A DNA stretch of 64,000 nucleotides, from positions 65,045 through 129,044 of the forward strand of contig CAYGQE010000006.1 of NCBI GenBank assembly GCA_964351995.1. Reading direction: 5' to 3'. Source of the stretch: an uncultured Acidimicrobiaceae bacterium (lineage in GTDB: Bacteria; Actinomycetota; Acidimicrobiia; Acidimicrobiales; SZUA-35). A program made the translations under genes and the position numbers. This document shows positions 1 to 64,000 of the stretch, piece after piece. Position 1 is the stretch's first letter. The number at the start of each line of letters is the position of its first letter. The notes under the pieces were generated by a model. That model was not told the origin of the DNA. It did no database searches and saw nothing but the letters and a program-made list of their open reading frames with translations.

Positions 1-1
1 G

Positions 2-964
2 ACCATGCTGTACGTCCTGGTCTTGATGTCGATCGTGCGTTGGCTTCCGTACCGATGGTGGCGTTGGTCGCACAAGCTGCTCGGAATCCCGTTTGTGTTC
101 GCGTGCTGGCACTTCTTCACCGCTACCAAGTCGTACGCCAACGGCTCGGCGTGGGGTTGGTACTTCGGCACGGTGATGGTCGCCGGTATTGCTGCCTTCG
201 TCGCCAGGGTTTTGGTCCGAGACCCGTTACTGAAGGGATCGAAGCATCGAGTCGCATCAGCTGCCGTCCACGGTGACACCCTCGAGCTCGTCCTCCAACC
301 AACGGGCTCGCCCCTCGGTCATCGCGCCGGGCAGTTCGCAGCGATCAAGGTGCAAGAGCGGGGCATGACCGAACCTCACCTCTTCACGATTGCGTCCGGC
401 CCATCCGAGGGGGTGTTGCGGTTCTTCATCAAGGACCTCGGTGACTGGACGGCCAAGCTCGTCGCTCGTGGATCGGATCTCGTCGGAAGTGAGGTCATCG
501 TCGAAGGGCCGTACGGGCGGTTCCGCCCCCTGCCGAAGAAGCCAGCGCCAACTGTCTGGGTGGCTGGCGGTGTCGGAATCACGCCATTCCTGGCCGCAAC
601 CGCCGAACTCGAGCCTCGGCCGCCGGGTGAGCGGCCCGTCCTGTACTACGCCGTTCGAGATGAGCGTGGAGCGATGGCGATTGACGTCTTGCGAGCCGCC
701 GCCGACCGCGGAGCGATCGATCTCGAGGTCTGCTCATCGACGGAAGGGCGCCGCTTCAGCGGAGAGTTGCTCACCGATCGATTCGGTCCTGACGGTCTGG
801 GAGGCGCCCACCTTGCCGTCTGTGGCCCGGCCGGCTTGGTGGCGAGCGTGCGCCAGATCGGCGACGCCGTGGGCGCCGGAGAGGTCGAGCACGAAGACTT
901 CGACATCCGTCAGGGTTTCGGACCCGACCTGTCGAAGCCAATCGCCGAGCTGCTCGTTCGCTGA
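2..964 (+). CDS. Ferric-reductase-like membrane / FAD- and NAD(P)-binding oxidoreductase, 5' end cut by window edge
   Basis: ORF 5..964 stays open to the window edge. It has N-terminal hydrophobic helices (HKLLGIPFVFACWHFF) followed by ferredoxin-reductase-type motifs HLFTIAS, EGPYG and WVAGGVGITPF. Confidence 0.7.
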   Translation, partial: TMLYVLVLMSIVRWLPYRWWRWSHKLLGIPFVFACWHFFTATKSYANGSAWGWYFGTVMVAGIAAFVARVLVRDPLLKGSKHRVASAAVHGDTLELVLQPTGSPLGHRAGQFAAIKVQERGMTEPHLFTIASGPSEGVLRFFIKDLGDWTAKLVARGSDLVGSEVIVEGPYGRFRPLPKKPAPTVWVAGGVGITPFLAATAELEPRPPGERPVLYYAVRDERGAMAIDVLRAAADRGAIDLEVCSSTEGRRFSGELLTDRFGPDGLGGAHLAVCGPAGLVASVRQIGDAVGAGEVEHEDFDIRQGFGPDLSKPIAELLVR

Positions 965-997
965 GCTGGCCGAACGATGAGGTGCGACACTGCTGCC

Positions 998-1309
998 ATG
1001 ATTGATCGACGAACACTGCTCACCGAAGAACAGATCGCCGCTGGGTTGCGGGAGCTCGATGGTTGGGCTGTCGGCGAAGGCGGAGATCGGATTCGGGCTC
1101 AGTTTCGCTTTCCCGACTTCGTGCGAGCATTTGGGTTCATGGCCAGCGTGGCCATCCTGGCCGAGAAGCTCGATCATCACCCCGAGTGGTCCAACGTGTA
1201 CGGCAAGGTCGACATCGAGCTGACCAATCACGACTCGGGCGGCCTGACCGAACTCGACCTGCATCTCGCTGAGAAGATCAGCGCCCTCGTGATCGCCGAG
1301 GTTTCGTGA
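998..1309 (+). CDS. 4a-hydroxytetrahydrobiopterin (pterin-4-alpha-carbinolamine) dehydratase
   Basis: Translation contains LTEEQI..L..LDGW and HHPEWSNVYGKVDIELTNHD, typical of the PCD family. ATG at 998 gives the usual length of about 100 aa; the ORF could start at 977. Confidence 0.85.
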   Translation: MIDRRTLLTEEQIAAGLRELDGWAVGEGGDRIRAQFRFPDFVRAFGFMASVAILAEKLDHHPEWSNVYGKVDIELTNHDSGGLTELDLHLAEKISALVIAEVS

Positions 1310-2025
1310 CGAGCTTCTACGACGACGAGCATTCGCTCGATGCCTACCTCGCTCACCGGCACGCCGACGTCACCAGCCCGAACCTGGTCATGGAAGATCC
1401 AGCATTCCGGGCTGAGGTCGGTGAGGTCGACGGTCTCGACATCCTCGACCTCGGCTGCGGCGACGGTACCTACGCTGCGAAGTGCCTGGCTGATGGCTGC
1501 GCCTCGTTCATCGGCGTCGACGCTGCCAGCGGAATGATTGACCGAGCGAAGGTGACTGCGCCTGGTGCGACGTTCTCGGTTGCCTCCATGGAAGCGCTCG
1601 AACTCGACGCCGACGCTCATGACCTCGTGGTCTCACGCATGGCGCTGCACTATGTCGCTGATCTGGACCCGGTCCTCCGTGAGGCCCGGGCGGGGTTGCG
1701 ACCCGGAGGTCGCTTCGTGTTCTCCGTGATCCACCCCGTCCTCACCGCTTCGCTCAACGTCGCCGAGGGGCAGCGAACCAGCGTCACGGTCGACAACTAC
1801 TTCAACCGGGGCGACCGAAACCGGTCCTGGTTCGGGTCGTCGGTGACGTGGCAGCACCGCAATGTCGAGGACTACGTCGCCGCCGTGCTGGACGCCGGTT
1901 TCGAGCTGTCGGCACTTCGCGAATGCGAACCGGTGGAGGCCTTGTTCGACGGTGACATCGCCGAGCTCGAACGTCGACGCCGCGTTCCGGTGTTTCTTCT
2001 GCTCGCCGGGAGGGCTGTCGACTGA
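1306..2025 (+). CDS. Class I SAM-dependent methyltransferase
   Basis: SAM-binding motif I ILDLGCGDGTY. There is a 4-nt overlap with the upstream gene. Confidence 0.8.
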   Translation: MTSFYDDEHSLDAYLAHRHADVTSPNLVMEDPAFRAEVGEVDGLDILDLGCGDGTYAAKCLADGCASFIGVDAASGMIDRAKVTAPGATFSVASMEALELDADAHDLVVSRMALHYVADLDPVLREARAGLRPGGRFVFSVIHPVLTASLNVAEGQRTSVTVDNYFNRGDRNRSWFGSSVTWQHRNVEDYVAAVLDAGFELSALRECEPVEALFDGDIAELERRRRVPVFLLLAGRAVD

Positions 2026-2102
2026 CCGAGGCCGACGAGGAGTTCACGTGCTCGTCACACCCAGGGAGTCGCTGCTGCACCACTTCATGGGAGCATCACT
2101 CG

Positions 2103-2492
2103 ATGATAGAAATCATCAGGCACCTGGTCGACGGCGGGCCGGAGACTGTCGGACCCTTCCAACACGCTGTGTCTGCTGGCGACTTTCATTTCGTCACCGG
2201 TCAGATGCCGACCCTGCCGACCGATCCGAGTCGAGTCGTCGACGGCGGCATCGAGGAGCAGACCCGACAAGTCATGGAGAACCTGAAGCTGGTTCTCGCC
2301 GGTCTCGACAGCAGCCTCGACCGAGTCGTGTTCGCAAGGGTCTACCTGGTCAACTTCCAGGACTTCGATCGCATGAACGAGGTGTACACGAGCTACTTCG
2401 CCGAAGGTGGCCTTCCGGCTCGAACATGCATCGGGGTTACGGGTCTTGCGGTTGGCGCTCTTGTCGAGATCGATCTGGTCGTCGCTCGCTGA
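2103..2492 (+). CDS. RidA/YjgF family reactive-intermediate deaminase
   Basis: 129 aa with GPFQHAV..GDFHFVTGQ and ARTCIGV..L..GALVEIDLV, the characteristic RidA ends. Confidence 0.85.
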   Translation: MIEIIRHLVDGGPETVGPFQHAVSAGDFHFVTGQMPTLPTDPSRVVDGGIEEQTRQVMENLKLVLAGLDSSLDRVVFARVYLVNFQDFDRMNEVYTSYFAEGGLPARTCIGVTGLAVGALVEIDLVVAR

Positions 2493-2982
2493 AGGCCTCG
2501 TACTCGACCTCGCCGAGTTCGGTGCCTGGCAACGGATCGTCGAAATGGAGATGGAGGGTTCGGGCGTACTGCAGCCCGATCCGCTCCATGACCGACCTCG
2601 ATGGTTGGTTGACTGCCATGGTCTGAGCGAAGACTCGCGTCGCCCCCGTTGCGAACAATGCGTCGACGAGGGCGCTGGCGGCTTCGGTGGCAAATCCGCT
2701 TCCCCACGCTGCCTGCCGGAAACGCCAGCCGATGTCGAACTCGGACCGGTCAGCGTTAGGCACCGCTCCGACCCACCCAAGGAAGGTGTCTGCGTGATCG
2801 AACACGAGCCACCTCGTGCCGAGCGTGCTCTCGAGCTCAGAGCGAACTGCCTCGGCAGGGCTCGCCCGCCCGGTGATGTAGCGCATGACCTCGGCGTCGC
2901 CGTCGAGTTCGATCAGACGGTCGACATCCTGCGGTCGAAGCGGGCGGATCAGGAGCCGATCGGTTCGGAGCCCATCGATCAC
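2437..2982 (-). CDS. GNAT family N-acetyltransferase
   Basis: RLLIRPLRPQDVDRLIELDGDAEVMRYI N-terminus and a WGSGFATEA acetyl-CoA loop. Its 3' end overlaps the convergent RidA gene by 56 nt. Confidence 0.75.
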   Translation of the reverse strand: MIDGLRTDRLLIRPLRPQDVDRLIELDGDAEVMRYITGRASPAEAVRSELESTLGTRWLVFDHADTFLGWVGAVPNADRSEFDIGWRFRQAAWGSGFATEAASALVDALFATGATRVFAQTMAVNQPSRSVMERIGLQYARTLHLHFDDPLPGTELGEVEYEAFSERRPDRSRQERQPQDP

Positions 2983-3566
2983 CGTCGGGTGTTCGTCGAT
3001 CGGTAGAGGTCGCGCAGCAGCCCGATCTCCGCGCCGTGGTGCACCAGTTCGCTACTTGCGTGGATCACCATGTCAGCCACGCAATGTTGCGCCCACGGAC
3101 CCCAGGAGTCGCCCAGCTCGCTCCACCAGTCGAGTCCGGCGACGAGGCTGCGGTAGGTCTGCCACTTGCGCACCAGAATGTCGATCGCTTCCCCAGGATC
3201 CAGTGTCCAGTGGGCAAGGGAGTTGCTTTGATCGCCACCGAAACGGCGGGCGTAGTCGTCGAAGCAATCGATCGAGATGTGCCAGAGGCGCCAGGCGATG
3301 GTCGTCATCGGAGCCGGGTCGATCTCGCGAACACCAGCGCCGTCGACGACGACACGACCGTCGGGTCCGCTGCGCACCGACCATGTATCGATCGCCGGCT
3401 CCCACAGATACTCCTCGTTGGTCAGCCCGTCGAGCCGGCTTATGAGCTGACTGAACATTCCGTCCATCGAGTGGAGAATGACGTCCCGAATCTCGGTCGT
3501 CGGTCGAATTCCGGGATCATCCATCCGGCATCTTCGCGCTCTCTCGGCTGTGCCGTTCGGCTGCAA
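2979..3566 (-). CDS. DinB-family (DinB_2-like) protein
   Basis: LDGLTNEEYLWEP and WRLWHI..D motifs on a four-helix-bundle-like profile. The stop overlaps the GNAT start by 4 nt. Confidence 0.6.
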   Translation of the reverse strand: MQPNGTAERARRCRMDDPGIRPTTEIRDVILHSMDGMFSQLISRLDGLTNEEYLWEPAIDTWSVRSGPDGRVVVDGAGVREIDPAPMTTIAWRLWHISIDCFDDYARRFGGDQSNSLAHWTLDPGEAIDILVRKWQTYRSLVAGLDWWSELGDSWGPWAQHCVADMVIHASSELVHHGAEIGLLRDLYRSTNTRR

Positions 3567-3616
3567 GAGATTTGGAAGGATCAGGCGATGAAGGATCAGG
3601 CGCTCGTGATCGCTGA

Positions 3617-3970
3617 TCAGTGCTGTTGTACGACGCAGAACTCGTTGCCGTCGGGGTCGGTCATGATCGTGGTGCGGTAGTCGCCGTGGTGCTCTGCGGC
3701 GATGGAGGCCCCGAGCGCTTGCAGGCGGTCGACCTCTGTCTCGAGATCGGTGACGAACAGATCGAGATGGGCTCGATTCTTGGTGGACTTGGCTTCGGGA
3801 ACCCGTTGCAGCGTGAGGTGATGGAGGCCTTCAGACGGCGAAACCAGGGGGTGGAATTGCGCGTCATCCGTCAGTTCGACTGGTTCGTCGTAGCCGAGCG
3901 CTTCCTTCCAGAACGCAGCGGCTGCCTTCAGGTCTGCACAGTCCAAGGTCATGCCGATCGTAGCGGTCAT
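3617..3970 (-). CDS. VOC/glyoxalase family protein
   Basis: MTLDCADLKAAAAFWKEALGY ... HLDLFV ... MTDPDGNEFCV. The internal ATG at 3970 is preferred over the 4018 start, which would leave only 7 nt to the divergent TetR gene. Confidence 0.8.
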   Translation of the reverse strand: MTATIGMTLDCADLKAAAAFWKEALGYDEPVELTDDAQFHPLVSPSEGLHHLTLQRVPEAKSTKNRAHLDLFVTDLETEVDRLQALGASIAAEHHGDYRTTIMTDPDGNEFCVVQQH

Positions 3971-3980
3971 CGCTATCTCC

Positions 3981-3993
3981 CTAACGCTGTTAG
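3981..3993. promoter_or_regulatory. Candidate TetR operator palindrome CTAACgctGTTAG
   Basis: 5-bp inverted repeat in the short AT-richer divergent region between the VOC gene and the TetR gene. Confidence 0.35.
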
Positions 3994-4025
3994 ATTTCCT
4001 AGTGCCGTAAGAGTACAACGAAACG

Positions 4026-4658
4026 ATGGGGACCGAAACGATGGAGACCGAAACCCGCCGAGAGCGTCACCGGCGCACCCTCATCGAGGAGATCCTGGCT
4101 GAAGCCCGATCGCTGCTCGAGCAGGGCGGTCCGTCCTCGGTCAGCCTGCGAGCGATCGCTCGAGCCGTCGGGATGAGCGCACCCTCGCTCTACACGTACT
4201 TTCCCAGTCTCAACGACCTTTTCACCGAGCTCATCGTTCGTAGCTATGACGCACTGGCCAGCCACGTCAGTCGTGACCTCGATGCATTGGGTGATGCGCC
4301 GGTGGGCGATCGGCTCGTCGCTGGTCCCTTGGCCTATCGGTCGTGGGCGCTCGAGAATCGTCAGCAGTTCAACCTGGTTTTCTTCGATCAGATCGCTGGC
4401 TACGAGGCTCCGGCCGATGGGCCGACCGTTGCGGCGCAGACCTCGGTGTTGCGCCCGATGGCGGTCGACTACGCGGCGGCGCACGGCCAGAGCCTCGAAG
4501 TGCTTCTGGAACCCGGCGACCTGCTCGATGACTTCCTCGGCTGGTGGGGCTCGTTTCACGGCCTCGTGGTGTTGGAGGTCAACCATCACCTGGACTGGGT
4601 CGATGCGAGCGCTGTGTTCGAACGCCGCCTTCGTCGGGAGATCCGTCAAATGTCTTGA
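4026..4658 (+). CDS. TetR/AcrR family transcriptional regulator
   Basis: N-terminal HTH region RRTLIEEILAEARSLLEQGGPSSVSLRAIARAVGMSAPSLYTYFPS. Confidence 0.85.
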   Translation: MGTETMETETRRERHRRTLIEEILAEARSLLEQGGPSSVSLRAIARAVGMSAPSLYTYFPSLNDLFTELIVRSYDALASHVSRDLDALGDAPVGDRLVAGPLAYRSWALENRQQFNLVFFDQIAGYEAPADGPTVAAQTSVLRPMAVDYAAAHGQSLEVLLEPGDLLDDFLGWWGSFHGLVVLEVNHHLDWVDASAVFERRLRREIRQMS

Positions 4659-4659
4659 G

Positions 4660-5493
4660 TCAGCGGAAGCTCTCGAGTTGTTCGAAGACGAGCACGCCAT
4701 CGCGGGTCGAGTCCATCACGTGACCCTCGCCTTCGAAGATGGTCAGTTCGACGTCGCCTCCGAGCGCTTCCAAGGTGTTGGCTGCTTGTTCAGCAGGGCC
4801 GATCCAGCTGGTGTCGGTGCCGCCGACGTAGAGCCGGATCGGCACGCCGGCGAGTTGTGCGAGTGCGGCCTGATCGTCCTCGGATCGCGGGAAGCCGGGG
4901 AAGACGGTGAGCGACAACAGGCGGTCGGGATTGAGCGCGGCGTAGCGGAAGGTGCTGATGCCACCGTTGCTGATGCCAGCGACATGGGGTGCTCCGCCCT
5001 CGGGAGTCACCCACGTCTCGACCCAGTCGAGGAGGCCGGGAACCAGCCGTTCGCTTCCTTGGAAGAACAGTTCTCCGTCCGGGGCGGCGGGGCTCACCAC
5101 GACCCACCCGAGCCGTTGAGCTTCGGGTGCGTACGTGCCCTCGACCAGTGAACGCGTGAGCGCGAGGTCCTGGCCGCCGGCCGGAAAAGCCAGGAGAAGC
5201 GGTGCCTCGTCGCCGGCCACGAATTCAGCTGGTGTCGACACGACATAGTCGATCGTGACGCCGTCGATCTCGACCGAACCTGCAGCGACACCCCCCGGAG
5301 CGAGTTCCGGTCTGCTGGTCGTATCAGCGGCGAAGACTTCAGTGGTGTCAGGCGAACTGCACGCTGCGGCGAGCATGGCGACAGCGAATGCGAAGGCGAC
5401 AGTGCGAAGGATCATGGGCGTGGAACCGCGCTCGCCGTTCCCGCATTCCGTTGGTCGACCACACCTGTGGTCTGCCACGATGCTGCGATGCAT
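4660..5493 (-). CDS. Secreted alpha/beta hydrolase (esterase-like) lipoprotein
   Basis: Signal peptide with lipobox LAAACSS and nucleophile elbow GISNGG. The start position is uncertain. Confidence 0.7.
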   Translation of the reverse strand: MHRSIVADHRCGRPTECGNGERGSTPMILRTVAFAFAVAMLAAACSSPDTTEVFAADTTSRPELAPGGVAAGSVEIDGVTIDYVVSTPAEFVAGDEAPLLLAFPAGGQDLALTRSLVEGTYAPEAQRLGWVVVSPAAPDGELFFQGSERLVPGLLDWVETWVTPEGGAPHVAGISNGGISTFRYAALNPDRLLSLTVFPGFPRSEDDQAALAQLAGVPIRLYVGGTDTSWIGPAEQAANTLEALGGDVELTIFEGEGHVMDSTRDGVLVFEQLESFR

Positions 5494-5877
5494 CGCGAAC
5501 TCTCACCGGCCGAACTGGCTCCGCCGGCGGCCAACTACGCCCACGCCATCTTGTCGACCGATGTGCGTCGCATGGTGCACACCTCTGGTGTGGTGCCCAC
5601 TCGCCCTGACGGCACGGTGCCCGACGACGTGGGTGAGCAGTCGGTCGTGGTGTGGCAAACAATCACGGCCTTGCTCGAGTCTGCAGAGATGACACCAGCG
5701 AACATCGTGTCCGTGACGACGTATGTGGTGGCCGAGTACATGGGAGAACTGGGCAAGGTGATGGCCGCACGCGACGCGGCGCTCGGCGATCACAAGGCTG
5801 CGTCGACGCTGGTCACTGTGCCGGCGCTGGCCCAAGAGGCCTGGAAGATGGAGATCGCCGTCGTCGCAACCGCCTGA
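5467..5877 (+). CDS. RidA family protein (second copy)
   Basis: APPAANYAHAIL ... VHTSGVVP ... KMEIAVVA, a RidA-like profile. The start could be the ATG at 5488. Confidence 0.75.
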   Translation: MVCHDAAMHRELSPAELAPPAANYAHAILSTDVRRMVHTSGVVPTRPDGTVPDDVGEQSVVVWQTITALLESAEMTPANIVSVTTYVVAEYMGELGKVMAARDAALGDHKAASTLVTVPALAQEAWKMEIAVVATA

Positions 5878-5957
5878 CGATCTCAACTTGGTCCCATTTC
5901 ACCCACCTGTTGGCTGCAATGAGACCAAATTGGGAGAGGGCGGGCGATCGAGCAGCG

Positions 5958-6167
5958 TCAGGGGGCGGCGACGAGTTCGATGCGGATGCCGAATGGGTCA
6001 TCGGTGAAGGTCTGGGTGACACCGTTGATCGTGCCGCCGGAGCGGACGTCGTGGCCAGCTGTGGTGAGCGCTGTCACGAGCTGGCCATAGAACTCGATCG
6101 CCGCTGGCTTTCCGCCGACTGGGATGGCGATCTGCATGTGGTCCAGTCCGAGCACTTCGTAGGTCAT
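5958..6167 (-). pseudogene. Short VOC/glyoxalase remnant (apparent internal deletion)
   Basis: The 69-aa product joins a VOC N-terminal strand (LGLDHMQIAIPVGG..AIEFYGQLV) directly to a VOC C-terminal strand (DDPFGIRIELV). The middle part of a normal 120-130 aa domain is missing. Confidence 0.4.
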
Positions 6168-6345
6168 CTTGGAATTGTCGCATCCAAGCACGGGTTACTG
6201 TCGAAGTACCAGACAGTTGCTACGCGACAGTCGCTCCACCGACTGCAGCGGTCGCGGCCTTCCCCTGGCCCGACGCAATCCCTCGCCGTCTTCCCGGGTT
6301 TCCCCTTCCTGGCAAGATGGCGAGTGTCTTTTTGGCCCTTGTGCC

Positions 6346-6711
6346 TCAGCGAAGACCCTCGGTCCATTCTCGGACCTCGGGCCGAATCTCGACCGGAACT
6401 TCAATGCGAATCGTTGCCGGTTCGCTCTGCAGGCGCAGGTAGCGATGGCCAGAGGTGGCGTCGAGGGCGGAGCGGTCGACCACCCGATTGGGTTTGAGCT
6501 TGTGCCTGACCTCTGCCCGGTCCGGATGCAACTCGACGCGTCGATGCAGCGTGATGGCGGTGGCCAACAGAAGTGGGACAGCGGCGACCAGCGTGAGTGG
6601 GCCGATGCGGTCCCAGAACCCGACGATGATGGCGCCAGCGCTCACCGCGAAGATGAGGGCCTGGAGTCGGCTGCCGACGATGATCAGCGGTTCGCCAACG
6701 GGAACGCTCAT
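6346..6711 (-). CDS. Small two-TM membrane protein, possibly with a bacterial PH-like C-terminal domain
   Basis: Internal ATG at 6711 overlaps the LysR stop (ATGA). Two hydrophobic helices are followed by a soluble tail of about 60 aa. The longer 257-aa ORF is Arg/Pro-rich and implausible. Confidence 0.55.
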   Translation of the reverse strand: MSVPVGEPLIIVGSRLQALIFAVSAGAIIVGFWDRIGPLTLVAAVPLLLATAITLHRRVELHPDRAEVRHKLKPNRVVDRSALDATSGHRYLRLQSEPATIRIEVPVEIRPEVREWTEGLR

Positions 6712-7622
6712 GCGCTGGCGGCGCGGCTGCGCACGTGATCGAGGAAGCGCCGGGCGGCAGGATGCGCCGGCCGGGTTCCTTTCCATGCCAGCCGGATCGG
6801 CTGGCGCACTTCGAGATTTCGCAGCCGTAATGCGACGAGGCGGTTGTTGGCCACGTCGTCTGCAACCGCCGGCGCGGGTAGGAGCGCAACTCCGTTGCCG
6901 TTCATCGCCGACATTCTGGCGGCTCCGGTGCTCGACACCTCGGTCGCTCGGCCGACGACGCCCAGTTCGTGCTCGGCCAGGGCCATCTCGATCACGTCGA
7001 GCGTGCCCGAGCCCCGGCGACGCAGGATCAGATCTGAGGCAGCCAGGTGGGCTCCGGTGATGCTCCGCTGTTTTGCGAGGGCGTGGTCGGGGCGACACAC
7101 CGCAACGAGCGGGAACCAATCGACGATCTCGGATCGCAGCGACAGAGGGGCACCCGGCCCGCCGAGCAAGCCGAGGTCGACCTCACCGTGACGGATGAGA
7201 GCAGCAACACTTGCGGTGTCGGCTTCGACCAGATCGATCTCGACTCCCCTTATCGGGCATTCGGCCAGCCAGGTCGGCAGCAGGTGGTTGGCGCTATCGA
7301 CCGTTGCGGCAAGCCGCAGCTTGAGGGCGGTCTGCTGCCGGAGTGACCTGGCGCCCTGGGACAGTGACGCGGCGGCGGTGACGAGCCCTTCACACCAGGG
7401 CAGGAGCTGTTGCCCTTCCGCTGTGACGAATGAACCGGTCGGGCTGCGCTCGAGGAGCTGCACACCCACGACCCGTTCGAGCTTCTGGATGCGAGCGGTT
7501 GCCGACGGCTGTGTGACACCGTGGCGGGCCGCTGCCTTCGACACGCTTCCCAACTCGGCGACGGTCAGAAAGAGGCGGACGGAGGCGACGTCGAGGTCAT
7601 CGGATGAGTCGAACACCCCCAT
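6708..7622 (-). CDS. LysR family transcriptional regulator
   Basis: HTH VRLFLTVAELGSVSKAAARHGVTQPSATARIQKLE. Only the C-terminal 304 aa of the 639-aa ORF are LysR-like; the rest is antisense to the oxidoreductase gene. Confidence 0.85.
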   Translation of the reverse strand: MGVFDSSDDLDVASVRLFLTVAELGSVSKAAARHGVTQPSATARIQKLERVVGVQLLERSPTGSFVTAEGQQLLPWCEGLVTAAASLSQGARSLRQQTALKLRLAATVDSANHLLPTWLAECPIRGVEIDLVEADTASVAALIRHGEVDLGLLGGPGAPLSLRSEIVDWFPLVAVCRPDHALAKQRSITGAHLAASDLILRRRGSGTLDVIEMALAEHELGVVGRATEVSSTGAARMSAMNGNGVALLPAPAVADDVANNRLVALRLRNLEVRQPIRLAWKGTRPAHPAARRFLDHVRSRAASA

Positions 7623-7635
7623 AGCGTATGGCAAT

Positions 7636-7648
7636 GACCTGAAAGGTC
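7636..7648. promoter_or_regulatory. Candidate LysR-type operator GACCTgaaAGGTC
   Basis: Interrupted palindrome in the 72-nt divergent region between the LysR gene and the oxidoreductase operon. Confidence 0.35.
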
Positions 7649-7694
7649 TTTCGACATTCCTGATTCGGCCAGAGTGGGCGAGACTGGAAGGCCT

Positions 7695-8816
7695 ATGGCA
7701 ACCGACGACAGCGCTTCTGAGATGATCCGATACGGGATCATCGGCTCCGGGATGATGGGCATCGAACACATCCAGAACATCAACCAGGTCGACGGGGCAG
7801 TGGTGACGGCTGCATCTGATCCTCACCAGCCGTCGCTCGATGCGGCGATCGCCGAGGCCGGCGGCGACAAACCCATTGCTACGTTCACTGATCACAAGGA
7901 CCTGCTGGCCAGCGGACTGTGTGATGCGGTCGTCCTTGCCAGCCCGAACTTCACCCACGCCGATCTGCTCGTCGACATCTTCGCATCCGGGCTGCACGTG
8001 CTGATCGAGAAGCCCATGTGCATCACGGTCGCCGAGTGCGAGCAGGCCATCGCGCAGGCGGAAGCCACCAAGGACATCAACCCCGATCGCAAGATCTGGG
8101 TTGGTCTCGAGTACCGCTACATGCCGCCTGTGGCTGCGCTGATCAGCGATGTTGCCAACGGTGCTGTTGGCACTCCGCACATGGTCGCCATTCGTGAGCA
8201 CCGGTTCCCGTTCCTGGTGAAGGTCGGCGACTGGAACCGATTCAGTGCCAACACCGGCGGAACGCTGGTCGAGAAGTGCTGCCACTTCTTTGATCTGATG
8301 ACGCTGATCATCGGCGAGAAGCCGGTCCGGGTCTTCGCCTCCGGAGCGCAAGACGTCAACCACCTCGACGAGACCTACGACGGCAAGACACCCGACGTTC
8401 TCGACAATGCGTACGTGATCGTCGACTACCCGAGCGGGCAGCGAGCGCTGCTCGACCTGTGCATGTTTGCCGATGCCACCGAGAACCAAGAAGAGGTCTC
8501 CGTGGTCGGCCCCATCGGGAAGGTCGAGGCCCTCCTGCCGGCGGGCAAGGTCAAGCGTGGTCGCCGCGGCGAGCACTGGATCGGTGAAGTCGAGACCGAG
8601 TTGATCGTTGATGAATCGATCGCTCACGAGGGCCTACATCACGGCTCGAGTTTTGTCGAGCACGTGAAGTTCGCGGCTGCCATTCGGGGAGAGCAAGAGG
8701 TCGAGGTCACCCTCGAGAACGGACTTTGGTCGGTCGCCGTTGGCGCCGCTGCCCACAAGAGTATTGAAGAGGGCCGCCCGGTCCTGCTGAGCGAGATGAT
8801 GGGAACGAACGCATGA
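7695..8816 (+). CDS. Gfo/Idh/MocA family oxidoreductase
   Basis: Rossmann N-terminus IRYGIIGSGMMGIEH and the EKP motif (LIEKPM). The ATG at 7695 is preceded by GGAAGG; the ORF track start is 7674. Confidence 0.85.
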   Translation: MATDDSASEMIRYGIIGSGMMGIEHIQNINQVDGAVVTAASDPHQPSLDAAIAEAGGDKPIATFTDHKDLLASGLCDAVVLASPNFTHADLLVDIFASGLHVLIEKPMCITVAECEQAIAQAEATKDINPDRKIWVGLEYRYMPPVAALISDVANGAVGTPHMVAIREHRFPFLVKVGDWNRFSANTGGTLVEKCCHFFDLMTLIIGEKPVRVFASGAQDVNHLDETYDGKTPDVLDNAYVIVDYPSGQRALLDLCMFADATENQEEVSVVGPIGKVEALLPAGKVKRGRRGEHWIGEVETELIVDESIAHEGLHHGSSFVEHVKFAAAIRGEQEVEVTLENGLWSVAVGAAAHKSIEEGRPVLLSEMMGTNA

Positions 8817-9931
8817 CAGACACACCCCTGAAGACCGAGGTCGCTGCATCGTTGAAGACCGAGGTCTCGTGGTTCAGCGCTCTGTGCGATGACGACTACG
8901 AATTCCTCGGCCAGCCAGACCCGAATCTGTTGAGCACGTTCGAGCATTGCCGCAACATCGTGATGACGGCCGAGCGCTACGGCTTTGACAACGTGCTGCT
9001 GCCGTCGGGCTACGCCCTTGGGATCGACAACACCACGTTCGCTGCCGGCATGGCCCCGCTCACCCAGAACATCCGCATGCTCCTCGCCATCCGCTGCGGA
9101 GAGATGGTCGTGCCCCAGGTCGCCCGCCAGATGGCGACGCTGGATCAGATGTTGGGTGGTCGTCTGACCATCAACATCATCTCCAGCGACGTGCCGGGCG
9201 AGACGCTCGAGAGTGAGCCTCGCTATCGCCGGAGCACCGAAATCATGTACTGCCTGCGTGAGTTGCTCGACGGTCGCCCGCTCGACTTCCAGGGCGACTT
9301 CATCAACCTGAAGGTCGATCCACCCCGAATCAAGACCGTGTCAGGCAAGAGCCCGCTGTTCTATTTCGGTGGTCTTTCACCAGCCGCACGGGAGTGTGCC
9401 GCCGCCGGCGCAGACGTTTTCCTCATGTGGCCTGACGTCACCGAGAAGGTGCTCGAGGTCAAAGCCGACATGGACGCTCGTGCCGCTGCCAAGGGCCGCT
9501 CGTTGAAATACGGGTGGCGCAGTCACGTGATCGTACGTGAGACCGAAGACGAGGCACGCGCCGCTGCCCGTCGCCTGCTCTCCAAGCTCGACGACGACGA
9601 AGGCAAAGCCATTCGCCAGCGCTCGCTCGACTCCGCCTCCGCCGGTGTTGCTCGCCAAGCCGAGCTCCGAGATGGCGCCGACGACGAGGGCTACGCCGAT
9701 CGTCATCTGTGGACTGGCGTTGGTCGTGCCCGCTCTGGTGCGGGTGCCGCAATTGTCGGCGACCCCGATCAGGTGCTCGGCAAGATCAAAGAACTCGAAG
9801 CAGCAGGGATGGGTGCTTTCATCCTGTCTGGCTACCCGCATGCGGCCGAGTGTGATCTGTTCGCTCGTTACGTGCTGCCTCAACTCGACCACGGTCGGCT
9901 CGAGTTCACACCACACCCGGTCGCCGTTTGA
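8813..9931 (+). CDS. LLM-class (luciferase-like) flavin-dependent monooxygenase, SsuD-like
   Basis: FDNVLLPSGY..., LTINIISSD and a TIM-barrel LLM profile. Overlaps the upstream gene by 4 nt. Confidence 0.85.
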   Translation: MTDTPLKTEVAASLKTEVSWFSALCDDDYEFLGQPDPNLLSTFEHCRNIVMTAERYGFDNVLLPSGYALGIDNTTFAAGMAPLTQNIRMLLAIRCGEMVVPQVARQMATLDQMLGGRLTINIISSDVPGETLESEPRYRRSTEIMYCLRELLDGRPLDFQGDFINLKVDPPRIKTVSGKSPLFYFGGLSPAARECAAAGADVFLMWPDVTEKVLEVKADMDARAAAKGRSLKYGWRSHVIVRETEDEARAAARRLLSKLDDDEGKAIRQRSLDSASAGVARQAELRDGADDEGYADRHLWTGVGRARSGAGAAIVGDPDQVLGKIKELEAAGMGAFILSGYPHAAECDLFARYVLPQLDHGRLEFTPHPVAV

Positions 9932-9966
9932 CGGGAAGCACGCCGTCGAGATGCTGGCGGAAGCCA

Positions 9967-10146
9967 TCACACTCGAGAGGGGACGGGGCCGGGCTCGTAT
10001 TGACGGCGGGACGACTTCCGGCTGATGGGTGTGATGAGGCCGTGTCGCTCCCACACGTGCAGCGTCGAGGCGGGCAGACCCGACGCCGCTGTGACGTCGC
10101 CGATGTCGATGGACGCCAGGTCGATCGATGAGTGGTCTCGACTCAT
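9967..10146 (-). CDS. MerR-type HTH-only mini protein (59 aa) or truncated MerR gene
   Basis: IGDVTAASGLPASTLHVWERHGLITP..R...RRQY matches the MerR N-terminal wHTH. No dimerisation helix or effector domain follows. The ATG overlaps the upstream stop (ATGA). Confidence 0.5.
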   Translation of the reverse strand: MSRDHSSIDLASIDIGDVTAASGLPASTLHVWERHGLITPISRKSSRRQYEPGPVPSRV

Positions 10147-10619
10147 GCTGGCCGCCGACCGAACCAGCGTCTGACCTGGTGGGCGTGGCTTTCGTAGTGC
10201 TCGTCGAAGGTCTGTCGCATGAGCCTCTCCTCGAAGGGGATGTACCAACGGTCAGCAGCAGCGAAGAAGATCGCTGGTGCCAAAACGCCTACCCACGATC
10301 CCAGCCCGATGGCCACTCCCGCCAGCAGGATCAGGAATCCGAGGTACATCGGATTGCGGGACCACCGGAAGAGACCGTCGATGACCAACTGGTTCGGTTG
10401 GCCGAAGGTGTTGATGCTGGTGCCTACCGCTTCAAAGCGCTTCGAGCCCCAGACGCTCATCGCTAGTCCGGCGATTGCCATGGGAATCCCGAACAGCCGC
10501 AGCACGTTGGGGACAGACGGCAATCCGAGAGCGAAGTGAAACGCAACGGCGGCGAGTGCGAGCAGAAGGACGAGGGCTGGAGGAAGAAGTCGTTGCATGC
10601 ACCGATCGAAACACCTCAA
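10143..10619 (-). CDS. Isoprenylcysteine carboxyl / phospholipid methyltransferase family membrane protein
   Basis: LVIDGLFRWSRNPMYLGFLILLAG motif and a multi-TM profile. Confidence 0.75.
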   Translation of the reverse strand: MRCFDRCMQRLLPPALVLLLALAAVAFHFALGLPSVPNVLRLFGIPMAIAGLAMSVWGSKRFEAVGTSINTFGQPNQLVIDGLFRWSRNPMYLGFLILLAGVAIGLGSWVGVLAPAIFFAAADRWYIPFEERLMRQTFDEHYESHAHQVRRWFGRRPA

Positions 10620-10666
10620 CCCCAGTTGAGCGCAAGTGTCGGCGTCGGCCTGGCTGCCTCCGTCAT

Positions 10667-12307
10667 CTATCGGAGGGTGACCGTGCCTTCTGGGGCAACA
10701 GCGATCCAGGTCCGGCCCGGTGCCAACAGGACTTCAGCCCCATTTGCGTCGCGGTAGACAATGCGATCGGTGGCCTTCGTTCGGCTCCAGGTGCCTTCGA
10801 TGAGGTTGCCGCCGGTGTAGATGTAGGCCACACCTGATCCGACCGTGATGGCCTCGGGCGACTCAGCATCCGCGCCGCTGATGCCGTAGGGCGTGATCTG
10901 CACGATCACGTTCGGGGGAGCAACCGCGATGCCCGCATCGTCGAAATGGACGGTGCCATCCTGATTGCGGAGCCAACCGGCACCATTCCATCGGTACGTG
11001 ACCTGCGTGTTGCCCCAGTCGATGTCCACGCCAGCCGCACGTTGCCCGGCCGCGGCGGCGCCGACCTCGCGGTATCGCATCAGTTGTGGAGGAGTGTCGG
11101 CAACGCCTGCGCCGTAGCTGTAGAGCGTGGTTGGGCGGGCAAACAAGTTGTGGGGCGCACGCCGGCCGTCGACCCGGAAATAGCCATCGGCCACGAGCGC
11201 ATTGACGTTGACAACAGGGGCGGTGGCCAGGGCATTCAACACGCCGCTGTTGGCGCCGGAAGCGCCGAAGAGCGGAACGTTGAGCTGAGAGATCAGAGGA
11301 ATGTCGCCGGTGCGGGCTGACCGGACCGGGCCCACCTGGGCAGGAATCTGCTCGTGGAACGTGGCGGCCAGGCGGGTGATGGAACCCTCGACGAGTTCCT
11401 CCCACACGATGTCGGCCTGGTTGATGCCCGCCTGCGGACGCGCTCGGGAATGGTTGTCGATCTTGAGGACAAGGGCGGGCCGAGTCACGTCGGATCGGCT
11501 TGCCTCACCGGTCAGAGGCAACGTGGCGGGGAACATTGCCTCGATGCGTTGGCCGTACTCATCAGATTTCAAGAAGTTGGCGATGGCGAGCCCGTAGCCG
11601 GGCCCGTTCTCGATGAAATCGGCCCAGAACACGAGGCCGCCGGGTTCGGGGCTTCGGCGCAGCATGCCGAGGTAGAGCATCGTGGCTCTGACGGTGCCGC
11701 TGGTCTGGGCGACGTATTCAGGTGATTCGGAGAACTCCGCCATCATGGCGCCGCGGCTGAGCCCATTGTTGAGTCGGCGCAGCCAGAACGTGCGGCCTCC
11801 GGCGTCGGCGTTGCGATCGAAAACGTTGCGATAGACGAGGTCGACGAAGGCGTCGTCGGTCAGCGACCCGTAGGTCGCTTCGAACTCCGCCGAGCGTGCG
11901 AACTCGCCGCTGATACCAGCGAGCGGCATGCCGTTGCGGAACTGTCCGGCCCAGAACTGCAAACCGCCGAAGTCAGGGCTGCGTCTGAAGTGGGCGGTAT
12001 AGAGGCGGACGACCGGGGCGACCGAGTCGCCGAACTCGGGTTGCGACACCATGAACTCGACGAGGCCACCGGGGTTGATGCCTGTCCTCAGTCGGTTCGA
12101 CCAGAACTCGAGCCCGCCAGCGTCGGGGTCTCGGGCCAAAAAGTCTCGGTATTGCTGGGTGACGAACTCTTCGGGGTTGGGGAACTCGAGTACATCTTCT
12201 TCCGCGCCGGCGGAGACAGGAACCAGCACAGTGGACAGCAGGCTGGCCAGGAGCGCAACCACGACAAGAGCGGGAACTCGGAGCTGTTGTCGCGAGCTGG
12301 AACGCAT
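10667..12307 (-). CDS. Secreted DUF4214-repeat / DUF3048-domain protein
   Basis: Signal peptide. Repeated Y/F..FLARDPDAGGLEFW-type units (DUF4214-like) are followed by LVLKIDNHSRARPQAGINQADIVWEELVEG (DUF3048-like). Confidence 0.7.
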   Translation of the reverse strand: MRSSSRQQLRVPALVVVALLASLLSTVLVPVSAGAEEDVLEFPNPEEFVTQQYRDFLARDPDAGGLEFWSNRLRTGINPGGLVEFMVSQPEFGDSVAPVVRLYTAHFRRSPDFGGLQFWAGQFRNGMPLAGISGEFARSAEFEATYGSLTDDAFVDLVYRNVFDRNADAGGRTFWLRRLNNGLSRGAMMAEFSESPEYVAQTSGTVRATMLYLGMLRRSPEPGGLVFWADFIENGPGYGLAIANFLKSDEYGQRIEAMFPATLPLTGEASRSDVTRPALVLKIDNHSRARPQAGINQADIVWEELVEGSITRLAATFHEQIPAQVGPVRSARTGDIPLISQLNVPLFGASGANSGVLNALATAPVVNVNALVADGYFRVDGRRAPHNLFARPTTLYSYGAGVADTPPQLMRYREVGAAAAGQRAAGVDIDWGNTQVTYRWNGAGWLRNQDGTVHFDDAGIAVAPPNVIVQITPYGISGADAESPEAITVGSGVAYIYTGGNLIEGTWSRTKATDRIVYRDANGAEVLLAPGRTWIAVAPEGTVTLR

Positions 12308-12439
12308 GGAGACTCGATTCGAACATCGATCGGCGGGGCCACGGACCGTAGTGGCTGACCACCCAACATCAAAGGGAGACCATCACCCGCCAACTTGGGA
12401 GGGGTCAGGAACGGCGAAGCCGTTGCCAGCCTCCCAACC

Positions 12440-13576
12440 TCAGATGCGGAGCGCTCGGAGAGATGCGATCGCCGCGGGGACGGCTGAACAGGCGGCATCG
12501 ACATCGGCGGCTGTCGTTTGCCAGCCAACCGAGAGGCGCAACGAATGGTCGGCGGCCACGCCCATGGCCGCCAGCACCGGTGAAGGTTCGAAATCTTCCG
12601 ATGCACATGCCGAGCCGGAGTGAGCGGCGATCCCTGCTTGATCGAGCGCGATCACAATGGCTTGTGGTTCGACATCGGCGAGTCCAACACACACCAAGTG
12701 GGGGAGCCGGTGGTCGGGGTCCTCGGGGCCGAACACTTCCACGCCCTCGATGGAGGCGAACATCTCTCGAAGTCGATCGGTTGCGACTCGTGCCGCTGCC
12801 ACTTCTGTCTGCCACGTGTCGGCCAGCTCGGCACACGCAGCGCCAAGCCCGACCGCAGCGACCGTGTTCTCCAGGCCGGCGCGACGCGCCCGTTCCTGAG
12901 CACCACCAACGAACAGCGGTTCAACTCGCAGACCCCGCTTCACCAACAGGGCGCCGCTGCCAGCGGGGCCGCCCAGCTTGTGGCCTGACATCGCAACGAA
13001 CGCAGCGCCGGAGCTCTTGAAATCGAAGGCGACTCGCCCGAAGGCCTGTGCGCCGTCGACCAGCAGCGCAACGTTGCGCTCGGTACACAGGCTGCTCACT
13101 GTCTCGATGTCCTGAAAGGCGCCGACTTCGTGATTGCCGATTTGGCACACCACCAAGCTGACCTCGTTCCCGGCGCCGTGTTCGTGGTCGATGGCTTCGG
13201 CGATTGCTGCAGGATCCACCCGGCCGAATCGGTCGATCGGCACCATTCGGTGGGCGGTTCGTTCTGCGGTCAATCGCACCGCTGAGTGCTCCGCAGCGCT
13301 GAAGATGACGACCCCCGGTGTCTGCTCGGTTTGACCCCAGATCGCCATGGTGATTGCCTCGGTCGCCGATGACGTGAAAATCACCTCACGCGGTCGAGCG
13401 CCAACGAAGTCGGCGACCGAGACGCGAGCCAGCTCGAGTTGATGGCGCACCGTGAGCCCCTCGGTGTGCATTCGGCCGGGGTCGGCGGCTGGCACATCGA
13501 GTGACTGTTGCATAGCCAGTCGGGCGATCGGACGCAGCCGTGAGGTCGAGGCGGTGTCGAAATAGTGACGTGACAT
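12440..13576 (-). CDS. Cysteine desulfurase / class V aminotransferase (NifS/IscS-like)
   Basis: PLP-lysine motif SGHKLGGPAGSGALLV. The C-terminal HSGSACAS holds the catalytic Cys. ATG at 13576 is preferred. Confidence 0.85.
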   Translation of the reverse strand: MSRHYFDTASTSRLRPIARLAMQQSLDVPAADPGRMHTEGLTVRHQLELARVSVADFVGARPREVIFTSSATEAITMAIWGQTEQTPGVVIFSAAEHSAVRLTAERTAHRMVPIDRFGRVDPAAIAEAIDHEHGAGNEVSLVVCQIGNHEVGAFQDIETVSSLCTERNVALLVDGAQAFGRVAFDFKSSGAAFVAMSGHKLGGPAGSGALLVKRGLRVEPLFVGGAQERARRAGLENTVAAVGLGAACAELADTWQTEVAAARVATDRLREMFASIEGVEVFGPEDPDHRLPHLVCVGLADVEPQAIVIALDQAGIAAHSGSACASEDFEPSPVLAAMGVAADHSLRLSVGWQTTAADVDAACSAVPAAIASLRALRI

Positions 13577-13699
13577 GTGAGCCTTGCTCTCTCGGCCCGC
13601 GGTTGAGGCCACCACCGGGCAGCTCGGTAGTCTACGCCCACCCCTTCGTCAGAGGCTTGAGCGCGTGCTTCCGGCGGATCGACCCCTCTCAGGAGCACC

Positions 13700-14839
13700 G
13701 TGGCAATCACCAACGATGATGTGATCGAAGTCCTTCGACCTGTGGAAGACCCCGAGCTGCACCGCAGCATCGTGGATCTCGGCATGGTTCGGCGGGTTGA
13801 CATCGCACTGCCTTCGGTGACCGTTGCCATTGACCTCACCATCGCCGGCTGCCCGCTGCGAGCTGAGATCAACAATCGCGTGGCCGGTGCGGTCAAGGCG
13901 CTCGACGGCGTCGAAGACGTCAACATCGAGTTCGGTGTCATGACCGACGAGCAGCGTGCTGCGCTGCGCCAGAACCTCCACGGCGACCCCGGCTCAACCG
14001 CTGGATCCACTCAAGCTCACGGTCACGCTGAAGGCCGAGCTGTTCCGTTCGCCCAGGCCGACAGCAACACGCGCGTCATCTTGGTGGCGTCCGGCAAGGG
14101 TGGCGTCGGCAAGAGCTCGGTCACCACCAACTTGTCGGTTGCGCTCGCCGCTCGTGGCAAGAAAGTCGCCATTGTCGACGCTGACGTCTGGGGCTTCTCG
14201 ATTCCCCGCATGCTCGGCATCGACCGTGATCCCGTGATCATCGACGAGATGATCGTGCCGCCCGAAGCGCACGGCGTGCGCTGCATCTCGATGGGTTTCT
14301 TCGTCGAAGAGAACCAGCCCGTGATCTGGCGTGGCCCGATGCTCCACAAAGCACTCGAGCAGTTTCTCACCGATGTGTTCTGGGACGAGCCCGACTATCT
14401 CGTGGTCGACCTCCCGCCGGGCACGGGCGACATTGCGCTGTCCATCGCACAGTTCTTGCCTCGTGGCGAGATGATTGTGGTCACCACTCCGCAGCCGGCC
14501 GCTCAGCGTGTTGCCCAGCGGGCCGCCTACATGGCGCACAAGGTCAACATCAACGTGACGGGTGTGATCGAAAATATGAGCTGGTTCACCGGCGATGACG
14601 GCAAGAAATACGAGCTGTTCGGGGCCGGCGGTGGTGCAGAACTGGCCGCCGATCTCGACGTGCCGCTGCTCGGCCAGGTGCCGCTGGTCTCTGACCTTCG
14701 CGAAGGCTCCGACACCGGCAACCCGATCGCCGCTGATGTCGAGACCGAGTCGGCCAAGGTGTTCGCTGCGCTCGCCGAGAAGCTTGATGTCGAGATGGCG
14801 CCCAAGCGGCGCTACCGCTCAGAGCTCAAAGTCATCTAG
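13700..14839 (+). CDS. Mrp/NBP35/ApbC Fe-S cluster carrier ATPase with N-terminal DUF59 domain
   Basis: DUF59-like VEDPELHRSIVDLGMV followed by deviant Walker A SGKGGVGKSS. Confidence 0.9.
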   Translation: MAITNDDVIEVLRPVEDPELHRSIVDLGMVRRVDIALPSVTVAIDLTIAGCPLRAEINNRVAGAVKALDGVEDVNIEFGVMTDEQRAALRQNLHGDPGSTAGSTQAHGHAEGRAVPFAQADSNTRVILVASGKGGVGKSSVTTNLSVALAARGKKVAIVDADVWGFSIPRMLGIDRDPVIIDEMIVPPEAHGVRCISMGFFVEENQPVIWRGPMLHKALEQFLTDVFWDEPDYLVVDLPPGTGDIALSIAQFLPRGEMIVVTTPQPAAQRVAQRAAYMAHKVNINVTGVIENMSWFTGDDGKKYELFGAGGGAELAADLDVPLLGQVPLVSDLREGSDTGNPIAADVETESAKVFAALAEKLDVEMAPKRRYRSELKVI

Positions 14840-14966
14840 CAGCACCGTCGTCTCGACGGACGGTCATCCAAGCGACCAGGCCATCTCGCCCTTCAACCAT
14901 TCAGCTCACCGATCGAGATCACGGGCTCGCTAGCCTCACGCCGATCGCAACAACTCAGGAGTCATC

Positions 14967-15200
14967 GTGGACGTAAGAATCGGTATCGCCGACAGCCCCC
15001 AGATCATTGAAGTCGACATGTCGGATGAGACCGATCGAGATGCGCTCAAAGCAACCGTGAATGCGGTGCTTGCCGGCACGACTCCGGTCCTCACCCTGGA
15101 AGATCGCAAGGGCAAAGAGCTCAACGTTCCCGGTAGCCGGGTGTCGTTCATCGAGATCGGTGCGGCGGACGCAGAGCGCAAAATCGGTTTCGGCGCCTGA
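14967..15200 (+). CDS. DUF3107 domain protein
   Basis: MDVRIGIADSPQIIEV....LTLEDRKGKELNVPGSRVSFIEIG matches the conserved actinobacterial DUF3107 pattern. Confidence 0.8.
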   Translation: MDVRIGIADSPQIIEVDMSDETDRDALKATVNAVLAGTTPVLTLEDRKGKELNVPGSRVSFIEIGAADAERKIGFGA

Positions 15201-15296
15201 TCGCTGCTGTCCAACAGCGGGGCCGCTCAAGCCATTCTGCGGTTCGGGCGGCGCTGCGATCCGACAATTCAGCGGCGCTGACGTCATGATCTTGCC

Positions 15297-16157
15297 GTGC
15301 TGAGACCCCTCACGATCGTCGCAGGAAAAGGTGGGGTCGGCCGATCGACCACGGCGGCGGCGCTGGCGTTGAACGCTGGCGTAGCCGGGAAGAAGGTGTT
15401 GGCCGTCGATGCCACCAGCGATGGTGGCCTTCGTGCTGCCTTGGCCACGGCGCATGCGGCCGAGCGCAGCACCGTAGAACTCCTCGAGCTCACCACAGAT
15501 GAGGCGCTCGACGAGTACCTCAAGCTGTACCTGAAGGTCCCGATCCCGCCGTCTCGACTGGGCCCGATCGCTCGGATCTTCGACTACGTGGCCATGGCAG
15601 CCCCCGGCGTGCGGGAGATCCTCACAATCGGCAAGATTGCCAATGAGGTCCGCCGAGGCGGGTGGGACGCCGTTGTGGTCGACGCTCCGGCCACCGGGCA
15701 CGTGATCGAGCTGCTCGCAGCTCCCGAAACGCTGCAAGAACTCGTCAAGGTCGGGCCACTCACCGAGCAGACCCAGTGGATCTCTGACCTGCTCCGGAAC
15801 CCTGCGATCAGCGGTGTCGTCACCGTCACGACGTCGGAAGCCCTGCCGGTCAGCGAGTCGCTCGAACTGCTCGAGCGACTGATCGAGACTACGCAGGTCG
15901 ACCCCATCGGGTTCGTCGTCAACCGGCTCCCCGATCTTCTCGACGAGGCCGGTTATGCCGAGGCCGAGCGACTGCTCGACACCCTGTCGGCCGATGATCC
16001 ACTGGCCCGGGCGGTTGGCACCGTTGCCCACCGATCAGCGGCCGCTGTCACCGAGCTCGATCGGTTGTCTGATCTCGATCTGGGGCTGACCTGGGTACCA
16101 GAGTCAGCCGAGCCATTGGCCGCCGTTCGTTCGGCTCTCGCCGAGGTCGACGCATGA
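15297..16157 (+). CDS. ArsA/Get3-like P-loop ATPase (first of pair)
   Basis: P-loop AGKGGVGRST and DAPATGH switch motif. Confidence 0.75.
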   Translation: MLRPLTIVAGKGGVGRSTTAAALALNAGVAGKKVLAVDATSDGGLRAALATAHAAERSTVELLELTTDEALDEYLKLYLKVPIPPSRLGPIARIFDYVAMAAPGVREILTIGKIANEVRRGGWDAVVVDAPATGHVIELLAAPETLQELVKVGPLTEQTQWISDLLRNPAISGVVTVTTSEALPVSESLELLERLIETTQVDPIGFVVNRLPDLLDEAGYAEAERLLDTLSADDPLARAVGTVAHRSAAAVTELDRLSDLDLGLTWVPESAEPLAAVRSALAEVDA

Positions 16158-17209
16158 GCAAGAAGAAGCCCAAGAACGAGACACAGAGTTCGGTTGACGA
16201 ACTTCTCGCCACTGCCAGCGTCTTGTTGGTGGCCGGTCCCGGGGGAGTGGGCAAGACCACGCTGTCGGCATCGCTTGCGGCCCGGGCCGCTCGGGACCAT
16301 GGCCGACGGGCCCTCGTGGTCACGGTCGACCCCGCCAGGCGCCTCGCCGATGCGCTCAGCATTTCGGCCTCCGACGAGGCCATGTTGGTGCCTGTGGGCG
16401 ATGGCGACGGCAGGCTCTGGGCCCGCATGATCGACATGTCGTCGAGCTGGGATGAGCTCGTGGAGCGGACCGCTCCCGATGTCGAGACAGCGGATGCGCT
16501 GCTGCGAAATCGTCTTTACCGTACGCTCACGCAACGGTTCGTGCAGAGCCACGACTACATCGCGCTCGACCATCTCGTTGACCTTGCTGCTGATCGTCGC
16601 TACGACCTTGTCGTGGTTGACACGCCGCCGTCGGTGCACGCCCTCGACATCCTCGATGCGCCCGACAAGATGGCCGACTTCTTCGGCAGCCGCCTGCTGC
16701 GCTGGTTGATTGCCCCCTACGGCAGCCGAGTGGTGCAGGTCGCAGCCAAGCCGTTCCTCAGCGTTGCTGAACGCTTGCTCGGTGGGCCGTTCCTGTCTGA
16801 GATCACTGAGTTCTTCTGGTTGTTCTCCAAGTTGCAGGACGAGTTCGCCGACCGGCTCGATGTTGTGCGGCGCCAGCTCGCCGACCCGTCCACCAGCTAT
16901 CTCGTTGTGCACACGCCCGAGGCCATCCCGACCCAGCGAGCCGATGCCCTCATCGCCGAGCTTGCCCGCCGCGGTCACGCCGCATCGCTGCGATTGGTCA
17001 ACCGAGCGCTCGATCGGGACATCGCTGATCTCGATGGCCGACTCGACGAGATCGAGAATCCTGACTTGCGAGACGCCGTGGCCGACATCTCCGCTGCTGC
17101 CGCCCGCCAACTGGCCGATCGCGATGGGGCAGTGCCGTCGTTCTACGTCGGCAACAGCGACGTGCCGATCGAGAACGTGAACGTTTTGGCCGATCTTCTC
17201 GATTCCTGA
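16154..17209 (+). CDS. ArsA/Get3-like P-loop ATPase (second of pair)
   Basis: P-loop GPGGVGKTT and VVDTPPS motif. Overlaps the first ATPase gene by 4 nt. Confidence 0.75.
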   Translation: MSKKKPKNETQSSVDELLATASVLLVAGPGGVGKTTLSASLAARAARDHGRRALVVTVDPARRLADALSISASDEAMLVPVGDGDGRLWARMIDMSSSWDELVERTAPDVETADALLRNRLYRTLTQRFVQSHDYIALDHLVDLAADRRYDLVVVDTPPSVHALDILDAPDKMADFFGSRLLRWLIAPYGSRVVQVAAKPFLSVAERLLGGPFLSEITEFFWLFSKLQDEFADRLDVVRRQLADPSTSYLVVHTPEAIPTQRADALIAELARRGHAASLRLVNRALDRDIADLDGRLDEIENPDLRDAVADISAAAARQLADRDGAVPSFYVGNSDVPIENVNVLADLLDS

Positions 17210-17240
17210 CCGCCTCGCTGGGGTTGTGGCCGGGACAAAA

Positions 17241-17271
17241 AGGAGTCGCAAAGCGCTCCGGTCTGACTCCT
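17241..17271 (-). terminator. Putative intrinsic terminator after the hydrolase gene
   Basis: AGGAGTC/GACTCCT inverted repeat. On the minus-strand RNA it is followed by UUUUUGUCC. Confidence 0.45.
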
Positions 17272-17286
17272 CCCAAGTTGGCGGGG

Positions 17287-17943
17287 TCAGTCGTCGTGTT
17301 CGATGCGGGAGAACGCGGTCAACACCGCGACGAACGGCTCGAGGAAATCGGCGAAGGCGTCGTCGGTCGGCTCGGGGCTACCGCCGACGAGGATGGCGTC
17401 GGGAATGATGTCGAGTAACTCGAACACCGTTGCTCGCTGGTGAACCTTGTTCTCGGGAAGCGAGGGATAGATCACGACCTCGTGCGCGAGATCGGCGAGC
17501 TCGTCGCCCGTGGCCCCGCGGATGGGAAAGCCTTCCAGAAGCGCAACGGCGGCATCATCGTCGTGGGTGTCGGCGATGATGACCCTGGCGAGCTCATCGA
17601 CGACCGGGTCGCCAGCCGTCGCTGGCCAACACAGCATGGTTCGAGCCACGAGCTCGGGTCGATCCAGCACGAGGCGCATGGCTGCGCTGCATCCGTTCGA
17701 CCCAGCGACAAGGGCAACCCGTTGAAGGCCCGCAGTCTCGATTGTTGCTGCGAGAGCTTCGGCTTCTCCAATCCACGACGTGGGCTCGGCGGGCCGCTCG
17801 TGCACGACCACCTCGACGCCGCCCTTGCTCAGAGCGCCGGCAACACCCGTAGCGACCCAGAAGTCCGCAGCGGTCATGAGGGGGTCGTCGTACAAGCCGC
17901 CGGGAACCAGAACGATCGGCAGCAGCTCGGGCAGGTGCATCAT
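17287..17943 (-). CDS. Alpha/beta-fold hydrolase-like protein
   Basis: LVPGG...VALVAGSNGC nucleophile-elbow-like motif. The internal ATG at 17943 is preferred because the upstream part of the 300-aa ORF has low complexity. Confidence 0.6.
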   Translation of the reverse strand: MMHLPELLPIVLVPGGLYDDPLMTAADFWVATGVAGALSKGGVEVVVHERPAEPTSWIGEAEALAATIETAGLQRVALVAGSNGCSAAMRLVLDRPELVARTMLCWPATAGDPVVDELARVIIADTHDDDAAVALLEGFPIRGATGDELADLAHEVVIYPSLPENKVHQRATVFELLDIIPDAILVGGSPEPTDDAFADFLEPFVAVLTAFSRIEHDD

Positions 17944-18031
17944 GTCCGGATTGTCGCAGGGCCCAGTCGTCCCCAGATGGATGCCTCGAACTGGGCCGAC
18001 GGCTGCGTTGTCTGCATCCCGGCTCGGTGCC

Positions 18032-18409
18032 ATGCTGGCGCCGATGCCAGACGCCCCGACCTCCTCGCTGCTCGAATGGTTTGCTGAACACGAACCCGAG
18101 CACACACATCGCGCTGGGTCGCTTGTCTTTGTCGACCTGGCAGCGATCGGGCCTGTCATCGACCGCGCCGAAGCGGCGGGAATGTCCATCCGGCAGGCTC
18201 GAGGCTTCGCTGTCGTTGACGACCTGGCCCGACCCGTCCAGGGTCAGCAGCTTGAACCAACGGTCGACGCCCTGCTCGACTGCGAGACGCCCAGCGGGTC
18301 GACCTGCGGCGCCGTCCGACGGGCATTGCGCGGCGTCTGGGCGGCCAACCCGCCAAGCGTCGGGCGCCACATGGTGTTGCTGACCTTCGATGACAACGGC
18401 GCCGTTTGA
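18032..18409 (+). CDS. Hypothetical protein (125 aa) translationally coupled to the PdtaS-like kinase
   Basis: Coding-like third-position GC bias. The TGA stop overlaps the ATG of the kinase (TGATG). I recognise no family. Confidence 0.5.
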   Translation: MLAPMPDAPTSSLLEWFAEHEPEHTHRAGSLVFVDLAAIGPVIDRAEAAGMSIRQARGFAVVDDLARPVQGQQLEPTVDALLDCETPSGSTCGAVRRALRGVWAANPPSVGRHMVLLTFDDNGAV

Positions 18410-19869
18410 TGGCATCGTTACGTGATCTGGTCAGGCAACACGGCCACCTCGAAAGCGAGCAGGTCCAGCATCTTCGCAACCTCGTTGCGTCGTGGGCACT
18501 TCTGGCCGACCTCAGCTTTGCCGACCTCTCGCTCCTTGTGCCTGCCGCCCAGTCGAGCGAGCATCGCTTCTTCGTGGCCGGCCATGTGCGTCCGGCCACG
18601 TCGCAAACGCTCTACCGAGATGACCAAGTGGGCCGCTTCCTGGGCACGGGCGAACGTCCGATCGTCGCCGAGTGCTGGGAGACGCAGCGACCAGCGGAGG
18701 GCATCAGCGAAGTTGACGGCGTGAGATTCTCGGTGCAGGCCATCCCGGTGTGTCACGACGGCAAGATCATCGCCGTCCTCGCTGCTGATGCTCCGGTTCG
18801 AGCCGATGCTGAACGAAGCGAAGTCGAGCGGGCCTATCGCTCGGTCTTCGAGTCGTTCGCCTTGATGGTGGGCGACGGCAGCTTCCCTTACGAATCGGAT
18901 CAGCGCTCCGAGCCCTCCGTGCGGGTCGGCGACGGTGCCATCGTGATGGATCGTGCCGCCCGGATCCAGTTCACGTCACCGAACGCCGTCAGCGCGCTCC
19001 ACCGGCTTGGTTTCCACTCCAACGCCGTTGGTCGGAGTGCCGATGACATCGGTATCCAGGCCGACGTCATCCGTACGGCCTTCAGTCTGCTCGTGCCCGT
19101 CACTCAAGAGCTCGAGCGGGGATCGGCAACCGCCATCCACGCCAGGGTGCTGCCCTTGATCGAGGGCAACCACGCCTCGGGCGCGCTTGTGCTGTTGCGC
19201 GATGTCTCTGACCTGCGGGAACAGGAGCGCCGGTTGGTCTCGATGGATGCCACCATCCGCGAGATCCATCACCGGGTGAAGAACAACCTGCAGACGGTTT
19301 CGTCGCTGCTCCGTCTCCAGGGGCGACGGCTCGAGTCTGGCGAAGCAAAGTCGGCGATCGACGAGTCGGTGCGCCGCATCCGATCGATTGCGCTGGTCCA
19401 CGAGATCCTGGCGCAGGACGGTGGCGACGACGTCCGCTTCCTCGACGTCGCCGTGCCGATCACCCAGATGGTCGAACAAGCGCTGGTCTCTCCCGATCGT
19501 CCGGTCACCATCCGGTTTGTCGGTGACGGCCCCACCCTGCCCGCTTCGGTGTCTTCCTCTCTGGCCGTCGTCCTGACCGAGCTGCTCCAAAACGCCGTCG
19601 AGCACGGCTATCCGCCAGGAAGCAACGGGGGGCGGGTCACGATCGAGTTGCAGAGCACCGCTCGAGGCATCACCGTGCGTGTGCACGACGATGGCGTTGG
19701 TCTGCCGCCAGGTTTTGACCTGTCAGCCTCTGACGGGCTTGGCCTGACCATTGCGCAAACGCTGGCGTCGGGTGATCTCGGGGGAGAGCTGTCACTGCGA
19801 CCTGCTGCCCACGGCGACGGCACGATCGCTGAGATTCGCGCTGAGTTCGACGACCAAGACACCGTCTGA
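18406..19869 (+). CDS. pdtaS: PdtaS-type sensor histidine kinase (GAF/PAS, HisKA_2, HATPase)
   Basis: LLADLSFAD N-terminus, SPNAVSALHRLGF, and H-box DATIREIHHRVKNNLQTVSSLLRLQ. It lies next to a WhiB1-like gene, as pdtaS does in mycobacteria. Confidence 0.8.
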   Translation: MMASLRDLVRQHGHLESEQVQHLRNLVASWALLADLSFADLSLLVPAAQSSEHRFFVAGHVRPATSQTLYRDDQVGRFLGTGERPIVAECWETQRPAEGISEVDGVRFSVQAIPVCHDGKIIAVLAADAPVRADAERSEVERAYRSVFESFALMVGDGSFPYESDQRSEPSVRVGDGAIVMDRAARIQFTSPNAVSALHRLGFHSNAVGRSADDIGIQADVIRTAFSLLVPVTQELERGSATAIHARVLPLIEGNHASGALVLLRDVSDLREQERRLVSMDATIREIHHRVKNNLQTVSSLLRLQGRRLESGEAKSAIDESVRRIRSIALVHEILAQDGGDDVRFLDVAVPITQMVEQALVSPDRPVTIRFVGDGPTLPASVSSSLAVVLTELLQNAVEHGYPPGSNGGRVTIELQSTARGITVRVHDDGVGLPPGFDLSASDGLGLTIAQTLASGDLGGELSLRPAAHGDGTIAEIRAEFDDQDTV

Positions 19870-19895
19870 TGTCGTCGGTGCGTCGTGGACGCGAA

Positions 19896-19922
19896 CGAGC
19901 CGGCCTCATCGAGGCCGGCTCG
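19896..19922. terminator. Bidirectional hairpin between convergent pdtaS and the whiB1-like gene
   Basis: Perfect 12-bp stem CGAGCCGGCCTC / GAGGCCGGCTCG with a 3-nt loop. Confidence 0.55.
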
Positions 19923-19953
19923 CTTCCGTTCAGTTCGTTCAGATCGTGAGGTG

Positions 19954-20262
19954 TCAGACAGCGGTGCGGCGACGACGGCCAAGGTAGGTGCGACGCAGCT
20001 GGCGGCGCTCCTCTTCGGACGTGCCTCCCCAGATGCCGGTGTCCTGATTCGTTCGCAGGGCGAACTCGAGGCAGGCGAGTTGCGCTGGGCAGCTGTTGCA
20101 GACCTGCTTGGCTTCATCGATCTGCTCGAGTGCGCTACCTGTGGTGCCGACCGGGAAGAAGAGATCGGGATCGGTGTCGCAACACGACGCCGTGGAGCGC
20201 CAGCTGAGGTCACTCGTGGTGTTCGGAGTGTTCGCAACCTTCTGAGCGATGCGCTCGGCCAT
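19954..20262 (-). CDS. whiB1: WhiB1-like Fe-S transcription factor
   Basis: CCDTDPDLFFP...AKQVCNSCPAQLACLEFAL...GIWGGTSEEERRQLRR. The start is uncertain: the ORF extends to 20370, but homology favours the ATG at 20262. Confidence 0.85.
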   Translation of the reverse strand: MAERIAQKVANTPNTTSDLSWRSTASCCDTDPDLFFPVGTTGSALEQIDEAKQVCNSCPAQLACLEFALRTNQDTGIWGGTSEEERRQLRRTYLGRRRRTAV

Positions 20263-20453
20263 TGCGGGAATGGCACCCGTCATCGTCATCTGGTTGGCGA
20301 TGATCCGGTGTTTTTCCGCAATCAGTCGATCGTGTCCAACGTCGTCGGTGGGGGTATCGAATGTGGTCACGCGGCCTCCAGATCATGTCGATGGCGGCGG
20401 TGCCGTCGACGGGAAGACAGTACCGAGTACTTCGACTCTCGTAAAGAGTATGG

Positions 20454-20467
20454 GAAAAGATCTTTTC
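20454..20467. promoter_or_regulatory. Perfect 14-bp palindrome GAAAAGATCTTTTC in the whiB1/GDPD divergent region
   Basis: Read directly from an AT-rich patch in a GC-rich genome. CTGACTgacgaAGTCAG lies 24 nt further on. Confidence 0.35.
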
Positions 20468-20551
20468 GATTCCCTTACCCCTGACTGACGAAGTCAGTGC
20501 GACCGAGTCCGAGGTCAGCGCAAGCGAGTCAAGGTCTGACAGACTCTTCCG

Positions 20552-21271
20552 ATGTCAGAGGATCCGATCGAGTTTGAAGCGCGAGCAACCAAGGTGATCG
20601 CTCATCGCGGTGCATCCGCTGACCACCCGGAAAATACCATCGAAGCGTTCGTGGGTGCCCGTGAGCAGGGGGCCGATGGCATCGAGCTCGATGTGCGTCT
20701 GTCTGCCGACGACGTTCTGGTGCTCTGCCATGACGCGCACCTGCCTGACGGGCGAATGGTGCGGGAAGTGCAGTCGGCCGATCTGCCTTCCTCGGTCCCG
20801 AGCCTGGCCGAAGCGCTCGAAGCGACCGATCCTCTGTTCACCAACATCGAATTGAAGAACCTTCGCAGCGACCCCGACTTTGACGCAGCCGAGGGTCTTT
20901 CCATCGCCGTCGCGGGTCTCATCACTGCGTTCGACGCCCACGATCGCGTGCTGGTGTCTTCTTTCGACATCGATGCCGTTCTCCGCATCCGAGCGACCGA
21001 CTCCACCGTGGCCATCGGCTGGCTTGTATGGGGCCAAGCCGACCCCGTTCAGCTCATCGGCCGGGTGGAGGCCCACGCCATGCAGGCGATCCACCCGCAC
21101 GATCTGCTGGTCGATGCTGCGTTTGTTCGCCGTGCGCACGACATTGGTGTCGAGGTCAATGTCTGGACCGTCGACGACCTGGACAGGGGCCGGGCCCTGG
21201 TCGAGATGGGTGTTGATTCGATCATCACCAACACCCCAGCCCTCATGATCAACGCCATCCGCAAGGGTTGA
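20552..21271 (+). CDS. Glycerophosphodiester phosphodiesterase
   Basis: IAHRGASADHPENTIEAF and ELDVRLSADDVLVLCHD motifs. Confidence 0.85.
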   Translation: MSEDPIEFEARATKVIAHRGASADHPENTIEAFVGAREQGADGIELDVRLSADDVLVLCHDAHLPDGRMVREVQSADLPSSVPSLAEALEATDPLFTNIELKNLRSDPDFDAAEGLSIAVAGLITAFDAHDRVLVSSFDIDAVLRIRATDSTVAIGWLVWGQADPVQLIGRVEAHAMQAIHPHDLLVDAAFVRRAHDIGVEVNVWTVDDLDRGRALVEMGVDSIITNTPALMINAIRKG

Positions 21272-21302
21272 TCAACGAGCCGCTGATCGCACTCGTTGAT
21301 CA
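21269..21302. terminator. Bidirectional terminator hairpin containing both convergent stop codons
   Basis: Perfect 11-bp arms TGATCAACGAG / CTCGTTGATCA with a 12-nt loop. The TGA of the + gene and the TCA (TGA) of the - gene lie inside the arms. Confidence 0.6.
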
Positions 21303-22220
21303 GCTCGGGACGACCACTCGAATCGCCTCCGGCCGGTGGTCGATGCGCAATCGCCGGACAGGTGCCTGTGGTTCGCCGTCGAGTTGATACCGAAAGGGTC
21401 GCTCCGACTGGAACACGACGCCGTGCACCAAAGGCCAGTGCCGGGTGGCCCCTCGATTGGGAATTCCGGCCGGGTCGTTCGCTATCGCCGATCGTGCCGC
21501 TGGCAGGAGTCGCCCGCCTGACAACGACGTCAGTGCAACGATTGACAGCGGCGACTCGAGCGTGGCTTCTGGGGCCAGGTCGAGCGGTCGATTCCCGAGG
21601 AACGTGTACGGGTTCACGTTCAGCGCCACTGCCATCTGTGCCCCTCGAACGATCCGCCCATCGTCGGTGCGGATGTCAAAGCGCAACGCCTTTCGCTCTG
21701 ACGATGCCCATGTCTTGAGTCCCGCTGCGATGAACCATGGATGCCCGGCGTATTTCTTCAGTGCCGAGCGTTCTTCCACACGATGCACCACCGCGGCATC
21801 GAACCCGGCGCCGACGTGAAACAAGAATGCCCGGTCGCCCGCCATGCCGACGCTGGCCAGCTTCGTGCTGTTGGCGGCAAGTGCGTCGAGGACGACTCGA
21901 GTGGCCTCGACCGCAGAATTCGGAAATCCGAGGGCTCGGGCGAACACGTTCGTTGACCCGCCGGGCAGGGGAGCAAGCGCACAGTTGTGGGTGCCCAACA
22001 GTCCGTTCGCTGCCTCGTTGGCGGTGCCGTCTCCACCCAGTGTGAGCACGACGTCGGCGCCTTCCCTGCTTGCTCGGTGGGCCAATCGCGTCGCATGACG
22101 CTGCCGACTGGTCTCTTGGACGTCCAGGTCGTGGCCGGTGCCGAGCAACTTTTCGATCAGCACTCGAGAGCGACGAGACACCGAAGAAGCGGTCGGATTG
22201 ATGATCAGGGCCAGCTTCAC
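21300..22220 (-). CDS. Diacylglycerol/lipid kinase family protein (YegS-like)
   Basis: GGDGT motif (TLGGDGTANEA) and a DAGK catalytic-domain profile. Confidence 0.85.
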   Translation of the reverse strand: MKLALIINPTASSVSRRSRVLIEKLLGTGHDLDVQETSRQRHATRLAHRASREGADVVLTLGGDGTANEAANGLLGTHNCALAPLPGGSTNVFARALGFPNSAVEATRVVLDALAANSTKLASVGMAGDRAFLFHVGAGFDAAVVHRVEERSALKKYAGHPWFIAAGLKTWASSERKALRFDIRTDDGRIVRGAQMAVALNVNPYTFLGNRPLDLAPEATLESPLSIVALTSLSGGRLLPAARSAIANDPAGIPNRGATRHWPLVHGVVFQSERPFRYQLDGEPQAPVRRLRIDHRPEAIRVVVPS

Positions 22221-22301
22221 AGTGAGCAGTCTGCCTCAGTCGTCCGACGTGATTGCTCATGATTGACTGGTCGGTCAAGTTTTGACCTACCATTCGCCGC
22301 C

Positions 22302-23081
22302 ATGAAGGTCGTCGTCTGTGTCAAACAAATCCCTGATCCTGCCGATCCCGGCGCACTGGATCCCGAAACCCGCACGCTCAAGCGTGACGTCAAGCTGATC
22401 CTTGACGACTCCGACACGTTCGGCGTCGAAATGGCTCTCCAGCTCGTCGATGCTGCCGGAGAGGGCGAAGTCCATCTCGTCTCGATGGCGCCGAACAACG
22501 AACGCTCCGGTCTTGCCACTGCGCTCGCTATGGGTGCTGCATCGGCCACGCTGATCAGCGACCCCGAGCTCGTTGGTTCAGATGCGCTCACCACAGCCAA
22601 ACTGCTGGGTGCCGCAATCGCCGAGCACTCACCCGATCTCGTCATCGCCGGCTCCGAAAGCTCCGATGGGTACACGGGCACCGTGCCAGAGCAGATCGCA
22701 GCGGTTCTGGATCTCCCGTCGGTCACCGCCGCCAAAGAGGTGGAAGTCGATGGCTCCTCGTTGAAGGTCAAGCGCCAGACCGACGCTGGCTATGACAGCG
22801 TCGAATGCCCGATGCCTGCCGTCATCAGCGTCACCGCCGGTGTTGTCGAGCCTCGCTACCCCTCGTTCAAGGGGATCATGGCGGCCAAGAACAAGCCGGT
22901 CGACGAAAAGACCGCCGCTGATCTCGGGTTCGCATCCGACGCCGTTGGCTGGGCTGGCTCCGGCCAGGAAATCGTCGATGTTGCTGAAGCACCCGCGCGT
23001 GAAGCCGGCGAAGTCATTGAAGACGACGGTGAGGCGTACCTCAAGATCGTCGAGTTCCTCGAAAATCTCAAAGTCATCTAG
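22302..23081 (+). CDS. etfB: Electron transfer flavoprotein subunit beta
   Basis: MKVVVCVKQIPD N-terminus. It is directly followed by etfA. Confidence 0.9.
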   Translation: MKVVVCVKQIPDPADPGALDPETRTLKRDVKLILDDSDTFGVEMALQLVDAAGEGEVHLVSMAPNNERSGLATALAMGAASATLISDPELVGSDALTTAKLLGAAIAEHSPDLVIAGSESSDGYTGTVPEQIAAVLDLPSVTAAKEVEVDGSSLKVKRQTDAGYDSVECPMPAVISVTAGVVEPRYPSFKGIMAAKNKPVDEKTAADLGFASDAVGWAGSGQEIVDVAEAPAREAGEVIEDDGEAYLKIVEFLENLKVI

Positions 23082-23093
23082 GAGTCTGATCAC

Positions 23094-24062
23094 ATGTCAC
23101 TCGACACCATTTGGGTCTACGCAGAGGCAGTCGACGGAGAGGTCACCACGACCACCCTCGAACTGCTCACCAAAGCACGCGATCTGGCCGACACGGTCGA
23201 ATGCGTCTACGCCGGCGATGACGCCGACGACATCGCCGAGAAGCTCGGTGAGTACGGAGCGGAGACCATCCACGCCGTCACCGATCTCGACGGAGCGCTC
23301 CTCGGCGTCCCCGTCGCTGCAGCCATCGCTGCTGCGGTCGACGCTGGAGACGGCCCCGACGCCATCATCCTCGGCACCTCCTACGACGGTCGCGACATCG
23401 CTGCTCGCCTCTCGGTGAAGCTCGATCGCACCGTCATCACCAACGTGGTCGACATCGAAGTCGACGGTGACACCCTGGTCGGCACCGAGCCGATCTTCGG
23501 TGGTGCGACCGACATCAAGACCAAGTTCACCGGTGAAGGTCCGTTCATCGCTCTCGTGCGTCCGAAGTCGTTCACCGCTGAGGCCAGTGGCGGCGGCGAA
23601 GCCGGCGTAGAGGATCTGGACGTCCCCGAGCTCGGAGCCAGCGGGGGTGCCAAGGTCGTCGACCAGTTCATCGAAGAGTCCGATGGTCCCAAGCTCGACG
23701 AAGCAGCCCTCGTGGTTGCCGGCGGTCGTGGCCTGGGCGAGTCCGAGAAGTTCGAGATGATCACGAGCCTGGCCAAGCAGCTCCACGGCGCAGCTGGCGC
23801 CTCTCGTGCCATCGTCGATGCCGGTTGGGTGCCCTACTCCCAGCAGGTCGGTCAGACTGGCAAGGTCGTCAAGCCCGGTGTCTACATCGCTGCTGGCATC
23901 TCCGGCGCTACCCAGCACCTCGTTGGCATGAAGGGTTCCAAGAACATCATTGCCATCAACAAGGACCCCGAAGCTCCGATCTTCGCCGTTGCCGACCTCG
24001 GCATCGTCGGCGACGTGCACAAGGTCCTCCCGGCGCTCATCGAAGCCCTCGAAGGCCGCTAG
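23094..24062 (+). CDS. etfA: Electron transfer flavoprotein subunit alpha
   Basis: FAD-binding C-terminal motifs [16 protein letters not shown] and [13 protein letters not shown]. Confidence 0.9.
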
Positions 24063-24078
24063 TCACTCGCTTTCCCAA

Positions 24079-24122
24079 CTGCCACCGTGATCCGTTGCTC
24101 AAGCAACGGATCACGGTGGCAG
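24079..24122 (+). terminator. Intrinsic terminator after etfA
   Basis: Perfect 20-bp stem CTGCCACCGTGATCCGTTGC / GCAACGGATCACGGTGGCAG with a 4-nt loop. A T-run (GTTTTGGGG) follows a few nt downstream. Confidence 0.75.
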
Positions 24123-24167
24123 TTGCAGTTTTGGGGTGGGGCTTGGGGGAGCAAGTAGTGTCGAGCA

Positions 24168-25532
24168 ATGTCTGCTGATGCGTCCACCATCGACCGTTTG
24201 ACCGGGGAGACCGTCGATCTCCTCCAGGCCATGATCCGCAATCAGTGCGTGAACGACGGTCGTCCAGAGTCTGGCGACGAGGACAAGACGGCCCGGCTGC
24301 TGCGGGACGAACTCGAAGGCACCGGGGTCGACATGGAGCTGTTCGAGCCCACGCCCGGTCGTACCTCGCTGATCGCCCGGCACAAAGGAACTGATCCCAA
24401 CGCTCCCGCCCTCTGCCTGATGGGCCACACCGATGTCGTGCCCGTCTCGCCCGCTGGTTGGGACCGTGATCCCTTCGGCGGCGAGGTCGTTGGCACCGGC
24501 GACAGTGCTGAGATCTGGGGTCGGGGTGCTGTCGACATGCTCAACCTCACCAGCTCGATGGCCGTGGCGTTCAAGCACATCGTGAGCTCAGGTCAGCGGT
24601 ATCCCGGCGATATCATCTACTTCGCAGTCGCCGATGAGGAAGCGGGTGGCTATCACGGCGCCCACCCCCTGATTCGTGACCAGTGGGACCACCTCAAATG
24701 CGACTTTGTCCTCACCGAGTTCGGCGGCTTCGCCTATGAGAAGCCTGAAGGCTCCACGCTGCTGGTCACCACCGCCGAAAAAGGGGTCGGCTGGCGTCGA
24801 CTGATCGTGAAGGGAACCCCGGGCCATGGTTCAGCCCCACTCGGTGCCGACAACGCGCTGATCAAAGCCGCCGAAGTGATCCGCCGTATCGCCGAATACG
24901 ACCCCAAGGCCAAGCTCGACGATCTCTGGCGGGCAAAGATCGACGCCATCGGCCTGACCGGCGATCTTCGAGACCGGTTGCTCGACCCGCTCGCCGTCCG
25001 GGAGGCAATCAACGAACTGCCCAAGGGCCTCGCCGCCAATCTGCACTCCTGCTCGCACATGTCTTTCAGCCCAAACGTCATCCATGGTGGAGTCAAGACC
25101 AACGTGATCCCCGACGAAGTGATCATCGATCTCGACGTTCGCACGCTTCCAGGAGAAACCAGTGCCGATGTCGAAGCCAACCTCACCGAAGCTCTCGGCG
25201 ACCTTCGCAGTGAAGTCACCTTCGAGGTCATCGGCGAAAGCCCGAGTTCAGCATCGCCTGCCGAGGGGCCGTTGTGGGACGCGCTGACGGATGCGATGCA
25301 CGTGGCCTATCCAGAGGCTGCCATCATCCCCAGCATGGTCACCGGGGGCACCGACAGCCGCTTCTTCCGTGAAAAGGGCGTCACCTGCTACGGCGCTGGC
25401 CTTTTGAGCTCATCGATCAATGCCAATGAGTTCTTCAAGCGCTTCCACGGTCACAACGAACGGATCGACGTGGCGTCGCTCCGGCTCACGACCCGCCTGT
25501 GGCTCGATGTGGTGGATCGCCTCTGGGTGTGA
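24168..25532 (+). CDS. M20/M25/M40 family metallopeptidase
   Basis: GHTDVVP, ADEEAGG and a dimerisation-domain profile. Confidence 0.85.
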   Translation: MSADASTIDRLTGETVDLLQAMIRNQCVNDGRPESGDEDKTARLLRDELEGTGVDMELFEPTPGRTSLIARHKGTDPNAPALCLMGHTDVVPVSPAGWDRDPFGGEVVGTGDSAEIWGRGAVDMLNLTSSMAVAFKHIVSSGQRYPGDIIYFAVADEEAGGYHGAHPLIRDQWDHLKCDFVLTEFGGFAYEKPEGSTLLVTTAEKGVGWRRLIVKGTPGHGSAPLGADNALIKAAEVIRRIAEYDPKAKLDDLWRAKIDAIGLTGDLRDRLLDPLAVREAINELPKGLAANLHSCSHMSFSPNVIHGGVKTNVIPDEVIIDLDVRTLPGETSADVEANLTEALGDLRSEVTFEVIGESPSSASPAEGPLWDALTDAMHVAYPEAAIIPSMVTGGTDSRFFREKGVTCYGAGLLSSSINANEFFKRFHGHNERIDVASLRLTTRLWLDVVDRLWV

Positions 25533-26721
25533 AGGGTGTGCGGTCGATCGTCAGGTCCAGGATGTCCTCGACCACGACGGTCAGCGCTCGAGCCGTCAAT
25601 CCAGCCACGGGCCAGTCGAGATGAAGGCGCAGCGACGCTTCGGTGCCGCGAATCTCGATCGAGCCAGACGGATGCACGCTCATCAGGGGAAACGGCCCCA
25701 CTCGTTCGGGAATTCGTAGTGCTGCATCAGCGAGGACGATGTCCTCGCCGTCATTACCCGTCGTTGACCTCTGCAAGATCAGCGGTGCTCCACCGAAGCT
25801 GATGTGTGTGCCGACCGGAGCCACCGTCGGCGAGGCGTCGGTGGTCGTCCACCTCCCGGCAGGCCGAATGACCTGCTGTTCCAGACGAACGTCGAGCGTT
25901 GGCCAACCGGAGCGAAAATCGGCCACTCGGTCGAGGTGTTGCATGCCGCGCACGACGATCTCGCTTGCTGGCCCCGGGGCCTCGTGCAACGTCGAAGCAG
26001 GGAACCGTTCGTTGATGAACTTCGTGAACGTCGGGTGACCAGCGCCAGACCCGGAGACGACGATTTCGGCGACCGATGCAGACAGTACCGACCACGGCAC
26101 GGGTGTCACGTCACTGGCTGACCCATACGAAGCCTCGAGGAGGCGTCGAAGTACCAAGGTCGCTTCGAACGGATCGGGAATTGATGTCGTGGTGATCTGT
26201 GCCTCGGCAAGGACCAGGCATCGGGCAATGTCGACGACGAGAGCCGAGACCCGTCCACCATCGTTGTCGAGCACGAGGGTCTTGCCCCGAGGCAGCCCGA
26301 TGCGGCGGTGCCCGTCGACGGCCAGCCAGTAACCGAGCACGGCGTAGGGGCGGCCCACCAGATCGTGGTCGTCAGTGACGAACCCTGCGTTGACAAAGGC
26401 GGTTCTCAGATGGGCCCGATGCCCTGGTGATGCAGTCAGCGGCACCGCAATGCGGAGCCGACGCTCCTGATCGTGCGGGGTGGGGATCAAGCCGGACAAG
26501 CACTCGGCGATCGCTCCGGCCGTCTCTGCTGCTCCGCGCACGTTGCCGGTCGAAACCAAGCGATCGAGGCGATCGTGCAGCCGCTCGGCGGGGCGGCCGT
26601 CTTCGCACCAGCGGATGATCAATCCGTCGCCATCAGCACCAAGGGGCACCAAGGAGCCGGACGGGTCGGCGAGCGCGGCGAAGGCCTGATGATGGCCGAG
26701 ATCGATTGCCGTGCTGCTCAC
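25486..26721 (-). CDS. Degenerate Hsp70/actin-fold ATPase-like protein with C-terminal beta-rich domain
   Basis: Order and spacing of AIDLGHH (phosphate-1-like), IAVPLTASPGHRAHLRTAFVNAGF, LVLDNDGGRVSALVVD (phosphate-2-like) and VVSGSGAGHPTFTKFI (adenosine-like) mimic an Hsp70 nucleotide-binding domain. Key residues are substituted. GTG start. Confidence 0.45.
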   Translation of the reverse strand: MSSTAIDLGHHQAFAALADPSGSLVPLGADGDGLIIRWCEDGRPAERLHDRLDRLVSTGNVRGAAETAGAIAECLSGLIPTPHDQERRLRIAVPLTASPGHRAHLRTAFVNAGFVTDDHDLVGRPYAVLGYWLAVDGHRRIGLPRGKTLVLDNDGGRVSALVVDIARCLVLAEAQITTTSIPDPFEATLVLRRLLEASYGSASDVTPVPWSVLSASVAEIVVSGSGAGHPTFTKFINERFPASTLHEAPGPASEIVVRGMQHLDRVADFRSGWPTLDVRLEQQVIRPAGRWTTTDASPTVAPVGTHISFGGAPLILQRSTTGNDGEDIVLADAALRIPERVGPFPLMSVHPSGSIEIRGTEASLRLHLDWPVAGLTARALTVVVEDILDLTIDRTPFTPRGDPPHRATGGS

Positions 26722-26796
26722 GACGATCGACGCTAGCGAACCTGGTCGCGCTTCTGGTGAATGGAGGGTGTCGAGTTCGGTCCCTCGCGGGGAGCG

Positions 26797-27045
26797 TCAG
26801 CCGCAACCAGAGCACGGCGTCGGCCCGAAATGGGTGACATGTGCCGTCCAGCCGTCGCCGTCGAAGTACCGCATGCGATGTTGCGCCTCGGGGTCGTCGA
26901 ACCAACCAGCGACGGTCGGCGCCATGCGGCGCTCGACTGTCTCGGTTGCCGCCACCCGTGTCGCTGCCGGTCGTCGTTCTTCGATGATGGTCATCGTGTG
27001 GTCCCCATGTCTTTGCCGCCTGAGTAGGAAAGGATGTTCGACCAC
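26797..27045 (-). CDS. DUF2510 domain small protein
   Basis: GWFDDPEAQHRMRYFDGDGWTAHV matches the DUF2510 motif. The protein ends in CSGCG. The start may be the ATG at 26994. Confidence 0.7.
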   Translation of the reverse strand: MVEHPFLLRRQRHGDHTMTIIEERRPAATRVAATETVERRMAPTVAGWFDDPEAQHRMRYFDGDGWTAHVTHFGPTPCSGCG

Positions 27046-27158
27046 ATGGGGTAGGCGCTTGAGTCATTGTGCCGATTGTCTCGGGGTCAATGGTTCGAGG
27101 GGATCAGGGCATCACGCCCGTTGTGGGTCATGCGGCCAGTACGTCAGGCACACGTACG

Positions 27159-27995
27159 TCAGGCAACCAGGGCAGCCGCAGGAGCATGTGCGTGCAGCGT
27201 GCCCGCCGCCTGTCGCCTCGCCAGTTCGGCGTGGCCCTCGGGACACTCGGCTGCGAACGGGCACCATCCGCACAGCACACCGGGTTTTGCTTCGAAGGTG
27301 TCAGCGGCACACGCTGCGTTGATGGAGGACCAGGTTTCGCCGATCTGACCCGTTGCTTCTTCGAGACGGCGATCGGTGACGGTGACGTCAAGGATCTGCT
27401 GGCCGAGGTAGAGCAGACGAGCTCGCTCGGGTTGCTCATCGCCCATGACGTCGAGAGCGGCGGCGTACAGCATGACCTGCTGGATCTTGTCGTCCCGGAA
27501 ACGGACACCTGGCAACGTGCCCGACTTGTAGTCGCTGACCACCAGCTTGCCGTCGATCCGATCGACACGATCGATGATGCCGAGGAAGGGAACCTCACCG
27601 AGATTGGCGGTGACCTTCTGCTCGGTGGACACGACGTCGACCGCTGCGGGGTCTTCGAGATCCCAGAGCCCGGCGATGGCGAGCCAAGCCTTCCACCGAA
27701 AAGCCCGGGCTCCCGCTTCGTCCAAGTCGAGCTCTTGGTAGTCACCGGTGGTTTCGAGATCGGGCCACAACTGGCGAGCGAGCGCCTTGGCTTGTTCGAG
27801 CGTGCGGTGTTCGGCGCCGAGGCCACACAGGTGCTCGAGGACCTCGTGGGCGAACGTTCCAACCACGGCTGCTTCACCCGAAGGTTCACGTCGGCGATCG
27901 ACGTACTTGAATTTCCAGCGCCGCGGGCACCCGTCGAACGCCGATGCCGAACTGGGTGAGAGGTGTGTGGGGAGATCCGCCATGGCGAACATCAT
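27159..27995 (-). CDS. PD-(D/E)XK (RecB/Cas4-like) nuclease family protein
   Basis: N-terminal SPSSASAFDGCPRRWKFKY, core IIDRVD...VVSDYKSG, and a C-terminal Cys cluster CGWCPFAAEC typical of Cas4/AddB-type Fe-S nuclease domains. Confidence 0.75.
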   Translation of the reverse strand: MMFAMADLPTHLSPSSASAFDGCPRRWKFKYVDRRREPSGEAAVVGTFAHEVLEHLCGLGAEHRTLEQAKALARQLWPDLETTGDYQELDLDEAGARAFRWKAWLAIAGLWDLEDPAAVDVVSTEQKVTANLGEVPFLGIIDRVDRIDGKLVVSDYKSGTLPGVRFRDDKIQQVMLYAAALDVMGDEQPERARLLYLGQQILDVTVTDRRLEEATGQIGETWSSINAACAADTFEAKPGVLCGWCPFAAECPEGHAELARRQAAGTLHAHAPAAALVA

Positions 27996-28015
27996 GACAT
28001 GCGGGGTGTGACAAT

Positions 28016-28049
28016 CACACCGTTGTCATTTGCACACCGTTGTCATTTG
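28016..28049. repeat. Perfect 17-bp tandem duplication CACACCGTTGTCATTTG x2 upstream of the nuclease gene
   Basis: Read directly. It is preceded by the palindrome GTGTGAcaaTCACAC (28006..28020). The repeats lie 21-54 nt upstream of the nuclease start codon. Confidence 0.8.
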
Positions 28050-28059
28050 GCAAGCACCG

Positions 28060-29379
28060 TCATGTGCGATCTTGCGAGCGAAGCACGCCACCACCGATGC
28101 CGCCGCCGGAGAACCCGCCACCAGAGCTGCGACGTTGTGTGCGGCGGCTCCCGCTTCCGGCGCTCAGGCCACCGCCCAGCAGCATCTTGATGACCAGGCT
28201 CAGCAGACCCGTCTTGGCCAGACCCCCGACCATGCTGCCGAGTCCGCCGCCGCCGCTGCGGCGCCGAGGCGCCTGTTGGCGGCGCCGGCTCGAACGCCCA
28301 CGGGACGGGCCGTCGGGAAACAGGGACTCGTCATCGCCGAGTGCCGGCCGATCATCGCCGAGGGACCGACCGGACCGACCGGACCGGCCAGACCGAGGCG
28401 CCGGCGGGGGAGGCGTTCCGCCACCCAATGGGGGAACCGGCTGGCGGCCTGATGGCCGGCCGATTGGCCCGTCGCCGATGGTTGGTTCGGGTGGAGGCGT
28501 ACGCCCATCCAGCCGAGCCTCGATTGTTTCGAACTGCCACTCGGCCCGATCGAGCCGATCGTCGAGTGCATCGATTTCGATCGCCGTCGCCGCATCTTCC
28601 AGGCCCATGCTCACGTCTTGGAACGTCTGCGCGGCTTCTTCGTACATGCGGCGGAGATCGTCATCGGCCTGTGCGATGCGGTCGCCGAGGTCGATGACGT
28701 GATCTGCGTTGTTGCGGAGCTGCTCGCGGATCTCGGCTCGGTCTTCGGCCAGCGCAGCTTCGACTGCCGCAGCCTTGCGCTTGCGGCCAGCGAAGAAACG
28801 GACGGCGAGAAAGACAGCCAGACCCAGGAACAGGATCAGTAGCCAGGGAACACTGCCACCCGAGCTGGCAGCGCTGGACGATGCCTCTGGCGCCGATGTC
28901 ACGGCTCCGCTGCCCTCGCTGCTGTCGCCGGCCTGGGCTGGCGCAGCGTCGCCGCTGAGGACCCCGAGCACCGTGTCGATCCCGCCGGCGACTGCACCGG
29001 TGGCGAATTGTGGGAATGCCGCATCTGCTGCGCCCGTGGTGTCGCGGTCGAGCGATTCGACCCATGCGCCGCTGGCGTCGAGAACGATCAGCGTCCGGTA
29101 AGAGGAGCCAAGCCCGTCGAGACGCTGAAGCAAGCCGCTGGTGAGAATCGGGAGGTCGTCGGCGTTTTCCTGGTCGAGATACACGAACCCGACGCCGTCG
29201 GCGTTGGCCCGGTCGACGGCATCGCTGGCCACGCCCTGTAGTTCCAGCTCGAGATAGCCGCCGTCGCGGTCGATGGCGACGGCGATGTCGTCGAGGCTCT
29301 GCGCCCCGGCCGGTACCGCCGTGGCGGTGAGCCCGAACAGCAAAACGAACAGAGAGAGGAGGAATCGCAGGTGTCGCAC
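28060..29379 (-). CDS. Secreted, single-pass membrane protein with coiled-coil and Pro/Arg/Gly-rich tail (TPM/YgcG-like architecture)
   Basis: Signal peptide (AVPAGAQS), an ectodomain of about 150 aa, and a TM helix VPWLLILFLGLAVFLAVRFF. These are followed by an acidic helical region, a GRSGRSGRS repeat and a GGGFSGGGIGGG tail. Confidence 0.55.
   Translation of the reverse strand: MRHLRFLLSLFVLLFGLTATAVPAGAQSLDDIAVAIDRDGGYLELELQGVASDAVDRANADGVGFVYLDQENADDLPILTSGLLQRLDGLGSSYRTLIVLDASGAWVESLDRDTTGAADAAFPQFATGAVAGGIDTVLGVLSGDAAPAQAGDSSEGSGAVTSAPEASSSAASSGGSVPWLLILFLGLAVFLAVRFFAGRKRKAAAVEAALAEDRAEIREQLRNNADHVIDLGDRIAQADDDLRRMYEEAAQTFQDVSMGLEDAATAIEIDALDDRLDRAEWQFETIEARLDGRTPPPEPTIGDGPIGRPSGRQPVPPLGGGTPPPPAPRSGRSGRSGRSLGDDRPALGDDESLFPDGPSRGRSSRRRQQAPRRRSGGGGLGSMVGGLAKTGLLSLVIKMLLGGGLSAGSGSRRTQRRSSGGGFSGGGIGGGVLRSQDRT
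28363..28398. repeat. In-frame 9-bp microsatellite (GGACCGACC-like, 4 units) inside the CDS
   Basis: GGACCGACC GGACCGACC GGACCGGCC AGACCGAGG encodes the RSGRSGRSGRS tract on the minus strand. Confidence 0.7.
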
Positions 29380-29457
29380 CGCCCGAAGGTTACTGCGAAG
29401 CCTCGGGCTCGGCCGCCGAACACGATCAGTCCAACCGGCTGAACCAAGCAGAGCGCG

Positions 29458-30762
29458 TCAGGCGAAGACGTCGAGTACCTCGGGCTCGCTCGGAAGCACC
29501 GAAGCCGCCTCGACCCCCAGCCACGATTCGGCCAGGGTTCCCAAGTAGCGATCGAACGGCACCGTGACTCTGAGGTTGTCGTCATCGTCGAGGTCGTCGA
29601 GCGGTGATGGCTCGCCGAATCGACCGGAGGGAACAGCCCCGGCCAGAAGCATCGAGGATGCAGAGCCGTGGTCGAGACCCCGCCCGTTCTCGGGAACCCG
29701 GCGCCCGAACTCGCTCGTAGTCGCCACCAACACATCGTCCGCTCGACCGGCTGTGTCCATGCGTTCGAGAAAGCCATCGATGGCGGCGTCGACCTGGCTC
29801 ATCAGCTGAGGATGTTCCCACTGATGGCCGTCGTGGGTGTCGAAACCGCCGATGCGGGCGTACACGATGCGCATACCCAGGTCGGCTTCGATCAGATCCG
29901 CAGCCAAGAAGAGTTGCTGTCCGAGCTCGCCGCCTTCGGAGAGCATTGGCTGCTCCCAGTCGATCTCGTCGTCGCTTTCGTCGGGTAGGGCCGCCGCAAG
30001 GTCGAGGAGCTGCCGGTGGCTCTGGCTGATCAACCCCGCTCGTCCTTCCCGGTCTTCGCCCAAGCGGCGAAGGCCTGCTTGAAACGCCGCCGCCTCATTC
30101 CAGTCGGTGGGTTGGAGGAACCAAAGATCTCCTCGGCCGCCGAGCGACAGCGTCGCCGCCGTTGCGTTCGTGAGCCAAGACGTGGGCCCGCCCATCGAGG
30201 CGCCGACCAACGGTGAGCCATCATCGAGCGTGTCAGCCAGCCGGCCGAGAAAGCCCGTGCGTAGGGCGTTCTGACCGTCGACGTCGCCTCGCTCCCAGCG
30301 AGCTGCCATTGCGAAGTGCGACAAGTCCCCGTCGACAGGACCGACGCCTTCGACTGTCGCAACGCCTCTGGCATGAAGCCGTGCGAGGTTGGGGTGGAGG
30401 CCGACCTCGTCGTCGATCGTCAAAGCGTCCTGCACCGCGAGATCAGGTCGAAGGTCGTAGTAGCGCCCTGACCCAGCGGGCACCACGGTCGACAGCCCGT
30501 CGTTGCCGCCCTGAAGGTCGACCAGGACGAGGATGCGGCTGTCGATCGCTCCGTCGAGTCGTCGGCCGGTTTCGTTCGTGGCCACCGACTCTTCGGCGCC
30601 TCCGAACGCGGCGAGGGAAGTCGGCGGGGCAAGACTCGCCGTTTGGCCGTTCGAACAGGCTGCGATCAGCGGGCCAGCAGCGCCAGAGGCCACGAGCCCT
30701 TGGACGATGCGGCGGCGACGGTTGAAGAACTGTGCCGTTTGGATGGATGGGAGGGTGGTCAT
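29458..30762 (-). CDS. DUF1501 domain protein (sulfatase/alkaline-phosphatase-like fold), Tat-exported
   Basis: Twin-arginine signal FFNRRRRIVQGLVASGAAG and the GGFDTHD motif. Confidence 0.8.
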   Translation of the reverse strand: MTTLPSIQTAQFFNRRRRIVQGLVASGAAGPLIAACSNGQTASLAPPTSLAAFGGAEESVATNETGRRLDGAIDSRILVLVDLQGGNDGLSTVVPAGSGRYYDLRPDLAVQDALTIDDEVGLHPNLARLHARGVATVEGVGPVDGDLSHFAMAARWERGDVDGQNALRTGFLGRLADTLDDGSPLVGASMGGPTSWLTNATAATLSLGGRGDLWFLQPTDWNEAAAFQAGLRRLGEDREGRAGLISQSHRQLLDLAAALPDESDDEIDWEQPMLSEGGELGQQLFLAADLIEADLGMRIVYARIGGFDTHDGHQWEHPQLMSQVDAAIDGFLERMDTAGRADDVLVATTSEFGRRVPENGRGLDHGSASSMLLAGAVPSGRFGEPSPLDDLDDDDNLRVTVPFDRYLGTLAESWLGVEAASVLPSEPEVLDVFA

Positions 30763-32009
30763 GTGAGGTGGAACTCCGGTGCGTTGAGGGCAAGGCGCCA
30801 GCGCAGACGGCCCTGTTGGTCTTCGGCGACTTCAGAGCTGTTGCCGGCCTGCTGCAGCGCCCGTCGCGTGGTGGCGGTGACACTTTCGAGTGCGCTGGCG
30901 CTGAGGATCTCATCGGTGGTGCGGCCGGGAGCTTCGTCCAGGCCGACCGAGCCGAGGAACACTGCCCGATGCACGAGCGAGCCGGGTCGGAGCCAGCGAT
31001 CACCCTTGGGCCATCCGGCCACGTTGGGCGGGTAGTAGGGCATCTGACCAAGCGACTCGAGCTGCCATTGACTCTCGAAGGGCAGTCCGGTCGTGGCCTT
31101 GACCGCCAAGTACCACTCGAGCCCCGTCCTCGCTCTGGTGTAGCGAGCGTCCCGTGCCTCATCACTGCGGAGCAATCGTTCCACCAGCGGCAAGATCTCG
31201 AGGTCGGCGTCTTGCCACCAACGGCCCAGGTCGACGGCATCCTCGGCCGACAATTCGGTGCCGATCAGCTCGAACCACAGCCTGGAAGCGACGTTCACCG
31301 CTGTTCCGGGATGATCACACAGCCGGTCGACCAGACTCTCGGTGGTCCAGTCGGCCTGCTCGCCGAGAAAGATCATGGGGGCGATGAAGGCATTGCGCCG
31401 GTCGAATCGCACAACGGGATCGTCCTCGCGGTCCTCGTCATCGTCGACCCACCAGCCGGCGAGGGCCCGAGCGGCGGCCCGGACATCGTCTTGTGTGTAA
31501 TTGCCGCGACCGATCGTGAAGAGCTCCATGAGCTCCCGACCGAGGTTCTCGTTGGGGTTCGACGCATCAGACCCGTCGCCGTCGAGGAATCGCAGCAGGG
31601 CGCCGTCGACCACGAACGCCTGCAGCAGATCTCGGTAGTTGCCCATCGACATCGAACGCAGCAAGGTCATCTGGCGAGGAATCAAGATCTCGTTGCCAAC
31701 GCTGTCCCAATTCGTGGTGAGGAAACCGTGCCAGAACCACATCATCTTGTCGACAATGCCGTTTTGAGGGCCGGTCATCTCGTCGATCCACCAGGCCAGG
31801 ACCTCTCCGAGGTCATTGTCTTGGGGCACGGGAGTCTCGACTGCGGTCTGCATGGCATCGATGTCGAGGACGATGTCGACCATGTCACCCCACGAGCGCC
31901 CGGCCAGCTCGTCGATCCGTTCTGGCCGCGGACCCAGTGTCGATCTGCGGAGCAGCGCCGCCGCTGTTGCTCGGTCTGGATTCGCTTCTTGGAGGTCGGC
32001 CAACGTCAT
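30759..32009 (-). CDS. DUF1800 domain protein
   Basis: MWFWHGFLTTN (FWHNHF-like) motif. The stop overlaps the DUF1501 start by 4 nt, the usual DUF1800-DUF1501 pairing. The ORF extends to 32087, but ATG 32009 is preferred. Confidence 0.75.
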   Translation of the reverse strand: MTLADLQEANPDRATAAALLRRSTLGPRPERIDELAGRSWGDMVDIVLDIDAMQTAVETPVPQDNDLGEVLAWWIDEMTGPQNGIVDKMMWFWHGFLTTNWDSVGNEILIPRQMTLLRSMSMGNYRDLLQAFVVDGALLRFLDGDGSDASNPNENLGRELMELFTIGRGNYTQDDVRAAARALAGWWVDDDEDREDDPVVRFDRRNAFIAPMIFLGEQADWTTESLVDRLCDHPGTAVNVASRLWFELIGTELSAEDAVDLGRWWQDADLEILPLVERLLRSDEARDARYTRARTGLEWYLAVKATTGLPFESQWQLESLGQMPYYPPNVAGWPKGDRWLRPGSLVHRAVFLGSVGLDEAPGRTTDEILSASALESVTATTRRALQQAGNSSEVAEDQQGRLRWRLALNAPEFHLT

Positions 32010-32023
32010 GACCGCACTGTGAA

Positions 32024-32070
32024 TGAAGCGCCGTGAAGCGAACATGAAGAGCACCTTCATGGCTTCTTCA
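32024..32070. promoter_or_regulatory. Phased array of five TGAAG/CTTCA pentamers (candidate response-regulator sites)
   Basis: TGAAG at 32024, 32034 and 32045; CTTCA at 32055 and 32066. Spacing is 10-11 bp. The central pair forms the palindrome CATGAAGagcacCTTCATG. Confidence 0.4.
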
Positions 32071-32095
32071 TGGAACAAATGCGACACTGTGCGCC

Positions 32096-32773
32096 TTGCG
32101 CTTGCTCCTCGTGGAAGACGACCCCTCCCTCGCCAGGGTGATCGAGCGCGGTCTGACCGAGGAAGGGCATGCGGTCGACCACGCTCCGACGCTCGCCCGA
32201 GCCTCTGAAGCCACCGCTCTCAACGACTACGACCTCCTGGTTCTCGACCTTGGCCTGCCCGATGGCGATGGCACCGAGCTGTGTCGCGAAGTTCGGGCCA
32301 GCGGTTCGGGCACGCCCATCCTCATGCTCACCGCCCGCGATGGCATCTCTGACCGAGTGCGCGGCCTCGACGCCGGCGCCGACGACTACCTGACCAAGCC
32401 GTTCGCCTACCCGGAGCTGGCCGCTCGAGTTCGAGCCCTCCTCCGCAGGCCGAAGGCGACCGCTTCGCCCATTCTCGAAGCTGATGACGTGCGCCTTGAT
32501 CCAGCCGCTCACACGGTGTGGCGGGGCGCCATCATGGTGCCGCTCACGCCACGAGAGTTCAGCCTGCTCGAGTACCTCTTACGCCATCCTCGTGAGGTGT
32601 GTCGGCGTGAGGATCTCCTCGAACACGTCTGGGATGCCAACTACGACGGGCTGTCGAACGTCGTGGATGTCCACATCGCCAATCTCCGCCGCAAGCTCGA
32701 GATGCCGGGCAGCAGCGACCCCATCGAGACGATCCGTGGCGTTGGCTACCGCATCGGCGGAGGCCCAGCGTGA
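32096..32773 (+). CDS. OmpR/PhoB-family response regulator
   Basis: MRLLLVEDD, DLLVLDLGLPDGDG, and the winged-helix LTPREFSLLEYLLRHP. TTG start. Confidence 0.9.
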   Translation: MRLLLVEDDPSLARVIERGLTEEGHAVDHAPTLARASEATALNDYDLLVLDLGLPDGDGTELCREVRASGSGTPILMLTARDGISDRVRGLDAGADDYLTKPFAYPELAARVRALLRRPKATASPILEADDVRLDPAAHTVWRGAIMVPLTPREFSLLEYLLRHPREVCRREDLLEHVWDANYDGLSNVVDVHIANLRRKLEMPGSSDPIETIRGVGYRIGGGPA

Positions 32774-33963
32774 CCAGCGGCAACCAAGAACAGCGCGTTC
32801 GGCTCTTGCAGTCTGCGGCGGTTGGTCTGTTCGTCTTCGTGTTGGTCGCGCCGCTCTGCTTCATCGGTGCTCGTCGGTCGGCGGAGGTCGCTCGGGATCG
32901 AACCGAGGCTGACGCTGATCAGCGCATGACCGAAACGCTTGCTGCATGGCGAACCGACGAGATCGACTACCCCGAGAACGTCTGGCTGGTCAACATCAAC
33001 GGCGATTGGTTCGACACGTTCGGAGAGAACACGATCGAGCCGCCGCTCTTCGCCCTCGCGGAGGTTGCCTTCGAAGAACCCAACACTCGGGAGTTCGACT
33101 TCGACGGTCAGTGGCTGGCCCAGGCCGAGTGGGTCGGGGGCGAGGATGTCGTGGTCGCTGTGGTGGATCGTTCCGGTCAAGATGACGCCATTGCTGCTGC
33201 TCGGCGCTGGTGGTCACTCGGTGCGGTCGCCGCTGCTCTGGCTGCTGCTGTTGCCGCTTGGTACGCACTCACTCGCATGGCTCGACCGGTCGAGCGGGCT
33301 CACGAGGTGAATCGCGACTTCATCGCCGACGCAGCCCATGAGTTGCGCACGCCGCTGGCCATCGTTCAGGCCTCCGCCAGTCATGCGCTTTCACGCGAGC
33401 GGCCAGCCGAGGCGTATCGCGAATCGCTCGAAGAGATCTTGGGAGCAACCGAGCGAGCAGGTGCCAGCGTTGGTGAACTTCTCGAGTTCGCCAGGCTCGA
33501 AGCAGGTCAAGCGTCGCTGAGGCTCGCCCCTCTTCGCCTTGACTTGCTCGTCGAGGAAGTCGCGAGCTCGATTCGAGTCGACGGGGTTTCGGTCGAGGCC
33601 ATTCCCGGCGAAGCCGTCGTGGTCGAAGCCGACTACAACTTGATTCGCCAAGTGGTCGACAACATCGCCAGGAATGCGGCCGCTCGGGCGGGCAAAGTCA
33701 GCCTGACCACTGCCCTCGAGACCCAGTCGGCTCGCATCGAGATCTCTGATGACGGACCGGGCTTCGACCCTGGTGTGCTCGACACCGTCTTTGTTCGGTT
33801 CCGTCGTGGCGACGAGAGCGGCTCGGTTGGTCTGGGTATGTCGATCGCTCGGACCATCGTCGAGATGCACGGCGGCTCGTGCGAGGCCACCAATCAAGCG
33901 GCCGACGCCGACGGCAACCCGGCGGGTGCGCTCGTGCTCGTTCGGCTGCCGTTCAAGCAGTAG
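32770..33963 (+). CDS. Sensor histidine kinase (two TM helices, extracytoplasmic domain, HisKA, HATPase_c)
   Basis: H-box FIADAAHELRTPLA, and N/G boxes NIARNAA and GLGMSIAR. Overlaps the response regulator gene by 4 nt. Confidence 0.85.
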   Translation: MTSGNQEQRVRLLQSAAVGLFVFVLVAPLCFIGARRSAEVARDRTEADADQRMTETLAAWRTDEIDYPENVWLVNINGDWFDTFGENTIEPPLFALAEVAFEEPNTREFDFDGQWLAQAEWVGGEDVVVAVVDRSGQDDAIAAARRWWSLGAVAAALAAAVAAWYALTRMARPVERAHEVNRDFIADAAHELRTPLAIVQASASHALSRERPAEAYRESLEEILGATERAGASVGELLEFARLEAGQASLRLAPLRLDLLVEEVASSIRVDGVSVEAIPGEAVVVEADYNLIRQVVDNIARNAAARAGKVSLTTALETQSARIEISDDGPGFDPGVLDTVFVRFRRGDESGSVGLGMSIARTIVEMHGGSCEATNQAADADGNPAGALVLVRLPFKQ

Positions 33964-33972
33964 CGCAAGCGT

Positions 33973-35673
33973 TCAGGTCAACGCCTCGAGCCAGAGGCTG
34001 TCGTAGGGAGCGAGCGTGGTCGACGGTTGCTGTTGGTCACCAATGCACCGCCAGGCCTGCACAGGTTCGAGCGTGGTGCTGATGTCGACTGCGGTCGGCC
34101 CGAGGTTGACGACCACGAGGGCACGATGGGTGCCGGTGCCACGTTCGATGGCGAACACTCCGTCGGGGCTCGGCACGATCTTGGACGCAGCTTCGGGATG
34201 GAAAGCGGCAGAGCCTCGCCGCTTTGACACCAAAGAGGCGAGGCCGTCGAATATCCGGCGAGCCCGGGTGCCGTCGCTCTTGATGTGGGCCACGAGCCCG
34301 GCCCGATCAGCGAAACGAGCTCGGTTGATGTCTCTGGCGTGCCCTGTCTGCTCGACTGCTGCATGATCGTTGTCGGCGCCGAAGAAGGACTGGGCATAGA
34401 TCGCCGCGATCCCTGGCAACGCCAGCATCACTGCGTGGGTCGCCAGGTGACGCTGGATGGCGACGGCCTCGGTGGTGTCGGCAGCCATCAGCTCGAACCA
34501 TGTGGTGTTGAGCTCATACGGTGCGGTGGACCCGTCGGCCAGTGTTCGCTCGTTGACGTGGCCGCCAGCAGTTCGACAGGCATCGATCAACACACCGAGC
34601 TGGTCGGTGTCGAGCAGTCCCTCGGCCGGTCGTACCCCGATGCCGTCGTGACAGGCCAAGAAGTTGAGGAACGAACGGCCCGGTCCGACGTATTGGTTGA
34701 TGCCGACGGCCCAAGTCTCGAGCACCGTGGTGTCGCCGGTGAGGGCGGCATGGGCGACAAGGGGAGCGAGGGGGAACTGATAGACGGCGTGCACCTCTGC
34801 CGTCGTCTCGGCCCCCAAGTACGAGACGTTCTCGGCGTGGGGGACGTTGGTCTCGCTGATCAGAATCGTGCCGGGAGCGACCTCGTCGATACAGGACCGC
34901 ATGAGCTGGATCAATTGATGGGTCTGGGGGAGGTGGATGGACGCCGTGGCCTCGTCCTTCCAGAGAAAGCCGATGGCGTCGAGTCTGATCGCTGCAGCAC
35001 CCCGTTCGCAGTAGCCGAGGAGCACCTCGAGGACACGCAGGAGAACTGCAGGCTCGGCGTAGTCGAGATCGACTTGGTCGGGAGAAAACGTGGTCCACAC
35101 ATGGACGGTGTCGCCGTTCGTCTTCTGGAACGGGGTGAGCAGGGGGTGGGTACGGGGCCGGACGACCGTGTGGTGGTCGACGGTCGGGTCGCTCGTGCGA
35201 AAGAAGCCACGAAGCGCCGGGTCGCCAGCGAGGAACTTCTGGAACCACGGGCTCTGCGCCGACAGATGGTTGATCACGGCATCGAACATCACTGGCCGTG
35301 TCCGCCCGAGTGCTTCGATGTCGTCCCATGTGCCGTAGCGATCGTCGACGGCCTCGTAGTCGATGACCGAGAAGCCACCGTCGGAACTCCACGGGGCGAA
35401 GGGCAAGACGTGGACGCCGTCGACGTGATCCGCCAGGTGAGTGTCGACGAAGTCGTGGAGTGCAGCGATGGGTGTCGCCCCCGCGGTGGGGAAGTGGTCG
35501 GCGTAGGTGATCAGCCACACCGAACGCTGCGACCAGGGCTCGATGGTGGCGGCTCGCGACCGGGTCCGGCATCGGTCGAGGAGTTCCTCGACCGCAACGG
35601 TCAACTCTGACGCGACCTCGGCGCCGTAGACGGCGCCGAGGAGTGCATTGCGATGATCAGAACCTGAGCTCAA
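33973..35673 (-). CDS. GH13_18 sugar phosphorylase (sucrose-phosphorylase family; glucosylglycerate/glucosylglycerol-type possible)
   Basis: VWLITYADHF, the nucleophile region IRLDAIGFLWK, acid/base ISETNVPH, and FLACHDGIG. No in-frame ATG is available, so a TTG at 35673, 5 nt after the permease stop, is proposed. The 869-aa ORF is a frame-shadow fusion. Confidence 0.8.
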   Translation of the reverse strand: MSSGSDHRNALLGAVYGAEVASELTVAVEELLDRCRTRSRAATIEPWSQRSVWLITYADHFPTAGATPIAALHDFVDTHLADHVDGVHVLPFAPWSSDGGFSVIDYEAVDDRYGTWDDIEALGRTRPVMFDAVINHLSAQSPWFQKFLAGDPALRGFFRTSDPTVDHHTVVRPRTHPLLTPFQKTNGDTVHVWTTFSPDQVDLDYAEPAVLLRVLEVLLGYCERGAAAIRLDAIGFLWKDEATASIHLPQTHQLIQLMRSCIDEVAPGTILISETNVPHAENVSYLGAETTAEVHAVYQFPLAPLVAHAALTGDTTVLETWAVGINQYVGPGRSFLNFLACHDGIGVRPAEGLLDTDQLGVLIDACRTAGGHVNERTLADGSTAPYELNTTWFELMAADTTEAVAIQRHLATHAVMLALPGIAAIYAQSFFGADNDHAAVEQTGHARDINRARFADRAGLVAHIKSDGTRARRIFDGLASLVSKRRGSAAFHPEAASKIVPSPDGVFAIERGTGTHRALVVVNLGPTAVDISTTLEPVQAWRCIGDQQQPSTTLAPYDSLWLEALT

Positions 35674-35678
35674 GTCGG

Positions 35679-36656
35679 TCAGCCCTTGACCGAACCGGCC
35701 AGGATTCCTCGGACAAAGAACCGCTGGAGGCTGAAGAAGACCACGAGCGGCACGAAGGCCTGCACGAACGCCGCCGAAGCGAGCAGGTGTTCGTTTCGGC
35801 CGAAGTCGCCGGCGAGATTGGCGACTCGAATGGTGGTCGGGAACGCATCTTGGCTCGACAACAGCATGACGACGGCGATGAGGTAATCGTTCCAGGTCCA
35901 GAGGAACTGGAAGATGGCAAATGCTGCGAGCACCGGCACCGACAGCGGCAGCACGAGGCGCCAAAAGATGGTGAAGTGGTCCGCCCCGTCGATGCGAGCG
36001 CTCTCGAACAAATCCTTGGGCAAGCCACTGATGTAGTTGTGCAGCAAGAAGATCGCGAAGGGCATGGCGAATCCGGTGTGGGTGAGCCACACCGCTGTTG
36101 CGGTACCGGCCAAGTCCAGATCGGGGAAGACCGTGATGGTCTTGTCGAGGAAGGGAAGCGTGAGGTGTGCGCCACGGTCGTACATCTGGAGCAACGGAAT
36201 GAGTGCGACCTGCAGTGGGATCGCCAGCAGCGACACGACCACGATGAACATCTTCTCGCGGCCCTTGAAGTCGATCCAGGCAAAGCCGTAGGCCGCAAAT
36301 GCAGCGATGGCGATGGGGATGATCGTTGCCGGGATGGCAATGGCGAAACTGTTGATCACCGAGTCGGTGAGTTTGGCGGTCGAACTCGCTGAGAGGACGT
36401 CGGCGTAGTTCTCGAGTGTGAGGTTCTCGAGATTGACCGCGCTCTGTTCGGCTGCAGTCAGTTCTTGGTTGCCAGCCGTGAGTGCCTGCCACCAACCCAG
36501 ACCGCGCTGACCTGACTTGGGTCGGAACGAGTTGACGAACAAGCCAAATGTGGGGATGACCCAGATGATGACAATGCCCCACAACGGAACCCGCCGAAGA
36601 GCGTTGTAGATGCGGTTGGAAAGCGAACCGGTGGGGGTGGTGTTGGAAGCAGTCAT
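35679..36656 (-). CDS. Carbohydrate ABC transporter permease (MalG-like)
   Basis: EAA-loop ESARIDGADHFTIFWRLVLP and a six-TM profile. Confidence 0.9.
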   Translation of the reverse strand: MTASNTTPTGSLSNRIYNALRRVPLWGIVIIWVIPTFGLFVNSFRPKSGQRGLGWWQALTAGNQELTAAEQSAVNLENLTLENYADVLSASSTAKLTDSVINSFAIAIPATIIPIAIAAFAAYGFAWIDFKGREKMFIVVVSLLAIPLQVALIPLLQMYDRGAHLTLPFLDKTITVFPDLDLAGTATAVWLTHTGFAMPFAIFLLHNYISGLPKDLFESARIDGADHFTIFWRLVLPLSVPVLAAFAIFQFLWTWNDYLIAVVMLLSSQDAFPTTIRVANLAGDFGRNEHLLASAAFVQAFVPLVVFFSLQRFFVRGILAGSVKG

Positions 36657-38788
36657 CAGGCTGCCGCCTCCTTCTGCATGCGACGAATATTCAGGATCAT
36701 GACGGGGAGCACGGAGAGGAACAAGATGATGGCGAGTGCCGCACCGGTGCCTGTTCGACTGAACTGGAAGGACTGGTTGATCATGCGGTTGGCCAACACG
36801 TCAGTGTCGAAGTTGCCGCCGGTCATGACCTTGACGATGTCGTAGACCTTGGTGACTCGAACCACGATGGTCGTGACCACCACGCCGATCGTCGGGGCGA
36901 TCTGGGGGATCGTGATCCTCCAGAACACTTGGGTGTCATCAGCACCGTCGATCTTGGCTGCTTCGATGTACTCGGCGGGAACTGCCTTGATGGCGGCGGA
37001 GAGAATCACCATCGCGAAGCCGGTCTCGATCCACAGCAGCACGACCATCAACCAGAAGTTGTTGAAGGGGCCGGTTTCCAAGAAGGTGATGGGCCTCGGG
37101 ATCACCGTGCCGGTGGCGACACCGTTCTCGTCGGTCAAGATCTCGTAGCCGCCGATGCCCTCGACGCCGGTGCGGTAGGCGAGGTAGGCAGGGATCAAGA
37201 ACGCCAGGCCCCAGCCCACGTTGCCGGCGAGACCGTGCTTGGCGCCCGAGGTTGCTGCCTTGAACAAGAAGAACGCAGCCATCGCAGCAAAGACCGCCAC
37301 GAACAACCACTTCGCTGGGAAGTTGAAGATCTCGAAGTCGAGGATGCCAACACCGAGGTTGGTGAACCGTTCGGCGTCGTAGTCATCGACATCACCGCTG
37401 GTCGGCGCGGCACCTGCGGTCTTGGAGCCGAGCCAAGCCCAGATCGAGTTGAGCACGCCGGTCTGAGGCTTGCTCTGGTCCTGGCTGCGATACATGAAGC
37501 GCCAGATGATCGAGGCACCAACGAACGAGATGGCCATCGGCATGAAGATCAAGCTCTTGGCGATCTTCTCGCCCTTTGCCCCGTCGGACCAGGCTGCGAC
37601 CGCCAAGCCCATGCCGGTGGCGAACACGGTGACTGTGACGACCCACCAGAGGTTGTTGAAGATCGTTCCTCGGAGCACCGAGAAGGCGCCGAACGTGAGG
37701 AGGACACCACCGAAGAGTGCGATGAACCCGCTTTGCGGCGACCAGGAACGGGCCCGGCCCGTTTGCTTGCCTTCGACCATGGCCACGATGAGGCCGATGA
37801 CGAGGAGCGGCAGGCCGATGAGGAACAATCGGCTGGTGAAGAAATTCGTCCAGTTGTCGAGATCGAAGTTGTCGGTGTTCCAACCGCCACCGACTCGAAC
37901 GACACCCGAGTAGTTGTCGCCAGCGACGAAGCCCTCGCCATCATCGTCTCGGAACGACAGGATCGCCGTGATGATCGTGGGCAGAATCAGTGTGGCGGAA
38001 ATGAACAGCAGTGCCGGAGCCATGAAGATCCAGGCTCGGGACTTCTGATCGAGGACGGTTCGTGCGTTTGCATCGGGGTGTTGGGTCGAGCCGATGGCGA
38101 AACCAATGAGTACTGCGGGAACAACAGCGGAGATCAGTGTCTCGACCAGGGGCCCACCACCCAAGTTGGCGGCACCAAAGCTGCCGCAGATCCAGCCGAT
38201 GGCCACGAACACCGCAAGTGTGGGAAGAAGGTTTTTGCTTCGGAGCGTGGCCCAGGCAGCACCGAGCAGGCCGAAACCTACGGGCCAACCAATGAGCGGA
38301 CCCGTCTGCAGCCGCGGCATGTAGGCGGTCTTGAGGGTGAAGCCAACGATGAGACCAACCGCCAGACCAACGCCGAGGCCGATGACCATTCGTTGTTTGG
38401 CTTCGGTCGCTTTCGACAGGGCGTAACCAACGCCAGCGCCAATGGCAGCACCGGGAATCGCCCACCACATCAGGGCAACGATGTTGGCAACGAAGTCAGC
38501 GGGTTCGCGTTCACTGCCCCAGGTGAGCGCTTCACGAGTCGCTTCCATGCCGCCGGCATGGGTGAGCAGTTGATTGCCGTGGAGAATCGAGAAGAAGACG
38601 AACCCGACGAGGCCGCCAGCCATCGCAGAGAAGCGACTCCAGTTCTTGGTGGTCTGATCGAAGACCAGATTCACCCCCACCCACAACGCCGTGAATACGC
38701 CCACGGCGATGGCGACGCTCAGCACCGTGATGGCCAGCTTGCCCATGTTTCCCCTTTTGATCTGTCCCTCGGCGGGCGAGTATTCCAC
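36656..38788 (-). CDS. Oversized carbohydrate ABC transporter permease (MalF-like core plus extra polytopic regions)
   Basis: EAA-loop EAAKIDGADDTQVFWRITIP near the C-terminus. The canonical core begins near SRAWIFMAPALLF. About 250 aa of additional N-terminal TM helices and further inserted helices bring it to 710 aa. Confidence 0.8.
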   Translation of the reverse strand: MEYSPAEGQIKRGNMGKLAITVLSVAIAVGVFTALWVGVNLVFDQTTKNWSRFSAMAGGLVGFVFFSILHGNQLLTHAGGMEATREALTWGSEREPADFVANIVALMWWAIPGAAIGAGVGYALSKATEAKQRMVIGLGVGLAVGLIVGFTLKTAYMPRLQTGPLIGWPVGFGLLGAAWATLRSKNLLPTLAVFVAIGWICGSFGAANLGGGPLVETLISAVVPAVLIGFAIGSTQHPDANARTVLDQKSRAWIFMAPALLFISATLILPTIITAILSFRDDDGEGFVAGDNYSGVVRVGGGWNTDNFDLDNWTNFFTSRLFLIGLPLLVIGLIVAMVEGKQTGRARSWSPQSGFIALFGGVLLTFGAFSVLRGTIFNNLWWVVTVTVFATGMGLAVAAWSDGAKGEKIAKSLIFMPMAISFVGASIIWRFMYRSQDQSKPQTGVLNSIWAWLGSKTAGAAPTSGDVDDYDAERFTNLGVGILDFEIFNFPAKWLFVAVFAAMAAFFLFKAATSGAKHGLAGNVGWGLAFLIPAYLAYRTGVEGIGGYEILTDENGVATGTVIPRPITFLETGPFNNFWLMVVLLWIETGFAMVILSAAIKAVPAEYIEAAKIDGADDTQVFWRITIPQIAPTIGVVVTTIVVRVTKVYDIVKVMTGGNFDTDVLANRMINQSFQFSRTGTGAALAIILFLSVLPVMILNIRRMQKEAAA

Positions 38789-38848
38789 GGATACCCAATG
38801 GGCGACAGTGGAACGGTCTCACCCGAAAAGGAGCCCTTCACAAAACGC

Positions 38849-38880
38849 GAACAGACGCCGGCCGAAGCCGACGCCTGTTC
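38849..38880 (-). terminator. Intra-operon hairpin (attenuator/terminator) after the binding-protein gene
   Basis: Imperfect 14-bp inverted repeat GAACAGACGCCGGC cgaa GCCGACGCCTGTTC. On the minus RNA it is followed by GCGUUUUGUG. Confidence 0.5.
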
Positions 38881-38935
38881 GTGATCATGTGATCCGCATC
38901 AGCTCAACTCACCGTGGTGAGCAGAGCTGGCGGGA

Positions 38936-40354
38936 TCAGGAAGGCCAGGAGGCCTGGATCTTGTCAGCGGCTTCTTGAGCGGTCTGCTCGCCGTTGATTG
39001 CTGCGGTGCCTTCGGTCCAGAAGGTTCCGGCACCAACGTCGGCAGGCATGAGGTCGGACGCATCGAAGCGAACGGTCTCAGCGCCAACGAGGCTGGCGAT
39101 CATGCTGGCCTCGAGAGGCGCATAGATCGAGGTGTCGAGTCCCTGAACAGCGGTGAGGAAACCGGAGAGGTCGCCACCGTTGAGTTCACGCTGGGCGACC
39201 TGGCGGGCCGCGGCGTACTCGGGGGTCGCCATGTAGTCCATGATGGCCCAGACTTCGGGGCGATCCGAGAAGGCAGCGGCGAGGGTGCCGGCACCGAGGA
39301 CCGGCGCACCGGTGTTGGACGGGAAGTAGAACACGTCAACGGCGTCTTCGGAGCCATCGGCGAAGGCTTGGCCTTCATCGAACTGGTTCGAGAAGAACGA
39401 AGCCTGACGGTGCATCATGCAGTCGCCGGCAGCGAGTGCCGGAGCGTTTGCACCGAAGAAGGTCGAGGAGATGGTGCCGCCCGGGGCGAAGACCATGCCG
39501 TCGGTGTTGAACAGATCAAGCACGGCCTGCATCTGCGCAACGACACGCTCGTCGTTGAAGGGGATCTCGTTGGTGACCCACTGGTCGTAGACCTCGACGG
39601 GCTCGAAGCGAAGCATCATCTCTTCGACCCAGTCGGTGTACGGCCAACCCGTGGCAGTGCCGGACTCGATGCCCATGCACAGCGGGGTGTCGCCATTGGC
39701 GATCATCTCGCCGGTGAGGGCGACGAACTCGTCAAATGTCGTGGGGATCGTGTAGCCGCCAGCCTCGAATGCAGCAGGCTGGTACCAGACGAGCGACTTG
39801 ATGTCGGTCTTGACCGGGATACCGACCTGAGCGCCATCGACGTTGCCGAAGACGGTCCAGGCGTCACTCCAGTTGGAAGCAGTGGTAGCGGCGACGTCGT
39901 CGGGAAGCGGCACGAGGATGCCATCACGAGCGAAGTCGGCAAGCTTGCCGGGCTGCGGGAAGACCGAGATGTCCGGCGGGGCGCCAGCCTCGACCTGGAT
40001 GTTGACTTCGGATTCCCAGTCGGCGGAGCCGGTGTAGGTGACCGTGATGCCAAGGGATTCGCCGTAGGCGCCGAGGACTTGCTGGATTGCTCCAGCTTCG
40101 GGCTCAGAGCGCTCGGGACCGGTGATGTTGACCTCGGTGCCGGAGAGGTCGACTTCTTCCATCGCCTCTTCTTCTTCTTCCATGGCTTCTTCTTCCATGG
40201 CTTCGGTGGTGTCAGAGGACTCTTCCTCGGCGGCAGCCTCGGTGGTGTCGGTCTCTTCGGCCGTATCTGCTTCATCGTCCCCGCTACACGCTGCTGCCAC
40301 CATAGAGAAGGCAAACAAGAGTGCAAGCAGAGTCTTCCATTGCGAAAGTCGCAT
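38936..40354 (-). CDS. ABC transporter extracellular solute-binding lipoprotein (sugar family)
   Basis: Lipobox VAAACSG and an acidic EEAMEEEEEAMEE linker, followed by a family-1 SBP-like profile. Confidence 0.85.
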   Translation of the reverse strand: MRLSQWKTLLALLFAFSMVAAACSGDDEADTAEETDTTEAAAEEESSDTTEAMEEEAMEEEEEAMEEVDLSGTEVNITGPERSEPEAGAIQQVLGAYGESLGITVTYTGSADWESEVNIQVEAGAPPDISVFPQPGKLADFARDGILVPLPDDVAATTASNWSDAWTVFGNVDGAQVGIPVKTDIKSLVWYQPAAFEAGGYTIPTTFDEFVALTGEMIANGDTPLCMGIESGTATGWPYTDWVEEMMLRFEPVEVYDQWVTNEIPFNDERVVAQMQAVLDLFNTDGMVFAPGGTISSTFFGANAPALAAGDCMMHRQASFFSNQFDEGQAFADGSEDAVDVFYFPSNTGAPVLGAGTLAAAFSDRPEVWAIMDYMATPEYAAARQVAQRELNGGDLSGFLTAVQGLDTSIYAPLEASMIASLVGAETVRFDASDLMPADVGAGTFWTEGTAAINGEQTAQEAADKIQASWPS

Positions 40355-40432
40355 TGGTAACCCTTTCCATCAGTTGAGCCCGGCGAGCCAGGCATTCTCC
40401 CCAACATCAGGATTGTCGAACGACGCCCCCGA

Positions 40433-40446
40433 TGTAAGCGCTTACA
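40433..40446. promoter_or_regulatory. LacI/GalR-type operator-like perfect palindrome TGTAAGCGCTTACA
   Basis: Perfect 14-bp palindrome with a central CG, 79 nt upstream of the SBP start. It fits the TGnAAnCGnTTnCA family consensus. Confidence 0.5.
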
Positions 40447-40536
40447 GTCGTAAGCGGTGGCGACGATAGCCCGATGTCACACCTTCTCCGGCGTCGGCCT
40501 CGAAATCGTCATAGAGACAGACGCTGGATCGCGGCG

Positions 40537-40947
40537 TCAGACGGCATCTGACCTGGGGCTTGCTGAAGCCGTCGGTCGCTGCGGCGTCATGTCGCGCCAC
40601 CGATCGGCCTCGAGGCGAGCTTCTGCCTCGGCGGGAATGGCGAGATAGCTGGCGTTCCATGAGCGAGTCGACGGGATCGACGAGAGGAACGACCACACGT
40701 AGCGCGAGCCGAAGCCGATGATGCCCTGTTCGTACCACTGGCGGACATGGACGATCTCGTGAGCAAGCAGGAGACTTCGCCCGTCGTTGGCAACGTCGGT
40801 GGCCAAGAAGACGTGGCGACCGAGCGTGATGCCGACGTACGAGCCAGGGAGGGCAGGGATCTCGTAGACCCGCACCCGAGCGGCCAGAGCACGGGGGATG
40901 TGGCGATAGCTGTTGAGTTCGATGGGGTTCAGCGGACGGCCGGGCAC
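40537..40947 (-). CDS. DUF4157 domain protein (HExxH zincin-like)
   Basis: LLLAHEIVHVRQW matches the DUF4157 HExxHxxQ signature. GTG start. Confidence 0.65.
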   Translation of the reverse strand: MPGRPLNPIELNSYRHIPRALAARVRVYEIPALPGSYVGITLGRHVFLATDVANDGRSLLLAHEIVHVRQWYEQGIIGFGSRYVWSFLSSIPSTRSWNASYLAIPAEAEARLEADRWRDMTPQRPTASASPRSDAV

Positions 40948-41166
40948 ATGACGAAGCTAGCCCGAGGCATCTTCGGTGGTGGTGCGATCCGGGTCGCTGC
41001 CTACCCTCCGACCGTGCCTGATCTTGTGCCAGACCGAACCTCGACCGCCCGTGTGCTCGTGGCACTTGCAGCTGCGGGTCTCGGGGGCGTGGTGATCGCT
41101 CGTTGGTATCCGGTTGCACGGCGGCAGCAACGATCGGCCTCCGGGGGCCCGGTTGCTGGCGGACGC

Positions 41167-42531
41167 ATGTCGATCCGAAACCTTCGTCTGGTCAGGCTCG
41201 GGGCCAAGAGTGGTGGCCGCTACGCAGTTCATCGTGCCCGCCGAACCTTTGCCTCGGCCGAGCGGGCGGCCACGCTCGACACCGAGTTCGAGCTGAAGAC
41301 CGCCGCTGATGTTGCCAACGAGCTCGGCAACATGAAGGGCGCCATGATGAAGATCGGCCAGATGGCCAGCTACATCGACACCGGTCTGCCCGATCATGTG
41401 CGCGACACACTGGCCTCCCTCCAGAGCAACGCCCCGCCGATGTCTGGCGAGCTGGCGGCAGAACAGATCGAACGCGAGCTCGGAAAACATCCATCCGAGA
41501 TCTTCGCCGAGTGGGACCCTGTCCCGATTGCGTCGGCCTCGATCGGTCAGGTGCACCGGGCCATCACCTTTGATGACCGAGCTGTTGCGGTGAAGGTGCA
41601 ATACCCGGGTGTCGCCGAAGCAGTGTCCGCTGACCTCGGCAACGCCGACTGGCTGTTCGGGATGTTGGCGTCGATGTTTCCCGGTCTCGAGCCCGGCCCG
41701 GTGGTCGCCGAGCTCAAGGAACGATTGGTCGAAGAACTCGACTACGTGGCGGAAGCACGCAACCAGCGTTACTACGCCGATTTCTTCGACCGGCATCCAT
41801 TCATCCACGTACCCCAGGTGCTCGATCAATACTCGACGGGCCGAGTGCTCACCACCGAACTCGCCATTGGTTCGACCTTCGCCGAGGTGTGCGAGTGGAG
41901 TGAAGAGGAGAAGAATCTTGCGGCGGAGACATTGTTCCGCTTCTCGTTCGGTTCGATCTACCGACTCCATGCGTTCAACGGCGACCCCCACCCCGGCAAC
42001 TATCTGTTCAACAAGGGTGGCAAGGTCACGTTCCTCGACTTCGGACTGGTCAAGCGTTTCGTCCCGACCGAGACCAAGCTCTTCGAGGACCTGATCCAGC
42101 TCATGGTGATCGATAGGGATCACGCGGGTTTCCGCAAGGTCGTCGAAGATGCTGGGCTTCTCGCCGTTGACGCACCGTTCACTGACGAGCAGGTGGAGGA
42201 GTACTTCATGTTCTTCTACCGCTACGTCATGACCGACGGCTTGGTCACGATCGATCAGGAGTATGCGTCGGCTGGTGTCGGCATGTTGTTCGATGCCAGC
42301 TCAGAACATGGCGAACTCATGCGGACGCTCAACGTCCCGCCGTCGTTCGTCGTGTTGCAGCGCATCACGCTTGGACTCATGGGGCTGTTTGCTCGGCTCG
42401 AAGCCACGGCCAATTGGCGCAAGGTCGCCGAAGAGTTGTGGCCCTTCGTTTCTGGCGAGCCATCGACGCCCACCGGCGTGGCGATCGAGGAATGGCGTCA
42501 GCAGCGAGGTCAGAGCCGGTTCGGCTTGTAG
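41167..42531 (+). CDS. ABC1/UbiB (AarF) family atypical kinase
   Basis: MKIGQMAS, ASASIGQVHRA and FNGDPHPGNYLF motifs. ATG 41167 is preferred because the longer ORF (40747) overlaps the divergent gene. Confidence 0.85.
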   Translation: MSIRNLRLVRLGAKSGGRYAVHRARRTFASAERAATLDTEFELKTAADVANELGNMKGAMMKIGQMASYIDTGLPDHVRDTLASLQSNAPPMSGELAAEQIERELGKHPSEIFAEWDPVPIASASIGQVHRAITFDDRAVAVKVQYPGVAEAVSADLGNADWLFGMLASMFPGLEPGPVVAELKERLVEELDYVAEARNQRYYADFFDRHPFIHVPQVLDQYSTGRVLTTELAIGSTFAEVCEWSEEEKNLAAETLFRFSFGSIYRLHAFNGDPHPGNYLFNKGGKVTFLDFGLVKRFVPTETKLFEDLIQLMVIDRDHAGFRKVVEDAGLLAVDAPFTDEQVEEYFMFFYRYVMTDGLVTIDQEYASAGVGMLFDASSEHGELMRTLNVPPSFVVLQRITLGLMGLFARLEATANWRKVAEELWPFVSGEPSTPTGVAIEEWRQQRGQSRFGL

Positions 42532-42536
42532 CTCCC

Positions 42537-43598
42537 TCAGGTGGGTCGCCCCGCACCTGAGGGGCGGGCGGCAGGAACACAGTGGTTGTCCGGACACATG
42601 TCCGGCCACGGCCCACTATCGCCGAGAAAGAGGCGAGGCTTCTCGTTGATCTGTTCTTCGAGGAGCTCTCTCACCATCGTGACGAAGCGAGGGTGTGCGC
42701 CAACCGTCGCCGCCCTGGTCATGCGCATCGACGCGCCCTCGGCGGCCTCGGCCGCTTGGGTGTCGAGGTCGAACATGACCTCCATGTGGTCACTGACGAA
42801 CCCGAGGGGAACCACCACCACATCGTCGGTCGAGCGACCGTGCAGATCGTGCAGGTGGTCGACGATGTCTGGCTCGAGCCAGGGCACCTGCGGGGGCCCG
42901 CTGCGGCTCTGCCACACAAGATCCCAATCGTCGGAGGTCCCAGCCAGGCCGCTGATGATCGACGCTGCTTCTCGAAGTTGATTTTCGTACTCGCTGGTCG
43001 CTGCCATGGAGAGCGGGATCGAATGTGCGGTGAAAACTACTCGAGGTTCGGCGCCATGGGCCTGGCGATGAGCGTCGACAGCCCGGGCCAGCTTCTCAGC
43101 GGCTGGCTCGCAGAAGCCCGGGTGGTTGTAGAACAGGCGAAGCTTCTGGAGTTCGATGTCGGCCCCGGTGACCGCTTCGCCTGCGGCAATCAAGTTCTCG
43201 CGGTACTGACGGCATCCCGAGTAGGAACTGAACGCCGAGGTGACGAACACGAAGACTTTCGTGATGCCGTCGTCGGCCATTTGCTGCACGGTGTCGTCGA
43301 GGTAGGGGGCCCAGTTGCGGTTGCCCCAGTAGACGGGAATCTCGATGTTGTTGGCAGCAAAATCGGCCTCGATGGCCCACTTCAGCTCACGGTTCTGGGC
43401 ATTGATCGGAGATACGCCCTCGAATTGGTCGTATTGCTTGGCCACCTCGGCGAGTCGTTCATCGGGGACGTTGCGGCCCTTGACGACATTGCGCAAGAAC
43501 GGCAGCACGTCGTCGGGTCCCTCTGGCCCCCCGAAGGACAACAGAAGCAGAGCAGTGGTGGGCGTGGTCACGGGGTCGACTCCGGGTTCGTGCGTCAT
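42537..43598 (-). CDS. hemH: Ferrochelatase (coproporphyrin ferrochelatase type)
   Basis: LLLSFGGPEGPDDVLPFLRNV N-terminus and FTAHSIP motifs. Confidence 0.9.
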   Translation of the reverse strand: MTHEPGVDPVTTPTTALLLLSFGGPEGPDDVLPFLRNVVKGRNVPDERLAEVAKQYDQFEGVSPINAQNRELKWAIEADFAANNIEIPVYWGNRNWAPYLDDTVQQMADDGITKVFVFVTSAFSSYSGCRQYRENLIAAGEAVTGADIELQKLRLFYNHPGFCEPAAEKLARAVDAHRQAHGAEPRVVFTAHSIPLSMAATSEYENQLREAASIISGLAGTSDDWDLVWQSRSGPPQVPWLEPDIVDHLHDLHGRSTDDVVVVPLGFVSDHMEVMFDLDTQAAEAAEGASMRMTRAATVGAHPRFVTMVRELLEEQINEKPRLFLGDSGPWPDMCPDNHCVPAARPSGAGRPT

Positions 43599-43632
43599 TC
43601 CTGGCAGTGTGCCGGTGGATGGACGCGCCTTT

Positions 43633-43658
43633 GCCGGCGCCCGGTGACGGGCGCCGGC
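43633..43658. terminator. Perfect 11-bp GC hairpin between the WhiB-like gene stop and the hemH start
   Basis: GCCGGCGCCCG gtga CGGGCGCCGGC. There is no clear U-tract. Confidence 0.45.
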
Positions 43659-43668
43659 AGGATGGGAT

Positions 43669-44073
43669 TCAGGAAGCGATCAACGCAGATGCGTCGATGT
43701 GCTCGATGCTGACGATTTCGACGCTGCTCTGGCTGTTGAGTTCAACGTCGACGGCAAGTTGTCGGCGAGCGTTATCTCGGGCTTGGATGACCGAGCGGCG
43801 ACTGGGTGAGCGAGGGGCGTATCCGGCGGCGGCGCGCTCTTCGTCGTTTTCGGCTCCCCAAAAGCCGTGTTCCCGGTTGAGGCGGGCGGTGCGGCGGCAC
43901 GGGAGCATCACGGGGCACGAGAGGCAGTAGCTCTTCGCCAGTGCTTCGCGCTCGACGCGTCGCTCGGGGCGCTCAGCCGATGGCCCGAAGAACACTTCGG
44001 TCAGGCCCTTGCACACTGCCTCGTCTTGCCAACTGAGATCAGTATCTGGGTGGGCGGTGAACTCGGTATCCAT
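43669..44073 (-). CDS. WhiB-family protein with about 55-aa C-terminal extension
   Basis: WQDEAVCKG...FFGP...AKSYCLSCPVMLPC...GFWGAENDEER gives four Cys in C-x29-C-x2-C-x5-C spacing. ATG 44073 is preferred because the N-terminus of the 170-aa ORF is hydrophobic and implausible. Confidence 0.75.
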   Translation of the reverse strand: MDTEFTAHPDTDLSWQDEAVCKGLTEVFFGPSAERPERRVEREALAKSYCLSCPVMLPCRRTARLNREHGFWGAENDEERAAAGYAPRSPSRRSVIQARDNARRQLAVDVELNSQSSVEIVSIEHIDASALIAS

Positions 44074-44104
44074 GACAGGTCCTTTGCGGGCTTCGACGAG
44101 TGCG

Positions 44105-44140
44105 TTTAGCACTAAAGGCAGTTTTAGCACTAAGACCGTG
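44105..44140. repeat. Two direct repeats with 18-bp period (TTTAGCACTAA core) 32-69 nt upstream of the WhiB-like start
   Basis: TTTAGCACTAAaggcagt TTTAGCACTAAgaccgtg. The core is an imperfect palindrome (TTAG ca CTAA) in the most AT-rich patch of the region. Confidence 0.6.
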
Positions 44141-44151
44141 AAAAAGGCAAG

Positions 44152-44189
44152 CAAAAGTTGACCCGTTGTGGCGAAGGACACAACTTTTG
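44152..44189 (-). terminator. Terminator-like hairpin inside the long intergenic region
   Basis: CAAAAGTTG...CAACTTTTG arms with inner GTTGTG/CACAAC pairing. On the minus RNA it is followed by CUUGCCUUUUUC. Confidence 0.4.
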
Positions 44190-44473
44190 GGGGACACCGT
44201 GAACGCGTCGGCGCTGTGCGCCTTTGCCGTTCTCAGAGTTCTTCGCTGGCGCTCAGAACTCGCATCCGGAAGGGGAGACGCAGGAACGTTGGCTGCAGGC
44301 TTGTTGTGGGGCTCTTTCAAGGGCGAGTTGAGAGCCCTCGGCGAGCAACTCGGGGTCCGCCCGAGGCCGCTAAGCCGAGGCGGACAGGTTGAGGACTTCA
44401 GCGGATAGGGAGAGCACGCAGTGCGTCAACCCGCTGAATCCAAGGAATAGTCGCGGCGCGCAGCGCCTATCCG

Positions 44474-45376
44474 CTATTCCCCTTGGCCGCCGGTTGAGGT
44501 GGCCGTACCTTGCTGGCGACGAGTGGCGGCGGCGTCGGCAATCAGCTTGGCTGCGGTTCGACTGTCGCTGTGCCAGAGATCAGCGCCGAGCGAGCGAGCG
44601 TGCTCCTCTGAGCAGATTGCCCCGCCGCCGATTGCAATCGGAATGTCGCCAAAGGCCGCTCGCAGGGCGCCGACGGTGTCAGTGGCTGATGCCTCGTGGT
44701 CGGGGCCGGTCAAGGACAAGGCCACGACGCAGTCGGCGAATCGCGTGCCGGCGGCAATGAAGGACGAGATGTCCGGGGACCCGCCGAGGTCGATGACGGT
44801 CACGCCGAAGGAGCGAATCAGGTCAGCGAACATCGCTGACGGAATCGAGTGAACGTCTCCAGGAGTCGCACCGACGACCACGATTCCTCGGCGACGACCC
44901 GGTGTGGCGAGGTGTGTGCCGAGTCTGCCGATGATGCGATGCGCAACGGCGGACGCCTTGTGCTCACTTGCGATCGAGAGTTCCCCGTCGGCCCACCGCT
45001 GGCCGATCGATTTGAGCGCAGGAGCCAACACATCGAGATGGATGCTGACGGGATCGTCATTCGAGGAAATCGATGCCTCGATCAAACGCCACGCTGCTAC
45101 TTCGTCGCCTGCGATCAGCGCCTCTTCGATGGTCATCGTGTCGTCGAGGTCGGTGACGCGTACTGCGTCGTTCTGGAATTCCGCCAAGTCGGCGGCGCTG
45201 ATCACCCACGAGCCCCGCTGCTTCTCGGCGTAGAGCAGCCCGAGTTTCACGTACCGGTACGCGGTCATGTAATGGACGCCGAGGTGGTCGGCCGCTTCTT
45301 GCAGTGTGAGGTCCCCAGTCGGCACGGCGCACACGCTACGAGATCTGCGTGCGGAGCGATGAACCGGTCGGATCAC
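44474..45376 (-). CDS. CarH/LitR-like regulator: excisionase/MerR-type HTH, W-x9-E-H helical bundle, B12-binding domain (paralog 1)
   Basis: HTH LTLQEAADHLGVHYMTAYRYVKLGLL; QRWADGELSIASEH (W-x9-EH); Rossmann VVVGATPGDVHSIPSAMFADL (DxHxx with Pro in place of Gly). Confidence 0.75.
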   Translation of the reverse strand: MIRPVHRSARRSRSVCAVPTGDLTLQEAADHLGVHYMTAYRYVKLGLLYAEKQRGSWVISAADLAEFQNDAVRVTDLDDTMTIEEALIAGDEVAAWRLIEASISSNDDPVSIHLDVLAPALKSIGQRWADGELSIASEHKASAVAHRIIGRLGTHLATPGRRRGIVVVGATPGDVHSIPSAMFADLIRSFGVTVIDLGGSPDISSFIAAGTRFADCVVALSLTGPDHEASATDTVGALRAAFGDIPIAIGGGAICSEEHARSLGADLWHSDSRTAAKLIADAAATRRQQGTATSTGGQGE

Positions 45377-45444
45377 CGATTGCGTTCGGTTTCATGGCAC
45401 CATCCAGCAGGTATGTGCCGAACTCCGATGACGGATGACATTTC

Positions 45445-46281
45445 GTGAGACTCGCAACATGGAATCTCTGGTGGAAGTTTGGGCCATGGGAGGCCCGCCA
45501 ACGCCCGATCGCAAGCGAGATCAACCTTGTTGACGCTGACGTCATGTGCCTCCAGGAGGTCTGGGCAGATGCTGATCATGACCAGGCTGAGTTGCTGGCC
45601 GCCTCGTCGGGAAGACATCTCGCCCGCACGACGAATGCCGACGGTATTGCTCATCCCTTCGGGAACGCCGTGCTGAGCCGCTGGCCGATCCAGCAGCATC
45701 ACACGATTGTCCTTCCCGGCAGCGACGGGGAACCAAGCCATCGCTCGGCGCTCTTCTGTGAGATCGACGTACCCGGGGCTACACATCCCTGGTGGGTGGT
45801 CAGTACCCACCTCGAGTGGCGCTATTCGGCGAGCGTTCTTCGTCAGCGCCAACTCGAAGCGATCGTGGCCGAATGTGCGCGAGTCCGAGCGTTGGTCCCA
45901 GACAGCATCGTGGCGATCGGTGGTGATTTCAATGCTGTAGCGGACAGCGACGAGATCCGTCGGCTCACCGGGCTGTCGGTTCCGTACAGCGAGCGTCTCA
46001 TTTTCACCGACGGATGGGCCGCTGTCACTGACGAACCCGGTCACACTTGGAGTCGAAGCAATCCGCATTCCAGCAATGCTCAGTGGCCGCGGCGCCGGGT
46101 CGATGCAGTCTTCGTTTCTTGGCCGCGCCCGAAGCCAACGGGCAACCCCATCGACGCCGCGCTTTTTGGCCTCGATGCGCTCCCGACGGGCGAGGGCGAT
46201 GCGGAGATCGTGCCGTCTGATCACTACGGCGTTGTCGTCGAACTCGATCGACGGACGACTGCTGACATCGAGGCCTCTTGA
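45445..46281 (+). CDS. Endonuclease/exonuclease/phosphatase (EEP) family protein
   Basis: MRLATWNLWW...DADVMCLQEVW and C-terminal SDHYGVVVEL motifs. Confidence 0.8.
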   Translation: MRLATWNLWWKFGPWEARQRPIASEINLVDADVMCLQEVWADADHDQAELLAASSGRHLARTTNADGIAHPFGNAVLSRWPIQQHHTIVLPGSDGEPSHRSALFCEIDVPGATHPWWVVSTHLEWRYSASVLRQRQLEAIVAECARVRALVPDSIVAIGGDFNAVADSDEIRRLTGLSVPYSERLIFTDGWAAVTDEPGHTWSRSNPHSSNAQWPRRRVDAVFVSWPRPKPTGNPIDAALFGLDALPTGEGDAEIVPSDHYGVVVELDRRTTADIEAS

Positions 46282-47207
46282 TGGGGAACGCTCCACCGCC
46301 ACCGCCGTCGGGAGCGCCCGCACCCGGCCCGCCGCCACCGACGCCGGCGATCGTCGAGCACCCGCCGTTGCTGCTCATCTCTGATTGGCTGACCGATACG
46401 ACGAGGACACTTGTCAAGGGGTTTGGCGACTTCTTCGCTGTTCTCACGGTGCTAGCGATCATCAGCACCGCACTGAGTGCGCCGCTGCTTTGGATCAGTT
46501 CCGCTGATGCTGTTCTGACTCGCGACGACGACAACCTCTTCAACGGCATCGAAGGCATGACGGGAACGCACGGACTCATGGTTGCTGGTGGCTTGCTCAT
46601 CTCAGCTGTTGGTCAGGTTCTGCTCTTCACCGCCGCCACCAATCACATCGATCGTTTGCGCTCCGGTGACTCGCCTCGCTGGCAGGAGACGTTGGGCGCA
46701 CTCGTTGCCCGAGGGCCTCGTGTCGTCGGCGTCGTGGCGCAGGTGGTGTTCGTTGCGTTCGTGATTCTGTTGATCAGTGGTGTGCTCGGCGGCATCGGCC
46801 TTGGCGGAATTGCGATCGCCATTGCGTTCGCTTTGATCGTGCTGCTTTGGGTGCGGGCGGCTGTTGCGTCGACCCATGCTGCGCTTGGCGGGGCCGGAGG
46901 GAGTCTTCGCCACAGTCTTGCCTGGACGAAGGGACTGACCCTTCCGCTTCTGGGCCGACACATCGTCTTGGTGACGATTTGCGTCGGTTTGCTGTTGATT
47001 GGTTCAATCGTGTCCGCCCCCTTTCAGAGCTTGTCCGGGGCGGCGGCGTCGACCGAGGGCGACCTGGTTCTCCGCGACGTCATCGGGAGCAGCCTTTCTG
47101 CCTTTGTCGCAGTGCAGTTCATCAACGCTCTCGTCTCCGGGTTCATCGCAGCGTTGTGGGCGGCCGCCATGCTCTCGCTTTATCGAGGCGAAGCCGCTGA
47201 GCGCTAG
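46281..47207 (+). CDS. Polytopic membrane protein with Pro-rich N-terminus
   Basis: PPPPPSGAPAPGPPPPTP followed by about 6 hydrophobic helices. The ATG overlaps the EEP gene stop (TGATG). Confidence 0.55.
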   Translation: MGNAPPPPPSGAPAPGPPPPTPAIVEHPPLLLISDWLTDTTRTLVKGFGDFFAVLTVLAIISTALSAPLLWISSADAVLTRDDDNLFNGIEGMTGTHGLMVAGGLLISAVGQVLLFTAATNHIDRLRSGDSPRWQETLGALVARGPRVVGVVAQVVFVAFVILLISGVLGGIGLGGIAIAIAFALIVLLWVRAAVASTHAALGGAGGSLRHSLAWTKGLTLPLLGRHIVLVTICVGLLLIGSIVSAPFQSLSGAAASTEGDLVLRDVIGSSLSAFVAVQFINALVSGFIAALWAAAMLSLYRGEAAER

Positions 47208-47221
47208 ATAGTGTCGCCCGG

Positions 47222-49261
47222 ATGGCGGGGGACACCGGAGTCGACCAACAGCAACTCGATCAGGGGCAGCTGGATCGTGCCGCATCGTGCCTCGAGGCAA
47301 TGAGCAATCGGGCAACCAAGATCCACGAGGCTGCACAGACGCGAGCCGAGCAGGAGAAGAGCGTCGATGCTCGGATCGCAGCAGCCAAGATGGAAGAGCG
47401 TCGCGCTGCGATCGATGCCGGCAGCGGACCGTTGTGTTTTGGCCGGATCGATGAAGACGGTCCAAGTCGCAGCCAACGTGACACCTGGTATGTCGGGCGT
47501 CGCCACATCGAGGACGCCGAGGGGAACCCCGTCGTCGTCGACTGGCGGGCACCGGTGTCAGCGCCGTTCTATCGAGCCACTTCGGTCGACCCCTGCGGTC
47601 TGGTCAGGCGTCGACGCTTCAGTATCGATGAGGGCCACATCACCAACGTGTTCGACGAGGATCTCACCGACCCGGACGGAGCGAGTGGCGGCCTGCCCGA
47701 TCCGCTGCTCGCTGAACTCGATCGTGGACGCTCGGGGCAGATGCGAGACATCGTGGCCACCATCGCCGGCGAGCAGGACGAGGTGATCCGCTCCGGCATC
47801 AATGAGCTGCTGATCGTGCAGGGAGGTCCGGGAACGGGCAAGACCGCCGTTGGCCTGCACCGTGCCGCGTATCTGCTGTTTGCCCACCGGGATCACTTCG
47901 CTGACCATCAAGTGCTGGTGATCGGGCCGAACCCGGTCTTCCTCCGCTACATCGCTGAAGTGCTGCCGTCGCTTGGCGAGCGGTCGGTGGCGCAAACCAC
48001 GGTCACTGGGTTGTTGGTAGCGAAGTATCGAGTGCGGTCTGAAGACCCAGCAACCGTCGTGCAGCTCAAGAGCGACGAGCGGATGGCCGAGGTCATTCGT
48101 CATTCGATGCGGCGCCGGATCGTTGCTCCCGTCGATGGTCTCGAACTGCGTTCGGGCGTGTCGAAGGTGCGGTTCGATCGTGACGCCGTCGATCAAATGA
48201 TGCAGCGTGCGCTCGACCGCAATCTCGCCTTGAACACGGCGAGGGACGTGTTCCGCAGCATCGTGTTGCAGGAGGCCTGGCGGCAGTTCGAAGCCCGACC
48301 GGGATCAGATCCCGGTCACCAGCCGGCATTTGTTGCAGCGATTCGTTCTGATCCCGGGTTCAAGAAGGACGTCGACCGGATGTGGCCAGCGTTCTCTCCG
48401 CCGGCGGTGATTCGAGAACTGTTGGGCTCCAAGACCAAACGCCGGGCTGCCGCTGACAGCCTCCTCGACCCAGCCGAACAAGCCTTGTTGCATCGGCCGT
48501 CGGCAAAGAAGGCCAACGAGGAACTCTGGTCGGCCGCTGATCTACCGCTGTTGGATGAGGCAACTGATCTTGCCGTCGGCGTACTGCCGGCGTACGGCCA
48601 TGTCGTGGTCGATGAGGCGCAAGACCACGGGGCCATGGCATTGCGAATGCTTGGGCGCCGAGCGAAGAACCACTCGATGACGGTGCTCGGCGACCTCGCA
48701 CAAGCAACTGCTCCCGGGGCAATCGAAGCATGGGACGAAGCAGCTCGCCATCTGTGCGGTGATCCCGACGGAGCGGTCGTGCGAGAACTCACCGTTGGCT
48801 ACCGCGTGCCGGCTGCCATTCTCGATGTGGCCAACCAGCTCCTTCGTGAGGCGGCGCCCTCGGTGACGCCCGCTCGGTCCATCCGGCCCGGTGGCGAGCC
48901 CCCGAGTCACTTCGATTTCAGCGACGACGAACAGATGGTCGCCGCGGTCGGCGACGCCATTGCGGCAACGACAGATCAACAGGGGCGAGCCTCGATTGCC
49001 GTGATCGCGCCTGTATCCCACCATGATCTGTTGCTCGCAGAAGTCCCTGGTCTGGTCCGCTTCGGAACGGGAACAGCGGTGAACTTGCCTGGTACCGAAG
49101 CCATTGCTCTGCTTGATCCAGATCAGGCCAAAGGGCTCGAGTTCGACGCCGTCGTTGTGGTCGACCCTCCAGCGATCCGTTCGGCCCCGAACGGATCGCG
49201 GCAGCTCTACGTGGCCATGACGCGAGCGGTGCAGACTCTCGCCATGGTCGAACCAACCTGA
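47222..49261 (+). CDS. HelD/HelR-like UvrD-superfamily helicase (RNA-polymerase-associated type)
   Basis: N-terminal FGRIDEDG...WYVGRRHIED..G.PVVVDWRAPVSAPFYRAT, Walker A GGPGTGKT, VVDEAQD, and C-terminal GLEFDAVVVV. Confidence 0.8.
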   Translation: MAGDTGVDQQQLDQGQLDRAASCLEAMSNRATKIHEAAQTRAEQEKSVDARIAAAKMEERRAAIDAGSGPLCFGRIDEDGPSRSQRDTWYVGRRHIEDAEGNPVVVDWRAPVSAPFYRATSVDPCGLVRRRRFSIDEGHITNVFDEDLTDPDGASGGLPDPLLAELDRGRSGQMRDIVATIAGEQDEVIRSGINELLIVQGGPGTGKTAVGLHRAAYLLFAHRDHFADHQVLVIGPNPVFLRYIAEVLPSLGERSVAQTTVTGLLVAKYRVRSEDPATVVQLKSDERMAEVIRHSMRRRIVAPVDGLELRSGVSKVRFDRDAVDQMMQRALDRNLALNTARDVFRSIVLQEAWRQFEARPGSDPGHQPAFVAAIRSDPGFKKDVDRMWPAFSPPAVIRELLGSKTKRRAAADSLLDPAEQALLHRPSAKKANEELWSAADLPLLDEATDLAVGVLPAYGHVVVDEAQDHGAMALRMLGRRAKNHSMTVLGDLAQATAPGAIEAWDEAARHLCGDPDGAVVRELTVGYRVPAAILDVANQLLREAAPSVTPARSIRPGGEPPSHFDFSDDEQMVAAVGDAIAATTDQQGRASIAVIAPVSHHDLLLAEVPGLVRFGTGTAVNLPGTEAIALLDPDQAKGLEFDAVVVVDPPAIRSAPNGSRQLYVAMTRAVQTLAMVEPT

Positions 49262-49271
49262 CCGAACAACG

Positions 49272-49325
49272 CTCGTTCTCGTACTCAACAGGCCCAGAAG
49301 TGGGAATTCTGAGTACCAGAACGAG
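49272..49325. terminator. Bidirectional hairpin between convergent helD-like and topoisomerase B genes
   Basis: 16-bp arms CTCGTTCTCGTACTCA / TGAGTACCAGAACGAG with one mismatch and a 22-nt loop. Confidence 0.55.
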
Positions 49326-49337
49326 TTCGGGGGTTGG

Positions 49338-51359
49338 TCAGACGTCGAGGGCTTCGGAGTCAATGAGCGTGCTGTTGTTGACGATGTAGTCGCGACGGGT
49401 GGCGACGTCGCTACCCATCAGCACCTCGAAGAGCTTTGCTGCTTCGATGGCGTGCTCGGCATCAGCCATGGTGAGTCGCTTGAGCACACGAGTGCTGGGG
49501 TCGAGCGTGGTGTCCCGGAGCTCGTTGACGTTCATCTCGCCGAGCCCCTTGAATCGCTGCCATCGTTTCTCGGCCGAGAAGCCGTGCTCGGCGTGGAGCT
49601 GTTCCCGTTGCTCATCGCTGTAGGCGTAAATCTGCTCACCCCGGTGCTTCACCGCAAACAGCGGTGGCTGTGCGGCGTAGACCATGCCCGCCTCGAGCAA
49701 CGGCCGCATCTGGTGGAAGAGCAACGTGAGGAGCAAACAGCGAATGTGCGAACCATCGACGTCGGCGTCGCACAGGATGATGATGCGGCCGTATCGACAC
49801 GATGCGAGATCGAAGTCTTTGCCGGAGCCGGCACCGATCGAGGTGATCAGGGCTTGGGCCTCGGCGTTGTCGACAACTTGTTTCAGCGTGGCCTTGCCGG
49901 CGTTGACGACCTTGCCCCGCAGCGGAAGCACCGCCATCATCTCGGAGTTGCGACCCTGCTTGGCCGGGCCGGCAGCGGAGTTTCCTTCCACGATGAGAAG
50001 CTCGGAATCGGGCCCATGCAAGCGGCAGTCGGCCAGCTTGTCCGGCATGCCATTGGAGGAAAGGCTCGATGCCTTCCGGCGCGCTTCAAGCTGCTGCTTC
50101 GACAGCACACGGTTCAAAATGGCCTGCGCCATCTTGTCTCGCATGGCGTTGACCTGGTTCTTTTTGCCGCCGCCATCGATCCAGTTGGCCAACCCGGCTC
50201 GGGTGGCTTCGTTCACGATCTTCTGGATCGAGGGTGTGCCGAGCTCTTGCTTGGTCTGGCCCTTGAACTGCGGCTCGGCGAACGTGACCTTGACCGCAGC
50301 TACGAGGCCCTCTTGAGCATCGCTGGGTAGTGCTTTGTCGTTGCCGTCCTTGGCGAGCTTCTTGAGCTTCTTCATGTCGGCAAGCAGGTGCTCGTTGGCG
50401 ATCTTGGTGAGCGCTCGCTCGAATCCTTGGACGTGAGTGCCACCTTCAGAGGTGGGGATCGTGTTGACGAAGCTGACGATGGTCGAGTCGAACCCCTTGA
50501 CCCATCGAGCCGCAATGTCGACCGAACACGGTCGAGCGACGGTGGTCATCTTGCCATCGACGGGCACTCGCTCTTCGAAGCTGTCCTCGGCCCGGATGGT
50601 GATGATGTCGGTGACGTTCTCACCGACCGACAGGTAGTCGACGTAATCGGACAGGCCGCCGGCAGCCACGAACTCTTCAGGCTCGCGGCCAGGGCCGCGC
50701 TTGTCGGTCAGCTTGATGTGCAGACCGGGAACCAAGAAGCAGACACGGGCAACATGGTCGCGAATGCGGTCGTACTCGATGCGGGCGTCGGGATCGAAGA
50801 TGTCGAGATCTGGCCAGTAGCGGACTCGGGTGCCGGTGCGTGACGGCGGAATCGACTTGACCTTGGTCAACTTCGAGCCGGGCTTGAACGTACCATTTTT
50901 CAGGTAGTTGCCAGGCAGTCGCTCGTTGAACACCAGACGCCAGGTGGCGCCGTCACGGTCGACTTCGGCGACGACCTTGGACGCCAATGCGTTGACCACC
51001 GAAGCGCCGACACCGTGCAGGCCTCCCGAGGCGCTGTAGGCGCCAGAGCCGAACTTGCCGCCGGCATGGAGTTCTGTGAAGACGACTTCGAGCGCCGTGC
51101 GACCATCTGGCTTCTTGCCGACAGGGATGCCGCGACCGTCGTCGGACACCTCGACCGAACCGTCCTTGTGGAGCGTGACTTCGATGTGGGAGGCAAAGCC
51201 AGCGGCCGCCTCGTCGACGGAGTTGTCGATGATCTCCCACACAAGGTGGTGGAGGCCATCGTTGCCGGTGCCGCCGATGTACATACCTGGCCGCTTGCGG
51301 ACCGCGTCGAGGCCCTCGAGGACCTGGATCTTTGATGCGTCGTACTGGTCTTTTGCCAT
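49338..51359 (-). CDS. Type IIA DNA topoisomerase subunit B (ParE/GyrB family)
   Basis: VLEGLDAVRKRPGMYIG, GGLHGVGASVVNALS, the Toprim EGNSAGG, and PLRGKVVN motifs. Confidence 0.9.
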   Translation of the reverse strand: MAKDQYDASKIQVLEGLDAVRKRPGMYIGGTGNDGLHHLVWEIIDNSVDEAAAGFASHIEVTLHKDGSVEVSDDGRGIPVGKKPDGRTALEVVFTELHAGGKFGSGAYSASGGLHGVGASVVNALASKVVAEVDRDGATWRLVFNERLPGNYLKNGTFKPGSKLTKVKSIPPSRTGTRVRYWPDLDIFDPDARIEYDRIRDHVARVCFLVPGLHIKLTDKRGPGREPEEFVAAGGLSDYVDYLSVGENVTDIITIRAEDSFEERVPVDGKMTTVARPCSVDIAARWVKGFDSTIVSFVNTIPTSEGGTHVQGFERALTKIANEHLLADMKKLKKLAKDGNDKALPSDAQEGLVAAVKVTFAEPQFKGQTKQELGTPSIQKIVNEATRAGLANWIDGGGKKNQVNAMRDKMAQAILNRVLSKQQLEARRKASSLSSNGMPDKLADCRLHGPDSELLIVEGNSAAGPAKQGRNSEMMAVLPLRGKVVNAGKATLKQVVDNAEAQALITSIGAGSGKDFDLASCRYGRIIILCDADVDGSHIRCLLLTLLFHQMRPLLEAGMVYAAQPPLFAVKHRGEQIYAYSDEQREQLHAEHGFSAEKRWQRFKGLGEMNVNELRDTTLDPSTRVLKRLTMADAEHAIEAAKLFEVLMGSDVATRRDYIVNNSTLIDSEALDV

Positions 51360-51415
51360 GGGGGAGAAAGGTGCTGCGTTCGTGTTCGGCGGGCGGTGGT
51401 GTTGCTGGGCGCGGG

Positions 51416-53851
51416 CTACCAGCGAAGCGAGCCAATGGCGAGGATACGCCTTGGGGCTGAGCTGCTCGGGCCATCCCGTCGAGTTGGGCGAATGGCCACA
51501 GGCTCGGGGGTGTTGTCGTGCTTGGTTGGGGCGTCGGGCTGGCCGACGAGGGCAACGATGCGTTCGGGATTGCCGATCCAGGCAAAGTCGAGACGGCTCT
51601 CGTCTTTGAACTTGGTGATGCGAACACCGCCGGCGCCACGACCCTTGCTGGGCACCTCGGCGGCGTCGGTCGACTTGACCGTGCCGAGGTCGGTGACGGT
51701 GATGATCACGGTGTCGCCGGTGATGGGACCGGCGGCCAACACCCTGGCGTTGCCCTTCACACCAACGCCTGCGACACCCTTGGCGGCAGCGCCCTGCACG
51801 CTGATGCCTTCGGCGGGTGTGCGGAGGGCCTGAGCGTCGTTGGTGATGAACACGACGTCGAGGGACGGGTTGATCAGCTTGGCGGATACTACGGTGTCAC
51901 GGTCGGCCAGCTTCATGATTGGCTTGCCATCGCTGACTTCGGTCAGCACCGAGCGCTCGATTCGCTTGGCTGCGCCACCTGCAGTGGCCACGAGTAGTTG
52001 GTCGCTCGAATCGTCGGCGGATGCACTGACGATGGCGATGATGTTCTCGCCTCGCTCGGCTCCGAACGTCTCGGATGCATCGCGGCCTCGGCTACGGCCG
52101 CCGACTTCGGCCAGATCGAGCGCTCGGCGACGCAGCAATCGGCCCTTGTCTGTGATGGCCAACACGTCGCTGGCCAGGCTTCCAACGGCAACGGTATCGA
52201 TGACGTCGTGGCGGCCTGGGGTGTAACTCCGGGAGGTGCCGAGTGGCTCACGGCCGACGACACCGGAGGCCGAGAGGCTGATGAGGCAGGGCTCGTCGGC
52301 GGTGGCGAGATCGATCTCGGGAGCGGCTTCGTTGAGCGTCTTGATCTCGTCCGGGGAGATGATGCGGGTGCGACGAGGCGTCGGGTACTCCTTGACCAAC
52401 TCGCCGAGTTCGCGAATGACGATGGTCCGGCGCCGCTGCTCCGACGCAAGAATCTTCTCGAGATCGTCAATCTCTTCGAGCAGCAGTGTTCGCTCCTCGA
52501 CGAGGTCGGTGTAGGCAAGTGCGGTCAGGCGACGGAGTCGCAGTTCGAGAATTGCTTCGGCCTGGATCTCGCTGAGGCTGAGGGCTTCCATCAAGCCGGT
52601 GCGAGCGGCTTCGGAGTTGGCAGCGTTGCGAATGATCGACACGACGAGGTCGATGTTGTCGATGGCGATCAGGTAGCCCTCGACCCTGTGCAGACGTTCT
52701 TGCCGCTGACGGAGCCGGTACTCGGATCGTTTCACGACCATGTCGAGGCGGTGGTCGATGTAGTACTGGCAGAGGTCGTAGAGGCCGAGGGTGGTGGGCA
52801 CGCCATCGACGAGGACGACGTTGTTGATGCCGAAGGTCTCTTCGAGCGGTGTGAGTCGGTAGAGCTTCTGGAGAAGTACCGCCGGGTCGACGCCGGTCTT
52901 GCATTCGATCACCAGGCGCAAGCCAGAGTTGTGATCCGACAGGTTCTTCATGTCGGAGATCCCTGAGACCTTGCCGGCGATCACCAACTCCTTGACCTTG
53001 GCCATGACCCGCTCGACACCGATCATGTAGGGCAGTTCGGTGATGACGATGCCCTTGCGTGCTCGGGTGATGTCGACGATCTCGGCAGTGGCCCGGAGAC
53101 GAACCGAACCTCGACCGTGTTCGTACGCATCGTTGATGCCATCGTCGATCATGGTGCCGCCGCTCGGGAAGTCGGGGCCGGGCACGAGCTCACGCAGTTG
53201 CTCGAGTGTGGGCTTCGGTCGACGTTGACTCATCACGAGCTTGATGGCTTCGTAGATCTCGCCGAGGTTGTGCGGAGCCATGTTGGTGGCCATGCCGACG
53301 GCGATGCCCGTGGTGCCGTTGACCAACAGGTTTGGCAGCAGTGCAGGGAGGTATTGCGGCTCGACGTTCTCGCCGTCGTAGGTCGGGCGGAATTCGACGG
53401 TCTCTTCGTCGATCTCGGCCAGCAGGTGCAGTGCGGCGTCGCTGAGCCGGGCCTCGGTGTAACGCATCGCAGCTGGGGGGTCATCGAGGCTGCCGAAGTT
53501 GCCTTGGGGGTGGATCAGCGTGATCGACCGGGCGAAGTCTTGGCCCATGCGGACCAGGGTGTCGTAGATCGCACTGTCGCCGTGGGGATGGAACTTGCCC
53601 ATGACCTCGCCGACGACGCCGGCGCACTTGCGGTGGGGGCGGTCGGGAAAGAGGCGCATCTCGCGCATGGCGAACAAAATGCGCCGCTGAACGGGCTTGA
53701 GGCCGTCACGCACGTCAGGGATGGCACGCGAGGTGATGACAGACAGCGAGTACGCGAGAAACGACTCGCCGAGCTCTTCAGAGACCGGGACGTCGATGAC
53801 TTCTCGAGCAAAGGGCAGCAATTCACCCTGTGATGACATGGTTCGTTCCAT
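51416..53851 (-). CDS. Type IIA DNA topoisomerase subunit A lacking a GyrA box (ParC-like)
   Basis: [17 protein letters not shown], and the active-site AAMRYTE. No QRRGGKG-type GyrA box appears at the start of the C-terminal domain (the region reads [17 protein letters not shown]). Confidence 0.9.
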
Positions 53852-53853
53852 TT

Positions 53854-53925
53854 CTTCCGGCTGGCCGAGATCTTCTGGCTGGCCGAGTGCTTCACGTTGG
53901 CAGAGTGCTTCACGTTGGCAGAGTG
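53854..53925. repeat. Four tandem 18-bp direct repeats between the B12-regulator stop and the topoisomerase start
   Basis: Plus strand: CTTCCGGCTGGCCGAGAT CTTCTGGCTGGCCGAGTG CTTCACGTTGGCAGAGTG CTTCACGTTGGCAGAGTG. The last two units are identical. The array ends 3 nt from the ATG at 53851. Confidence 0.85.
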
Positions 53926-53953
53926 ATACTAGCCAGCTCCGAACGTCTGTTCG

Positions 53954-54799
53954 TCACGCCGGGCGGGTGTGTGATGGTGCGAGCTTGTCGAATTGGTCGA
54001 GCAGACCTTCGACATCTGGCGCCCAGATGGTGGCACCGGCAGCCTCGGCTTCCACCCGGCCGGGCACGCCTGCCCCGCCGAGTGCAACGTGAGCGTTTGG
54101 TCGGCGAGCACGAATCGCCGTGATGGTGTCCTTGGCCTGAGCGAGACTCGCACTGGTGGTCGAAGAGATGACGACACCGATGAACGGGCGGTCAGCCGAG
54201 CCCATGTCCATCACTTCGAGGAATGACTCGGCAGGAGTGTCGGCCCCGAGGTCTGTGACCTCGAAGTGGCGGCCCCGGAGGAGGTCGGCGATGATCGCGG
54301 TCGTCAGCGCGTGGGCGTCACCGGAGACCAAGCCGACCACGATGTGGCCGCGGCCAGTACCGCGGCGATGAAAACGAGGTCCGAGTCGGGCCGTGATCCG
54401 AGACGCAATGGTGGTCGCCTGGTGTTCGTCGAACACTTCGATCTCGTTGTTGGCCCACCGTTGACCGATCGAGCGCATGGCAGGGATGAGCATCCGGAGG
54501 TGGATCTCGGCTGGCTCGGCACCGGACGTCAGCGCTTGGGAGACAACGGCCCAGGCGCCAGGCTCGTCAGCAACGAGGAGTCGGTCTTCGAGCTGCGCAG
54601 CGGCTCGAGTGCGTACGCCCTCGCTGGGCTTTGAGTCGTTGCCGTTGGCAAGTGCTTCGATGTCTGCCGAGTCGACAAACCATTGACCGCCTTCTTTGGT
54701 GGCCGCCAAGCGCCCCGTTCGCACATAGCGGTACACGGTCATGTAGTGCAGTCCGAGGTTCTCGGCTGCAGCCCGAAGGCTGATCGAATCCGCCGGCAT
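53954..54799 (-). CDS. CarH/LitR-like regulator: excisionase/MerR-type HTH, W-x9-E-H helical bundle, B12-binding domain (paralog 2)
   Basis: HTH ISLRAAAENLGLHYMTVYRYVRTGRL; QRWANNEIEVFDEH (W-x9-EH); Rossmann IVVGLVSGDAHALTTAIIADL. Confidence 0.75.
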   Translation of the reverse strand: MPADSISLRAAAENLGLHYMTVYRYVRTGRLAATKEGGQWFVDSADIEALANGNDSKPSEGVRTRAAAQLEDRLLVADEPGAWAVVSQALTSGAEPAEIHLRMLIPAMRSIGQRWANNEIEVFDEHQATTIASRITARLGPRFHRRGTGRGHIVVGLVSGDAHALTTAIIADLLRGRHFEVTDLGADTPAESFLEVMDMGSADRPFIGVVISSTTSASLAQAKDTITAIRARRPNAHVALGGAGVPGRVEAEAAGATIWAPDVEGLLDQFDKLAPSHTRPA

Positions 54800-54884
54800 C
54801 AGGGGATGATCTCATACTGGCGACGCATGCTGTGGGATTCACCGGGAAGGATTCATGAGCCCGGTGGGCCCGTCGTCGAAGGGA

Positions 54885-55121
54885 TCAGCGGCGACGGCGA
54901 CGACGGTGGGCGTCAATCTTGCGCGCTGACTTGATGACACCCTCGAGGCGCTCGGTGAGTTCGGCCGGCTCTTCTCGGGCTTCGGTATCGAGTTCAGGAG
55001 CCAAGGCTTCGAGGATGGCGCTGACGCTCACGCCCTGTTCGGCGGCGAATCCGTGCCACTGATCGTGGGCGTCATCGCTGACATAGGCATGCAGGGCCTT
55101 GCGGCCATTGTCTTGAGACAT
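54885..55121 (-). CDS. Small hypothetical protein, possible ribbon-helix-helix fold with poly-Arg tail
   Basis: ALHAYVSDDAHDQWHGFAAEQGVSVSAILEAL resembles a strand-helix-helix unit. The protein ends in HRRRRRR. Confidence 0.4.
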   Translation of the reverse strand: MSQDNGRKALHAYVSDDAHDQWHGFAAEQGVSVSAILEALAPELDTEAREEPAELTERLEGVIKSARKIDAHRRRRRR

Positions 55122-55229
55122 GGTGTCGTTCTCTCTGTTCGCATCCTTGCGGATATCACTCTTCGCGGCGGTGCCAATACTTCCGGCGTCATGTTTGTAT
55201 CACGATCTTGCACCGGAGCGTTGCAACTC

Positions 55230-55568
55230 TCAGCCCAGTCTCTTGAGCATTCTTCCCAGGGGGCCTGGTTCTGTCACCGATGCCATTTTGTTCGCTTGCG
55301 ACGGATCGACCCTCGCCACGGCGGCTGCGACTTCTTTGGCCGAGGGATTCACCATGAACTCGTCGCCTACGCGAACTGTCGGAACGGTCTCGTTGCCGTT
55401 GGCGACCGACCGTACGAACGCTGCGGCGTCGGGGTCTTCCCAGATGTTGTGCTTCTCGAGCGGGATCTCGATGCCCTTGAGCGACCGATCGAGACTCATG
55501 CAGAAGGGGCAGCCGGGTCGCCAGTAGAACTGGATGGCTTCGAGGGTTTGGTGGTTCGTGCTGCTCAT
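55230..55568 (-). CDS. Glutaredoxin/mycoredoxin-like thiol-disulfide oxidoreductase
   Basis: IQFYWRPGCPFCMSL (CPFC active site) and TVPTVRVGDEFMVNP. Confidence 0.75.
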   Translation of the reverse strand: MSSTNHQTLEAIQFYWRPGCPFCMSLDRSLKGIEIPLEKHNIWEDPDAAAFVRSVANGNETVPTVRVGDEFMVNPSAKEVAAAVARVDPSQANKMASVTEPGPLGRMLKRLG

Positions 55569-56749
55569 GAAGGCTCCAACCGGTCATGGTCGTCAGTTGT
55601 TCCGGAAACATCGGGTTCATCGATTTCAACGACCCTCCCGACATCAAAGCTCGCGCCTTCGACCTCGAGTTGATCCTCGACAAGATCGTGGCGCGCGATG
55701 TAAGCGGCAAAGAAGCCGCTGGCGGTAGCGACGAAGGGGAGTGCCATGAGCGCACCCGCTGCACCGAACAAGGTGGTGCCAGCGAGAACGGCTCCGATCG
55801 AAACTGCAGGGTGGAGGTCAAGGGTCTGCGCAGTGATCCTCGGCTGCAACAGGTAGTTCTCGATCTGTTGGTAGGCAACGACGGCCACGATGACCCAGAT
55901 CGCTTTGGTCGGGTCATCGCCAACGGCAACCAGTGCAGGCAACACGCCAGCAAGGTAGGTGCCCAGCGTGGGAATGAATTGTGAGATCACACCGACCCAC
56001 AACGCCAGGGCAACAGCCGATGGCAGGTCGAGTACCGCAAACACGACCCAGTGAAAGACACCCGAAATGATCGCCAGCACGAGGCGAGAAGAGATGTAGG
56101 CGCCAGTCTTGTCGGTCGCGAGGTCGAGAACGCGAAGCACCTCGACTTGACGGGTCGGCGGCAACACCGAGCAGATCAGGCGGCGGAGTCGAGGCCCGTC
56201 GGCGGTCAGGTAGTAGGTGAACAGCAAGATCGTCAGCGCTTGGAACAGCACGCCTGCGAGCGTGGTGCCGATCGAGAGGAGGTAGCGCGAAGCATCGTTG
56301 GCGAAGGCGGTGACCTGACCGCTCTCGATCTGGTTGATCAGATCGTTCGGGTCGATCTCGGCGCCGAAACGCTCGTTGGCCCACGTTGCACCGGAACTGA
56401 CGTAGCCCGGAAGCTCTTCGACAAGATCCGTCAGCTGCGTGGCAATCAGCTGTCCCATGAGGGCAACGAACACACCGAACGCCACGAAGACACCAAGCAA
56501 GCTGAGCAGCGTGGCTCGACCTCGTTTCACGCCGCGATTGACGAAGAAGCCGACGGCTGGTTCGAGTGCAAACGACAAGAACACCGCAACGGCGACCTGG
56601 ACCAGCAGGCTGCGGAGCTCGCGGGCAACGATCAGGGTCAGCCAGAGGCCGACGAGAATCGACCACCAGAAGACGATGGCCCGACGCACCCACGGGGGCA
56701 TCGCCGTCGACTCATCTTCGGGGGCAGTCGCACTCGCTGACTCGGACAC
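55565..56749 (-). CDS. AI-2E family transporter (PerM-like permease)
   Basis: Eight-TM profile and a QIENYLLQPRI motif. The stop overlaps the glutaredoxin-like gene start by 4 nt. Confidence 0.85.
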   Translation of the reverse strand: MSESASATAPEDESTAMPPWVRRAIVFWWSILVGLWLTLIVARELRSLLVQVAVAVFLSFALEPAVGFFVNRGVKRGRATLLSLLGVFVAFGVFVALMGQLIATQLTDLVEELPGYVSSGATWANERFGAEIDPNDLINQIESGQVTAFANDASRYLLSIGTTLAGVLFQALTILLFTYYLTADGPRLRRLICSVLPPTRQVEVLRVLDLATDKTGAYISSRLVLAIISGVFHWVVFAVLDLPSAVALALWVGVISQFIPTLGTYLAGVLPALVAVGDDPTKAIWVIVAVVAYQQIENYLLQPRITAQTLDLHPAVSIGAVLAGTTLFGAAGALMALPFVATASGFFAAYIARHDLVEDQLEVEGASFDVGRVVEIDEPDVSGTTDDHDRLEPS

Positions 56750-56770
56750 GATGTGACTGTACTGCTGGGG

Positions 56771-57964
56771 TCAGAGCGGAGTCGGGACCTTCGTTGGTGG
56801 CGGTGGTGGTGCTGCCGACACACCCCACGGATTCGGGGGAGTGAAGAGCGGATCGAGTTGCGAAGGCGTGAGCGTGCCGATCGGGAGCCCAGTGGCGGGG
56901 TCATGAACGACGATCACAACGGCTGCGTCGAGGGTGCCTTCGGGGGACCGATCCATGAAACCCGAGATGCTCTCGGTGCTCCACGCTCGGATGACCTGAT
57001 CGACCGGGATCATCACCGACGCAATCGTGGTCCAGGACCGTTCGGGGCCGGGCATGGTCTGGCCCGCCTTGGGGCTGACGTAGCCAATGGGGGCGGCACC
57101 CCAGTGCACGACTGGGCGACCGATGGCCGGACCTGTTGCCGTCGACCGGAGGAACCCATCGATCGAGAGATCGCTTGGCACCGACGCTGGTCGAGCCGTC
57201 ATCACATCACCGAGTGAGGCGCCGGACAGCCGAGAGCGGATCACTGCACCGATGATCTCTCGCCATGCGGCATGGGCGATGAACGCCCCCGTGAGCGCAG
57301 AGAGAACGAACAGCCACCAGCTGAGAATGTCGGCGAAAACGAAGACTCCAGCGGCAATCAACACAAACGTGATGCCGGCGACGAGCCCGGCCCGAGCGCT
57401 GGTGAGTCGAGCCTGTTCTGCGTTGTTTGACAATCGCCACAATAGTGCGGTGAGTACGCGTCCTCCATCGAGGGGAGCAATGGGAATCAGGTTGCTGACG
57501 CCAAGGAACGCATTGGTGATCGCCAACCAGCTCGCGGCAGAGGCCGCCAGGCCCCAGGTCGACCAACGGTCGATGCTGAGAGCGGCGACTGCAAAGAAAG
57601 CCCCGAGCCCCAACGACACCGCGGGGCCCGCGAAGGCAATGTCGAACTCGGCCCGAGGTGTGGGTGCTTGCCGCCGAAGTTTGGCGATCCCGCCCAGTAC
57701 CCACAGCGTGATGCCGTCGACCTCGATGCCATGGCGGTGCGCTGCAGCGGCATGCCCGAGCTCATGTCCGAGAATCGAGGCGAAGAACAGAAAGGTGATG
57801 CTGCCGCTGGTGATGAGCCGGGCCTGGAGGTCTGCCGATGGCCACCAGATCGGTAGTGCGCCGTACGTCAGGCTGACGACGAGATACACCGCAACGGCGA
57901 GAATGCTCCAGTTGATCCCGATGGGGATGCCAGCAATACGCCCGAGGCGGATGGTGTCACGCAC
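56771..57964 (-). CDS. M50 site-2 protease family protein with C-terminal CBS-like pair
   Basis: HELGHAAAAHRHGIEVDGITLWVLGGIA (HExxH) and NLIPIAPLDGGRV. Confidence 0.85.
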   Translation of the reverse strand: MRDTIRLGRIAGIPIGINWSILAVAVYLVVSLTYGALPIWWPSADLQARLITSGSITFLFFASILGHELGHAAAAHRHGIEVDGITLWVLGGIAKLRRQAPTPRAEFDIAFAGPAVSLGLGAFFAVAALSIDRWSTWGLAASAASWLAITNAFLGVSNLIPIAPLDGGRVLTALLWRLSNNAEQARLTSARAGLVAGITFVLIAAGVFVFADILSWWLFVLSALTGAFIAHAAWREIIGAVIRSRLSGASLGDVMTARPASVPSDLSIDGFLRSTATGPAIGRPVVHWGAAPIGYVSPKAGQTMPGPERSWTTIASVMIPVDQVIRAWSTESISGFMDRSPEGTLDAAVVIVVHDPATGLPIGTLTPSQLDPLFTPPNPWGVSAAPPPPPTKVPTPL

Positions 57965-58085
57965 CCGCCCATTGTGCCCGCCGTTCGTCGATCATCGGGG
58001 GTCAGGCCCCCTCAACGACATCTGACGTGGCTGGGAGTTGAGAGCCCCAGAGAGCAACTCCGTTCGTGAGCGAAGCGGACGGCGG

Positions 58086-58883
58086 TCAGCCTCGGAAGGA
58101 GACGAGACCGCCACCGTCGAGGACCATGTGCTGGCCGGTCATCCAGCTGCCGGCATCCGAGGCGAGGAACAGGGCGGCATTCGCGATGTCCCAGGTCTCG
58201 CCAAGGCGCTCGAGCGGGTAGTTCTTGGCCACTTGGTCGCCAGCCTCACCCTCCCACAGCATGCGGGCGAAGTCGGTCTTGATCAGGCCCGGGCAGATGG
58301 CATTGACGCGCACCTTTGGACCGAGTTCGGCGCCGAGTTGCTCGGTCATGTGGATCATCGCCGACTTGGTGAGGTCGTAAACGCCTAACACGGGGCTGGT
58401 CATGAGACCGCCGACTGATGAGATGTTGATCACGACGCCGCCGTTCTCCTTCATCCAACCGTTCCAGGCTGCTTGGGTGAGGAGCAGCGGGCCGGTCAGA
58501 TTGACAGCGATCGTCTTGTCCCAGCGACCGAGGTCGACATCGATCATGGGGCCGGCGTACGGGTTGGTCGCAGCGTTGTTGACGAGGATGTCGATCGCTC
58601 CGAAGTGCTCGATCGTGCCGTCGACCAAGGCCTGGGCTGCCTCAGGCTGTCCGGTGTTGCCCACGAGCCACGCACAGCCGGGGTTGCCGGAGTCTTCGTC
58701 GATCTCGGCGGCAGCGGCTTCGAGCGCTTCGGCTTTGCGGGCAGCGATCATCACCTTGGCGCCATGGGCTGCGAAGGTGGTCGCGATCTGCTTACCGATT
58801 CCTCGGGAGCCACCGGTGACGAGCGCCACCTTGCCCGTGAGGTCCATCGTGGTCATGCCGGTCTGCTTTGCTACGTCTTCCAT
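58086..58883 (-). CDS. SDR family oxidoreductase (FabG-like)
   Basis: TGGSRGIGKQIA cofactor motif, NNAA, and catalytic YDLTK. Confidence 0.9.
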   Translation of the reverse strand: MEDVAKQTGMTTMDLTGKVALVTGGSRGIGKQIATTFAAHGAKVMIAARKAEALEAAAAEIDEDSGNPGCAWLVGNTGQPEAAQALVDGTIEHFGAIDILVNNAATNPYAGPMIDVDLGRWDKTIAVNLTGPLLLTQAAWNGWMKENGGVVINISSVGGLMTSPVLGVYDLTKSAMIHMTEQLGAELGPKVRVNAICPGLIKTDFARMLWEGEAGDQVAKNYPLERLGETWDIANAALFLASDAGSWMTGQHMVLDGGGLVSFRG

Positions 58884-58961
58884 GGCGGCCGAACGTAGTC
58901 CTGGGTTGGAGCGCCGTCACGTTGTGGGCTGATCGGAGGACGTTTTCGGTAGCGTCGCCGA

Positions 58962-59750
58962 GTGGAACAGCGGCGGTTTCTCGACGTGCCGGGAAGGTCG
59001 AGCGTTGGTTTCGATGGCGACCGAGACGATGTCGCCGTGTGGTGTCGCGGCCCAATCGAGCGACACTCCAGTGCCGTGCTCTTGGTGCACGACCGCCTGA
59101 GCAACGCTCGCTCGTGGGATCTCGTGATGGGCCGGCTGCCTGCGGGTGTAGCCGTCGTGGCCGTGGACCTTCGCGGTCGAGGTTCGGCGTGGCGGCAATC
59201 ACCGTCTCTCGGTCTCGGCACCCACGTTGCCGACCTCGTTGATCTTCTCGTCCGCCTCGACTTCGACGAGGTGCTTGCCGTTGGGCATGGGTTCGGAGCG
59301 ACGGTGGTGCAGGCGCTCGCAACGACGTCGCCGGACCGCGTTGCCCTCACGATCGGCGTGCTTGGCCAGGTCAGTGATGATCCGTTCGAGTCTGTGCTGG
59401 GCTTGGCTTTTCCCGATCGGGACGAACACCTCCGCTTCTGGAAGCTCCACCCTCGCTTCGCCTCGGCCGATGCTCGCGCCATCGACGCATTCGTTGCCCA
59501 CGGGATTGCGGGTCCGCAAGATCACCATCGATGGCGGGTCGACCTTCGCTCGCTGGTCGCCGACGATCACGACGCCGCGACGGGATCGGCGTCGAGCTTT
59601 TCTCGGACCATCACCATTGGCAGCGACATGCAGGCGCCGACGTTGGTTGGCACCACGACGCAGCTGCCCCATCTCGATCCTGCCGTGGGATTGCTGACCA
59701 CGATCGGAGCAGACGCGATCGCTGCTCAGATCCTTCCGTTCCTGGTCTGA
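58962..59750 (+). CDS. Alpha/beta-hydrolase-fold protein with Gly in place of the nucleophile Ser
   Basis: LLVHD, DLRGRGSA, and an elbow that reads LAVGHGFGATV where GHSxG is expected. Confidence 0.7.
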   Translation: MEQRRFLDVPGRSSVGFDGDRDDVAVWCRGPIERHSSAVLLVHDRLSNARSWDLVMGRLPAGVAVVAVDLRGRGSAWRQSPSLGLGTHVADLVDLLVRLDFDEVLAVGHGFGATVVQALATTSPDRVALTIGVLGQVSDDPFESVLGLAFPDRDEHLRFWKLHPRFASADARAIDAFVAHGIAGPQDHHRWRVDLRSLVADDHDAATGSASSFSRTITIGSDMQAPTLVGTTTQLPHLDPAVGLLTTIGADAIAAQILPFLV

Positions 59751-59756
59751 AACCAG

Positions 59757-60566
59757 CTACGCAGCGAGCAAGACCATCACCAGAAGCATGGCAGCGATGA
59801 ACCCGACGAACAGCCACTCCATACGGCTTCTCGTCAGGCGCTCGTTGCGCAGGTAGGTCTCGAGGATCTCGGATCGACCGGCGGCTTCGAGCAACTCTTG
59901 TTCCATCTCGCTGAGGCGGTGTTGACGGCCGGCGTTTGCCCGTCGAGCCAGAGCAAGTTGGCTGGTGAGAGCCTCTTGCTGGCTCTTGAGATCGGAGAAT
60001 GCTGTCTCGGTGTCGCTGAGTTGCTGCTCCAGCGCCACTCGATCGACATCGGGAGCGGTCGCGTCGTCGCCGGTCGGAAGGGGGTTCTTCAAACGAGCGC
60101 GGATCTTGCGGAGATCACTTGCCGAGTCAGGCTCGACGGGAGCGAGGATCCGTTCGATGGCAAGCAAGATGCTCTCGAGGTAGGACGTGTCGTCTGGGAG
60201 GTTGAAGTGAGCCCAGAGGTTTCGAGCCTCGATCAACTGCTCGACCAGTCGCCGCAGGTCTGCAGTGAACGTGTTGCTGAAGACTGGGCCCCAAAAGCGG
60301 CGAAGTACGAGGAGCTGGAACAGCGGATCTGTCGCACCGTGCTCGGCTGGACGGCCCATGCGGTTGGCGGCCGCCTCGGTCCAGGAGACCTCGTCTGCGA
60401 AGTGTTCGTGCATCTGTTCGTCGATGAACGGACCCATTCCGAGCGCGAAGATCTCGAAGGCCTCGGCCATCTGGCCGTGCCTGCTCACTCTCAGATCGGG
60501 GCGAACGGATGTCATGGGTGGCTCGGTACTGCTTTCCACGTCGGGCGTCGATCTGATTATCGGCAC
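59757..60566 (-). CDS. Swt1-like HEPN domain protein with coiled-coil and C-terminal membrane anchor
   Basis: FEIFALGMGPFI...DPLFQLLVLRRFWGPVF...LIEARNLWAH gives R-x4-H. An Ala/Gln/Glu/Leu-rich helical segment of about 100 aa follows, then the terminal TM WLFVGFIAAMLLVMVLLAA. GTG start. Confidence 0.6.
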   Translation of the reverse strand: MPIIRSTPDVESSTEPPMTSVRPDLRVSRHGQMAEAFEIFALGMGPFIDEQMHEHFADEVSWTEAAANRMGRPAEHGATDPLFQLLVLRRFWGPVFSNTFTADLRRLVEQLIEARNLWAHFNLPDDTSYLESILLAIERILAPVEPDSASDLRKIRARLKNPLPTGDDATAPDVDRVALEQQLSDTETAFSDLKSQQEALTSQLALARRANAGRQHRLSEMEQELLEAAGRSEILETYLRNERLTRSRMEWLFVGFIAAMLLVMVLLAA

Positions 60567-60595
60567 GAAATGGCGCTGGCTGAGAAGAATCTTTC

Positions 60596-60623
60596 AGCGG
60601 GAACAGTCTTCTGACTTCCCGCT
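60596..60623. promoter_or_regulatory. 8-bp inverted repeat AGCGGGAA-N12-TTCCCGCT in the HEPN / GGDEF-EAL divergent region
   Basis: Read directly from the centre of the 99-nt intergenic region. Confidence 0.3.
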
Positions 60624-60665
60624 CGAATCGCTCAAGTTTGGGTCTGAACGGCCGTTCCCACAGTT

Positions 60666-62351
60666 GTGAAGAAAACCCGACTCGCCCTTCATCCAGGGCA
60701 AGTGCTCCTGGCCGGCGTGATCGGCGCGGTCCTTTGGACCGCTGTACTGTCGACCCTGGTCGGCATTTCGTTTCGGGAGACCGTCTTGGCATCGAGCGGC
60801 GGCTTCATGGGCGCCGCAGCGGGAACATGCGGTGCGCTCATCCAGGCCCACCGAGCTCGGGCCGCACGCGACATGTTGGAGCGAGCGGAACACGAAGCCA
60901 ATCACGATGGTCTGACGAACCTGTTGAACCGCAACGCACTCCTTCGCCAGCTCGACGCCTCGATCGTCACCGCTCGGAAGAACGACACCGTCGTCGGCGT
61001 GCTTTTCCTCGACCTCAACCGGTTCAAGGTCATCAACGACTCGATGGGCCATGAAGCGGGCGATGAGCTGTTGCGGATCGTCGCTGAACGATTGCTCTCG
61101 ACCGTTCGAGGCTCGGACATCGTCGCTCGATTCGGCGGTGACGAATTCGTCGTCGTCGTTCGAGGCCTCCTGAATCAGAAGTCGGTCATTGCTGTTGTCG
61201 ATCAGATTCTCCACACCTTCGAGAAACAGGTGTCTCTGTTCGGCGGAGCGCTCGTGGTCTCGACTTCGATCGGTGTCGCCATCACCCGGCCGGGAGAGAC
61301 GCGCAGTGCCGAGGATCTGCTGCGAGATGCAGACGCTGCGATGTACAAGGCGAAGAAGGGGCGCGGCGGCTACGCACTGTTCGACGACCAGCAGCGAGCG
61401 GAGGCCGTCGACCGACTCGACATCGAACGCGACCTCGTTCGGGCGCTCGTCGAAAAGCAGCTCACGGTCTTCTTCCAGCCGCTCGTCGACGTGTCGACCA
61501 AGCGCCTCTACGCCTTCGAGGCGCTGGTTCGCTGGAACCATCCAAAACGTGGCCTGATTGGTCCCGGTGCCTTTCTGGGCGTGGCCGAGGAGACGGGCAT
61601 GATGGCCGAGATCGGCGAGTACGTGCTGCGAGAAGCCACGGCACAAGCTGCGGTCTGGAACCATCTGAACCCGAATGCCCGATCAGTGAAGATGAGCGTG
61701 AACATCGCTGAACAACAGCTGATCGACAAGAACTTCCCGGAGACCGTGCAGAACGTCTTGTTGTGGTCAGGGCTTCCTGCCGACCAGCTGGTGCTCGAGA
61801 TCACCGAGGACGTGATCGTTGACCACCTCGACGGTGTCAGCATCCTCAACCGCATTCGGGACCTGGGGGTGTCGCTGGCGATCGACGACTTCGGTACCGG
61901 CCAGTCATCGCTGAGCTACATCAAGCAATTCGACATGGTGTCCACGTTGAAGATCGATCAGGTCTTCGTCCGTGAAATGAACGATGGCGACTCGAACAGA
62001 GCCATCATCGAGGCCATCGTTGCGATGGCGAAGGCGCTTCACCTGCGGGTGGTTGCTGAGGGCGTCGAGACCATCGAACAGGTCAACCAACTGCGCACTT
62101 TGGGTGTCGACGTCATGCAGGGATACCTGTTCAACGCTCCACTCGCAGCGAATGGCATCGATCCAGCATCGTGGTTTGTGCCTGACGCACCGGTACCAGA
62201 TGCTGCCGAAGGGCTCACGCCGCTCGAGGTTGCCACGGGGCTCGCCACGGCGGCTGCGGTGCCTTCGAGCACAGTTCCTTCGAGCACGGTTCCTTCGGCG
62301 GACGACTCGATCCCGCTCGGTTTGCGTCAACGCCCCGCTCGTCGAGGCTGA
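60666..62351 (+). CDS. Membrane-anchored GGDEF-EAL protein (diguanylate cyclase/phosphodiesterase)
   Basis: RFGGDEFVVVV, FEALVRW and DDFGTGQSSLSYI, with N-terminal TM helices. GTG start. Confidence 0.9.
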   Translation: MKKTRLALHPGQVLLAGVIGAVLWTAVLSTLVGISFRETVLASSGGFMGAAAGTCGALIQAHRARAARDMLERAEHEANHDGLTNLLNRNALLRQLDASIVTARKNDTVVGVLFLDLNRFKVINDSMGHEAGDELLRIVAERLLSTVRGSDIVARFGGDEFVVVVRGLLNQKSVIAVVDQILHTFEKQVSLFGGALVVSTSIGVAITRPGETRSAEDLLRDADAAMYKAKKGRGGYALFDDQQRAEAVDRLDIERDLVRALVEKQLTVFFQPLVDVSTKRLYAFEALVRWNHPKRGLIGPGAFLGVAEETGMMAEIGEYVLREATAQAAVWNHLNPNARSVKMSVNIAEQQLIDKNFPETVQNVLLWSGLPADQLVLEITEDVIVDHLDGVSILNRIRDLGVSLAIDDFGTGQSSLSYIKQFDMVSTLKIDQVFVREMNDGDSNRAIIEAIVAMAKALHLRVVAEGVETIEQVNQLRTLGVDVMQGYLFNAPLAANGIDPASWFVPDAPVPDAAEGLTPLEVATGLATAAAVPSSTVPSSTVPSADDSIPLGLRQRPARRG

Positions 62352-62358
62352 CGGTTCG

Positions 62359-63180
62359 TCACGCCGATGCTGGCGGGGGAGCGACGAAGTCAATGAGTTC
62401 TTCCATTGCGCCGACGAGACCGGGCTCGAGATCGCGGTAGTTGCGGACCCGTCGGAGCATGGTTCCCCACATGACGCCGGACGGCCCATCGAAGCCCAGC
62501 GCCTTGCACACGCCGGACTTCCAGTCGGTTCCTTTGGGGATGACCGGCCAGGCGTTGATGCCAAGTGTCGCCGGCCGGATGGCTTGCCAAACGTCGACGT
62601 AGGGGTGGCCGGTGATCAAGACGTCGGGGTGGTTGACCGTCCTGGCGATGTGGGTTTCCTTCGTGCCATCAATCAGGTGATCGAGCAAGATCCCGAGCCT
62701 CCGCTGTGGATTCGGATCGAACTCTCTGACCACTGCGGCGAGGTCATCGGCTCCGTGGAGCGCCTGCACCACGATGCCCTCGAGCCGCAGGTCAGCTCCC
62801 CACACCTTTTCGACCAGCTCAGCGTCGTGATTGCCCTCGACCAAGATCCGGCTGGGAAGCGCAACGCGAGCCTTGGCCTCGACAGCGACGCTGCCGGAGG
62901 CGGTCATGGTCGACGCTGCTGGAGCATCGGGAGCCTTGGCCTGGACAAGTGTGACGCTCGCACCCTTCACCGAGAATGCTCCTCGTTCGTTTCGCAGCGT
63001 TTGTGACCGGCCCTGTGTGTCGAGGATCGTGACCCAGTCAGGGGTGCATCGCTGCACGGTCCCGACGTAGCCGGTCGAGCGATGGCGAACCAGCAGACCC
63101 TTGGGGGCGGGGATGGAGGGCCAGGTTGGCTTGCGTCGCCGTGGCTCGTTCATGTCGAGGTCGCTCAGAATCCCGCTCAC
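62359..63180 (-). CDS. DUF3097-like actinobacterial protein (Toprim-like core)
   Basis: ILVEGNHDAELVEKVWGADLRLEGIVV...GILLDHLIDGTKE...GHPYVDVWQAIRP fits my recollection of DUF3097. Not verified. Confidence 0.6.
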   Translation of the reverse strand: MSGILSDLDMNEPRRRKPTWPSIPAPKGLLVRHRSTGYVGTVQRCTPDWVTILDTQGRSQTLRNERGAFSVKGASVTLVQAKAPDAPAASTMTASGSVAVEAKARVALPSRILVEGNHDAELVEKVWGADLRLEGIVVQALHGADDLAAVVREFDPNPQRRLGILLDHLIDGTKETHIARTVNHPDVLITGHPYVDVWQAIRPATLGINAWPVIPKGTDWKSGVCKALGFDGPSGVMWGTMLRRVRNYRDLEPGLVGAMEELIDFVAPPPASA

Positions 63181-63189
63181 TGGGTGACC

Positions 63190-63927
63190 TTACTCAGCGC
63201 TGTCCGCGAGTCGGTGCAGGGTGGGGGCCAGTACCGAACGGATCGACCGCACGAACGCATCGGACATGAGTTGATGGCCCAAGTCGTTGGGGTGGAACCG
63301 GTCGTCGGCAACGCGGTCGAACACGCCGCCGGGCCCAGGTTCGCGCCACGGGTCGACGAGAACGAGCGCACGATCCGTGGCTGCCTGCTTGAGTGCTCGA
63401 TTGGTGAGAACCACGCGTGACGAGCTGCCGGCGATGGTCGACATCACAGCGGGGCGCGGAAGCTGATCAGCAAGGTCCTCGACCTGATCGCGCAACTCGG
63501 TGACGTTGGTTCGGCCCCACAGGACATCGTTGGTGCCAACGCACGCCGTGGTCAGCGCGGGCTGATGACCGGCGGCAACGAGTGAGGCAAGCACGGGGGC
63601 GTGCATCTCCAACGAGTCGACGATGCGCGCTCCCGACATCGCGAGATTGATGACACGCCACGTCGGGTCTGACTCGCGAAGTGCTGCCAGCGTGTGTCCG
63701 ACCCACCCCATGTCTGGTGCTGACGCCCCGATGCCGAGGCACGTCGAATCACCGATGGACACCCAGAGCGGGCCATCCGCGGCCACGGCTAGTTGATTCT
63801 GTTCAGACCACCAGTTCGTGTACGGCTCGATCTGCCTGCCGACCCGGCGCACACCGCGTGCGACCAAGCCGATGGCCCGAAGGCCTCGACCGGAGGGTTT
63901 GACGATGAGAGGCGGGATCGAATCCAC
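63190..63927 (-). CDS. SGNH/GDSL hydrolase family protein
   Basis: Block I SIGDSTCLG, block III GTNDV, and block V DRFHPN. Confidence 0.8.
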   Translation of the reverse strand: MDSIPPLIVKPSGRGLRAIGLVARGVRRVGRQIEPYTNWWSEQNQLAVAADGPLWVSIGDSTCLGIGASAPDMGWVGHTLAALRESDPTWRVINLAMSGARIVDSLEMHAPVLASLVAAGHQPALTTACVGTNDVLWGRTNVTELRDQVEDLADQLPRPAVMSTIAGSSSRVVLTNRALKQAATDRALVLVDPWREPGPGGVFDRVADDRFHPNDLGHQLMSDAFVRSIRSVLAPTLHRLADSAE

Positions 63928-64000
63928 CGACAGAGTCTGCCGCGGCCTCTGTGCGGACCGGCTGAGTTCTCGCCCGAGTGCGTGCCCGGAGACCTAGCCT

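Follow-up and report, generated by a model that had tools for sequence, protein, structure and literature searches.

Paired palindromes upstream of a whiB-ferrochelatase locus are candidate operators of a CarH/LitR-like B12 regulator in Acidimicrobiia

A pair of 12-bp palindromes at 44103-44136 of the window (the whole 64-kb stretch of DNA analysed here) lies between a B12-type regulator gene, reg1, and a whiB-like gene, and the same palindrome recurs beside homologous regulator genes in many genomes. On balance, we favour the reading that these palindromes are the operator pair of a CarH/LitR-like repressor of an HTH_17 branch, gating whiB and probably the ferrochelatase gene hemH. We put at about even chances the broader proposal of a wide B12-photoreceptor branch with an excisionase-type HTH and a 12-bp palindrome often paired at 18 bp, with a whiB3-like gene and ferrochelatase under light/B12 control.

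Conserved palindromes precede whiB and hemH

The features upstream and downstream of the whiB start are:
44167..44182: TGTGTCCTTCGCCACA, a CRP/GlxR-like inverted repeat with its centre some 60 nt before the inferred start
44146..44151, minus strand: -35-like element CTTGCC, 11-12 nt upstream of palindrome 1, present in 10/10 aligned whiB promoters
44121..44136: palindrome 1, putative operator half on the side away from whiB; 44124-44133 hold its core, TTAGTGCTAA in gene sense; PWM 18.2 bits
44103..44118: palindrome 2; core TTAGTGCTAA at 44106-44115; PWM 21.3 bits
43669..44073, minus strand: WhiB-like Fe-S transcription factor, 134 aa, PF02467, ATG at 44073
43632..43659: perfect 12-bp stem with a 4-nt loop and no T-run after it, between whiB and hemH (inverted repeat I1)
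42537..43598, minus strand: ferrochelatase (hemH/cpfC type), directly downstream of whiB; PF00762, E 1.5e-79

On the plus strand, the exact 11-mer TTTAGCACTAA occurs at 44105-44115 and again at 44123-44133, positioned 30-70 nt upstream of the WhiB3-like gene. The first-pass annotation had read these as direct repeats with an 18-bp period. The spacing of 18 stands, and the units are in fact two palindromes, aTTTAGYRCTAAAt, separated by 18 bp centre to centre, in which the repeated part is only the 10-12 bp TTAG-YR-CTAA. TTAGNNCTAA is found only at these two places in the 64 kb, where shuffles expect 0.00, and the whole window holds no further PWM match of at least 12 bits.

The palindromes are kept at whiB orthologs, as is, usually, their periodicity: about 20 orthologous Acidimicrobiia loci carry one or two copies upstream of whiB, usually 18 bp apart. 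Spacing of exactly 18 bp, seen in L001, L002, L003, L008, L013, L026 and L043, recurs in independent lineages, and many loci have a single palindrome (L021, L041, L010, L007). Across 10 aligned orthologous whiB promoters, the TTAG..CTAA columns are invariant at both sites and the 8-bp spacer between the cores varies, as does the central YR (CG and TA in L008 and L043). In orthologs the second copy frequently reads TTAGCACTAA, as the first does on the opposite strand. Two established boxes were tried as the identity of TTAGCACTAA and rejected: neither HrcA-CIRCE (TTAGCACTC-N9-GAGTGCTAA) nor the IdeR/DtxR iron box (TTAGGTTAGGCTAACCTAA) has a window match with 3 mismatches, and CIRCE differs from the whiB-side palindrome in that the central YR of the latter varies.

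The CTTGCC element may act as a -35-like promoter element, in which case palindrome 1 would overlap the spacer and -10 region and palindrome 2, some 30 nt before the whiB ATG, would lie around the transcription start. We infer this overlap of operator and promoter only from the conserved CTTGCC and its spacing, since no promoter turned up between 43500 and 45500 in a generic scan for sigma-70 promoters and terminators. The 18-bp spacing itself places the two palindromes on different helix faces, a geometry that counts against our main reading.

Farther upstream, TGTGTCCTTCGCCACA is the sole TGTG-N8-CACA match within the window. A TGTG..CCACA-type box with at most one mismatch is present in the seven closest promoters (L203, L002, L001, L172, L003, L084 and L185) and absent from the L008 and L043 whiB promoters. 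The M. tuberculosis whiB1 promoter has CRP (Rv3676) sites, and the arrangement here is similar in that a TGTG-N8-CACA box of CRP type precedes the presumed start of a Wbl gene by roughly 60 nt. Among solved structures, however, the WhiB protein here scores better with WhiB3 than with WhiB1 (WhiB3, 8cyf, E 2.5e-11; WhiB1, 9e-5; WhiB7, 0.02). We know of no B12-regulator operator at a whiB promoter.

The WhiB gene called in the first-pass annotation is real. Its product scores 41.7 bits against PF02467 (cut-off 23.6 bits) and has the four cluster-ligand cysteines (C21-x28-C50-x2-C53-x5-C59) and the G[VIF]WGG-type turn, here G70-F-W-G-A, of the class; it also carries a 50-aa C-terminal extension, and the assembly index has no record that matches the protein exactly. 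The gap between whiB and hemH is only about 28 nt in orthologs (gene tables of L082 and L083), and hemH is probably co-transcribed with whiB. Regulator-whiB-hemH synteny is kept in L001-L003, L008, L021, L043, L084, L185 and L203.

The regulators join a B12 sensor module to an excisionase-type HTH

Two paralogous regulator genes lie in the window:
44474..45325, minus strand: reg1, 283 aa, identified by its Pfam domains and identical to public protein P0001
53954..54799, minus strand: reg2, paralog of reg1 with the same architecture (Pfam domains, paralogy, Wx9EH)

Each protein couples two B12-binding parts, the four-helix B12-binding_2 domain and a Rossmann B12-binding domain, to an excisionase-type HTH (HTH_17); neither has an additional Pfam domain, and photoglobin is not among the Pfam models reported. 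Reg1 had been annotated as a 300-aa protein at 44474-45376. The gene is confirmed and its length revised: GTG 45325, giving 283 aa, is the likely start and is preferred over the alternative GTG at 45376 because it is the start called in the public record and because orthologs conserve the N-terminus VP(T/S/A)GD. The paralogy that the first-pass annotation proposed is borne out (36% identity, E 2e-53), as are the shared HTH and the W-x9-EH motif, whose residues are W111..E121-H122 in reg1 and W115..E125-H126 in reg2; the W, E and H are invariant in 26 orthologs.

The B12 motif that had been noted in reg1 is likewise present, as D157-V-H159-S-I-P-x41-S204-L-T206-x26-G233-G234, and the D-x-H..S-x-T..GG pattern, with H159, T206, G233 and G234 in it, is invariant in the 26 orthologs. 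Two of its details count against our main reading: in reg1 the canonical Gly is replaced by Pro, and the reg2 version, DAH...SST...GG with a longer loop, departs from the strict canonical spacing.

The DNA-binding domain (DBD) of the regulators matches HTH_17 in Pfam (39.7 bits), and the MerR and MerR_1 models find no match in these proteins. The TIGR01764 'excisionase' model scores 23.9 and 28.1 bits, just below its 28.8-bit cut-off, and with the DBD alone the matches are no more than weak (E about 0.8): a phage Xis and a MerR-like protein. In an AF2 model of full-length reg1 (pLDDT 91.4), residues 8-56 form a helix-helix-hairpin-helix, and the best Foldseek matches are a photocobilin, full-length CarH and CtMerR (E 1e-10 to 1e-12); a single-sequence AF2 model of the DBD only was poor (pLDDT 65, without a wing) and was left out of the fold search. 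For a MerR-like winged helix, so compact a site as a 12-bp palindrome would be unusual, and it differs from the direct repeats of CarH; both points also count against our main reading. The recognition helices of the two paralogs, GVHYMTAYRYV and GLHYMTVYRYV, are near-identical, so both proteins are expected to read one motif and not two different repeats.

The regulator family comprises 193 clusters at 50% identity (E <= 1e-30) and is carried by at least 595 stretches in species-representative genomes. The branch as a whole runs to about 200 such clusters; the species-level genomes that carry it number in the hundreds and are labelled Actinomycetota or Dormibacterota. In IMG, some family-member records are named 'light-induced transcriptional regulator'.

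The palindrome is associated with the regulator family across genomes

We examined 80 genome loci chosen solely by regulator homology. In 39 of the 80 genomes, which span several labelled phyla, the palindrome adjoins the homologous regulator gene. The 80 loci contain 61 palindrome sites, compared with about 1 in shuffles, and 52 of the 61 fall within the 21% of sequence that flanks the regulator gene (1.1 kb upstream or 0.6 kb downstream; p 1.5e-26), with none inside the gene itself. The PWM behind this count was trained on these same sites; an untrained exact-pattern count gives the same picture. In many cases the palindrome stands 20-70 nt ahead of the start of the regulator gene itself, the layout that is classic for autoregulation.

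The tie also holds in the reverse direction, from site to regulator. In a metagenome scan for the double palindrome, the high-GC matches that have TTTAG..CTAAA-type flanks have a regulator homolog less than 1 kb away in each case with sufficient flanking sequence. The many low- and mid-GC matches encode no regulator homolog and were treated as unrelated; examples are GCTTAGCGCTAAGC twice upstream of a protein of about 255 aa, and two copies of GTTAGCGCTAAC. The site-bearing loci, which come from several labelled phyla, share no gene other than the regulator. Together with the conservation at whiB, these data strongly back the view, already put forward in the first-pass annotation, that regulator, repeated element and whiB form one functional unit. 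What points to the regulator as the probable binder is this co-localisation.

Elsewhere, the genes behind the palindrome are the regulator itself, sigma-70 and ECF sigma genes and SRPBCC genes, and the palindrome also precedes an FAD amine oxidase-DUF1365-CFA synthase operon. Taken as targets, these genes of other taxa would suit a regulon that answers to light or photo-oxidative stress. On the other side of the balance, 41 of the 80 regulator loci, and also reg2, have no nearby site despite the same recognition helices, which counts against our main reading. Regulators that have a nearby site did not differ in their recognition helix from those that lack one, a comparison that is biased because the locus search itself selected on VHYMTAYR.

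Comparison with known B12 photoreceptors

CarH/LitR proteins are the paradigm of B12-based light sensing and widely used optogenetic parts; their AdoCbl-dependent tetramer binds DNA in the dark and dissociates in the light. CarH and class I LitR are known from Thermus thermophilus, Bacillus megaterium and Myxococcus xanthus as AdoCbl-dependent photoreceptor repressors, in which an N-terminal winged helix of the MerR type recognises operators built of tandem direct repeats. CarH homologs are defined by two motifs together, Wx9EH and E/DxHx2G-x41-SxV/T-x22-27-GG (PMC8156234). Reg1 and reg2 have Wx9EH and a His-on B12 motif in common with these proteins, Foldseek aligns full-length CarH chains with reg1 over about 285 columns, and the putative operator, as in CarH systems, would lie over the target promoter. 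In contrast to CarH, the DBD matches HTH_17/excisionase models and not MerR, and sequence searches align the B12 part only; the NCBIfam CarH equivalog NF052513 scores 55.1 and 55.9 bits against a 400-bit cut-off, with model positions of about 78-270 aligned. Whereas the CarH operator consists of three or four tandem 11-bp direct repeats, nAnnTnnACAn (PMC8156234), the putative operator here is one or two 12-bp palindromes, and the predicted targets are whiB and hemH instead of carotenoid genes. The label 'CarH-like' given to these proteins at first pass thus fits the sensor module and not the DNA-binding domain model or the operator type.

The closest solved B12 modules (E 6e-19 to 1e-14) are those of CtMerR from Chloracidobacterium thermophilum (PDB 8JBS) and the photocobilins (8J2W, 8J2X, 8J2Y). 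CtMerR binds AdoCbl and responds to light as a tetramer, and its DBD is divergent, with no DNA site described (PMC11796333); no operator or regulon is reported for it, and both its crystal and our comparison cover the B12 domain only. Photocobilins have a bilin-binding or GGDEF output where reg1 has an HTH. In a photoglobin survey, HTH_17 figures as one of the outputs joined to B12-binding_2/B12-binding modules, and WhiB as one of those encoded in photoglobin operons (PMC8717448). Proteins of that survey differ in having an extra photoglobin domain, and no DNA site, regulon or whiB-hemH target is described for them (PMC8717448). In the literature we searched on the palindrome, HTH_17/B12 regulators, Acidimicrobiia LitR and LitR-ferrochelatase links, the operator and regulon are undescribed.

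A proposed model for light-dependent control of whiB-hemH

We propose the adjacent reg1 as the most likely binder of the palindromes; reg2, with its nearly identical recognition helix, is a plausible second. The regulators probably belong to a widespread CarH/LitR-like branch in which the AdoCbl photoreceptor module is combined with an HTH_17 winged helix that replaces the MerR-type domain. By analogy with CarH, an AdoCbl-loaded oligomer would occupy both palindromes (four half-sites) in the dark and block RNA polymerase; in the light, AdoCbl would be photolysed, the oligomer would dissociate and whiB-hemH would be transcribed, with help from a CRP-type activator at the upstream site. Such a circuit might adjust Fe-S/redox control and drain photosensitising porphyrin intermediates under illumination.

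If correct, this model predicts aTTTAGYRCTAAAt, often paired 18 bp apart, as the operator of a distinct and widespread CarH/LitR branch, with a regulon of the regulator gene, sigma factors and lipid-modifying photo-oxidative-stress genes, to which whiB-hemH is added in Acidimicrobiia. It would offer a testable hypothesis on the light response of uncultured or rarely cultured Acidimicrobiia, and would tie photoreception to porphyrin/haem homeostasis and Wbl redox control in abundant non-phototrophic aquatic and soil bacteria. To our knowledge, no B12 photoreceptor has previously been linked to a Wbl regulator together with ferrochelatase. Being compact, the DNA site could also find use in synthetic light switches for high-GC hosts.

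Alternative explanations and the topoisomerase locus

The same operator and binder could respond to cobalamin availability instead of light, acting as the protein counterpart of a B12 riboswitch that tunes the haem branch through ferrochelatase. That ferrochelatase is among the predicted targets speaks for this possibility, as does the fact that haem and B12 have shared precursors. CarH-type repression requires B12 in any case (PMC8156234), so a dependence on B12 is built in. We nonetheless regard this reading as unlikely: Wx9EH is a motif linked to AdoCbl photoreception, and in other taxa the genes behind the palindrome are not those of tetrapyrrole metabolism but typical photo-oxidative-stress genes (CFA synthase/DUF1365/amine oxidase, SRPBCC, sigma factors). 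We are more doubtful still that the palindrome is the site of another transcription factor, such as a partner of the neighbouring sigma factors, with the B12 regulator binding at some other place. A site is absent from half of the regulator loci, sigma factor genes adjoin the site in several loci, and our assignment of the binder is itself a deduction. Against this, the regulator alone accompanies every site-bearing locus, the site so often precedes the regulator's own start, and the palindromic form and pairing fit an oligomeric repressor and not a sigma promoter.

Repression by a DNA-bound regulator, as we favour, is also to be weighed against pairing of the two copies in the mRNA leader, as an 11-bp stem with a 6-nt loop whose effect would be on translation, attenuation or RNA stability. 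In L001-L003 and L084 the two copies are exact reverse complements of each other, and the central mismatches in the window would be G-U pairs. Leader folding is, however, no better than in shuffles (z -0.44), the minimum-energy fold leaves the copies unpaired, many loci are single-palindrome (L021, L041, L010 and L007 among them) and L043 would have an A-C mismatch; nor does Rfam assign the whiB leader to a family at the gathering score or at E below 0.7. To this account we give the least credence of all. Scarcely more credible is the model of the first-pass annotation, in which each paralog has its own 18-bp direct-repeat operator and WhiB and a topoisomerase form a small B12-controlled regulon. 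Both genes do lie directly downstream of a paralog with an 18-bp periodicity in each intergenic region, and the placement of reg2 next to the topoisomerase operon is a conserved arrangement. The relevant features are:
53940..53953: LexA/SOS-box-like palindrome CGAAC-N4-GTTCG, directly after the reg2 stop codon
53926..53931, minus strand: -10-like hexamer TAGTAT of the topoisomerase operon, read from the sequence
53854..53925, minus strand: 18-bp tandem array in the 5' UTR of the topoisomerase operon (TRF period 18, 4.0 copies)
49338..53851, minus strand: second type II topoisomerase operon (Pfam and NCBIfam matches)
51416-53851, minus strand: topoisomerase A subunit
49338-51359, minus strand: topoisomerase B subunit

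The array itself exists as had been described, with 4 copies at a period of 18, but its geometry does not match that at whiB: the unit is not palindromic, lies in the 5' UTR and varies in copy number. Relatives have 0 copies (L082, L083), 1 (L205, L084), 2 (L208, L207) or 3 (L206), against 4 here, and L208 has only 2 even though its reg2 is 99% identical. Such variation among close relatives points to a variable-number tandem repeat and not to a conserved operator. No conserved bases are common to the array and the whiB-side site; the 'CTGCC' resemblance once noted between them is a matter of chance, as most of it falls within the 8-bp spacer that is not conserved at whiB. Further evidence against a topoisomerase branch of the regulon is the near-identity of the paralogs' recognition helices, and so is the absence of any palindrome of at least 11 bits around the reg2 orthologs L205-L207 (10 kb upstream, 1.5-7.8 kb downstream).

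The array sits downstream of the conserved LexA-like box and -10 element. The actinobacterial LexA (SOS) box consensus is TCGAAC-N4-GTTCGA; CGAAC-N4-GTTCG has a single match within the window and is kept in L082, L083, L084 and L205-L208. As a GAAC-N4-GTTC palindrome beside a promoter and conserved in orthologs it qualifies as a LexA box, LexA binding itself being a prediction. The -10-like hexamer is kept as TAGTAT or TAGAAT in L084 and L205-L208, and the A subunit probably starts at ATG 53839, since its conserved N-terminus MSSQGEL begins at this second ATG. The topoisomerase operon therefore looks SOS-controlled through a LexA-type box, not B12-controlled, a correction that matters as well.

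Two paralogous CarH-like regulators in the window

The first-pass annotation had described two paralogous B12-type regulators, here reg1 and reg2, and pairwise comparison bears this out (36% identity, E 2e-53). They lie in two minus-strand blocks:

44474-45325, minus: reg1
400 nt, between reg1 and whiB: intergenic region
43669-44073, minus: WhiB-family gene (whiB)
42537-43598, minus: ferrochelatase gene (hemH), after whiB
53954-54799, minus: reg2, ~9 kb upstream of the reg1-whiB-ferrochelatase block

An ABC1 kinase-like gene is convergent to the reg1 block, while the order at the upstream block, on the same strand, is a 78-aa ORF, reg2 and a second type II topoisomerase operon (subunit A, then B). 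The window has a GC content of ~63%, and its nearest relatives are metagenome-assembled Acidimicrobiia. The WhiB protein has the four cysteines; among solved structures its nearest match is WhiB3, nearer than WhiB7. The 40747-55600 neighbourhood (ABC1 kinase-like gene, whiB, UvrD-like helicase, glutaredoxin) may resemble that of M. tuberculosis whiB7 (Rv3197 to Rv3198A). The UvrD-like helicase between both loci (47222-49261, plus strand) has sub-cut-off matches to HelD/HelR "RNA polymerase recycling motor" models, and synteny of the block eep-membrane protein-HelD-like gene is kept in all close relatives.

In an alignment of 26 regulator orthologs, the recognition-helix stretch VHYMTAYRYV, Trp111/Glu121/His122 (Wx9EH), His159, Thr206 and Gly233-Gly234 are invariant, the last three elements forming part of the reg1 B12 motif D-x-H-x2-P-x41-S-x-T-x26-GG. 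CarH homologs are defined by the Wx9EH and B12 motifs together (PMC8156234). [quoted passage not shown] Among solved structures, photocobilins and CtMerR are nearest in sequence, whereas alignment to CarH is confined to its B12 module (E 1.5e-9) and the score with the NCBIfam CarH model is 55 bits, where the cut-off is 400. The DNA-binding domain is matched by HTH_17 and, just under the cut-off, by excisionase models, but not by MerR models. From these conserved motifs, structure and sequence matches and model assignments, we conclude that reg1 and reg2 are CarH-like sensors whose DNA-binding domain has diverged. Their family is large, with 193 representatives at E ≤1e-30 in a library clustered at 50% identity and at least 595 stretches in species-representative genomes. 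The HTH_17 plus B12 architecture is already listed in a domain survey (PMC8717448), and the divergent photoreceptor CtMerR has been characterised, its DNA site being unknown (PMC11796333).

A conserved palindrome upstream of whiB accompanies the regulator

Upstream of whiB, an exact 11-mer is repeated at 44105-44115 and 44123-44133, each copy containing the palindrome TTAG-YR-CTAA. Within the 64 kb, the pattern TTAGNNCTAA is confined to these two copies (0.00 expected), and a search allowing one mismatch found no further sites in the window. Across 10 aligned orthologous whiB promoters TTAG..CTAA is invariant in both copies, and copy 2 is often the reverse complement of copy 1. Most of the "CTGCC" of the first-pass annotation falls in the 8-bp spacer, whose sequence is variable. 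More distant Acidimicrobiia (L021, L041, L010, L007) carry a single palindrome and a longer leader, and in three loci (L060, L067, L068) the order is palindrome(s), whiB, regulator, hemH. Given these differing orders, regulator, WhiB and ferrochelatase make up one conserved module in which the genes can be permuted.

A second WhiB-family paralog at ~20005-20229 (minus strand; 34% identity over 76 aa to the whiB at 43669-44073) has no palindrome site nearby. The reg1-whiB intergenic region (44200-44470) is ~250 nt longer than in the related loci L001-L003; two imperfect inverted repeats lie in the gap (44251-44263/44323-44335 and 44400-44409/44466-44475), and Rfam returned no match in 44200-44470.

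We examined 80 genome loci chosen solely by regulator homology. Their non-redundant members contain 46 exact matches to the pattern, almost all of them in intergenic sequence and typically 7-50 nt before a gene start. A position weight matrix finds 61 sites, compared with ~1 in shuffled loci; this matrix was trained on the sites it counts, and the untrained exact-pattern count agrees. The stretches that flank the regulator gene make up 21% of the sequence and hold most of these sites (52/61; binomial p 1.5e-26); none in the 80 loci lies inside the gene. Loci with sites come from, among others, MAGs labelled Mycobacterium, Streptosporangiaceae, Bifidobacteriaceae and Dormibacterota. Paired palindromes are spaced by exactly 18 bp in 7 loci, and by 16, 21 or 50-51 bp elsewhere. 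In the reverse direction, a search of metagenome contigs for two palindromes 18 bp apart returned many AT-rich chance matches and unrelated matches; for high-GC matches with TTTAG..CTAAA-type flanks, a regulator homolog lies within 1 kb in every case with sufficient flank.

Binding of the palindromes by some other protein is unlikely, since no other gene than the regulator's is shared by every locus that has a site. The copies might instead act as an RNA hairpin, but the predicted fold is no better than that of shuffles (z -0.44) and such a hairpin is impossible at single-site loci. Searches for CIRCE and for the IdeR box gave no match in the window, even with 3 mismatches allowed. Our reading of the palindromes as putative operators of a regulon is drawn wholly from comparative genomics; we found no literature description of the palindrome operator, of the regulon of the HTH_17-B12 branch, or of B12-regulator control of whiB or hemH.

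Elsewhere, the palindrome precedes, among others, the regulator's own gene, genes for sigma-70-type and ECF sigma factors and for SRPBCC proteins, an operon of the FAD amine oxidase-DUF1365-cyclopropane/furan fatty-acid synthase type, and genes for an NmrA/DUF2867 protein and for a 228-aa unknown protein. As a set, these genes resemble regulons already described for light and photo-oxidative stress; ufaM, for instance, belongs to the P. putida LitR regulon. On nine high-GC Actinomycetes-type contigs (L013, L026, L029, L030, L052, L066, L114, L148, L199), a single or double palindrome precedes an unknown 228-257 aa protein without a Pfam or NCBIfam match, and the regulator comes directly after this protein.

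A different double palindrome, GCTTAGCGCTAAGC twice at 18 bp, lies just upstream of a conserved ~255-aa protein (MK..SIQ.EMRVARQTW..) on seven metagenome contigs of 52-55% GC (L100, L131, L139, L152, L167, L177, L124). Because these contigs carry no B12-regulator homolog, it looks like an unrelated system.

The palindromes may overlap the whiB promoter

Palindrome 1 (44121-44136), the copy farther from whiB, has a conserved CTTGCC 11-12 nt upstream. If the spacer is 17-18 nt, the -10 element may fall in the right half of this palindrome (TAAAAC in the window, TAAGTT in the related loci L008 and L043, TAAATT in L021), and transcription may start inside palindrome 2 (44103-44118). A generic sigma-70 scan of the region returned no promoter, so we propose these positions as hypotheses. 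Sites over the -10 and +1 would fit repression. By analogy with CarH, oligomers carrying AdoCbl would sit on the palindromes in darkness and come off upon photolysis; two palindromes would offer four half-sites, matching a tetramer. Ferrochelatase takes away photosensitising porphyrin, and both it and WhiB make sense as candidate light-induced functions. The regulator may possibly sense B12 availability rather than light, and the two are not exclusive.

The only CRP/GlxR-type box in the window (TGTG-N8-CACA; TGTGTCCTTCGCCACA, 44167-44182) precedes the inferred whiB start by ~60 nt; the closest orthologs retain it exactly or with a single mismatch. M. tuberculosis whiB1, which is under CRP control, offers a parallel.

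The topoisomerase-side repeats are a variable array

The four-copy 18-bp array at 53854-53925 is real, but it is not conserved among relatives, which have 0-4 copies: 2 in a relative with 99%-identical reg2, 3, 2, 1 and 1 in others, and 0 in relatives at 62% identity. On this sequence comparison we regard the unit as a variable-number tandem repeat. Around reg2 orthologs (10 kb upstream, 1.5-7.8 kb downstream) there are no palindrome sites of ≥11 bits, and the recognition helices of reg1 and reg2 are nearly identical. The variable array and these two observations leave unsupported the first-pass proposal of paralog-specific 18-bp operators and a shared WhiB-topoisomerase regulon, although reg2 always adjoins the topoisomerase operon.

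Directly after the reg2 stop codon lies CGAAC-N4-GTTCG (53940-53953; conserved in the related loci L082-L084 and L205-L208), followed by a -10-like TAGTAT (53926-53931; TAGTAT or TAGAAT in L084 and L205-L208). Actinobacterial LexA-controlled promoters have this layout. The LexA/SOS-box-like palindrome and hexamer suggest that the topoisomerase operon is DNA-damage inducible, and place the array in its 5′ UTR. Each 18-bp unit ends in a purine-rich, Shine-Dalgarno-like GAAG, and the conserved start at 53839 probably takes its ribosome-binding site from the last unit.

Between the glutaredoxin gene and the 78-aa ORF lies a highly conserved non-coding block, CGTGATACAAACATGACGCCGGAAGTATTGGCACCGCCGCGAAGAGTGATATCCGCAAGGATGCGA (~55125-55205, minus strand), shared with L084 and L205-L208 and, in its 5′ half, with L082 and L083. 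The block may represent either a promoter/operator or a leader RNA. The ORF itself (54885-55121, minus strand) is conserved, always precedes reg2 and has no Pfam or NCBIfam match; from its sequence (KALHAYVSDD..GVSVSAILEAL, Arg-rich tail) it looks like a candidate ribbon-helix-helix DNA-binding protein.

Follow-up and report, generated by a model that had tools for sequence, protein, structure and literature searches.

The window, i.e. the whole 64-kb stretch of DNA which was analyzed, is part of the genome of an uncultured bacterium of the Acidimicrobiia (Actinomycetota). All four minus-strand open reading frames described in the initial annotation are present at the positions given there: a 78-aa small protein with a C-terminal poly-Arg tail (54885–55121), a 281-aa regulator, here called REG1 (53954–54799), and the ParC-like A and ParE-like B subunits of a type IIA topoisomerase, TOPA (811 aa, 51416–53851) and TOPB (673 aa, 49338–51359). 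The block runs in the order AI-2E transporter, glutaredoxin, 78-aa ORF, REG1, TOPA and TOPB. After TOPB a UvrD-like helicase and an exo/endo-phosphatase are found on the opposite strand, followed by a second regulator paralog (REG2), a WhiB-like gene (whiB) and ferrochelatase.

TOPB lies 56 nt downstream of TOPA, and the ORF coordinates uphold the annotated gene order, A then B. TOPA has the DNA_topoisoIV and DNA_gyraseA_C domains along with the catalytic AMRYTE motif. The GyrA box QRRGGKG gave no match in TOPA even at 3 mismatches and none in 120 TOPA homologs at ≤1 mismatch; TOPA passes NCBIfam NF004044 “DNA topoisomerase (ATP-hydrolyzing)” (738 against a cutoff of 654) and falls below the cutoff of both gyrA equivalogs, and the earlier description of a ParC-like A subunit without GyrA box thus holds. 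The full GyrB/ParE domain set (HATPase_c, DNA_gyraseB, Toprim, DNA_gyraseB_C) is present in TOPB, which scores under the cutoff of all gyrB and parE equivalogs. Homologs of TOPA are named “DNA topoisomerase 4 subunit A”, “DNA topoisomerase (ATP-hydrolyzing)” or “DNA gyrase subunit A”. Judging from its conserved N-terminus, TOPA may in fact be translated from the second ATG, at 53839. Judged by sequence, TOPA/TOPB is the ParC/ParE-type (GyrA-box-less) type IIA topoisomerase of the lineage and not a canonical gyrase. It resembles Streptomyces ParC/ParE in being an additional, gyrase-derived type IIA enzyme with no GyrA box in its A subunit, and its enzymatic activity is putative; Mycobacterium smegmatis TopoNM could also serve for comparison. 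Streptomyces parC and parE occupy separate loci, whereas TOPA and TOPB form one A-then-B operon.

Three Pfam domains were called in REG1 above their gathering scores, HTH_17 (38.4 bits), B12-binding_2 (48.9) and B12-binding (47.7), corresponding in this order to an excisionase/MerR-like winged HTH, a four-helix bundle and a Rossmann B12-binding domain; the HMM search therefore bears out the HTH plus B12-binding protein that had been annotated. The W-x9-EH and GDAH motifs read earlier from the translation were both confirmed, and the axial His is invariant as well: a family alignment of 19 sequences (42–82% identity) shows no variation at W115-x9-E125-H126, H163 of GDAH, G185 or P189. REG1 fits the published signature of light-responsive B12 proteins, GxxW / EH / GxxH / GxxxP (PMC11796333). 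Its AlphaFold model (pLDDT 90.5) finds its best fold matches in the photocobilin B12 domains 8J2W/8J2X and in full-length TtCarH (5C8D/E/F).

The three-part layout, the W-x9-EH cap motif, the lower axial His and the GxxW / EH / GxxH / GxxxP residues are shared with the class I AdoCbl photoreceptor repressors CarH/LitR (Thermus thermophilus CarH 5C8D/5C8E, Myxococcus CarH, Streptomyces LitR), and the full-length model matches TtCarH with a Foldseek E of 1e-12 and a TM of about 0.5–0.6. Unlike CarH, the DNA-binding domain of REG1 scores as HTH_17/excisionase and not as MerR, and REG1 reaches 55.9 bits against the NCBIfam CarH equivalog, whose cutoff is 400. The closest solved B12 domains are those of the photocobilins of Saccharothrix syringae (8J2W/8J2X) and of an Acidimicrobiaceae member (8J2Y), with a profile E of 3e-31, 31% identity and a Foldseek E of 4e-15. 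Photocobilins are actinobacterial light-responsive B12 domains which have the W-x9-EH region in common with REG1; they lack a DNA-binding domain and end in a biliverdin-binding or GGDEF output module, whereas in REG1 the HTH is N-terminal and the Rossmann domain comes last. On sequence and predicted structure, REG1 is a CarH-like, B12-photoreceptor-type transcription factor. All the sequence signatures of AdoCbl photoreceptors are found in its family, from which a response to light may be expected.

The label “RHH-like” given earlier to the 78-aa protein could not be established, since all its Pfam matches are under cutoff (RHH_5 E=0.043, DUF6364 E=0.0068) and its all-helical AlphaFold model (pLDDT 82) has no significant match among PDB folds. 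Its 218 homologs (65–100% identity) are unnamed or “hypothetical” wherever the source names them and have no Pfam domain; HAY..AH..W..F..EQG.SVS..LEALA and RRRR are invariant in the family alignment. The ORF is also found upstream of TOPA in loci without REG1, and it is part of a glutaredoxin/78-aa ORF/topoisomerase block with no specific tie to REG1.

REG1 belongs to a monophyletic, topoisomerase-adjacent paralog clade of 13 sequences. Conservation of the REG1-TOPA adjacency, which had been proposed as a check, was found in all 13 members of this clade, while three genomes (L089, L090, L091) retain glutaredoxin, 78-aa ORF and both topoisomerase genes without REG1. Loci with REG1 occur throughout the TOPA tree, with identities falling to 62% for TOPA and 38–44% for REG1. 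Within a single clade of REG1 orthologs the adjacency is ancient and has been passed on vertically, and the REG1-less loci apparently reflect losses and not a recent insertion of REG1. The region as a whole is a conserved, vertically inherited housekeeping region, and since the entire surrounding block is as syntenic among relatives as the REG1-TOPA pair itself, the adjacency alone carries little weight.

The 102-nt spacer between REG1 and TOPA holds a tandem repeat of 18 bp × 4.0 copies (53854–53925, minus strand; TRF score 74), whose unit is similar to the SD-proximal segment (GGCCAGCCAGAAG) and which would lie in the 5′UTR of the topoisomerase transcript. The array that had been noted here is thus real, but as a regulatory link it is not conserved: close orthologs have 0–4 copies of differing sequence, with none in L081, L082 and L086. 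It was rejected as an operator on account of this variation. The RNA fold of the spacer is not unusual (z = -0.88).

What is conserved in the spacer is CGAAC-N4-GTTCG together with TAGTAT. The former is a perfect palindrome, CGAACAGACGTTCG (53940–53953), predicted from conservation and consensus match to be a LexA SOS box; it lies directly after the REG1 stop codon. TAGTAT (53926–53931, minus strand), read from the sequence and predicted to be the -10 hexamer of the topoisomerase promoter, lies 8 nt downstream of the box and is TAGTAT or TAGAAT in close orthologs. With the promoter placed at this predicted position, the box covers the -35 region.

The perfect palindrome occurs once in the window, and 19 copies were counted in 1.43 Mb of Acidimicrobiia DNA against 1.4 expected from shuffles. 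In related genomes it stands directly upstream of ImuA′ (NF058630, 122.9 and 94.9 bits against a cutoff of 65) and also upstream of DnaE2 homology (NF004225, >1340 bits), and it is therefore the LexA SOS box of this lineage. The cassette imuA′-imuB-dnaE2 differs in function (translesion synthesis) and is relevant only as a calibrator which identifies the motif. The core LexA regulon has been described as lexA/dnaE2/imuA/imuB, imuA′/dnaE2 are among the strongest LexA ChIP peaks in M. tuberculosis, and the consensus there is TCGAAC(N4)GTTCGA (PMC3381160). In S. venezuelae the consensus is tCGAAC-N4-GNNCGa and the regulon includes parE by ChIP-seq and RNA-seq (PMC9380542). CGAACAGACGTTCG agrees with both, and LexA is accordingly predicted to bind at 53940–53953. 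The box upstream of TOPA is of the type found at S. venezuelae parE, a gene that LexA binds and whose expression rises 3.8-fold with mitomycin C; here it lies before the A subunit of a joint operon, unlike in Streptomyces, where parE only is the reported LexA target (PMC9380542).

We consider it probable that the locus is a ParC/ParE-type SOS-inducible operon beside a CarH-like photoreceptor-type paralog which itself probably acts elsewhere. TOPA/TOPB would have its own promoter in the spacer and, since the SOS box covers the -35 region, repression by LexA that is relieved by DNA damage would be the most likely control. It is unlikely that the neighbours are functionally unrelated, the palindrome weak or non-functional and the topoisomerase a constitutive housekeeping decatenase. 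TOPA is conserved at 65–70% identity across many Acidimicrobiia, as for an essential enzyme; a lone perfect box in 64 kb has no significance by itself, as at least one copy arose in 16 of 100 shuffles; and 7 of the 16 distinct TOPA loci (L002, L010, L017, L087, L090, L091, L092) lack the box, so LexA control is not universal for the operon. Against this, 8 distinct orthologous loci with REG1 keep the palindrome perfect and at the same position in non-coding DNA where the adjacent 5′UTR diverges freely, its distance to the -10 hexamer is fixed, an independent copy with 1 mismatch is kept in one of the three REG1-less relatives (L089), and S. venezuelae parE is already under LexA (PMC9380542).

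REG1 is one of several paralogs per genome in a large, uncharacterised Acidimicrobiia HTH_17-B12 family, whose members, unlike CarH/LitR, have distinct neighbours and no carotenoid genes nearby. In the window the second paralog, REG2 (44474–45376, minus strand), has the WADGELSIASEH and GDVH motifs and 36% identity to REG1 (tblastn; homology over 44564–45325). Downstream of it is whiB (43669–44073, minus strand), recognized by its Cys-rich WhiB-like pattern; the ATG at 44073 is its likely start, the mechanical ORF reaching 44181, and Pfam Whib was called for its orthologs in L085, L086 and L087. The REG2-whiB pair is kept in L083, L085, L086, L087, L002 and L010.

Between these genes, about 32–61 nt upstream of the likely whiB start, are two copies, 18 bp apart, of the palindrome TTTAGYRCTAAA (44105–44134), the only occurrence in the window (0 and 1 mismatch; none elsewhere at ≤2 mismatches). 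The orthologous REG2-whiB spacers also keep such a pair of sites, and TTTAGYRCTAAA k-mers are enriched upstream of REG-family genes (p about 1e-14). The PWM gave 99 sites at ≥16 bits and just 16 more hits at 8–16 bits; sites lie upstream of REG genes (30), whiB (21, from 13 loci), amine oxidase (18), SDR (5) and photolyase (4). We infer from co-localisation only that TTTAGYRCTAAA is the predicted operator of the REG family, whose proteins would bind TTTAGTGCTAAA. The CarH operator consists of tandem 11-bp direct repeats, whereas the predicted one is a 12-bp palindrome which occurs singly or in pairs spaced 18 bp apart. No site was found upstream of 17 TOPA starts or before imuA/imuB/dnaE2, and across the 17 TOPA loci the PWM score peaks at <4 bits against ≥16 for true sites.

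The initial annotation had proposed B12- or light-dependent control of the topoisomerase through the spacer. This is not supported: the conserved control element there is the LexA/SOS box and not a REG1 site, and the family operator is present at none of the 17 TOPA loci. It appears improbable that REG1 adds a light/B12 input, either by read-through from its own promoter, LexA acting as a further gate, or by binding at a non-canonical spacer site. The same-strand adjacency in every clade member across the deep TOPA tree speaks for it, and CarH/LitR genes are often first in the operons which they control. No terminator or stable hairpin is predicted in the spacer and the REG1 stop is only ~17 nt ahead of the TOPA start in L010, so co-transcription of REG1 with the topoisomerase genes is possible; a second paralog clade also fronts an SOS-box operon. 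On the other side, the -700 to +1400 interval around REG1 is free of family operators at every TOPO-clade locus, the region upstream of REG1 included, and there is therefore no evidence for light-regulated REG1 transcription; the DNA-recognition helix of REG1 is identical to that of operator-associated paralogs, the operon is kept in three genomes without REG1, an extra gene of ~870 nt splits REG1 from TOPA in L017, and the whole block is syntenic.

That CGAAC-N4-GTTCG is instead an operator of REG1 and of the imuA′-adjacent REG clade, with direct control of topoisomerase and mutagenesis cassette, is highly improbable: the palindrome lies 4–118 nt past the tblastn-aligned REG gene end in 13 loci of the two clades and TTTAGYRCTAAA is nearby in neither, but the motif is also found before dnaE2 and NUDIX genes which are several kb distant from the nearest REG gene, and before TOPA in the REG1-less L089, it fits the experimentally defined actinobacterial LexA consensus (PMC9380542, PMC3381160), and the recognition helix is shared with clades tied to the other motif. 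The second REG clade lies directly upstream of the SOS-box operon imuA′-imuB-dnaE2, an apparent coincidence.

For the predicted SOS-inducible topoisomerase operon, the placement of REG1 in front of it would reflect synteny and not control. As no TTTAGYRCTAAA operator is found at REG1 or TOPA, REG1 would most likely act in trans at such sites, e.g. the REG2-whiB promoter 9 kb away. The predicted targets of the family are its own genes, whiB, an amine-oxidase/DUF1365/CFA-synthase cluster, SDR and photolyase; photolyase and photo-oxidative-stress genes adjoin most of its members, and the predicted target set looks like a photoprotection regulon.

The four minus-strand genes named in the initial annotation were all confirmed, namely a 78-aa ORF (54885-55121), the 281-aa regulator REG1 (53954-54799), the 811-aa type IIA topoisomerase A subunit TOPA (51416-53851) and the 673-aa B subunit TOPB (49338-51359). 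The HTH plus B12-binding layout read in REG1 was borne out by Pfam, where HTH_17 (N-terminal, 38.4 bits), B12-binding_2 (PF02607, 48.9 bits, cutoff 23) and B12-binding (PF02310, 47.7 bits, cutoff 32.1) all passed their thresholds; the MerR model gave no Pfam match at E<=0.1 and the NCBIfam model 'excise' scored below its cutoff (28.1, cutoff 28.8). The W-x9-E-H motif and the B12 axial histidine also hold, as W115, E125, H126 and H163 (of GDAH) are invariant, together with G185 and P189, in a 19-member family alignment (42-82% identity), and the first four of these residues are kept across all paralog clades. The signature of light-responsive cobalamin domains, GxxW, EH, GxxH and GxxxP (PMC11796333), is present as G112-x-x-W115, E125-H126, G160-x-x-H163 and G185-x-x-x-P189. 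The AlphaFold model (pLDDT 90.5) has B12 photoreceptors as its best fold matches, headed by the photocobilin B12 domains 8J2W/8J2X (31% identity, E 4e-15) and followed by full-length Thermus CarH (E 1e-12); these full-length fold alignments take in the DNA-binding domain of REG1, which aligns with that of TtCarH. On its domains and modelled fold, REG1 is a CarH-like AdoCbl photoreceptor-type regulator. It shares with CarH/LitR the helical bundle and Rossmann B12 domain, W-x9-EH and the lower axial His and would work like them, yet strictly speaking it is no member of their class, because class I CarH/LitR proteins have an N-terminal MerR-family DNA-binding domain and REG1 has HTH_17 instead, because the curated CarH equivalog NF052513 is missed widely (55.9 bits, cutoff 400, match limited to the B12 module, residues 67-266), and because the predicted operator of its family differs from theirs in being a palindrome.

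More than 700 homologs of REG1 have the identical three-domain layout, the named ones coming nearly all from Acidimicrobiia, and a literature search on the HTH_17-B12 architecture returned no relevant report. At least 80 family loci were found in the genome scan; among those listed, a topoisomerase lies downstream in four, and neighbour clustering gave SDR (37), CFA-synthase-like methyltransferase (22), FAD amine oxidase (21), DUF1365-like protein (19) and DNA photolyase (15) as the commonest neighbours, which we take to be a gene set typical of photo-oxidative stress. With REG1 as query, the metagenome scan gave one locus only. The neighbour-joining tree built on 96 family genes divides cleanly by gene context: the topoisomerase-adjacent clade of REG1 is monophyletic with 13 sequences, and the others are a REG2-whiB clade, large photolyase and photo-oxidative clades, and a nine-locus clade placed between an Nfu-like gene and the imuA'-imuB-dnaE2 mutagenesis cassette (loci L025, L026, L044, L054, L058, L060, L061, L064 and L076 of those fetched from related Acidimicrobiia; e.g. 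L044:10001-15200). This is a widespread Acidimicrobiia family of CarH-like, non-MerR (HTH_17) regulators with several paralogs per genome.

All paralog clades share one recognition helix (HYMT[VA]YRYVRtGrL), so the search for enriched k-mers pooled the sequences flanking the 96 genes. The motif TTTAG[TC][GA]CTAAA was enriched (p ~1e-14) and lies 20-130 nt upstream of the family (REG) genes in the photolyase and photo-oxidative clades, and the REG2-whiB spacers carry it twice, with the copies 18 bp apart. A PWM of the motif gave 99 sites of at least 16 bits in 1.49 Mb and just 16 more between 8 and 16 bits; their downstream genes are family genes (30), whiB (21), amine oxidase (18, the head of the DUF1365/CFA cluster), SDR (5) and photolyase (4). 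From this co-localisation we infer that REG proteins bind the candidate operator TTTAGYRCTAAA, with a predicted regulon of whiB, the amine-oxidase/DUF1365/CFA-synthase cluster, SDR and photolyase. No report of the operator motif was found in the literature. At up to 2 mismatches the operator occurs nowhere in the window except 44105-44134, where two candidate copies, 18 bp apart, lie in the promoter of a whiB-like gene (43669-44073) that is followed by ferrochelatase (42537-43598). Directly upstream of this whiB-like gene stands REG2 (44474-45376, minus strand), a paralog 36% identical to REG1. Orthologous contigs have the REG2-whiB pair as well, and the sites are conserved with it (21 in front of whiB genes, across 13 loci); a whiB-family regulator under light/B12 control is thereby predicted.

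TOPA matches PF00521 with 484 bits and has the catalytic AMRYTE at residues 128-133, and TOPB has the full domain set of HATPase_c, DNA_gyraseB, Toprim and DNA_gyraseB_C. The absence of a GyrA box (QRRGGKG) from TOPA was upheld, with no match at up to 3 mismatches and with 0/120 homologs matching at up to 1 mismatch. TOPA failed the gyrA equivalogs TIGR01063 (716 vs 877) and NF004043 (729 vs 902) and passed NF004044, 'DNA topoisomerase (ATP-hydrolyzing)' (738 vs 654); the parC equivalogs fell short of their cutoffs as well, which limits the call to 'ParC-like' instead of an equivalog assignment. Homologs are named 'DNA topoisomerase 4 subunit A', 'DNA topoisomerase (ATP-hydrolyzing)' and 'DNA gyrase subunit A' in public sources, and no second type IIA gene was found within the 64-kb window. 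As judged from sequence, TOPA/TOPB is a ParC/ParE-type, ordinary actinobacterial topo IV-type enzyme, unusual among these only in its A-then-B operon and its predicted SOS control. The true start of TOPA is probably the second ATG (53839) and not the first in-frame ATG (53851), because the N-terminus M(S/A)SQGELLPF is conserved in its orthologs. In L083 (11154-15409, on the 1.35-Mb contig carrying P0029) gene calling splits the topoisomerase genes into fragments, which look like assembly frameshifts rather than pseudogenes.

The adjacency of REG1 and TOPA is an old one, preserved across 13 distinct loci, and REG1 is missing from three of the four loci fetched via TOPA homologs (absent from L089, L090 and L091, present in L092). 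In L089-L091 glutaredoxin, 78-aa ORF, TOPA and TOPB are followed, on the other strand, by the UvrD-like and exo/endo-phosphatase genes. Synteny extends over the whole block, running through ABC-F, GDSL lipase, DUF3097, GGDEF-EAL, HEPN, SDR, M50 peptidase, AI-2E transporter, glutaredoxin, 78-aa ORF, REG1, TOPA, TOPB, UvrD-like, exo/endo-phosphatase, REG2, whiB and ferrochelatase, so the conserved adjacency says little alone. The REG1 tree broadly agrees with that of TOPA, in which REG1-bearing loci occur throughout and the loci lacking REG1 branch from among them; this makes the arrangement old and implies at least two losses of REG1. On this distribution a recent insertion of REG1 was rejected, and the REG1-less loci look like losses. 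Three genes conserved in the block lie on the plus strand, convergent with TOPB: a UvrD-like helicase (47222-49261), a membrane protein (46278-47207) and a nuclease of the exo/endo-phosphatase family (45445-46281). These genes (45445-49261) tilt the neighbourhood towards DNA metabolism; none of the three was found to have an SOS box in front.

The 78-aa ORF is real and its earlier label 'RHH-like' is unproven. Pfam scores are weak, RHH_5 (E=0.043) and ParD (E=0.079) staying under their cutoffs, and the monomer model, all-helical with a low-confidence N-terminus, has no PDB match at E<1; an N-terminal strand may form only in a dimer. The protein is restricted to Acidimicrobiales (218 homologs at 65-100% identity, no Pfam family) and has an invariant core HAY..AH..W..F..EQG.SVS..LEALA and a C-terminal RRRRRR tail. 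In the loci examined its gene follows glutaredoxin and precedes the topoisomerase operon or REG1 at a short distance, and it may encode a small nucleic-acid-binding partner of the topoisomerase. Upstream of it, 55122-55235 is conserved and non-coding (..GATCGTGATACAAAC..CACCGCCGC.. / AGATCGTGATACAAACATGACGCCGGAAGTA..GGCACCGCCGC), ACCGCCGCA being retained in distant relatives too, and so is 54800-54884 upstream of REG1 (GTGAATCCCAC..GGTATG / GTGAATCCCAC..GGTATGAGA). Both stretches are likely promoters or leader elements; they match neither the operator nor the SOS motif, and no regulator could be assigned to them.

It had been proposed that REG1 places TOPA/TOPB under B12 or light control through the spacer between the two genes and its repeats. 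No family operator was found at any of the 17 topoisomerase loci: sites upstream of the 17 TOPA starts numbered 0/17, and the best PWM score in a span of -700 to +1400 relative to REG1 (in REG1-less loci, relative to the 78-aa ORF) was below 4 bits in 17/17, true sites having at least 16 bits. Upstream of imuA/imuB/dnaE2 there were likewise none, and the imuA'-adjacent REG genes are, as REG1 is, without a nearby family operator. The TATCAC/GTGATA core of an operator variant, which occurs both in the -10 region of TOPA and ahead of the 78-aa ORF, was rejected as operator on its negative PWM scores (<0 bits) and its lack of conservation in L001 or L083. The tandem repeat in the spacer is real (18 bp x4, 53854-53925); as an operator it was discarded, since copy number and sequence differ among close orthologs and three have no copy. 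The evidence thus points elsewhere, and the B12/light-control idea, which would have been new for a type IIA topoisomerase, is not to be carried forward as stated.

In the ortholog alignment the conserved part of the spacer is TGA-CGAACAaaCGTTCG-(8 nt)-TAGTAT, which immediately follows the stop codon of REG1. Its palindrome, CGAACAGACGTTCG (53940-53953), lies 8 nt upstream of TAGTAT (53926-53931), which is conserved with it. In the 1.43 Mb of fetched loci there are 19 perfect copies of CGAAC-N4-GTTCG, where 1.4 would be expected. Besides its place in the topoisomerase spacers, the motif stands directly upstream of ImuA' in L044 and L061 (NF058630 above cutoff) and upstream of the start of DnaE2 homology in L064 and L026 (NF004225 >1340 bits), with ImuB-like genes beside these copies; ImuA' and DnaE2 were the core SOS genes compared, the fetched DNA being without recA or lexA. 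It also matches the actinobacterial SOS-box consensus (PMC3381160, PMC9380542), given for Streptomyces venezuelae LexA as tCGAAC-N4-GNNCGa (PMC9380542). On these three grounds, conservation, the ImuA'/DnaE2 copies and the consensus match, the palindrome is read as the SOS box of this lineage, predicted to cover the -35 region of a likewise predicted, dedicated TOPA-TOPB promoter. Of 16 distinct loci, nine have the box, eight bearing REG1 plus L089 (one of the nine with 1 mismatch), and the seven others, which are more divergent, lack it. L089 has GGAACGCACGTTCG and then CTACTATAG before TOPA, which ties the SOS box to the topoisomerase rather than to REG1. The relaxed pattern CGAACNNNNGNNCG was at chance level in the window (8 found, 8.1 expected) and is uninformative. 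No Rfam match to a riboswitch or structured RNA was obtained in the window, the spacer fold is not unusual (z = -0.88), and the tRNA scan gave none.

With the promoter placed at the palindrome and TAGTAT, the repeats fall within the 5'UTR of TOPA. In the spacer alignment, repeat units and copy numbers differ in L084, L085 and L088 and no repeat is found in L081, L082 and L086; across 53854-53925 and the orthologous spacers of L081, L084, L085, L086 and L088, close relatives have 0-4 copies. The unit is similar to the Shine-Dalgarno-proximal segment (GGCCAGCCAGAAG / GGAAGGAATGG), and the repeat may tune translation or may simply reflect replication slippage.

TOPA and TOPB would then be transcribed from their own promoter in the spacer, which LexA would most likely occlude and DNA damage would derepress. 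S. venezuelae parE, which codes for a subunit of topoisomerase IV, is known to be in the same situation, being LexA-bound and damage-induced (PMC9380542), and serves as precedent for the predicted SOS control. REG1, which has no recognisable site at the TOPA promoter, would probably act in trans at TTTAGYRCTAAA operators, for example the pair at the REG2-whiB promoter. Taken jointly, a LexA-controlled ParC/ParE-type TOPA/TOPB with REG1 acting elsewhere in trans is the reading we consider fairly probable. What the analysis shows are the identities of the proteins and how the motifs are conserved and distributed, from which LexA binding, the place of the promoter, the operator assignment and any response to light are inferred.

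We think it unlikely that the box, for all its conservation, is non-functional and that TOPA/TOPB are expressed constitutively. Co-transcription of REG1 and TOPA, or a non-canonical REG1 site, has in its favour that no minus-strand terminator is predicted in the spacer, that the gap in L010 is ~17 nt and that the adjacency is old; set beside the 17 operator-free loci and the three loci that keep the operon in the absence of REG1, it appears a little less likely still. That the palindrome is the operator of REG1 and of the imuA'-adjacent clade themselves is highly improbable, as it occurs far from any REG gene and in REG1-less L089 and matches the LexA consensus, and as the recognition helix is identical across clades.

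SOS-box promoters lie immediately downstream, on the same strand, of two separate REG clades, those of REG1-TOPA and of the clade before imuA'-imuB-dnaE2. This placement of two of about six paralog clades before SOS-box operons was unexpected and is an unexplained coincidence. It is a speculative and rather doubtful idea that both clades add light (or cobalamin) input to LexA-controlled DNA-damage genes, for which read-through transcription or interplay with LexA at the abutting box might be the route. If true, sun-exposed Acidimicrobiia would have an anticipatory, light-gated damage-tolerance response in which a type IIA topoisomerase is included.

The LexA-controlled reading of TOPA/TOPB makes the ParC/ParE-type operon of one Acidimicrobiia lineage predicted to be SOS-inducible, which extends a single precedent, S. 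venezuelae parE. New as well is an uncharacterised family of HTH_17-B12 regulators with a predicted operator and regulon. As these bacteria are abundant in sunlit waters, a coupling of light sensing to DNA-damage genes would be ecologically relevant for them.

Follow-up and report, generated by a model that had tools for sequence, protein, structure and literature searches.

Mycobacterial MIRU-VNTR loci are intergenic minisatellites that are used for strain typing. Contingency loci, described in Neisseria and Haemophilus, have units of 1 to 8 bp arranged in long tracts and switch at high rates, turning genes on or off through promoter spacing or reading frame. The LexA box of Gram-positives and Actinobacteria is TCGAAC-N4-GTTCGA, and imuA'-imuB-dnaE2 is the canonical LexA-regulated mutagenesis cassette. 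The sequences of actinobacterial SOS boxes have been listed (PMC9380542). In Streptomyces venezuelae, parE was identified as a LexA target by ChIP-seq and RNA-seq (PMC9380542), which provides a precedent for SOS control of a topoisomerase IV gene. The operators of CarH consist of three or four tandem 11-bp repeats with TnnACA, which lie over the −35 or −10 element and are contacted from one face of the DNA (PMC9304148).

Here we compared these systems with a tandem array found in the leader of a type IIA topoisomerase operon of an uncultured marine member of the Acidimicrobiia. The whole stretch of DNA analysed, 64 kb in length, is called the window below. In our judgment the array is quite probably a VNTR (minisatellite) formed by tandem duplication of an 18-bp piece of the 5' leader, and not a binding site or an RNA structure.

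The 18-bp array and the leader of the topoisomerase operon

The features of the operon and of the region upstream of it are as follows.

49338 to 51359, minus strand: type IIA topoisomerase subunit B (ParE/GyrB family), second gene of the operon, with Pfam HATPase_c, DNA_gyraseB, Toprim and DNA_gyraseB_C and with NCBIfam matches
51416 to 53839, minus strand: type IIA topoisomerase subunit A (ParC/GyrA family, topoisomerase IV-like), Pfam DNA_topoisoIV at 4e-145
53840 to 53853, minus strand: purine-rich leader tail AAATGGAACGAACC, conserved before the ATG, probable ribosome-binding region
53854 to 53925, minus strand: the whole 18-bp array, four head-to-tail units, from TRF and direct reading
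53854 to 53871, minus strand: unit 4, nearest the start codon, ATCTCGGCCAGCCGGAAG
53872 to 53889, minus strand: unit 3, CACTCGGCCAGCCAGAAG
53890 to 53907, minus strand: unit 2, CACTCTGCCAACGTGAAG, the same as unit 1
53908 to 53925, minus strand: unit 1, CACTCTGCCAACGTGAAG
53926 to 53931, minus strand: candidate −10 TAGTAT (TAnnnT type) of the topoisomerase operon, conserved and of putative function
53940 to 53953, either strand: palindrome CGAACAGACGTTCG, candidate LexA (SOS) box lying across the −35/spacer and adjoining the TGA stop of the regulator
[quoted passage not shown]

The two subunits were taken as a presumptive topoisomerase IV-like operon, since subunit A passed the NCBIfam PRK05561 cut-off (738 bits against 654), stayed under the gyrA equivalog cut-off and contained no GyrA-box motif.

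The array was the best tandem repeat in the window. TRF reported it at 53854 to 53925 with a period of 18, 4.0 copies, 87% matches and a score of 74, the highest among the 32 TRF rows for the window, which confirmed the four head-to-tail 18-bp repeats of the initial annotation; the unit sequences it had quoted in gene sense agreed exactly with our reading. A degenerate unit pattern with at most three mismatches matched seven times in the window compared to 1.87 ± 1.38 times in shuffled sequences, and none of 100 shuffles attained seven matches. Four of these matches were adjacent and formed the array, and the other three were scattered, with three mismatches each; no further copy of the array was found by the pattern scan elsewhere in the window. 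For the same strain there are two further, independent assemblies (L001 and L002), which encode the same regulator protein. Their array was base-for-base identical to that of the window, and the array is therefore not an assembly artefact.

Along the minus strand, the order was the regulator TGA, CGAACAGACGTTCG, GAGCTGGC, TAGTAT, two copies of CACTCTGCCAACGTGAAG, CACTCGGCCAGCCAGAAG, ATCTCGGCCAGCCGGAAG, AAATGGAACGAACC and ATG TCA TCA. The array had been described as filling almost the whole gap between the two genes, but it accounts for 72 nt only. The 28 nt on its 5' side hold the conserved palindrome and the −10, and the 14 nt on its 3' side are the conserved, probable ribosome-binding stretch. 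The reported gap of 102 nt is correct when measured to the ATG at 53851, the start of the longest ORF; the conserved start, an ATG at 53839 located 12 nt downstream, gives 114 nt instead. As the ATG at 53851 is absent in four relatives (L085, L090, L091 and L093) and the ten-residue protein stretch that begins at 53839 is conserved, the true start of topoisomerase subunit A is taken to be 53839. The sequence [AG]A[ATG][TC]GGAA[CAGT]GAA[CT]C lay directly 5' of this ATG in all relatives irrespective of repeat number, and the conserved block continued as ATG TCA TC. CAG GGT GA in every locus. In most alleles a small hairpin of 4 bp, in which AUGG at 53851 pairs with CCAU at 53841, could cover the start codon.

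TAGTAT was present at the position given in the initial annotation, and a −10 of the TAnnnT type was kept in all 11 relatives, where TAG[TGA]AT (TAGTAT, TAGGAT or TAGAAT) occurred at a fixed distance of 8 nt from the palindrome. The −10 was called from this conservation, since the sigma-70 consensus scan suits actinobacterial promoters poorly; run over 53500 to 55200, this ill-suited scan returned no promoter and no terminator. TAGTAT was the sole TANNNT in the intergenic region between the regulator and topoisomerase genes, and the array contained no TA dinucleotide at all. The array thus cannot hold a −10, which places the promoter upstream of it and the array in the transcribed leader, in support of the earlier proposal that the repeats belong to the transcribed 5' leader. 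The operon would accordingly have its own promoter directly after the regulator stop, with the LexA-type box over the −35/spacer and the −10 lying 8 nt further on. Transcription would start ~7 nt after TAGTAT, within unit 1, as placed from the conserved −10 only. The leader would be ~80 nt long here and ~26 nt long with one unit, so that the array would lengthen the mRNA leader by steps of 18 nt.

Between the regulator gene and the topoisomerase gene, no terminator-like site was found. In the distant relatives L004 and L012 the two genes were nearly contiguous and the box was missing. These observations make read-through from the regulator promoter possible, and the array may be contained in a polycistronic read-through transcript as well.

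Copy number of the unit in related loci

The loci compared were those of regulator homologues with 70 to 99% protein identity, and the same intergenic region was read in each. The useful loci came from a profile-based scan and from exact-protein look-ups; single-protein scans with the regulator yielded no locus from genome contigs and one locus from metagenome contigs. The length from the conserved −10 (TAG[TGA]AT) to the conserved start region (..GGAACGAACC-ATG) was quantised in 11 related loci, with values of 31/32, 50, 68 and 86 nt for one, two, three and four units (32 + 18n).

31/32 nt, one unit: L093, L094 and L086 to L088
50 nt, two units: L084, L085 and L090
68 nt, three units: L089 and L083
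86 nt, four units: the window
76 nt: L091, a leader of the L083 type with one extra nested 8-bp CAGCC[CA]GA copy
84 nt: L092, a leader of the L083 type with two extra nested 8-bp CAGCC[CA]GA copies

Every in-register 18-nt block matched the consensus CACTCGGCCAGCCAGAAG at 10 to 18 of the 18 positions, compared to 5.3 ± 1.9 for random sequence. The diverged three-unit array of L089 was not called by TRF, and its units were assigned by register and by identity with the consensus. The 8-bp microsatellite belongs to one sub-lineage, that of L091 and L092, and is nested in the degenerate third 18-bp unit; the two loci (2418 to 2441 and 2418 to 2449, respectively) encode an identical regulator protein and differ there by one 8-bp unit.

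The closest comparison was that of the window strain, with four units, and L084, with two, which share 98% DNA identity. The 36-bp difference, corresponding to two units, was the sole indel in their 3.1-kb alignment. When the regulator genes were placed on a neighbour-joining tree, the two deepest branches, L093 and L094, had one unit, and the expansions were scattered over the tree. The presence of a single unit in these most divergent loci, and also in L086, suggests that one copy is likely the ancestral state of the leader. Unit 4 (53854 to 53871) is the counterpart of the single copy in the most divergent relatives, and the identity of units 1 and 2 in the window indicates a recent duplication. 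All changes from one to four units were exact multiples of 18 bp, and a GCC..GAAG core was kept in every unit. Both features are expected from recent duplication and are also compatible with some constraint on the unit. Repeated tandem duplication, by replication slippage or unequal recombination, would have expanded a single ancestral leader segment.

The unit sequence drifts among the relatives, for example in L085 and L083, while the neighbouring palindrome stays invariant. With conserved flanks and a variable array, the locus is better described as a VNTR than as a conserved site: head-to-tail copies were in excess over chance, and their number varied between the conserved flanks. A slippage product had been the fallback reading of the initial annotation, and it agrees with the one to four copies found in related loci. 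Read in this comparison of sequences, the array itself is an ordinary slippage-type VNTR, presumably near-neutral, that lies 3' of a putatively SOS-controlled promoter.

Other tandem duplications were observed as well. L003, a relative with 55% identity, has an unrelated array of five 14-bp units in the same intergenic region (ATCGCACAGAATCG, 4301 to 4370, TRF score 133), which directly follows the regulator stop and lies 5' of its LexA-type box. Tandem duplications between the genes seem to be common at the junction of regulator and topoisomerase. With 32 TRF rows, short tandem duplications are frequent in the window. Several that are perfect or nearly so, with units of 15 to 21 bp, ~2 to 2.4 copies and TRF scores of 65 to 72 were located at 28016 to 28049, 40153 to 40204, 4019 to 4054 and 62262 to 62297; one of them lies between convergent genes and the remainder lie inside coding regions.

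Alternative roles of the array

The alternative that survives best, although we regard it as unlikely, is that the array serves as an adaptive tuning knob, in which the leader length or the number of GAAG motifs (Shine-Dalgarno-like, as for ribosome standby) sets the topoisomerase level from strain to strain. Topoisomerase is dosage-sensitive in principle. The copy number changes rapidly and in quantised steps while the flanks for the promoter and ribosome binding remain intact, and each unit ends with GAAG or GGAAG, resembling the conserved purine-rich stretch before the start. However, the predicted accessibility of the ribosome-binding site was ~0.5 to 0.7 for all unit numbers, and no significant structure was found. 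The few copies and the 18-bp unit imply mutation rates far below those of classical contingency loci, and the units diverge (L085 and L083) as in neutral drift. An effect of copy number on expression, through leader length or through the additional purine-rich GAAG motifs, would probably be small.

The initial annotation had considered the array a plausible operator, with the adjacent B12 regulator as the CarH-like binder. In such a scheme a tetramer would occupy the four repeats 3' of the −10 and block transcription in the dark; this now appears improbable, and considerably more so than the tuning function. The proposal had attractive features. The regulator gene is the immediate upstream neighbour and has the same orientation, its protein has the Wx9EH and B12-binding motifs typical of AdoCbl photoreceptors, and CarH tetramers bind three to four tandem direct repeats (PMC9304148), with exactly four units present in this strain. 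The comparison of strains nevertheless spoke against it. The initial annotation had itself named repeats that are highly variable in close relatives as an argument against its proposal, and such variability was what we found, with one to four units in relatives each of which has retained the regulator, and with two versus four units at 98% DNA identity. A tetramer cannot sit on a single unit. TnnACA is missing on both strands of the array, and the 18-bp period does not correspond to whole helical turns, so that successive units would face different sides of the helix, as opposed to the 11-bp TnnACA repeats of CarH/LitR operators. The array also lies wholly 3' of the −10, so that there are no three or more conserved repeats over the −35/−10 region. 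The unit occurred neither 5' of the regulator's own gene nor elsewhere in the window, and the units drift freely beside an invariant palindrome.

The regulator differs from CarH as well. Its DNA-binding domain is an excisionase-type HTH_17 (Pfam, residues 10 to 53, HYMTVYRYVRTGRL), and it has no MerR-type winged helix with an RxWERRY recognition helix. Against the CarH equivalog NF052513 of NCBIfam, the regulator scored 55.9 bits, far under the cut-off of 400, and the match was confined to the B12 module, at residues 67 to 266. The B12 module itself (Wx9EH, D/ExHxxG..SxT/V..GG) is present, with WANNEIEVFDEH (Wx9EH) at residues 115 to 126, DAHALT at residue 161, in which Thr replaces Gly/Pro, and SST..LGG from residue 212. 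W115, E125 and H126 were invariant in 43 regulator homologues, and the closest solved B12 domain was that of photocobilin (8J2W/8J2X, E = 1e-20), compared to 3e-7 for CarH. The regulator is thus a plausible light or cobalamin sensor. The sensor reading says nothing on whether the regulator binds the array. Given the copy number of one to four and the conserved palindrome upstream, an operator function of the repeats is improbable; the LexA-type palindrome at 53940 to 53953, which the initial annotation had missed, is the conserved candidate for that role. What remains is a strain-typing-grade length polymorphism of the 5' leader, and a tempting but wrong candidate operator of a B12-type regulator is removed.

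An RNA-level element acting after initiation, such as a structured leader, riboswitch, attenuator or sRNA target, had also been suggested, and we consider it highly unlikely. The array does lie in the transcribed leader, and the self-complementary GGCC core would let neighbouring units pair. However, the leader with the first 33 nt of the coding sequence folds with −31.6 kcal/mol, which is no better than shuffled sequences (z = −0.34; 65 of 200 shuffles as good), and the leader alone gave z = −0.78 here and −1.7 to +1.6 across the alleles, with no shared structure. Rfam at a permissive threshold returned chance-level matches only (E ≥ 1.2), far below the gathering scores, and no terminator-like hairpin with a U-run was found. 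Neither Rfam nor the folding z-score placed the leader in a described structured RNA family.

Finally, translation of the repeats, either as hexapeptide repeats added to the N terminus of the topoisomerase or as a small ORF 5' of it, can be dismissed with near certainty. In its favour, 18 bp equal six codons, the topoisomerase frame is open back to the regulator stop and a GTG within units 1 and 2 opens a 132-aa ORF (53515 to 53913). However, the topoisomerase frame offers no start codon (ATG, GTG or TTG) 5' of 53851, L086, L089 and L090 lack the GTG or TTG, and the 132-aa ORF runs into the topoisomerase gene in another frame. Relatives also differ in length by 1, 8 and 10 nt (31, 76 and 84 nt); these differences are not multiples of three, break any frame and rule out coding.

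The LexA-type palindrome, the B12-type regulator and comparison with known systems

The perfect palindrome CGAAC-N4-GTTCG had one match in the window, at 53940 to 53953. It is of the Cheo/SOS type, agrees with the LexA box given above and lies 8 nt 5' of the −10. Each of the 11 close relatives, as well as L003, kept it as CGAACA[AG]A[CT]GTTCG. The same type of box, CG[AT]AC-N4-GTTCG[AC]TA, preceded imuA'-imuB in all 10 loci with these genes and dnaE2 in all 3 loci with that gene, among relatives within the Acidimicrobiia and elsewhere in the Actinomycetota. The 10 imuA'-imuB loci belong to a set of 80 genome loci collected by way of the regulator family, and 3 of them reach dnaE2; as every box-bearing locus was retrieved via the B12 regulator, each box lies near such a gene by sampling. 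The palindrome is thus located in a promoter, and its motif recurs at canonical SOS genes of relatives. Its presence at imuA'-imuB and dnaE2 indicates that the palindrome at 53940 to 53953 is very probably the LexA operator of this clade, where binding is predicted from the motif and comparative genomics. No recA, lexA, uvrA or ruvB was present in the DNA that was fetched, and no SOS genes were found within the window. A role of the B12 regulator at the palindrome would be a less likely alternative. A further palindrome, GAACGGCCGTTC, was observed at 60646 to 60657, 9 nt 5' of the start of a GGDEF-EAL gene (60666 to 62351), between this gene and a divergent HEPN_Swt1-domain gene (59757 to 60566); it may be a chance match.

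According to the source names of the homologues and the genome titles, the regulator family occurs in Acidimicrobiia and other Actinomycetota. Among 80 loci of the family, the neighbours were topoisomerase genes in 4, imuA'-imuB in 10 and ABC1 or WhiB in ~10, the others having no assigned neighbour. Neighbours were assigned by tblastn with known neighbours, the GC3-based gene caller being unreliable on very GC-rich contigs. The imuA'-imuB loci (L025, L026, L046, L056, L060, L062, L063, L065, L068 and L079) showed the HTH_17-B12 gene followed by a LexA-type box on the same strand and then imuA'-imuB, and dnaE2, where present (3 loci), had its own box. The topoisomerase operon has a matching layout, which points to a recurrent link of this B12 regulator family with SOS operons.

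Several observations were made around the regulator gene. Its upstream region (54800 to 54884) contains a block conserved in relatives, TGAATCCCAC ... GGTATG[AC]GA.CAT, which is a candidate promoter or autoregulatory site of the B12 regulator. A conserved ORF of 78 aa (54885 to 55121, minus strand) with a C-terminal arginine run and no Pfam or NCBIfam matches was always located between a glutaredoxin gene and the regulator, and a strongly conserved block, CGTGATACAAACATGACGCCGGAAGTATTGGCACCGCCGCGAAGAGTGA, lies upstream of it (region 55122 to 55229). Neither the 18-bp unit nor the palindrome was found upstream of the regulator gene or the 78-aa gene, which have their own conserved motifs there. 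At a distance of 9 kb (44474 to 45376, minus strand) there is a second HTH_17 and B12-binding paralogue, which likewise has Wx9EH. It is accompanied by a 170-aa WhiB-like gene (43669 to 44181, minus strand), an Exo_endo_phos (ExoIII-family) nuclease gene (45445 to 46281, plus strand) and a UvrD-like helicase gene (47222 to 49261, plus strand), with ABC1 kinase and glutaredoxin genes close by, a neighbourhood which we take to resemble the mycobacterial whiB7-uvrD2 region.

These data provide a well-supported promoter model, with a candidate LexA box, for a topoisomerase IV-like operon in uncultured marine Acidimicrobiia, and they add to Streptomyces parE, the one experimental case in Actinomycetota of decatenation genes under SOS control. 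The most interesting lead of the locus, which is no part of the array, is the repeated arrangement of B12 regulator, putative LexA box and DNA-damage operon. The recurrence of HTH_17-B12 regulators before SOS-box operons offers a testable lead on a possible coupling of the responses to light and to DNA damage. A more speculative idea, to which we give little weight, is that the HTH_17-B12 family upstream of LexA-box operons represents an undescribed link between light sensing and DNA damage in Acidimicrobiia, in which an SOS promoter would be combined with light- or cobalamin-dependent read-through, or the regulator would act at the palindrome. If so, the array would be a strain-specific modulator of a leader shared by both transcripts.

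Compared with the described systems, the array shares with MIRU-VNTR loci the head-to-tail units between or within co-oriented actinobacterial genes, the variable copies and the conserved flanks. However, MIRU-VNTR units are ~40 to 100 bp, whereas the unit here is 18 bp, occurs at a single locus and derives from the local leader rather than from a dispersed family. The array resembles contingency loci in that the repeat number changes between a promoter element and the start codon, but it has an 18-bp unit in one to four copies 3' of the −10, where no effect on spacing or frame is expected. With the CarH/LitR operators (nnnnTnnACAn, bound by AdoCbl-CarH tetramers; PMC9304148), it has in common three to four direct repeats and a B12 transcription factor gene adjoining the promoter; it differs from them in its 18-bp rather than 11-bp period, the missing TnnACA, its location 3' of the −10 and its unconserved number of one to four copies, and the neighbouring regulator has another DNA-binding domain and fails the equivalog threshold. 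The LexA-parE case of S. venezuelae (PMC9380542) is similar in having an SOS box of the TCGAAC-N4-GT.. type 5' of a topoisomerase IV subunit gene, a likeness that concerns the palindrome and not the array. In the locus described here, the candidate box is a perfect CGAAC-N4-GTTCG that abuts the stop of a B12 regulator and lies at the promoter of a parC/parE-like operon, with subunits A and then B in one operon.
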